DNA of 29,539 nt from Macrostomum lignano (taxonomy: Eukaryota), in NCBI GenBank assembly GCA_002269645.1, contig NIVC01001314.1:1-29539 (forward strand), written 5' to 3'. Under the pieces are notes generated by a model, which did no database searches, had not been told where the DNA came from, and saw nothing but the letters and a program-made list of their open reading frames with translations. Shown in pieces: positions 1-29,539 of this stretch. Numbering within the stretch: position 1 is the first letter of the stretch; each line of letters begins with the position of its first letter. The position numbers and the translations under genes were made by a program.

Positions 1-422
1 CTATGTTCATGATTCCTCCGCCCACTTTTGTACGAGTCTCGCAATTGGACTGAATTTGTTGTGAAAGTGAGCTTGCAAAGAGCGTTTATTGCCTTGTTTA
101 TTGTTTTTCTTGATACTGCTGATTTGGCCGCGGGGAAGTGGGTCAGTTGGGTGGAGGTCTTTAGAACTATCTGATGCACGCGACGGGGGAATGTTATCAG
201 TTTTATTATTATTATCGTTCAATAACGGTAAGAAAATAATTAGTGCATACACATATGTAACGTGTAAACATATCTGTGTGTGTATATAGGCGATATTGCC
301 TGGTGATTTGAATATAAGGACTGAAAACTTCTACTGAGCCATTAAAAATAGATTTTGTTGATATTTAAACGGACTTCGAAATTTCAAATTTTCACAAAAA
401 ACCCTTGATTAAATTTTAAACC

Positions 423-1328
423 ATGAGCCATTCTCGGTGCCCATCCTACGTTCATGAGGTGTGGTGTCACCTGCAATATTAGTATGCTCGTGACTAAAGC
501 ACCATGTAGCGAATGAAGGCTGCAGTGTCACCCGATGGCTACTGCATGAATGCCAGTCCGTTGAGCTCTTCACCGTTAGAGGCGCAAATCAAAAGGCATA
601 AAAATCATTCGACTGTTAACTGGAGCTCTGCTGAGGACCGCGAGCAGGCACGCATTACTGCTCTGGAAGTTGCACGTCAAGAGGAACGCAACAGGGCGGC
701 AGAACGCATTCGAGAGCCGGTGAGCACTTTGAGTCAAGTTATCACGAGCTTATGCGGCCGATCAACGAACACTGGTGACCAGCCAACGCCCAGCCTGCTG
801 CTGCTTCTGCTGTCTACTCGACGGTGATGTGGGAGCTCCCCTGCTTGATGCTGCTGATGGAGGTGGCACCCCTGACTTCGAGCTGAATGAGCTGGACACC
901 GCTTTCTTCGAGAACCTCGATGGTGAGCCTGAAGCACAGGAGCAGCAAGAAATGCAACAGCAGCAGCAGCGGCGTGCAATCCCTGTTCCCGGAAAAAATA
1001 TGGAGCGTGCCAGGATGGTGGCAGAAGTCAGCCTGTCCGACGTGATTCGCGATATGGACTCAGGCCCTGCGCCTCCACCACCGCCGCCACCGACTGAGGT
1101 TCAGCCTGCGGTCGAAGTCAGCCTGTCCGACCTGATTCGCGATATGGACTCAGGCCCTGCGCCTCCACCACCGCCGCCACGACTGAGGTTCAGCCTGCGG
1201 CCGCTAATGAAGTGCAGCAGCCAGCACCTCTCTGCATCCAGCTGGTTCTGCCCAACAGTGTTACGGGTGAATATTGGATTGACTTGGGAGGGGCTTTCCG
1301 TATTCGCCTGAGCAATTCTCAATTCTAA
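423..1328 (+). CDS. Hypothetical acidic/Gln/Pro-rich protein, frameshifted (probably joins ORFs 513-827 and 775-1311)
   Basis: TATAAG at 313-318 and ATG at 423. Overlapping ORF pieces; restoring the C missing at about 1180 gives ...PPPPTEVQPAAANEVQQPAPLCIQLVLPNSVTGEYWIDLGGAFRIRLSNSQF* (TAA 1326-1328). The 5' part cannot be reconstructed with confidence. Confidence 0.4.
1024..1200 (+). repeat. 90-bp coding tandem duplication (EVSLSDVIRDMDSGPAPPPPPPPTEVQPA x2)
   Basis: 1024-1113 and 1114-1200 are nearly identical; copy 2 lacks one C (ccgccgccac-gactgag vs ccgccgccaccgactgag). Confidence 0.95.
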
Positions 1329-2005
1329 ACTAATAATTCTAATGTACCAGTCGTTAAATATTAATTTAGCAACATTTTGTGTTGAATTAAATTGCGAGAT
1401 GCATGATTATCCGTCAGGCAGTGCGCGTTGATCAATTGCAAGCTGTGCTTGGGTGTGAATGCAGATTGGGTTTGATTCTGGTTGGGTTTGTAATCTCCTT
1501 CTTTAACTTGTGCTTCTAATAATGTAGCGTATCATTGCATTTTTAAAATATAAGTTTTAAAGCGCAATGAAGCGCAGAATTTTGGAAAAGTTTTCAGCTT
1601 TGAGTTATTTTGAATTTTTAGAATTCGTTTCATAAGACCCTTTTATTAAACCCTTTATGAGACCCCGAAATTTGGCACGTAACGACAAGACCCGAAGTAC
1701 AACTTTCGAAAATATGTACACTTAATACGAGCGTATATCCACAAATTAGGGATTTGAATTTACTTTTGCAAGAAAAAATAATTTCACAAATATGTATTTC
1801 AGCAAATTTCCTCCTCTAATTCTCATCGAAAATGCTCTAAGCCGTGTCATCAACCGAACCGAGATGGCTTCTTCGAGAGACACTTCATCATCATCATCAG
1901 CAAGTGATCGGCCGCTTGAGTCTACCAATTTTGCTATCGAAATCGAACCAACCAGTGAGTCAATCCAATGTGATTAGTAAAGCCAGTAAAGTAGACTCTT
2001 CCCTC

Positions 2006-2013
2006 TATAAATA
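2006..2013 (+). promoter_or_regulatory. Candidate TATA box (TATAAATA) upstream of satellite and polB
   Basis: Consensus TATAWAW match; a second TATAAAT lies at 3027-3033, about 40 nt before the polB ATG. Confidence 0.35.
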
Positions 2014-2036
2014 CAAGCAAAAGTAGTCACGAAACC

Positions 2037-2996
2037 CGATTCCCGATTCGCCGATTCACCGATTCCCGATTCACCGATTCACCGATTCACTGATTCCCGA
2101 TTCACCGATTCCCGAATCGCCGATTCACCGATTCCCGATTCGCCGATTCACCGATTCACTGATTCTCGATTCACCGATTCACTGATTCTCGATTCACCGA
2201 TTCACCGATTCCCGATTCACCGATTCCCGATTCGCCGATTCACCGATTCCCGATTCCCGATTCCCGATTCACTGATTCCCGATTCCTGATTCACTGATTA
2301 CCGATTCACCGATTCCTGATTCGCCGATTCCCGATTCACCGATTCCCGATTCGCCGATTCCCGATTCACCGATTCCCGATTCGCCGATTCCCGATTCACC
2401 GATTCCCGATTCGCCGATTCCCGATTCACTGATTCCCGATTCGCCGATTCCCGATTCACCGATTCCCGATTCGCCGATTCCCGATTCACCGATTCCCGAT
2501 TCGCCGATTCCCGATTCACCGATTCCCGATTCGCCGATTCCTGATTCACCGATTCCCGATTCACCGATTCCCGATTCCTGATTCGATTCCGATTCACCGA
2601 TTCCTGATTCGCCGATTCCCGATTCACCGATTCCCGATTCACCGATTCCCGATTCACCGATTCCCGATTCACCGATTCCCGATTCACGATTCCCGATTCC
2701 CGATTCACTGATTCCGATTCACCGATTCCTGATTCCCGATTCCGATTCACGATTCCCGATTCGCCGATTCCCGATTCACCGATTCCCGATTCCCGATTCC
2801 CGATTCACCGATTCCCGATTCGCCGATTCCCGATTCACCGATTCCCGATTCGCCGATTCCCGATTCACCGATTCCCGATTCGCCGATTCCCGATTCACCG
2901 ATTCCCGATTCGCCGATTCCCGATTCACCGATTCCGATTCGCCGATTCCCGATTCCGATTCCCGATTCACTGATTCCTGATTAACCGATTCCCGCA
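2037..2996. repeat. GATTC-core satellite (7-8 bp units, 30-bp higher-order period)
   Basis: Units gattccc/gattcacc/gattcgcc; near-perfect 30-bp period gattcccgattcgccgattcccgattcacc over 2341-2520 and again around 2800-2930. Confidence 0.97.
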
Positions 2997-3068
2997 CCAT
3001 AATGAGGTGGAATTAGGATTATGATTTATAAATTTTAACTGTCGAGTGAAACGCGTACACCCAACAAC

Positions 3069-6000
3069 ATGCTAATTCATGCAGGCATTCAATTCAGCTC
3101 GGCTATTCACGCTAGTGCGCATGATGACACGCTGCAGGTCAGACGCTTCACTCCAGCATCAAGAGATCTCGAGCCATTTCATTTTTTATCATCAACGAAG
3201 TTTGCAGTGCTACAGGCTGTTGAGATGAGATTCGATTCATCCGAGAATAATTCTATTCGAGCGCAGCTCAAGTTCAACATCAGAATGGTGAGAATCAAGG
3301 AAGCTGCGGTAATCAATGCAGAAGATAAGTGGATCGCATGCGGTCTTGAGCTTCTCTCTGATCTAAGAGATTTTGAATTGTGGTGGTTGCAGCAGTTTTC
3401 TGAGCTGGAACGCAAGATTGATGCCTACAATTCAAATGGGAGCGGTTGGATAGTTGAGCAAATCAACTATTTTGATCTGTGCTCTGCCCTCACTGATCGC
3501 ATTCGCTACTATCGTGGACGATGCGCGAATTTTTCTTTGCCCAATCAGCTGGCCGTTAAGAAGGCCATAATCAACCCACCGAGCGATGGAAACAATTGCT
3601 TTCTGTTTGCCTGTCTCGCTTACCTGCACATCAGAGATCCAGGTGTGATGAAGTCTTGCCATCGACTAACAACTTACAGCAGATGGTTGGATGAAATCGA
3701 TCTGAGCGGCATCGCACTACCAGTCGCAATTTCCGATTTAGACGTTATAGAGGAAAAGAATTCCGAAATCTGTTTCACAGTTTTTAGCTGGGAAGATGAT
3801 GAGGCCTATGTCATTCGCCAGCCTCTTCCTGGGATTTGTGCCTCTCGCAAGGTTATTCCTCTACTCTTGCTTCGCAACTCCAGCTCCGATGATGCTGATG
3901 ATGATGATGGTGGTGATGAGAATTGTGGGACTGGACACTGGTGTGCAGTTTCGAACCTGGACCGGCTCCTGAACAGCAAAAAAGGTCTGAGGAATCGCAA
4001 ATGGTGTGAGAAGTGCATTTCTCCGTTTCGATTCCAGGAAGAGTTGGAGCAGCATCGAGACAGCTGCAATCCTCAACTGAAACCAGCCATCATGGAGCGC
4101 ATGCCTGATGCAAGTAGCAACACAATGCAGTTCATGGCTTGGGAAAAGACAATCAGTCCCCCATTTGTTGTCTACGCAGATTTTGAAGCTCTGAACACCC
4201 CACGTGAACCAGTGAAGCCTGAAAGAGAAGTTACTGTCACCAAGTTAACTGAGCATGTACCTGTAGCTGCTGGCTACATTGTTATTCCAAGAGAGGGTAT
4301 GAGCAGCAAAATTCTGAGGCCGAGTGAGGATGTTTTCCTCTGCAGCGGACCCAATCCGAATTCTGTCGTGAAACAGTTTTTGGCCTCACTCGAACGTCTT
4401 GCTCGTGAAGTTTATGGTTGGAATACCGAGTTTAGTCATCAGATTGCTGACAGAAACAGTGATGACAACAGGCGCAGCTTTCAAGATGCCACACAGTGCT
4501 ATTTATGCAATGCAGTGTTCATTTCATCTTCTGACAAGCACTGGGATCACGACCACCTCAGCGGTGAATACAAGGGTGCTGCCTGCGCTTCGTGTAACAA
4601 GCTTGCTCGGCTGAAACGGCGATTTTTGCCAATAGTTTTCCACAATCTTCGCGGATATGACCTGCATTTGATTTTCTCAACTGCGCTGGGTGACATGACT
4701 GGTTGGAGGGTGAGCGTCATCCCCCAAACTGCTGAGTCGTACCTCTCCATGAGGGTCGAGTTCCAGATTGATGAGTATGAGAAAGATGGCGTAAAAAAGC
4801 CCCTGTTTTTCACGCTACAATTCATCGACTCACTGCAATTCCTACACAGCAGTCTCTCTCAACTTATTAAGAACTTGCCGGAGGACAACTGCCCCATCAC
4901 TAATGCGATGCGATCAAAGTATCCAAATCTCTCAAGCGATGTACTGTTTAGTAAGGGAGTTTTCCCTATGATTATCTCTCGAATTTGAATGTGCTTGATG
5001 ATCGCCAACTACCAAAAGTAGAAAGCTTTTTTAACCGACTCACCAACAGCCACTGTACCGAGGCGGAGTATCGGCATGCGCAGAAGGCCTGGACTGAATT
5101 CGAATCTACAACATTGCGCGATTACATGCTCTGCTACTTGGAGCTGGACATCAGGCAACTAGCAGATATCTTTGAAGGGTTTCGAAGGCTGAGTTTGCAG
5201 GAAGACAAGCTAGATCCGGTGCATTTTGTGTCAACTCCAGGCTATCATTCGCTTCTGCACTAAAGTCTTCTCAAGTCAAGATCGAACTGCTAACTGACCT
5301 CGAGATGTATAAAATGTTTGAGAAAGGAATTCGGGGTGGAATGTCTTTTGTCAATGTACATCATGTCCAGAGCGAAAGTAGTGATGATGATAATGAACCA
5401 GCAGGTAGGAGTTTACTGGCTGTTGATGCTAATAACCTTTATGGTCATGCGCTCACAATGCCCCTACCTGTTGGCGGCTTTCGCTGGCTCAGTCAAGAGG
5501 AGCTGTGCTCCTGGTCCGAGTGCCGCTTTCTTTCCCTGGATGATGACGCTCCAATCGGCTACCTTGTCGAAGCGGATTTGCTCTACCCAGCCGAAATCCA
5601 CACGGCAACGGAGGATCTTCCATTCGCCCCAGAGAAAAGGTGTCCGAATTTTGAAGAATTTCCGCAGTACATGCGAGAATTATGGGTACTGCTTCAACAT
5701 GACAATGATCATTCTCAGCATCATCAGCAGCAGCAGCCCGACGCGAACACGACTGAGAATCCTACCGTTGCGCGCTACCGTGGAGTACAAAAATTAATGC
5801 TCACATGCCACAACAAGTTTTCCTATGTACTGCACTCGTCTGCTCTCCGATTCTATCTATCGCACGGAATGAAGTTGCATGGGCTCCACAGGATGATCGA
5901 ATTCAGGCAAGAACCTGTCTTCGCGGACTACATTAAGATGAATAGCGAGAAGCGCTCTATGGCGAAAAATGATTTCGAGAAGGATTTCTATAAACTGAAA

Positions 6001-6824
6001 AATAACTCCCTGTTTGGCAAAACAATGGAGAACGTGCGCAAGCGGCGGGACATCAGAGTGTGTACTGACAAGAAAAAAGCCAAGACTGTTTCTTCTCAAC
6101 CAAATGTCGCATCATTCACAATCATTACGCCGTCACTCAGCATCTTTGAGCTTCAAAAGCACGAAGTAACTCTTGATCGCCCAATTTCATGGGGCAGTGT
6201 GTTCTAGATCGCTCCAAGATCATCATGTATCGACTTTACTATGACAAAATAAAACCCATGCTAGAATTCCGTGATGGAGCAAGAGTTCGAGTTTGCGGTG
6301 GCGATACAGACTCGTTGTTTTTGAGCTTAGAGAACCTTAGTTTGCAGAGAGAAGTGCTGCCAATCCTGCATGCCGAAGGCCTCTTGGACACCTCCAATTT
6401 TTTCACTAATCATCCTCTCTTCTCGAATCGGCTAAAGGCCAAGCTAGGCTGCATTAAAGATGAAGCTGGTGGACTGCAACAGATTGAGTGGGTGCTGCTA
6501 AGGCCCAAGCTCTATTCTTTCCTCGCTGAAAGCTCGGCGGCATGCAAAGCAAAAGCAAAAGGCATCCAACGAAGCGTGCTGAAGAATGAAGTCTCCCACG
6601 ACGACTACGTCAAGATTTTCAAGGGGGCTTCAAAGCTGTCGCTCACTGTTCGTCGAATTGGAAGTGAGAAACATCGCGTTTTCACCATTGAGCAACGTAA
6701 GCTCGCTCTCAGTATCTGGGAGGACAAGCGAGCGTGGACTGGCTCGAACTCAAGTCTTCCGTTCGGCCACTTTCAGCTGTTAATCAGGGGTAGTCCGAAA
6801 AGGACAGCGGACTGCTTAGAGTGA
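3069..6824 (+). CDS. polB: Protein-primed family B DNA polymerase (pPolB), 3 frameshifts
   Basis: Motifs in order: NGSGW, DGNNCF...GHW (OTU-like Cys/His), C2HC zinc finger, YADFEA (Exo I), CYLC...DHDHLSGEYKGAACASCN (Endo VII/HNH-like), FHNLRGYD (Exo II), KGVFP|YDY, YLELDIRQLADIFE (Exo III), DANNLYG, KLKNNSLFGK, GGDTDS, RPKLYS, KAKG. Frames join by adding one base at about 4965, 5242 and 6186. Confidence 0.96.
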
Positions 6825-7507
6825 TGCTTTGCACATCTGTGTAACCTTGGCGTTGAAATTTATTGACTTTTACTTATGTACTCCATGAATTGTTTCAGTG
6901 GTTTAATTAATCTGAATGATGATGATGATGATAATGATGGATGATGATGATAATGACAATGCTGGAACGAATAGAGCCAATTCAGTTAGTTACATATTTG
7001 TAGTCTCTAAGCAACTAACTGAGCGTAACATTTTCGAGTTGAGTTGTTCCAGATTTATTTCAATACGAACTTGTGAAAGCCATGTTGGAATAATTTGCGG
7101 CATATTGGTCTGGCTTTCCCTTTTTTATTATCCTTGAATTTTTGCACAATTGAATGAACTGAGTTACTGTCCTTTTTTATCTTTGCTAGCTTTGCTACTC
7201 ATATTTTTTGTAACCATTATCCAATGATTATCTGAAAAATATTGCTTCCTTTTTCATTTCTGCTAGTTCTTGTTCGTTTTTATTTGTCTTAGCAGTGCAT
7301 AATCTGAGTGATGGGTGTGCTTTTTTTCTTGAGTTGGTTGTGGTCTGATTAAATTTTCTATACTCAAACTAATATTGCGATTTCAGTTTGAAAATAAAGA
7401 AAAAGTCGATCGAAGTCTGATTTTCAGGTATATTGATTAAAATGCACGCATCTTAATACGTGGTATATGCATGCAAGATTATTATATTTTTGTTCAGCTG
7501 TCGTCTT

Positions 7508-7513
7508 TTTATT
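7508..7513 (-). terminator. AATAAA polyadenylation signal downstream of TBP-like gene
   Basis: AATAAA on the minus strand about 25 nt after the TAA at 7539. Confidence 0.5.
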
Positions 7514-7538
7514 TAATTGTTGAAACATATGGTTATTA

Positions 7539-8098
7539 TTAGCACAGAAAACGGACAAGCAAGGAAAAGTCGGAAATTAGCATGCTCATTGTTTTTGCAC
7601 CACTGAGAACAAATGAGCCATTGTGAAAAAGCAGGCATTTGCAGAAGCTTAGTTTGCAGATCAAAGCAGAAAATGATTCTGGCTCATATTGAGCACTTGG
7701 TAAAGTGTTTACAAGATTAGCGAGGGGAAGTGCTCTGCACAAGTCAATTTCCCATGAGCAGTAATAGTTTTAATCCGCACATGCACAGTTGATGAGGCAG
7801 CAGTTGAGCAGGCACTCTGCGATGCAGCATAGCCACGAAGCGACGAGCGGCCCTGACTGAGGCCGAGTAGCTCCGGGCGCCACAGATACTCAGTTGTCCA
7901 GTCGGATAGAGCAATAGAGTCACTCTGGGATTCCGCATCCTCTTGATAAGCACTCGGGGCCAGACGGGGCGATAGATGACATGAGCCATGCTGAGAGCCA
8001 GTTCCCGCAGAGGCAATGGGCACCCCTGCTCCAGCAAGTCTCAGATCCACGCCGCCGACCAGATTGGTCACTCGCAGGGCTGTCGCAGGTGTACTCAT
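7539..8098 (-). CDS. TATA-binding protein (TBP)-like, 3 frameshifts, about 185 aa
   Basis: Joined frames give MSTPATALRVTNLVGGVDL..GCPLPLRELALSMAHVIYRPVWPRVLIKRMRNPRVTLLLYPTGQLSICGARSYSASVRAARRFV...VRIKTITAHGKIDLCRALPLANLVNTLPSAQYEPESFSALICKLSFCKCLLFHNGSFVLSGAK. This aligns by eye with both TBP core repeats (NIV..V.LGC.LDL / Y.P.RF.AVIMR.R.P.TTALIF.SGK...TGAK / YEPELFPGLIYR...LLIF.SGK.VLTGAK). Shifts at about 8025, 7805 and 7749. Confidence 0.85.
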
Positions 8099-8611
8099 TT
8101 AGAGAGTCCTTTCTGTCAGTGGTGCTGTCTTTGCGAGCTTTTGAGTGGTGCGGGCACACCTCGCTTCTTAAGTTGATACAGAACTTCGGTTTCAGCCAGT
8201 TGTAGTACAGTAATACATTTTTCACTGCACAACCAGTATCAGATGCTTGAATCAAAGGTGATCCCAGATCCTCTAGGTTGTACACCTGTCTGCCAAGCAG
8301 CTCAGTCAGAAAGATGGACTTTTTCACCCCGCTTGTCCAGGTGGGACCGTAAGCAATGTTTAGAATGTCATTAGCCAAATGCATGTACGGTCGGATCCAT
8401 CTGTCCACTTGAAATGATGCAAATTCTTTGAGAGCTTTCTGTAATGTACTTGCATCTCAGGTGAGATTCTGTCCCATGAGAACGGAGAGGCGTACACGTG
8501 ATGAGTGATATGGTAACTGCCAGCCCGGACTTGGGCAATGGCCAGCTCCTTCACAACGAAATCTCTGCTCGATCTCTCGCGTGGGAAGCCTTGGAAGTCA
8601 ATATAGTTCAT
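8099..8611 (-). CDS. Conserved Maverick protein, putative DEDD/DnaQ-like exonuclease fold (1 frameshift; true stop uncertain)
   Basis: YIDFQGF...FVVKELAI...PFSW...HHFKWTDG joined at about 8390 to PYMHL...TSGVKKSIFL...VYNLEDLG...CAVKNVLLYYNWL. Resembles the DxQGF-KELA protein I recall from invertebrate Mavericks; the nuclease fold is inference. Confidence 0.6.
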
Positions 8612-8623
8612 GATCGGATGGTT

Positions 8624-9346
8624 TCAAGACGCAAGATGTCGGGAAGCCGACTCAGTTCCCCTTCTTAAATAGTTTTTTTTCCTGCTCAGGTGTAGCCAGG
8701 CTCTCTCACTCCCGAATCCCTTAACTGTATGATGTGCAGGGGTGGCCTCTGGAGAAACAGCCGGTTTAGAAATTAGCTGCCTTACTGACTTTCCTATAGC
8801 CGAAGCTGGGATGTTAAGCTTTTTGTCTTGAAGCAATGAGACAAACTCACTCCAGCCTACCGGCTCGTTGGCACATTTCGAATCCCTCACCGCACTGTGA
8901 AACAAATCCAGGATGTTTGAGGAGGGTATTGTCTTCCCAGAAATTTGCGCCTCGCCATTTTCGGACACCTGAATCAGAGAGGGATTGCCAGATAGGATGG
9001 CCCATAGACTGCGGGCTCTCGCTTTAAACTTCTGCGGCACGGATTGGGTGATCTTTTCCCCCCAGCTGCTTGGTGCAATATCTGTTTTCAGCATCTTTGC
9101 ATCACTCGCAGGTACCGCACCATCCTTTCCAGTCCGCTTGCGCTTGACCAGCAAACTCTTCATCGCATCATGGTACATGGCAGCTTTCACATCGTCTGGG
9201 CAATCCTCGGCAAGCAAAATATCATTGCATTTCCTCTGCGCATATCTCACAGCAGTGTCCATTTCAGACTCGACTGGCTTCAAATTCTGTGTGAGCATGT
9301 CGTACTCTGACTTGGGGATCAGAACCATTTCTGAGAACTTATTCAT
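8624..9346 (-). CDS. Conserved Maverick hypothetical protein (probable virion-associated)
   Basis: Intact 240-aa ORF; MVLIP N-terminus, ITQSVPQKFKARARSL, ENGEAQISGKTIPSSNILDL, EPVGWSEF...LNIPASAIG and C-terminal KGFG...WL are typical of this Maverick family. Confidence 0.75.
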   Translation of the reverse strand: MNKFSEMVLIPKSEYDMLTQNLKPVESEMDTAVRYAQRKCNDILLAEDCPDDVKAAMYHDAMKSLLVKRKRTGKDGAVPASDAKMLKTDIAPSSWGEKITQSVPQKFKARARSLWAILSGNPSLIQVSENGEAQISGKTIPSSNILDLFHSAVRDSKCANEPVGWSEFVSLLQDKKLNIPASAIGKSVRQLISKPAVSPEATPAHHTVKGFGSERAWLHLSRKKNYLRRGTESASRHLAS

Positions 9347-9649
9347 TTTGCTTCTTTTTCTTCACTAGCTTTATTAGAATGTAGAGAATTTTGATAAAAC
9401 CCGTATTTAGCAGATCCGCAGTTCTTCTATGTGTAGAAATTTTGCGGATTATTTGCTTTTGCTTCACCAGCGCTGCCTTTTCAGTGAGTGAGAACGACAG
9501 AGTGTTTTGCAATAGGTTGTAGCAGGCCTCAATGAGAAATTCACGTACGGCTTTTGGACCCGCTCTGATCAACAGACGTTTAAAGCTGATGGAATATTTC
9601 GGTGACGCGAGAACATCAAACAAACTTTCATGTGAGTCAAAGTTTCCAT
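9339..9649 (-). CDS. Small basic conserved Maverick protein (core-like), 1 frameshift
   Basis: ATG at 9649; adding one A at about 9627 gives METLTHMKSLFDVLASPKYSISFKRLLIRAG...LIEACYNLLQNTLSFSLTEKAALVKQKQIIRKI...TGF; stop overlaps the next ATG. Confidence 0.65.
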
Positions 9650-9696
9650 TATCATTAGTGTTGCAGAATATAGAACAAATGGCGAAATCTCGGCTG

Positions 9697-10354
9697 TTAT
9701 TCTTAAGTGTAAACAGGTGGGGTCGCTGATTGGGCAGGATTCGAGCCCGGACCGCAGCTCATCAGGGGTGGAAGGGTGAAAATCCAGGAGCAGGTAGGCT
9801 CCCCTGCCGTGCGATGTCACGTGCTTGAACACTGACAGCAGAAAGCCGGGCTTCTCAGCAAAGCACTGCCTGCCCAGCGCTGCAATCTGCAGCTGGTCTC
9901 TGGGGTTCTTCATGATCACAAAGTACATCGCATTCAGACTCATTGTTCGCAACTCCTTCCCTTTAAAAAATACATTTTGGGTGAGCATAACCAGAAAGCA
10001 GGGCAAATGATGGGCAATTCCAGTGAAAACATTTCGCATTGCAGCAGAATTGGAAGTTTCTTCAATCAGGTCATCAAATACAACCAGGTCATTGGGTCTC
10101 AGTGCGGTCTCGATACTGCTGGGAAATCCCTGCTGCAGGTGCACGCCGAGACTGCTGAGCTCAGAGTGTGCTGCTTGTGAAATCCCGTAGTACCACAGAA
10201 CTCTCCCAGGCTTCACATCAAACAGGACATCCTTGTATTGTATCAGATGTTTCACGAAGGTTGTCTTTCCTGCATTTGTAGGCCCGCTGACAATCATGCA
10301 GCTTCCCTGTCGCAGGCGCACATCATAACAGTTTATCCGCTCACGTGTTTCCAT
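9697..10354 (-). CDS. A32/FtsK-like genome packaging ATPase (C-terminus frameshifted)
   Basis: Walker A GPTNAGKT, Walker B LVVFDD, TQNVF, R..SLNAMYFV..KNPRD, YLLLDFHP; adding a G at about 9752 restores LRVRARILP. Stop position approximate. Confidence 0.93.
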
Positions 10355-10387
10355 CGCCTGTTGAGCTAAATCCTTAATTTTGAAAGT

Positions 10388-10906
10388 CTAATTAAATTTC
10401 ATTTTTCTTAAGCAAATCTCAAACCTTTGCAGAATTCTTTCATTCAAGTGGCTCTGCTGATTTGCATGGAGGTGCCGCAAAACCGACTCAAACGAGCGCT
10501 TGAAACGAAACTTTTGATAGGCAAACAAGAGACAGAACAAACCGCATTTAGCAGAGTCACAGCTCTGAATTCGATTCACATTGCTACGTAAGTAGAATGG
10601 AGAATACCAAAAGGATTTCAGTGCTCTGTGAATGATCTCTAAAGTGCTGGAGTCCCAGCCCAGAGAGTTAAAGAGTTCTATGGAATTCTCCTTATCAGCA
10701 TAACAAACCACCCAGTGACCGAAGGATGAGCTGTACTGAAGCAGAAAGAAAATAAACTTACATCGAGATAAATTTCTTTTGAGAGTTGCTCGCTGAATAA
10801 AGTTTAAAGCATAAGATGTTTTATTTATTGAATTCAAGACAATAATTAAACAGTTATTTTGTGGCAAAAAGCTTTTAGCCAGTTTAAGCAGTTGAAAAGC
10901 ATCCAT
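10388..10906 (-). CDS. Adenain-like cysteine protease (capsid maturation)
   Basis: GHWVV (His), ELFNSLG (Asn where Asp/Glu is usual), RIQSCDSAKCGLFCLLF (oxyanion Gln and catalytic Cys); intact 172-aa ORF. Confidence 0.88.
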   Translation of the reverse strand: MDAFQLLKLAKSFLPQNNCLIIVLNSINKTSYALNFIQRATLKRNLSRCKFIFFLLQYSSSFGHWVVCYADKENSIELFNSLGWDSSTLEIIHRALKSFWYSPFYLRSNVNRIQSCDSAKCGLFCLLFAYQKFRFKRSFESVLRHLHANQQSHLNERILQRFEICLRKMKFN

Positions 10907-10929
10907 ATTAGCGTTGCGCCAGCGTACTC

Positions 10930-12214
10930 CTAGGATGGAAAATCTAGCAGAATCTCCCTGTGCTTGGTGACCTCAATCAGTGAGTCATACAGGCACATAA
11001 CAATCAGAGATACAGGCTCCTCCAGGGCCTGTCGGAAGCGAATCTCCAGCCGCAAATTGCCCTCCTTCTGTCCGTACCACAGGGCCGCTCCCTCAGGCGT
11101 GAGATCGAATGCGAAAGCTGTGTTGCCGTTGGAGAACAACTGGTAGGGGACCCACGGAACCGAGTTGCTAGGGCTGGCTGACTGACAGCTTTTCAGGTAG
11201 TGCAAGTACTCTCTCACGAATGAATTATTCTCAGGTGCAAATGCAGCGTGGCACATGGCTTCACCACCTTTCTTTAGTGCTAGCTGGCTGAGGTTGAAGC
11301 TCTGGAACTCGAAAGGGCTGGAATGGTGATGGCCATTGAAGGCTCGGTGGTTCACGAAGACCAGCATAACGAACTTCGGCAGTTTGCCATGGGTGAATCC
11401 TTCAATGTTTTTTGACTGAATTCCCTGGGGTAGAATAAAGTTTTGCATTTCGGTTCGCTCGATGGGGTAGAGTGCGTTCTGATTGGTCAGTCCCTGCTCA
11501 TGCGCCAGGCTGATGTGAGGCGCCACTTTGACTCGGCGCAGGTTCAGAATGCAGTGGGAGATTTCCATTCGGTAGGCTGTGTTGTTATCATCTGGGGTTC
11601 GAATGGCGAATGCAGCATCACTGGGCATCAGCTTGATGTGCAGGTGTAAATTGTTCAGCAGCAGAACAGGACACTGGAAGATGTCGCTGAGCAGCGGTCC
11701 CGCATACTCCACCCAGCGGGACTCCCGGGTGTCTCTCGGCATGCCCCTCAGCAGCAGTTTCGGGTTCCAGGAAGCCGGCGGGGTAGAACTTCAACTGCTG
11801 AGCATCGGATGAGCTCATGAGAGCTTTTAGGTAGGCATGGTAGGGGTAGAGTTGGTCTCCACCTGATACAATGCGCTGGTTGATGCTCACGATTACATCT
11901 GAGAATGCCGTAGACAGGACAAAGTTTTCTGGGTGCACCCCACTGTCTCTGCGCTCAGTGACAACTCCATCGGCATTTCGAACCTCCTCCCTCATCAAAG
12001 CCCCGCCAAGCCGGACTAGGCGACAGCGAATATACAGGAATGAGCTCAGCAGATCAGTGTACTCATCAGCCGATGGATGACAGTCGAATTCAATAGGTGA
12101 GTTAGTAGCAATAGAGTTCACGGGGTGAATATCAACATATGTGGATTTTTCAATGGCAGTCTGCAGCATGGGGGACTTGAACAAATCGAGTCTCGGGTTG
12201 AATCCGTAAGCCAT
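10930..12214 (-). CDS. Double jelly-roll major capsid protein (1 frameshift)
   Basis: LDLFKSPMLQTAIEKSTYVDIHP...PIEF...EYTDL..SFLYIRCRL; YPYHAYLKAL; SDIFQ..VLLLNN; GKLPKFVMLVFV..RAFNG....PFEFQ.FNL; AFDLTP...EGNLRLEIRF. Frames join near 11735 (net +2 in a GA repeat). Confidence 0.9.
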
Positions 12215-12216
12215 TG

Positions 12217-12627
12217 CTATGAGAGCGAGTCCAGAACACGTTTCACAGTCTTTTTGCTCACTTTTTGCTTTCCTTTGCCTGTTTTCTTGCTTTGAGTTTT
12301 AGACCTCCCTTTCTTAGGTTTATTTCGCCCTGACTGGCTTCTTTTCGGTGATTTCTCCGTCTTACTCTTTTTCTTCTTTTTTGTCTGCTTCTTACTGCCC
12401 TGTTTGACTAGTCGCTGCTTTGGTCTGTTTCTATTGCTTCTGCTGTTGCTGCTGCTACCGCTGGCGGTGGTATGGGCTGGCTTTGATAGCGATATTGACT
12501 TTGTGGAAGCTTCTGGAGGAGGCTGGTAAGTCATGATTCCTGGAAAACTCCCACAGCCATAGAGCGCCGGCTTTTGGCTTCCTGCCAGAGTCCCTGAATA
12601 CTGACGAATCAGCTGTTGGTAGTTCAT
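12217..12627 (-). CDS. Lys/Ser-rich basic protein, putative DNA-condensing core protein
   Basis: Intact 136-aa ORF between the capsid genes; LYGCG motif; C-terminal half strongly Lys-rich. Confidence 0.6.
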   Translation of the reverse strand: MNYQQLIRQYSGTLAGSQKPALYGCGSFPGIMTYQPPPEASTKSISLSKPAHTTASGSSSNSRSNRNRPKQRLVKQGSKKQTKKKKKSKTEKSPKRSQSGRNKPKKGRSKTQSKKTGKGKQKVSKKTVKRVLDSLS

Positions 12628-13433
12628 TGTATTAGCCTTTCCCGAATATGAACTGTGAGCAGAACAGGGCTGCTGCTCCGAGCAGTCAGTGAGTAGCCAA
12701 AGATGTCACGCAGTTGAAATCTAATGCCATGTAGAAAATTAGCTTTCTGAATCGGGAAGAAAATTGCTTTCTTAAACACTTTGCTCATGTAGCTGCCCCA
12801 TTCGACATCGGATGACATGCTCACAGTTCGCAGCACGGAGTTCCAGTTACAGTTTGTTCGCTCCACAATGCTGCAGTGCAAGTTGATCAGGTTGGTGGGC
12901 GGACAACCGATGCAGCAGAGTGACACTTGCCGTCCGGGTGGGATCTTCACAGGCTGGTTTCCGAATCCCAGCCACTGCAGAATTTTACTTGATGGAAGGA
13001 ACAATTCTGCTCGAGCCGTGTTGTTGAGCACTACTGTTCTCAACTCTTGGATTTCAAACTTTATGCCAATATCTCTAGCGCTGCTCCGCCCCATTAAACC
13101 GGACTCATCAGCTTCCATTTCAGACTCCCTTTCGCTCATTGCATCGAAGAACAGTGACTCAGAGTTGGCCAGCAGCTCATTCATGCGCTCAACCAGTTCC
13201 TCCACTCTAGCAAAGCGTCCGGGTTGAAGAACCAGGGCCTCATGCTCTCTTCCATCTGAGACAGTGAAGCAGTAAGGCTCGTCAACATTGAACCATGCAG
13301 CAGGCAGATGGATTTCAGCCAGACCTGCCTCATAGTCCACATTTCGATCCAAGTAAATAGGTGAAGGCAGGTGAAAATGAAAGTCACTAGGAGTACCTTC
13401 AGCATTTTCGCTACAAATGATGATGCTTCTCAT
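12624..13433 (-). CDS. Minor capsid (penton-like, single jelly-roll) protein
   Basis: SDFHFHLPSPIYLD..YEAGLAEIHLPAAWFNV and C-terminal LINLHCSIVE...VLRTV...IRFQLRDIFG...VLLTVHIR match the Maverick minor-capsid pattern; ATG at 13433. Confidence 0.85.
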   Translation of the reverse strand: MRSIIICSENAEGTPSDFHFHLPSPIYLDRNVDYEAGLAEIHLPAAWFNVDEPYCFTVSDGREHEALVLQPGRFARVEELVERMNELLANSESLFFDAMSERESEMEADESGLMGRSSARDIGIKFEIQELRTVVLNNTARAELFLPSSKILQWLGFGNQPVKIPPGRQVSLCCIGCPPTNLINLHCSIVERTNCNWNSVLRTVSMSSDVEWGSYMSKVFKKAIFFPIQKANFLHGIRFQLRDIFGYSLTARSSSPVLLTVHIRERLIQ

Positions 13434-13463
13434 AGTTGGGAATGGCTGCACAATGTCGGTATC

Positions 13464-14531
13464 TTACACTTTTCTTAAGTCCTTCTCATCCACCCAGTCA
13501 GTGGACTTGTAGCCGGCCCACTTGACGAGATATCGGATCTTACCCTTCCGCTTCTCAGTCTTCAGAACCTTCTCGATTACATACAGCCGCTGCGAGTCCG
13601 GAACAGCTTGCAGCTCATGCTCGTGGAAGAGGCCTCTTATGTCTTCCCCCTTCATGTCTCGAATCCTGTACATGTAGGGATAATGCTTTGGTGCCCTAGA
13701 CACTATGGTGTACACCTCTTCGCTCCAGTTCGCCTTGTATCCCTTCCTGAAGAGTCTGGGTGCATTGGAAATCCGCACTGATTGGTTTTCACAGAACTTC
13801 GGTTTTCTCAGTTTCTCAACTGTCTCAATCGCTTTCCCATCATAAAGGTTCATCCACACTTCAGTCTCGTTTGCTTTGCTGACATTCATTGGTGTAGTCT
13901 TGATGCTTCTGTGGAAAGTATTGTTATAGGACTTGACCAGTTTAGGCAGCACATCAAGCCATTGTAGAGTGCTGTTGTGAGTAAAGTAACGCCACATCTT
14001 GCTTTTTAAAGTTCGATTCCATCTTTCAATTATGGCTGCTTTGTGCACACTGCTAGTTGGAAACGCCAGAATCCCCCGGTCTATGCAGAACTGGCGAAAA
14101 ATTGCGTTGACAAACTCCTTTCCCTGATCTGTGCGGACAGTGCGCGGCTGCCGCTTTGAGCTCTTCAGCATGCTCTCAAACGCAGATTTCACTTCTGCCG
14201 CGCTCTTAGACTTCAGTGCTCTGGCCATTGCAAATTTAGACAAAACATCAATGCAGGTGAGAATGTATTTATGCCCGCGATTATACTTTGCAAATGGAAT
14301 CATTTCCACCAGATCCATCTCCCACTGATCATCAATGGCCCTCACTATTATTGGCGCCCTTGGAAATCGTACTCTAGCTGGCTTATGCAGAGTGTGTACT
14401 GGCTGCTGACTTAGCCACTGCTCAATGCTCTTGACTCCAATATGCTCGCCTCTTTTTCGCAGTTCACGTTGCAGTTTTGAAGAACTGCAATAGCTCGCAG
14501 GCTGATTTGGGTTGAAATAAATTTTTTCCAT
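13464..14531 (-). CDS. int: Retroviral-like (rve) DDE integrase with C-terminal chromodomain
   Basis: Intact ORF; WEMDLVEM (D), RTDQGKEF (D), IERWNRTLK (E); chromodomain YVIEKVL...YLVKWAGY..TDWVDEKDL; ATG at 14531. Confidence 0.95.
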   Translation of the reverse strand: MEKIYFNPNQPASYCSSSKLQRELRKRGEHIGVKSIEQWLSQQPVHTLHKPARVRFPRAPIIVRAIDDQWEMDLVEMIPFAKYNRGHKYILTCIDVLSKFAMARALKSKSAAEVKSAFESMLKSSKRQPRTVRTDQGKEFVNAIFRQFCIDRGILAFPTSSVHKAAIIERWNRTLKSKMWRYFTHNSTLQWLDVLPKLVKSYNNTFHRSIKTTPMNVSKANETEVWMNLYDGKAIETVEKLRKPKFCENQSVRISNAPRLFRKGYKANWSEEVYTIVSRAPKHYPYMYRIRDMKGEDIRGLFHEHELQAVPDSQRLYVIEKVLKTEKRKGKIRYLVKWAGYKSTDWVDEKDLRKV

Positions 14532-14700
14532 TTTCAGAAACAAAGAAACACATTTTTATTTTTAGGTTTTCTTAAGACATTGAAAATGCATAGCGCATGT
14601 GAAAGCAAGCATATATTTTTTTTCAAACAAAGAGATGGAAAGCAGGTCTGGATAAATAGCTCGTAGCACAGAGTTTGTCTCAATGTCAGAGGGTCTGCAA

Positions 14701-15465
14701 TCAGTCGAAGCACGGCCTGGGCAGCTTCATGGCATCCAATCTGCGCAGAGCGAACGGCGGCTGCTTGCGTTTCCTGGCGTTCTCAGCGGCGGCTGCTTGA
14801 GCTCGGAACTGGTACCAGACTGGGTCCTCTTGCAGATCAGTGTCCTGCCGAGGAATCGCTCCAGCTGCAGGCTTGGTCAGTTGCAGAGGCGTTGAAGTGG
14901 CAAACGCTGTGTCGATTTGCAGATTGGATGGCATGCCAGCCTCGCCAGCAGCAGCAGCAGCATCGTCCTCCGCCTTCACTACCGGCTTGGTCTCTTCCGC
15001 GTTTTCGCCAGCACCGTCTTCATTTTCGATGCTGTCGGAGGAAGATCCCGACTCCAGCTCGTATGCATCGGAAATCTCACGTGGAGCCGATAGCTGCTCG
15101 TCGATCCAATCCGCGTACTGCCACAGCTTTCGCCACAGCGGCGGTGTCAGCGGCACGGTGTTCCGCTTAAGAAACTCGTCGCAGCAGTCCTCCGGCAATC
15201 GCTTTAACCAGATAATGCCGTTTTTCACTTCGATGAACTTATCGAAGCCGAGTTTGACAACCTTTGGCTGTTTGTCCAAGGCCGCCTTGACAAGCGATCG
15301 CTTCAACTCCTTGAGCTTCTCCCACTGACGGATGTTCAAATTGAAGCCGGGGACTCCAGGTTTCAAACTCGCAGTGCTGCCATGTCGGTAAAATTTTCTG
15401 ATAGCAATGAACATAACTCCTTCATACTCCTGTATTTGGAGTTTATATCCTTCGCCGATGTCCAT
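14701..15465 (-). CDS. Tandem PC4/Sub1 (p15)-like ssDNA-binding/coactivator protein
   Basis: IGEGYKLQIQEYEGVMFIAIRKFY...LKPGVPGFNLNIRQWEKLKE matches PC4 (IG..[20 protein letters not shown]...MKPGRKGISL..EQW..LKE); weaker second copy LGFDKFIEVKNGIIWLKR...VPLTPPLWRKL..YADWIDEQL; acidic tail and RKRK basic patch. Confidence 0.78.
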   Translation of the reverse strand: MDIGEGYKLQIQEYEGVMFIAIRKFYRHGSTASLKPGVPGFNLNIRQWEKLKELKRSLVKAALDKQPKVVKLGFDKFIEVKNGIIWLKRLPEDCCDEFLKRNTVPLTPPLWRKLWQYADWIDEQLSAPREISDAYELESGSSSDSIENEDGAGENAEETKPVVKAEDDAAAAAGEAGMPSNLQIDTAFATSTPLQLTKPAAGAIPRQDTDLQEDPVWYQFRAQAAAAENARKRKQPPFALRRLDAMKLPRPCFD

Positions 15466-15543
15466 GACTTAAACTCTAACAGAAAAAAAAATCTCGTTGA
15501 AAAAAAATTCGATTTTTTATGAATCAAAGAGATTTTTTTGGTC

Positions 15544-15551
15544 CTTATATA
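15544..15551 (-). promoter_or_regulatory. TATA box (TATATAAG) heading the leftward gene block
   Basis: Consensus TATA about 80 nt upstream of the PC4-like ATG and just inside the terminal repeats. Confidence 0.5.
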
Positions 15552-15587
15552 GACTAAACCACTGCAGCAGACATACAGCAATAGAAA

Positions 15588-15749
15588 AACATAGGCCTAT
15601 GTTCTCTCACTAAGGCCCCATGGAATTTCCATGGCTTTCCCTGCGGCAGAGTCCACCAATGCATTTACATAGGCGCTATGTTTACACACATAGGCCCCTG
15701 GTTTTCCCACGGAAATTCCTGCGGCAGAGTCCACATTTCCCCTACTACT
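15588..15749. repeat. Candidate right terminal repeat region (two about 78-bp imperfect copies plus ACTACT end)
   Basis: cataggc(g)ctatgtt...ggcccc...cctgcggcagagtccac at 15590-15656 and 15668-15734; ACTACT at 15744-15749 is the reverse complement of the AGTAGT Maverick terminus. Confidence 0.65.
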
Positions 15750-17065
15750 CACAAGCGACATTACATGTACTGTATTTAAATCGAAACAGAGAACAGATAA
15801 GTTCGAAAAAATTTTGAATCAACGCCAAAGTTATTTTCTGGAACTCTCCCCCACCCTACTTAACTTTTCACTGGAACTAATTAATGCTACTCACAGTCAA
15901 TAAAGTTACCTGTAAGCGCTATAAAGTTAGTCAATTTTAATTGGATCACGGGTTATATTGATGGCAGGAGCAGATTCTCTTTCAGCCAGCCACCCTCAGC
16001 CAATAAAAAGCTGCGTTGGGAAGCGAGCGGTTCTTTAATTTTTGGGTTCAGATTAGCGATCCCAATTCTTCTAATTCTTCATGTTCACGCGTCCAATCAG
16101 TGTGTGCTAATTGGGGGTTGTAAGCACCCAGCCCAAGGCAGCCTCTCCGCCCTGCGCCCTGCATCCACGGCTGGGCTGTTAAGCCTGTGCTCACCTGCCC
16201 TGACCCTCCAACCAACTGAAATCACCAACTGGCTTATTATTCATTATCAGTTGACTGGCTGAATTGTGACACCGACATTGAAATTGCGTCACCTTAGAAC
16301 AAGATTCCTTGATTTGTGGCAGCGTGGCAGCAGAGTTCAAGACTGCATTGCAGCTTAGACTTGATTTGTGCATCATTTTGCGTGACCATATTGGTAATTT
16401 TATTGGGGACTGATACTGTCGGGAGGGCTGCGGTGATTCTCAGGCCCTCTGTTCTCAGACCGTCGCTTCAGTCGAGGGCTTTAATAGTAGCGCGCTTTAA
16501 TACGATAAACAGATGTATGCACAAATTGCCACACATAACCACTCGTGACTGTAGGTATTCATCGTGCATTTAGGGCTCATTTATAATGTGCCGGACTCAT
16601 GCAGTTAAGATGCGCGCTTGTGTCACTGAGACTAGTTTAAAAATGCGCGCTTATGTCATGCGCGCATAGTAATGCGTCCCATACTGACTGACTGAGCCAT
16701 TGATTATGTTTCCTCGCCTTTTCTACTCGCACCCTCTCTTTGAACTCCTTTGTGTCCGCATTTTTCCTTCTTGGGGCGGGTGCTTTAAGCAAAAAAATAG
16801 GGAAATTTTCTAAAGTATTCTAGTGAGTATCATCAGTTGTTGCAGCGTTCACTCGTGCCGTTAGGTCGGTCATGTACAGACCAAATGTGCATCACTGGGC
16901 ATTGTTGCAATTAAACGGGGATGCATGATGCAAGGGGGCCGTAGCCCAGCGCGGAGCTCTGATGTGCCAGCAGCCCAGGCTCGATTCCAGGTGACGTTGA
17001 CTTGGGGCTAGATTGGAATCTCGGCTGGGGTCTGCCACGGACTACTTAACTGTCGTTTATACTAC

Positions 17066-17277
17066 TTAAGTACGAGGTAGCCCATGGGGTCTGCTCGTGC
17101 AATCAACGCCACTGAGGGCCGACCACCAAGGCACAGAGAGTGTACATTGCCTGACGATTCCAAAGTCAGGGCCGCTGTGACTCCTGTGTGCCTGCGTGCA
17201 TTCTCCAGTAATGTCTCTCGCCGGCTTGTGTGAGAATGTCACTTAAAGTGCGCCAGGGTGCGCACAGTCCCCTGCCT
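17066..17277 (-). CDS. Candidate further exon of host gene (Cys-containing, possibly Sushi-like; disrupted)
   Basis: Acceptor tttcattag at 17278; frame AGDCAHPGAL*VTFSHKPARDITGECTQ...RQCTLSVPWWSALSGVDC has an in-frame TAA at 17243-17245 and its phase does not match the 18353 donor. Confidence 0.3.
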
Positions 17278-18352
17278 CTAATGAAATATAAATCCATGAT
17301 GCAAATTTGAATAAGTGTAGAGATCTCCAAAATACAGTATAAGCACACTACTAGAAGTAGTAAGATAAAAATGCGCAAAACCCAAAATTTTAAATGCCAT
17401 GCGGTCACACTCTATTTTTGTAATACCACGAAAACAGTGAATGACCATTCCGCTACATTTAATATTAGAACTCCCAATATGGTAAGTGATGCCGGAAAGC
17501 TATTGTATTCGCAAAAATTCTATTCAATTTTCAAAGGGTCAAATTCCTACAAATTTAACCCGTCACCTCATCGAAATGACCTTGTTTTCGCAAAAGTTGC
17601 CTATAAATACAAGCCAAAAATCCGAGCTGAAACCTCAGACTCGGAGCAGTCCAAAGAGACTTAAAACAGTTTCTCGAGACTCAGAGCGACCTGACGAGTC
17701 TCCGAGGGAAATTTATACCTATCGGTAAGCCTTTGACGTCGTCTTTGTTATTTGACTATCGAGAGCTGTGTTAGTACCGGCCGTTATCGTTTAGTTAATT
17801 TTCATTGAGCTTATTGAATTTGAGGCCTCCCTATTCCTAAAGGATTGAATAGGATCTGCGGACCGATTCCGATACTCTTAGAGGATTATCGATTGATTGA
17901 TTTTGGTACCCTAGAGTAACGGATAGGGGCACACGACTCTGATTCTGTTATTTCTAGAAGACGCCCCTTTCCGGAGGACCTTGTTGTTGTTAGAAGTTGA
18001 TTATTAGGGCGCATCTCTGATTTCGATCATTGATCACAATGAACACTTTAACGTCGACGGATTAAATTGTTACGACTATTAAAGTTGTTCTCGTATTCGG
18101 CCAACTTCAGAATCGACAAGGAGAACCCTCAGCGCGCGACTACAGCCCGAACTACGATTGAAGAGGAGCCCGCTAATAGTAAGTGAACACACTGAATTCT
18201 GTCCCCAGACTTACGGTCTGGAAGTGGGAGTTTGTGCCTTTAGACACAAGACTTAATTCTCTCTCTCTTCTCTCCTTCCCTCTCTCTAGTGTGCCAAAGC
18301 GAACTCCTCATAAGTTCGTACACGAGCGCATTAGAAACTATTAGAAACTTAC

Positions 18353-18845
18353 GAATAGATAGGCAGTGTCGCAAGATCAAGTCTCGAAGTGTCAAATGTG
18401 CCATTGGACGTCGCTATGATTCCATCGTGCTGGAAGCGCATGTAGTTTCTGTTCTTTTCCGTTGCATTAAAAAGAAGCCAGTCGATCTGTCCATCAGATT
18501 TGTAGAATGTCATGTTGATCAGGTCAGTCACTGTTCCCCTGTTGAGTCTTTGCCAAACACGGTTGACGTAATTCACATTGATGTCGGTTCTCGCTTGTAA
18601 GTAGGGCCTGTTCGGCAGACTTAGCGGCTGCCATGGCAACAGGATAAGCGGGCTGCTGCTGCCATAAAGTCGGTTGTCTCCTTTATCATTCGCTGAGCTG
18701 AGCTCGCTTTTAATAGTTGAGGTTCCTGAATTTTCTTTGTAGTGAGTATCTGAGTACAGGAACTTGTTCACCGAGTCAACATCTTTGTCTCCGGGAAAAA
18801 CGGGCATGTTATTCTCAATTCGGGCTGCCAGGTGCCAGGCTTTGA
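18353..18845 (-). CDS. Host gene exon: F5/8 type C (discoidin)-like domain
   Basis: tattttag acceptor, phase 1, in frame; RLYG...PWQP...PYLQ...YVNRVWQ...TFYKSDGQIDW; GTAAGT donor at 18352. Confidence 0.7.
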
Positions 18846-19205
18846 CTAAAATATGAAAATTCGCATGAAATTTTCCATTAAATTAGATTTCAGATTAAGA
18901 GGATGTACACTCAGAAGTCGAGCATAAACAGCTGAAAGTAAAAGGACTTTACACTCCGATTTTCCGAGAAATGAAGCCGGTAAGCAACAAAGATTTGCCG
19001 TATCGCTGATGCATTTCGCATGCTTTCGAGAACGGATTTTTTCTCAATTTTGTCTATGGCCAAACCCCAGTTCAGCGCTATGCGTTCTTCAGAGCATCCT
19101 GAATGCACTGGCGATGCGAAAACATGTGTTTCTAAGAAAATTGGGTGCAGCGTCCTTCTAATTCAGTTGTTCATGAAGTCGGATTTAGTGCTCAATAAAG
19201 CTCAC

Positions 19206-19523
19206 TCATCATGATGTACACATAGGTGTAGCCGCCACTGCTGGCCCCAGCGCAGTACTGATACGAGCCCGTGCCGCACGGCTTCATGCAGTTGGCCAGG
19301 ATCTCGGCTGGGTCTGTGATTGGCTGGAAATTCTCCAGCATTTCGTCGTCGCTCAGGCAGGTGCAGGAGGCGCCTTCGACAATCGCCGAGTCAGCCAGAC
19401 GGTGGGTGCAGGTTCTGAGGCACTCCTGCAGAGTTCCGGTGCGCAAGCTGAATGTGTTGTCGGGCTGCTTGAGCTGGTTGGCCAGGCTGCTGCTGTACTT
19501 GTGGCAGCCCCGGTGGTGGCTCC
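19206..19523 (-). CDS. Host gene exon: WSC domain
   Basis: ggcag acceptor and GTGAG donor, phase 1-1 (318 nt); HRGCHK...TLQECLRTC...AIVEGASCTCLS...CMKPCG...YCAG...YVY. Confidence 0.85.
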
Positions 19524-19689
19524 CTGCCAAATTTAGTGCGAATCATTTTAGAACCCACGATGGCATTGTCATTGCTTGCCTATCACGCGGCTAAGTTGGA
19601 ACTGTGACTTTCGGTGCTGTGATGCTATCCGACTTACAGGCCCCAGCAGGCCTGTAAGCTGTTTTAACCAAAGAATAGTCTGTGGTTTT

Positions 19690-20250
19690 AATATAGCTTC
19701 TTGCAGCCCATTTGAGCTCACACGCATTGGTTTTAATCCAAGATACGTTTGCCAATGTAACGGAGCTTTCGTCTATGGTAGCAAGCCTGGCGTCAGCAGG
19801 ATTTAATTTGGTCCATAGCGGCTCCATAGTTTCAGCCTAAGATTTTCATTTAGACGTGACTGCCACAGGCAGTAGGGACAAAAGCAATGCTTCATAATTG
19901 CAACTGCTGCGGAAGAGGAAGATCGGTCTCAAAATCGTGCATGGACCTGATGCTGGACTTTCGAACGAACGCCAAGGGCTTGTGATTGAAGCGGTGTTTT
20001 GACCATGCTAAAATGCTCTTAGCTTTTGCTATAGTTGAGCAGATTGAATTTTTATGTCACCTTGTATTGGTAACATTGAAATTTGCTCAACTAAATCGCA
20101 TTGCACAGCTGTAACACCTGATTGGGTTTCACGGCCGCCATGGACCAAATTAGATGCTGCTGTAAGACGAAAGCTACATTACTTTGGCAAACATATCTTG
20201 GATTAAATTCAATTCGTTAAGCCCACAAGTGGGCTGAAAAAAGCTATATT
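19690..20250. repeat. Degenerate inverted repeat pair (MITE/foldback-like)
   Basis: The reverse complement of 19690-19821 aligns by eye to 20135-20250 (atggaccaaatta...agacgaaagct...ggcaaac.tatcttggattaaa...gggctg...aagctatatt). Confidence 0.7.
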
Positions 20251-20381
20251 GCAGATGAGGTACCTCAGTGTCTGTTTGTCATTACCAGGCCAAAACATAC
20301 GCGACAGCGGGAAATCAGTAAGTTAAGTCAATACGCATTGGTGAGCCATAAAAGCAACAATAATCCATTACCGAAACGCAC

Positions 20382-20642
20382 TTTTTACACAAAAGAACTT
20401 CCTCCGCGTGGTGTCCGAACACGCTGTGCGGTTGGCGTGGACTTTGACACCGTAGTGCGTGTCAAGGCCAAGGTAGAAACAGTTTCGAGCTAGCAGCTCC
20501 TCAGCGGTCATGGTACTGGAGAACTTTTCATAGTTGCTTCCAGCAGGCATGACGCTCCCGTCAAGCAGCTGAGGAAGCAGCTCAATCCAGCTGTGAACGC
20601 CAATGTTGAGCTCTTTTCGGCTTACAAAATAGTGAGTCCAGT
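20382..20642 (-). CDS. Host gene exon: C-type lectin-like domain, C-terminal half
   Basis: ttgcag acceptor, phase 1-1 (261 nt); SWIEL...DGSV...NYEKF...NCFYL...TACSDTTRRKFFCVK. Confidence 0.75.
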
Positions 20643-20722
20643 CTGCAATTTTTAATGGTGTTGACTGAGCGACTATGCCAAGCGCCTAAACTAGCATTCA
20701 GTTTCATAAACCTGAGATGTCT

Positions 20723-21049
20723 GACTCTGAGACGGTGTGTGGTCAAATAGCAGTTTATTTGAAAAATCGCTATTGATCTTTTGAGCTTGTAAGTGTACGC
20801 TAGCTTCTCTGCTAAGCTTTGCCATAGACGGAGGCCATAGAAAATCTTTTGCGTAAGAAAAATGACAGAGCATGCATAGACTCTGAGACTGATCTAACGT
20901 TAAAATTTCTTATGGACCATAGCAGCTGCATAGTTAAGAAACCGTCAATGACCTGCAAGTTTGAAGAAGAAATTCGTCTTCGGATCATCCAGTGCTATTA
21001 CCGAAATTTTTCAAATAAACTGGTATTTGACCACACATGTCTCAGAGTC
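20723..21049. repeat. Short inverted repeat pair (about 47 bp)
   Basis: gactctgagacggtgtgtggtcaaatagcagtttatttgaaaa (20723-20766) vs the reverse complement of 21002-21049. Confidence 0.75.
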
Positions 21050-21934
21050 TATGCTCCTTAAGATTTTTTAAAGCAAAATATTGACTATGGCAGCTGTGTA
21101 TGGCAAAGCTTGGCAGAAAAGACACTTCTGTGCTCAATAACTCGCCTCTGGAGCAATTTTTCGCAACCAAATGTTTGTGGGAAAAACTTACAAATGTTTA
21201 CTGTGGACCTGTTAAATTACTGTGCTAGGCCTAACTGCTAACTCACAGTGAGCGCACAAAGTGTTACCCTTTTTTTTGGGACACCCGTTATAAGCATTCT
21301 TAAGCAGTATTAAGCCAAGGAGTTCTATAATTAGCAACCTGGAATGGAAACAAGTTTTTCAGTTTTACCTCGAGGCCAGACTAGCATAGACAGAGCCATG
21401 ACATTCAGTGCTGGCTCCTTGTTCTTTACAATTGGCGTGGCCTCATGAGGTAAAACTCGTTTCCGCTCTAGATTGCTAATCATAGAACTCCTGGACTTAA
21501 GCTTTACTTTCGAAATATACAAGTTGTAAAAACTTATATGCATAAGAGTTTTTTATTTATTGAAGTCGGCCATAGATAATTGCAGCGGGCGGGCTGCCGT
21601 CTTTAAAGAATAAAAATGATAAAATGATTCATCCATGGCTGCCCTGCATTTCACCCCGTTTCAACAGCCTGGGCTAACTATAACTGTCTATGCCAATTTT
21701 AGGGTTAGTGAAGGCTAGGGTTCATGAAATCGGATTGCCAGCAGTTCAGTATATTGAAATTTCGAATATGTGAAAGGAAACCTTGTAGAAAAATAGGTGT
21801 GCTATCCAAATGTCTATCCAATACTGGCATAAGTTCTGCTTTAAAAGGTTGCAATAGACCTGATCTCTACATTAAAGGCGTAGTAGTTTGAAGATCAATA
21901 GAATGACAGTTTTTATTCAAATGGAAGCACTCAC

Positions 21935-22117
21935 ACTTGAAGAAGTGCTCCTTCATGATGTCCAACTCATTTTCGTCCATGGGAAACCAAAGCACGGAGT
22001 TCTGATGGGCGCAGAGCTCGGCGGAGCCGGTCCAGGCCAGCATGTCGGTGCTGCGCAGGTAGGGCGCGTAGCAGGAGCCGCGGTAGCCGAACCAGCCCGG
22101 GCTGCAGGGGGTGCCGT
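21935..22117 (-). CDS. Host gene exon: C-type lectin-like domain, N-terminal half
   Basis: Not in the ORF track. cctttcctcccag acceptor and GTGAGT donor, phase 1-1 (183 nt); DGTPCSPGWFGYRGSCYAPYLRSTDMLAWTGSAELCAHQNSVLWFPMDENELDIMKEHFFK. Confidence 0.85.
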
Positions 22118-22202
22118 CTGGGAGGAAAGGGTTTGATAAAGCTTTACTTATTATAGGGGTAGCTCAAATCCCCTGAGTTGTGTATACCATCTGGTCTAAG
22201 AA

Positions 22203-22490
22203 TAAGTTTTAGCCTAGTGGTTAGAGCGTCTAATTCACGACTGAAAGGTCGGGGGTTCGATTCTCGACACACCCAGAGCAATTGTGCCCTTGAGCAAGAC
22301 AGTTGCTTCAGTTCACCCAGCTGTAAAATGGGTACTAGCATTAGCTGGGGTAACTGAGGCTGTGTGTGGCGACCCCAGGTCCATGGACTGAACAGCTGTA
22401 AGCAGCCTTCAGATGCGCTGCGCAATAGCTGCGGCTGAGCTGCCGGTTGCACATCTGCCCATTAGGGCAGGTGTAATCAATTATTATTAT
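22203..22490 (+). mobile_element. tRNA-derived SINE with CORE (MIR-like) domain
   Basis: A box tagcctagtgg (22210-22220), B box ggttcgattc (22254-22263), tgtgcccttgagcaag...cttcagttcacccagctgtaaaatggg (CORE-like), (TTA)n tail. Confidence 0.85.
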
Positions 22491-22526
22491 GTTTTTTAGT
22501 CTAATAAGCGTTTGATCGAATTACCT

Positions 22527-22654
22527 GCTGCAGGGACCTGGGGTTTCAGCCATGAATTGCATCGTTATTATCCCGTGTCATTTGTAGGAGCTGCAGGGAC
22601 CTGGGGTTTCAGCCATGAATTGCATCGTTATTATCCCGTGTCATTTGTAAGAGC
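22527..22654. repeat. 63-bp tandem duplication
   Basis: gctgcagggacctggggtttcagccatgaattgcatcgttattatcccgtgtcatttgta repeated with period 63. Confidence 0.95.
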
Positions 22655-22751
22655 TAAACCAATTCATTATTTATTAAGGAGTTCGATAAATTTGATGGCC
22701 CCGCTTGCGTTCCTGTCAAACTGAGCTGCTCAAAGTAGTTCGGAAGCTTAC

Positions 22752-23159
22752 CGATCATGCTGCAGAAAACTCTTGTTCCACTATCAGGGGCCGTGGAGGT
22801 GTTAAAGGTGCCTGTCAACTGGTAGAAGTTGCTCTCGTAGACATCCGCATCTTCCTGCTGCTCCTTGCACGAGCGGAACTTTTTCACCTGCGTGGCCAGC
22901 GTGAAGATGTTGTAAATGCTGCCCGCTCCTCCGCAACTCTCGTTTGATGCTCGGCACTCGAAGTTGCACTGAGCCGCGGCACCTGACTGGCGTTGAATGA
23001 CGTCACTCAGGCAGGTGCACGTGACGTTGCGGATCATAGCGTACAGGCTGCTGGGGAAGGCCTTGCAGTAGGACTTGCAGGCGGCTGAGCTGAGCAGCTG
23101 CATGGTGGTCTCATCCACCACGAGGAGCGGCGGGATCGATGCGACAGAGTAGCAGCCGT
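22752..23159 (-). CDS. Host gene exon: WSC domain plus fibrinogen-like N-terminal motif
   Basis: ctttgcag acceptor and GTAAG donor, phase 1-1 (408 nt); DGCY...ACKSYC...VTCTCLS...CNFEC...SCGG...NIF, then RSCKE...FYQL...RVFCSM. Confidence 0.85.
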
Positions 23160-23440
23160 CTGCAAAGAGCAGCGAACGCTTCTTAAGCAAGTGCTACAGA
23201 ATAACTTAGCAATAAGCATTGTTAACGGAGCGCATTCTGAAAGCCTATGGACTTCTGTGCATCCCAATAAATAAATAATTTAAAATATCAGCATATTAGC
23301 TCTTACTAGCTAGTATCAGTTTTATCTAAAAAAGGTTAAGATTTTTTTCTGCGGGTCAAAAGTTAACTTTTTGGCTTTGAACCAATCACTTTCCAGACTA
23401 ACTCTGCCCAACGCTGCATGCAACAAGCGGGCGCCCTCAC

Positions 23441-24135
23441 CAAACGAGTCGTACACAGAGAAGAAGCCCCAGGGCCCGCTGTCAGCCGTGGCATTTCCGC
23501 CACAGAACTCGGACGCGTTGCACAGCGACAGGCAGCGAAAGTTCCTGGCCTCCAGCAAGCCCCGGCTCAGCACGAACGGAATCGTCTCGTTGGACTCCTG
23601 GTCGGGAACGATGCCAGTGAGGTTCAGGCTGAAGCAGTAGCAGCTGCTGTAGTTGGCGGCGGCCATTTGGAATTTCTGGGTGTAGCAGGCCCGCCTGCAG
23701 TCGCTGACTGACATCGGGGCTGGGAGGCTGCTTTGCAGATGAGTGCTTGAGCCGCTCAGCCGTTCCAAGATTTCAGGCCACGTGAAGCAGCCGCGATAAT
23801 AGGACTGGTCTGCGGTGGAGCGGATTGGGTAATGGGACTGGTCTGCGGTGGAGTGAATTGGGTAATGGGACTGTTCTGAGTTGGAGCGGATTGGGTAATG
23901 GGACTGGTCTGAGTTGGAGCGGATTGGGTAATGGGACTATTCTGAGTTGGAGTGGATTGGGTAATGGGACTGGTCTGCGGTGGAGCGGATTGGGTAATGG
24001 GACTGGTCTGAGTTGGAGCGGATTGGGTAATGGGACTGGTCTGAGTTGGAGCGGATTGGGTAATGGGACTGATCTGCGTTGGAGCGGATTGGGTAATGGG
24101 ACTGGTCTGCGGTGAAGCGGTGGAGTGGAGTAGTC
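23441..24135 (-). CDS. Host gene exon: PTS/mucin-like repeat plus WSC domain (alternative acceptor at 23809 would skip the repeat)
   Basis: YYRGCF...MSVSDCRRAC...AAANYSSCYC...CLSLC...FCGG...FSVYD; GTGAG donor at 23440. Upstream acceptor tcctttttttctgctcc...tgtag at 24136 gives (TSPITQSAPTQ)x9 and needs one added C at about 23802. Confidence 0.8.
23802..24120. repeat. 33-bp minisatellite, about 9.6 copies
   Basis: Unit ggactggtctg(a/c)g(t/g)tggagcggattgggtaatg starting at 23802, 23835, 23868, 23901, 23934, 23967, 24000, 24033, 24066 and 24099. Confidence 0.97.
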
Positions 24136-24309
24136 CTACAGCGATACAGGAGCAGAAAAAAAGGACTCAAGACTGACCTTCCCTAATCGCTACAACTCAA
24201 CCTTGCCGAATGACGAATACCGACCGAATAATCTATCCTCGCCTCGTAGCGAACTACTAATTCTGTGTAAACTGTTTATTTGTTTATTTAAACCCCTGTC
24301 GTTGCTAAC

Positions 24310-24359
24310 CATGCGGGAAAATCACCCCTTCTTCGGCAGGGGACGAACAGTTATGACAT
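24310..24359 (-). CDS. Host gene micro-exon (50 nt)
   Basis: ttttacag acceptor, phase 2 in and phase 1 out (GTTAG donor); KCHNCSSPAEEGVIFPH reconciles the phases of the flanking exons. Confidence 0.55.
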
Positions 24360-24643
24360 CTGTAAAATAGACACATATAAATCCCAAATCCCAAATCCTG
24401 AATTCTTAATCCCGGATCCCCAATCCCAAATTCTTAATCCCGGATCTTATATCGCGGATCCCAAACTGCACTGGAATATTTCAATGTACTTACATTGGCA
24501 CGTGTTCAAGTCGATTGCAGTAGTAAAGTTTAAGTTTTGTGTCCAAATCATTGTACGAATCCTGAATAAAAATACGCGGGCTAAGGCTTATTCCGGTGTC
24601 CAGTCTAAAAGATGACGTTATGAGTAAATGTACATTTCCTTAC

Positions 24644-24884
24644 TTTCTGTTCCAGTCAAACGAGTTCCTGCATTCGTTTTCGATTTCCTGGTCGAATCGC
24701 CGTCCCTTGTAGCCGCTCAGGCAGCGAAAGCGCACCGAGAAGCCGTCAACGACCTCCTGCCTGTCAGCTGTTGGCGCCGGGGAGATAAGCCAGGACTGTG
24801 GGCCCGGCTGCGCGTGCTGCGTCCAGCAAAGCGGAGCTGGCGGAGGAGGAATCTCGGTTGAATGAATTTTTTTCAACTTCAAGA
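24644..24884 (-). CDS. Host gene exon: Sushi/CCP-like domain
   Basis: ttgtccag acceptor and GTAAGG donor (241 nt, phase 1-2); LCW...VDGFSVRFRCLSGY...ENECRNSFDW. Confidence 0.75.
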
Positions 24885-24982
24885 CTGGACAATAAAGCGG
24901 GTTAGCTAATTTGCAGTTTTCTATGCAAATGCATTGACAAGATACGAAATTATCAGCTTTTCCAATTCACTGTACCCTTGTA

Positions 24983-25195
24983 TTGTATTTGAGCAAGACA
25001 CTGACTCTGCATTGCTTCAGTTCACCCAGCTGTACAATGGGTGCCAGCATTAGCTGGGGTAATTGAGGGTGTGTGTGGCGACCCCAGTCCTTAAAATGAA
25101 CAGGCTGAGCTGTCGGTTGCACATCTGGCCGTTAGGGCAGGAGTAGTCTATTATTATATATTATTATTATATGACTATTATGATTATTATTACTT
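24983..25195 (+). mobile_element. 5'-truncated copy of the same CORE-SINE
   Basis: ttgagcaagac...gcttcagttcacccagctgta.aatgggt..agcattagctggggtaa...gtgtgtggcgacccc...ggctgagctg.cggttgcacatctg..ttagggcagg plus a (TAT)n tail, matching 22289-22490. Confidence 0.88.
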
Positions 25196-25272
25196 CTACT
25201 ACAACTGCAGTCTCTACAGAAATTTCACACACGTTCACACAGTCCCAGCAAATTTATAGTTGGCATAATTAC

Positions 25273-25564
25273 CTTCGCAGTGGGGAGCGCGACAGTCTCT
25301 GTGTGCTAGAATGGCGTTGACACTAGAACCGATTATCCAATGCATAGTAAGTCGCTCTCCAGGTACCACCAGAGGTGCACACCAGCCTAGCTCGCGCTGA
25401 ACCGAAGACAGAGGGCCACGGCCTGTAGAAATCTAAGTTCGGGTTCGAGCAGTTCACCTCTATGGTCGCTCCGGTCGTGAAGTTGAAGGTGGAGTTCAGG
25501 CCCGGGTTCAGTATCGCGTACGAGTGCGTGGGGTCGAACTGCGGCTCCTGGGGACACGTGATCA
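25273..25564 (-). CDS. Host gene exon: Sushi/CCP-like domain (1 frameshift)
   Basis: cctgttccag acceptor; ITCPQEP...GATIEVNCSNP...ARLVCTSGGTW, then after a shift near 25335 DCRAPHCE and GTAATT donor (phase 1). Confidence 0.7.
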
Positions 25565-25662
25565 CTGGAACAGGTGGGGCGGGTTCTGAGTCACTGCGGC
25601 ACTAAATTTGCACACGTGAAAATACGCAGTTTTCATGCTTTTCTCGCTCAAAGTTCCGCGTA

Positions 25663-28600
25663 CTAATCAGCACATTAATCAGCACACTAATCAGCACACT
25701 AATCAGCACACTAATCAGCACATTAATCAGCACACTAATCAGCACACTAATCAGCACACTAATCAGCACACTAATCAGCACACTAATCAGCACACCAATC
25801 AGCACACTAATCAGCACACCAATCAGCACACCAATCAGCACACTAATCAGCACACCAATCAGCACACCAATCAGCACACTAATCAGCACATTAATCAGCA
25901 CACTAATCAGCACACTAATCAGCACACCAATCAGCACACTAATCAGCACACCAATCAGCACACTAATCAGCACACCAATCAGCACACTAATCAGAACACT
26001 AATCAGCACACCAATCAGCACACTAATCAGCACACCAATCAGCACACCAATCAGCACACTAATCAGCACACCAATCAGCACACCAATCAGCACACTAATC
26101 AGCACACCAATCAGCACACTAATCAGCAACACTAATCAGCACACCAATCAGCACACTAATCAGCACACCAATCAGCACACTAATCAGCACACACTAATCA
26201 GCACACTAATCAGCACACTAATCAGCACACTAATCAGCACACAATCAGCACACTAATCAGCACACAATCAGCACACAATCAGCACACTAATCAGCACACA
26301 CTAATCAGCACACCAATCAGCACACTAATCAGCACACTAATCAGCACACTAACAGCACTGCAATCAGCACACTAATCAGCACACCAATCAGCACACCAAT
26401 CAGCACACTAACAGCACACAATCAGCACACAATCAGCACACTAATCAGCACACTAATCAGCACACCAATCAGCACACTAATCAGCACACTAATCAGCACA
26501 CCAATCAGCACACTAATCAGCACACTAATCAGCACACCAATCAGCACATCAATCAGCACACTAATCAGCACACCAATCAGCACACAATCAGCACACCAAT
26601 CAGCACACCAATCAGCACACTAATCAGCACACTAATCAGCACACAATCAGCACACTAATCAGACACTAATCAGCACACCAATCAGCACACAATCAGCACA
26701 CTAATCAGCACACAATCAGCACACTAATCAGCACACCAAAGCACACTAATCAGCACACTAATCAGCACACAATCAGCACACTAATCAGCACACCAATCAG
26801 CACACTAATCCGCACACCAATCAGCACACAATCAGCACACTAATCAGCACACTAATCAGCACACTAATCAGCACACACTAATCAGCACACCAATCAGCAC
26901 ACTAATCAGCACACTAATCAGCACACTAATCAGCACACCAATCAGCACACTAATCAGCACACTAATCAGCACACCAATCAGCACACTAATCAGCACACTA
27001 ATCAGCACACTAATCAGCACACTAATCAGCACACTAATCAGCACACCAATCAGCACACAAATCAGCACACTAATCAGCACACTAATCAGCACACCAATCA
27101 GCACACAAATCAGCACACTAATCAGCACACTAATCAGCACACCAATCAGCACACAATCAGCACACTAATCAGCACACAATCAGCACATCAATCAGTACAC
27201 TAATCAGCACACTAATCAGCACACCAATCAGCACACACCAATCAGCACACTAATCAGCACACTAATCAGCACACCAATCCAGCACACCATCAGCACACTA
27301 CTAATCAGCACACCAATCAGCACAATAATCAGCACACTAATCAGCACACCAATCAGCACACAATCAGTACACTAATCAAGCACACCAATCAGCACACTAA
27401 CCAGCACACTCAAAACAGCACACTGAATCAGCACACTAACAGCACACCAATCAGCACACTAATCAGCACACCAATCAGTCACACACTAATGCACACTCAA
27501 TCAGCACACACTAATCAGCACACCAATCAGCACACTAATCAGCACACTAATCAGCACACCAATCAGCACACTAATCAGCACACAATCAGCACACTAAATC
27601 AGCACACCAATCAGCACACTAATCAGACACTAACACACACAATCAGCACACTAATCAGCACACTAATCAGCACACTAATCAATCAGCACACTAATCAGCA
27701 CACTAATCAGCACACTAACCAGCACTGCAATCAGCACACTAACCAGCACACCAATCAGCACACCAATCAGCACACTAACCAGCACACCAATCAGCACACC
27801 AATCAGCACACTAATCAGCATACTAATCAGCACACCAATCAGCACACTAATCAGAACACTAATCAGCACACCAATCAGCACATCAATCAGTACACTAATC
27901 AGCACACCAATCAGCACACTAACAGCACACCAACAGCACATAACCAGCACACTAACCAGCACACCAATCAGCACACCCTAATCAGCACACCCTAATCAGC
28001 ACACACTAATCAGCACACCAATCAGCACACACTAATCCGCACACCAATCAGCACACCAATCAGCACACACTAATCAGCAACACTAATCAGCACACCTAAT
28101 CAGCACACACTAATCAGCACACAATCAGCACACCCTAATCAGCACACAAATCAGCACACAAATCAGCACACTAATCAGCACACTAATCAGCACACTAATC
28201 AGCCACACCAATCAGCACCACTAATCAGCACACTAATCAGCACACTAATCAGCACACTAATCAGCACACCAATCAGCACACCAATCAGCACACACTAATC
28301 AGCACACTAATCAGCACACCAATCAGCACACACCAATCAGCACACCAATCAGCACACTAATCAGCACACCAATCAGCACACACCAATCAGCACACTAATC
28401 AGCACACTAATCAGCACACCAATCAGCACACTAATCAGAACACTAATCAGCACACACAATCAGCACATCAATCAGTACACTAATCAGCACCACAATCAGC
28501 ACACTAACCAGCACACCAAACAGCACACTAATCAGCACACTAACCAGCACACCAATCAGCACACCCTAATCAGCACCCTAATCAGCACACACTAATCAGC

Positions 28601-29539
28601 ACCAATCAGCACACACTAATCCGCCACACCAATCAGCACACTAATCAGCACAACAATCAGCACACCAATCAGCACACTAATCAGCACACCAATCAGCACA
28701 CTAATCAGCACACCAATCAGCCACACTAATCAGAACACTAATCAGCACACCAATCAGCACACTAATCAGCACACAATCAGCACACCAATCAGCACACTAA
28801 TCAGCACACTAATCAGCACACCAATCAGCACACTAATCAGCACACCAAATCAGCACACTAATCAGAACACTAATCAGACACCAATCAGCACACTAATCAG
28901 CACACCAATCAGCACACTAATCAGCACACCAATCAGCACACTAATCAGCACACTAATCAGCACACTAACCAGCACTGCAATCAGCACACTTAACCAGCAC
29001 ACCAATCAGCACACAATCAGCCACTAACCAGCACACCAATCAGCACACCAATCAGCACACTAATCAGCACACTAATCAGCACACCAATCAGCACACTAAT
29101 CAGAACACTAATCAGCACACCAATCAGCACATCAATCAGTACACTAATCAGCACACCAATCAGCACACTAACCAGCACACCAAACAGCACACTAACCAGC
29201 ACACAAACCAGCACACCAATCAGCACACCCTAATCAGCACACACCTAATCAGCAACACACTAAATCAGCACACCAATCAGCACACACTAATCCGCACACC
29301 AATCAGCACACCAATCAGCACACACTAATCAGCACACACTAATCAGCACACCCTAATCAGCACACACTAATCAGCACACCAATCAGCACACCCTAATCAG
29401 CACACAAATCAGCACACAAATCAGCACACTAATCAGCACACTAATCAGCACACTAATCAGCACACCAATCAGCACACTAATCAGCACACTAAAATCAGCA
29501 CACTAATCAGCACACTAATCAGCACACCAATCAGCACAC
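25663..29539. repeat. 12-bp satellite (aatcagcacac[t/c])n, more than 3.8 kb, runs off the window
   Basis: Continuous array; clean to about 26130, then frequent 1-2 bp indels; recurring variant blocks define a 600-700 bp higher-order unit. Confidence 0.98.

Follow-up and report, generated by a model that had tools for sequence, protein, structure and literature searches.

A TATA-binding protein homolog in Mavericks of Macrostomum lignano and a WTAAGAA word upstream of most of their structural genes

Viral TATA-binding proteins (TBPs) are already known from giant viruses and herpesviruses. According to PMC7221094, the giant-virus proteins tend to lose the acidic residues that contact TFIIB and to bring their own TFIIB, and Table 1 of PMC12529657 lists KSHV ORF24 with Asn at V122, T124 and V161 as a reader of TATTWAA late promoters. 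For Mavericks, terminal repeats with AGTAGT-type ends and 6-bp duplications are described as hallmarks (PMC8097293), and the eight core genes listed there for vertebrate Mavericks do not include TBP, as the initial annotation of the DNA studied here had supposed in placing TBP outside the core set. It had also asked if a TBP has been described in this group; we found one mention, in the Fig. 5 legend of Starrett et al. (PMC8502044; preprint 10.1101/697771), which lists a TBP-like gene in a related element. A text search of one supplement of PMC8502044 gave 0 matches, 10.64898/2026.10.13.758929 makes no mention of TBP, and beyond that legend the open-access literature (figures, subscription journals and Repbase lying outside its scope) contained neither a Maverick TBP nor a promoter word. 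Likewise, neither a virion nor a late promoter of animal Mavericks is described in the literature covered. New here are a shared WTAAGAA word, a missing element TFIIB and overprinting, the last in both families of elements described below.

We analyzed a 29,539-nt stretch of M. lignano DNA (contig NIVC01001314.1 of assembly GCA_002269645.1; hereafter, the window), which contains a Maverick with its right end at 15749 and its left end beyond the contig start. The genes and other features of this element are as follows.

3039..6824, plus strand: protein-primed DNA polymerase B (polB), split over four ORF fragments; convergent orientation relative to the TBP-like gene (DNA_pol_B_2, E 2.2e-09)
7508..7513, minus strand: AATAAA downstream of the TBP-like stop; not in all subfamilies
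7539..8098, minus strand: TBP-like gene, 187 aa in open copies; window copy with four single-base indels
7770..8611, minus strand: upstream ORF, interrupted in the window and 281 aa long where open; its tail overprints 332 nt at the start of the TBP-like gene in a different frame; 3′ end approximate
8624..9346, minus strand: 240-aa ORF, function unnamed; positionally conserved in both families
9569..10354, minus strand: packaging ATPase, with P-loop; sub-threshold Pfam matches only, named by position
10388..10906, minus strand: adenovirus-like cysteine protease (Peptidase_C5, E 0.0018, below the curated cut-off)
10930..12214, minus strand: major capsid protein (MCP), double jelly-roll; broken here, open 427-aa copy modeled
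12624..13433, minus strand: putative minor capsid protein, from size and position; no Pfam match
13464..14531, minus strand: retroviral-type integrase with chromodomain (rve, E 2.6e-16; Chromo, E 1.1e-4)
14701..15465, minus strand: gene with a PC4 (transcriptional coactivator p15/ssDNA-binding) domain; present in family 2 too
15616..15749, no strand assigned: right terminal inverted repeat, ending ACTACT; inner edge from the 134-bp repeat of sister copies

The PC4 gene, a second transcription-related gene, adjoins the terminal repeat behind a canonical TATA box in both families (14701-15465, minus strand; L091:2536-3228). The N-terminal fragment of polB contains an Endonuclease VII domain match (4480-4610, plus strand; E 3.9e-07), and tandem CCGATT-type units of 7/8/15 nt lie directly upstream of polB, within the element (2011-2980); the terminal repeats of family 2 contain GC-rich repeat arrays. 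Outside the element, host gene fragments with WSC/C-type-lectin/sushi-like Cys patterns, recognized by eye, occupy 19190-25600 on the minus strand, and a large 12-nt satellite of AATCAGCACACC-type units runs from 25500 to the contig end at 29539.

The model of an open natural copy of the MCP (pLDDT 80.7) matched the PBCV-1, mavirus and Sputnik capsids in Foldseek (E 6e-15). Sister copies are bounded by terminal repeats of 134 bp with AGTAGT ends and are flanked by 6-bp duplications, which were clear in three of ten stretch pairs (C106, C2520 and the family 2 pair C2485), the other seven being cut off, ragged or without a distant repeat. Across 20 ten-kb stretches, the TBP gene lay beside the same upstream ORF in all 20, with convergent polB in 18 and close to a capsid gene in 16. 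Among the other family 1 stretches that contain polB (18), the TBP protein resembled the window-type copy more closely (72-86% identity) than the polB pieces did (40-69%). One stretch belongs to a second family, whose TBP (P0167) is 36% identical to that of family 1 and has about 40 genomic matches at 70-100%. The family 2 element carries polB, integrase, capsid, protease, ATPase, the same upstream ORF, TBP and PC4 in a different order, together with terminal inverted repeats and a target site duplication. The TBP-like gene thus belongs to true Mavericks and has a fixed place in two families of them.

In the window itself this gene is broken. The initial annotation had joined three ORF fragments (7709-8098, 7744-8037 and 7539-7742) into an intronless, two-repeat TBP core of ~185 aa. 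The fragments are present, and the open copy P0001 (187 aa, locus L003) is indeed intronless with two repeats, but the window copy has four breaks and not two: relative to two open natural copies, it differs by single-base indels near 8030, 8020, 7790 and 7750, plus 2 or 5 substitutions. Two of the three fragments gave Pfam TBP matches above the curated cut-off (E 1.3e-11 and 6.4e-09), and the 5′ fragment (7709-8098) taken alone gave no Pfam match; we left the fragments unjoined and based the analyses on unbroken natural copies, chiefly P0001. The gene's own AATAAA is found at 7508-7513 as had been claimed, but only 35 of 56 open copies have one within 150 nt of the stop. Most other genes of the window element are broken likewise, which suggests recent decay or errors in the assembly.

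A DNA search of the M. lignano genome with the TBP-like gene yielded 137 candidates, and the 40 that were scored all matched at 86-100%. The frame of 187-188 aa is open in 23 of 30 fetched genomic copies, and the gene is open in 18 of the 20 ten-kb stretches, which were picked across subfamilies; the element proteins are 185-201 aa long, and the TBP core spans their full length. The closest named database relatives are M. lignano entries (78% and 98%); there are also relatives in Logan (71-74%), one in JGI (51%) and family 2-type proteins in ENA/Logan/JGI. Several copies of both families (C1330, C2038, C5126, C862, C3017, L016, L076) contain fused frames of 358-391 aa that join the upstream ORF to the TBP core, a form also seen in database protein P0015; these could be genuine fusions or indel artifacts. 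At three places (L043-L045; C860, C1655, C2018), a decayed TBP-like copy of family 1 stands isolated, with no element genes nearby in the 3.2 kb examined.

P0001 shows two Pfam TBP stretches (PF00352, E 1.6e-21), and all 35 of its PDB sequence matches are TBPs. Its AF2 model (pLDDT 94.8, pTM 0.85), computed from a 46-row alignment that includes cellular TBPs, matched archaeal and eukaryotic TBPs in Foldseek (E 7e-14; TM 0.77-0.84), gave Z 20.1 in VIA (rmsd 1.9, 171 residues aligned) and matched giant-virus TBPs in BFVD (Foldseek) at 8-20% identity. As modeled, the Maverick protein is a complete two-repeat TBP saddle. We found that the host genome has its own TBP at three places (P0005), a TRF2-like gene at three places (P0006) and, among 150 scored, 138 divergent domain matches. 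In a quick IQ-TREE phylogeny of 86 rows, from which every second non-element sequence was omitted (70 of 139), 14 element-type proteins, with both families included, fell on one side of a single branch (SH-aLRT 95), with host TBP and TRF2 elsewhere; long branches and weak deep nodes mean that this tree does not fix the origin of the element TBPs. The TRF2-like protein is altered at other positions (F190 to H, F116 to R).

The TBP-like gene is under purifying selection. Among unsaturated dS pairs, dN/dS was 0.12-0.39 in the N-repeat (residues 9-108) and 0.08-0.29 in the C-repeat (residues 112-175), as seen in 28 listed pairs of 91, from 14 of 30 distinct sequences; the median pS and pN were 0.13 and 0.03 for residues 9-108 and 0.68 and 0.25 for residues 112-175. 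These data bear on the idea that the gene is a captured host TBP retrocopy decaying as passive cargo. It is intronless, its window copy is broken and the host TBP ORF, too, runs without interruption across the core, all of which such an origin would explain, yet the element protein shares just 28% identity with host TBP, forms a separate clade, has a dN/dS far below 1 and is kept in two families with most copies open, so that we give this idea virtually no credence. A processed pseudogene of host TBP is refuted by the selection and copy data. The interpretation offered in the initial annotation is supported overall, given the strong profile and fold matches, the separation from host TBP and TRF2, the low dN/dS and the presence of the gene in sister copies and in a second family.

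We surveyed the saddle and stirrup residues by alignment column in 37 element-type sequences (24 from family 1, 6 from family 2 and 7 from other data sets), numbered as in yeast TBP (host position + 23; residues 39-216 of host TBP align colinearly with yeast 62-239). N69, V71, T112, L114, E186, E188, F190 and F207 are unchanged in all 37, and three residues are replaced alike in all 37 (F116 by Y, T124 by C and N159 by T); in addition, V122 is S or T, V161 is T or S, K120 is Q in 36 of 37 and P191 is S or N in most. The retention of F190, F207, N69 and the TFIIB-contact glutamates E186/E188 of the C-lobe, the T at N159 and the Y at F116 are all as first reported, but the W said to replace F99 is not in that column, which holds P in all 37 sequences; W (family 1) or H (family 2) stands one column earlier, at R98, in both BLAST and MAFFT alignments. 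It is uncertain whether W could stand in for F99, and it could do so by a one-residue loop shift only. The intercalating set of four Phe is thus incomplete (F190 and F207 kept, Y at 116, P in the F99 column), as is the N69/N159 pair of Asn. The P aligned with F99 may deprive the saddle of one of its four intercalators, which could weaken DNA bending. By alignment, the saddle appears changed and more polar (Y at F116, S/T at V122, C at T124, T at N159, T/S at V161). Together with the kept stirrup, this suggests a protein that may still recruit TFIIB with altered DNA specificity. The candidate target word and the lack of an element TFIIB, both described below, add weight to this suggestion.

A stirrup that is invariant while several DNA-contact residues differ, and the P in the F99 column, would also suit a protein that does not activate transcription. 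On this alternative, which we regard as unlikely though worth weighing, the upstream word described below is a weak TATA box for host TBP/TFIID, with the viral TBP serving as a decoy or repressor that titrates host TFIIB or the TBP regulators NC2 and Mot1, or occupies promoters silently, damping host transcription or keeping the provirus quiet. However, the invariance of N69, V71, T112, L114, F190, F207 and an aromatic residue at 116 in all 37 sequences, down to about 30% identity, exceeds what a pure decoy would need.

Listing of the 130 nt upstream of each ATG in five elements uncovered a recurrent TAAGAA. On the structural strand of the window element there are exactly seven WTAAGAA sites, each preceding a gene; they are given here with two canonical TATA boxes.

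3027..3033, plus strand: canonical TATA box TATAAAT, preceding polB
8165..8171, minus strand: TTAAGAA, 73 nt before the TBP-like ATG, within the upstream ORF (fixed Leu TTA and Arg AGA codons)
8662..8668, minus strand: TTAAGAA, preceding the 281-aa ORF
9700..9706, minus strand: TTAAGAA, preceding the 105-aa ORF
10405..10411, minus strand: TTAAGAA, preceding the packaging ATPase
12769..12775, minus strand: TTAAGAA, 148 nt before a basic (core-protein-like) ORF
13472..13478, minus strand: TTAAGAA, preceding the putative minor capsid gene
14569..14575, minus strand: TTAAGAA, preceding the integrase
15545..15551, minus strand: canonical TATA box TATATAA, preceding the PC4-like gene

In both families, the word lies 34-148 bases upstream of most structural genes. 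Specifically, in one element each of subfamily 1a, subfamily 1b and family 2, 7 of 7, 9 of 11 and 6 of 7 sites, respectively, fall 30-150 nt before a start codon, with binomial p values of 4e-6, 3e-6 and 5e-5 that are optimistic because the choice of the word followed inspection of family 1, the blocks are copies related to one another and two starts in family 2 are unlocated. The exact word precedes 7/10 (1a), 8/10 (1b) and 6/8 (family 2) genes; none is found before the protease or the 240-aa ORF, and the MCP gene of subfamily 1a has the variant CTAAGAA in its place. The integrase gene, which is not a typical late gene, also carries the word. Among 18 related blocks of 4-6 kb, we counted 104 sense and 2 antisense WTAAGAA sites, i.e., about 1 per kb, compared with 0.21 per kb per strand over 52.7 kb outside the elements. 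None of 11 one-letter variants displayed a comparable strand bias: the nearest were TTGAGAA (23 sense to 12 antisense) and TTAAGGA (5:1), and other variants gave 2:4 (TTAACAA), 4:3 (TTAATAA) and 18:11 (TTAAAAA). The word precedes the TBP gene in 17 of 19 distinct upstream stretches, and the Leu codon at that place is the rare TTA in 23/23 distinct upstream ORFs, compared with 8/304 other Leu codons.

Baculovirus-type late motifs read WTAAG, and the baculovirus TAAG acts as an initiator. The TTAAG/ATAAG contained in our word therefore raises the alternative that it is the late promoter of a helper virus, borrowed as virophages borrow giant-virus promoters, with the TBP-like protein separate or auxiliary. 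Abstracts report a dependence on large DNA viruses for virophages and for some polinton-like viruses. Yet the real starts lie at least 34 nt downstream of the word and short out-of-frame ATGs occur at +6 to +22, a spacing that fits a TATA box and not an initiator; one family 2 site lies only 11 nt before an ATG, and a second site there is at 94. Because two extra A's are conserved and the element has its own TBP and PC4 as well, we consider a borrowed promoter very improbable. A LEF-8 search for a helper virus gave 0 matches and is uninformative, as its control also matched nowhere.

Similarly, the protein might bend AT-rich DNA for other ends, either with Brf1/polymerase III or at the element's ends during replication, integration or packaging. 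That PC4 can take part in replication counts in favor of such a role. The word, however, precedes protein-coding genes and is absent from the terminal repeats, and of the N-lobe basic patch used by Brf1, family 1 retains only a part (R141 is A) and family 2 has lost most. Even with E186 stated to contact Brf1/2 as well (PMC7221094), we judge this use of the protein most improbable.

In TATA register, the word is (C/T)(T/A)TAAGAA, with positions 1-2 loose and the G at position 6 fixed. The N-lobe of TBP reads the 3′ half of the TATA box, and if this holds here, the lobe with the most invariant novel residues would face the fixed G. Non-consensus bases at TATA positions 3-6 are the most harmful in the purified yeast system of PMC2396422. 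Host-type TBP may nevertheless read such a word, as the decoy alternative supposes: the titles of PDB entries 1qn5 and 1qna report wild-type plant TBP crystallized on the single TATA variants G(-26) and T(-30), and the word of family 2, TATAAGAA, departs from the TATA consensus by a single letter. Against this, a G that is fixed at position 6 in family 1 and family 2 alike points to a dedicated reader.

We favor, as probable though well short of certain, the reading in which the Maverick TBP is a late-promoter factor: it would recognize WTAAGAA, engage host TFIIB and deliver polymerase II to the structural genes, while host TBP would start polB and PC4. The latter two genes have canonical TATA boxes in both families, and they would be the early genes, started by host TBP at these ordinary boxes. 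The viral TBP would then read WTAAGAA through its altered polar saddle, dock host TFIIB on the kept E186/E188 stirrup and recruit polymerase II, so that the capsid, packaging and integrase genes would be switched on in a late phase. No TFIIB is found in the element: the TFIIB family (PF00382) was matched at 15 places on 7 contigs, none in the Maverick contigs examined, although a very divergent one may be present among the unnamed ORFs. In family 1, the TBP gene is behind its own word, which would give positive feedback; the family 2 TBP gene is behind a canonical TATAAAAG. Dependence of the family 1 gene on its own word would need a bootstrap, which counts against a late factor. Four sequencing runs, presumed to be RNA, yielded contigs that span almost the entire element, and since these include intergenic parts, the runs cannot separate RNA from DNA.

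The word before the TBP gene lies within the upstream ORF, whose tail overprints that gene. The overlap is 323-335 nt in family 1 and 389 nt in family 2, with an identical frame offset despite the 36% TBP identity; the exceptions are 2 of 12 family 2 copies, which stop earlier, and one family 1 copy that overlaps by just 206 nt. Synonymous resampling of the overlap predicted 4.6-5.7 stops (P of none ≤0.004). Third-position T is avoided where it would create a stop: 0/13 such sites versus 30/77 elsewhere (p 0.003) and, in a second comparison, 0/17 versus 26/73 (p 0.0015), with 0/12 versus 28/94 in family 2 (p 0.02). Past the overlap, T at such sites is common. Amino-acid selection within the overlap acts on the TBP frame, and the overprinted tail is held open but variable. 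The upstream ORF gave no Pfam, PHROG or PDB sequence match; its N-terminal 150 aa are conserved and begin D-x-(E/Q)-G-F (window 7770-8611, minus strand; L089:1008-1889). As a lead only, ESM Atlas returned unnamed arthropod clusters (0.96) and Maelstrom/DnaQ-type folds (0.88) for this protein.

Across 13 loci, capsid, ATPase, upstream ORF and TBP N-repeat have median DNA identities of 96-98%, compared with 71% for the C-repeat and 62% for polB. There is a recombination boundary between the two TBP repeats, and the N-repeat moves with the word-bearing block, which again speaks against the decoy alternative. Dual-coding constraint was considered as the cause of the low N-repeat divergence and rejected in favor of recombination as the main cause, because the whole left block is equally homogeneous. 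More tentatively than the late-factor reading, and with slightly more doubt than belief, we propose a minimal herpesvirus-like early/late program made up of a 187-aa TBP, a private WTAAGAA word, host TFIIB/polymerase II and a viral PC4, in which overprinting would lock the N-repeat, as the bearer of specificity, to the capsid block with its promoters, and recombination would freely swap the C-repeat. If so, animal Mavericks would be helper-independent nuclear viruses with a natural orthogonal TBP-promoter pair. These results bear on how animal Mavericks express their capsid genes and on their need for a helper virus, and a dedicated TBP with a named target word makes simple assays available (binding, start-site mapping, reporters).

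Beyond the M. lignano elements, two scans of viral contigs for a TBP relative gave 36 and 18 pattern matches, none of which was confirmed, and phage records gave no match to the TBP-like protein. A metagenome scan gave 13 weak loci; the two inspected (L109, L110) are archaeal-type TBP genes and not Mavericks. These two are divergent, unrelated to the Maverick clade and situated inside restriction-modification and helicase islands, an odd site for a TBP paralogue.

Compared with cellular and archaeal TBPs (PF00352; PDB 1cdw, 1ytb, 1ais, 1mp9), the Maverick protein has the same two-repeat saddle with the eight unchanged residues in common, but it is carried by a mobile element, lacks an N-terminal extension, is 25-29% identical and differs at F116 (Y), K120 (Q), V122 (S/T), T124 (C), N159 (T), V161 (T/S), P191 (S/N) and F99 (P or W). 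TRF2/TBPL1, a TBP paralogue, likewise has altered intercalating residues and a changed DNA preference, but the Maverick TBP does not group with TRF2 in the tree. With other Mavericks/Polintons/adintoviruses (PMC8097293; Starrett et al., PMC8502044), the elements share pPolB, integrase, double jelly-roll capsid, AGTAGT...ACTACT termini and 6-bp duplications, and probably the protease and ATPase too. The TBPs of giant viruses (NCLDV; e.g., ASFV B263R and EsV-1-53) have the same fold at only 8-20% identity; unlike in the NCLDV TBP-TFIIB system, the TFIIB-contact acids of the Maverick protein are invariant and no element TFIIB was found. The TBP mimic of beta- and gammaherpesviruses ("TATT-binding protein"; KSHV ORF24, EBV BcRF1) is a viral TBP fold with polar residues at the V122, T124 and V161 positions, as in the Maverick protein, and the use of a private late-promoter word with host polymerase II, shown or proposed for this mimic in PMC12529657, has a candidate counterpart in the Maverick word. 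ORF24, however, is large and multidomain, contacts polymerase II directly, depends on five further viral factors and keeps all four Phe and N159, whereas the Maverick TBP is a bare 187-aa core that keeps the TFIIB stirrup, is without ORF24-type polymerase II- and ORF34-binding domains and has no partner complex that we found. If the late-factor reading is true, the Maverick protein would be a natural altered-specificity TBP, changed at the same saddle positions as KSHV ORF24, and would represent a third design of viral TBP use, between that of the giant viruses (own TBP and own TFIIB) and that of the herpesviruses (a large mimic with viral cofactors).
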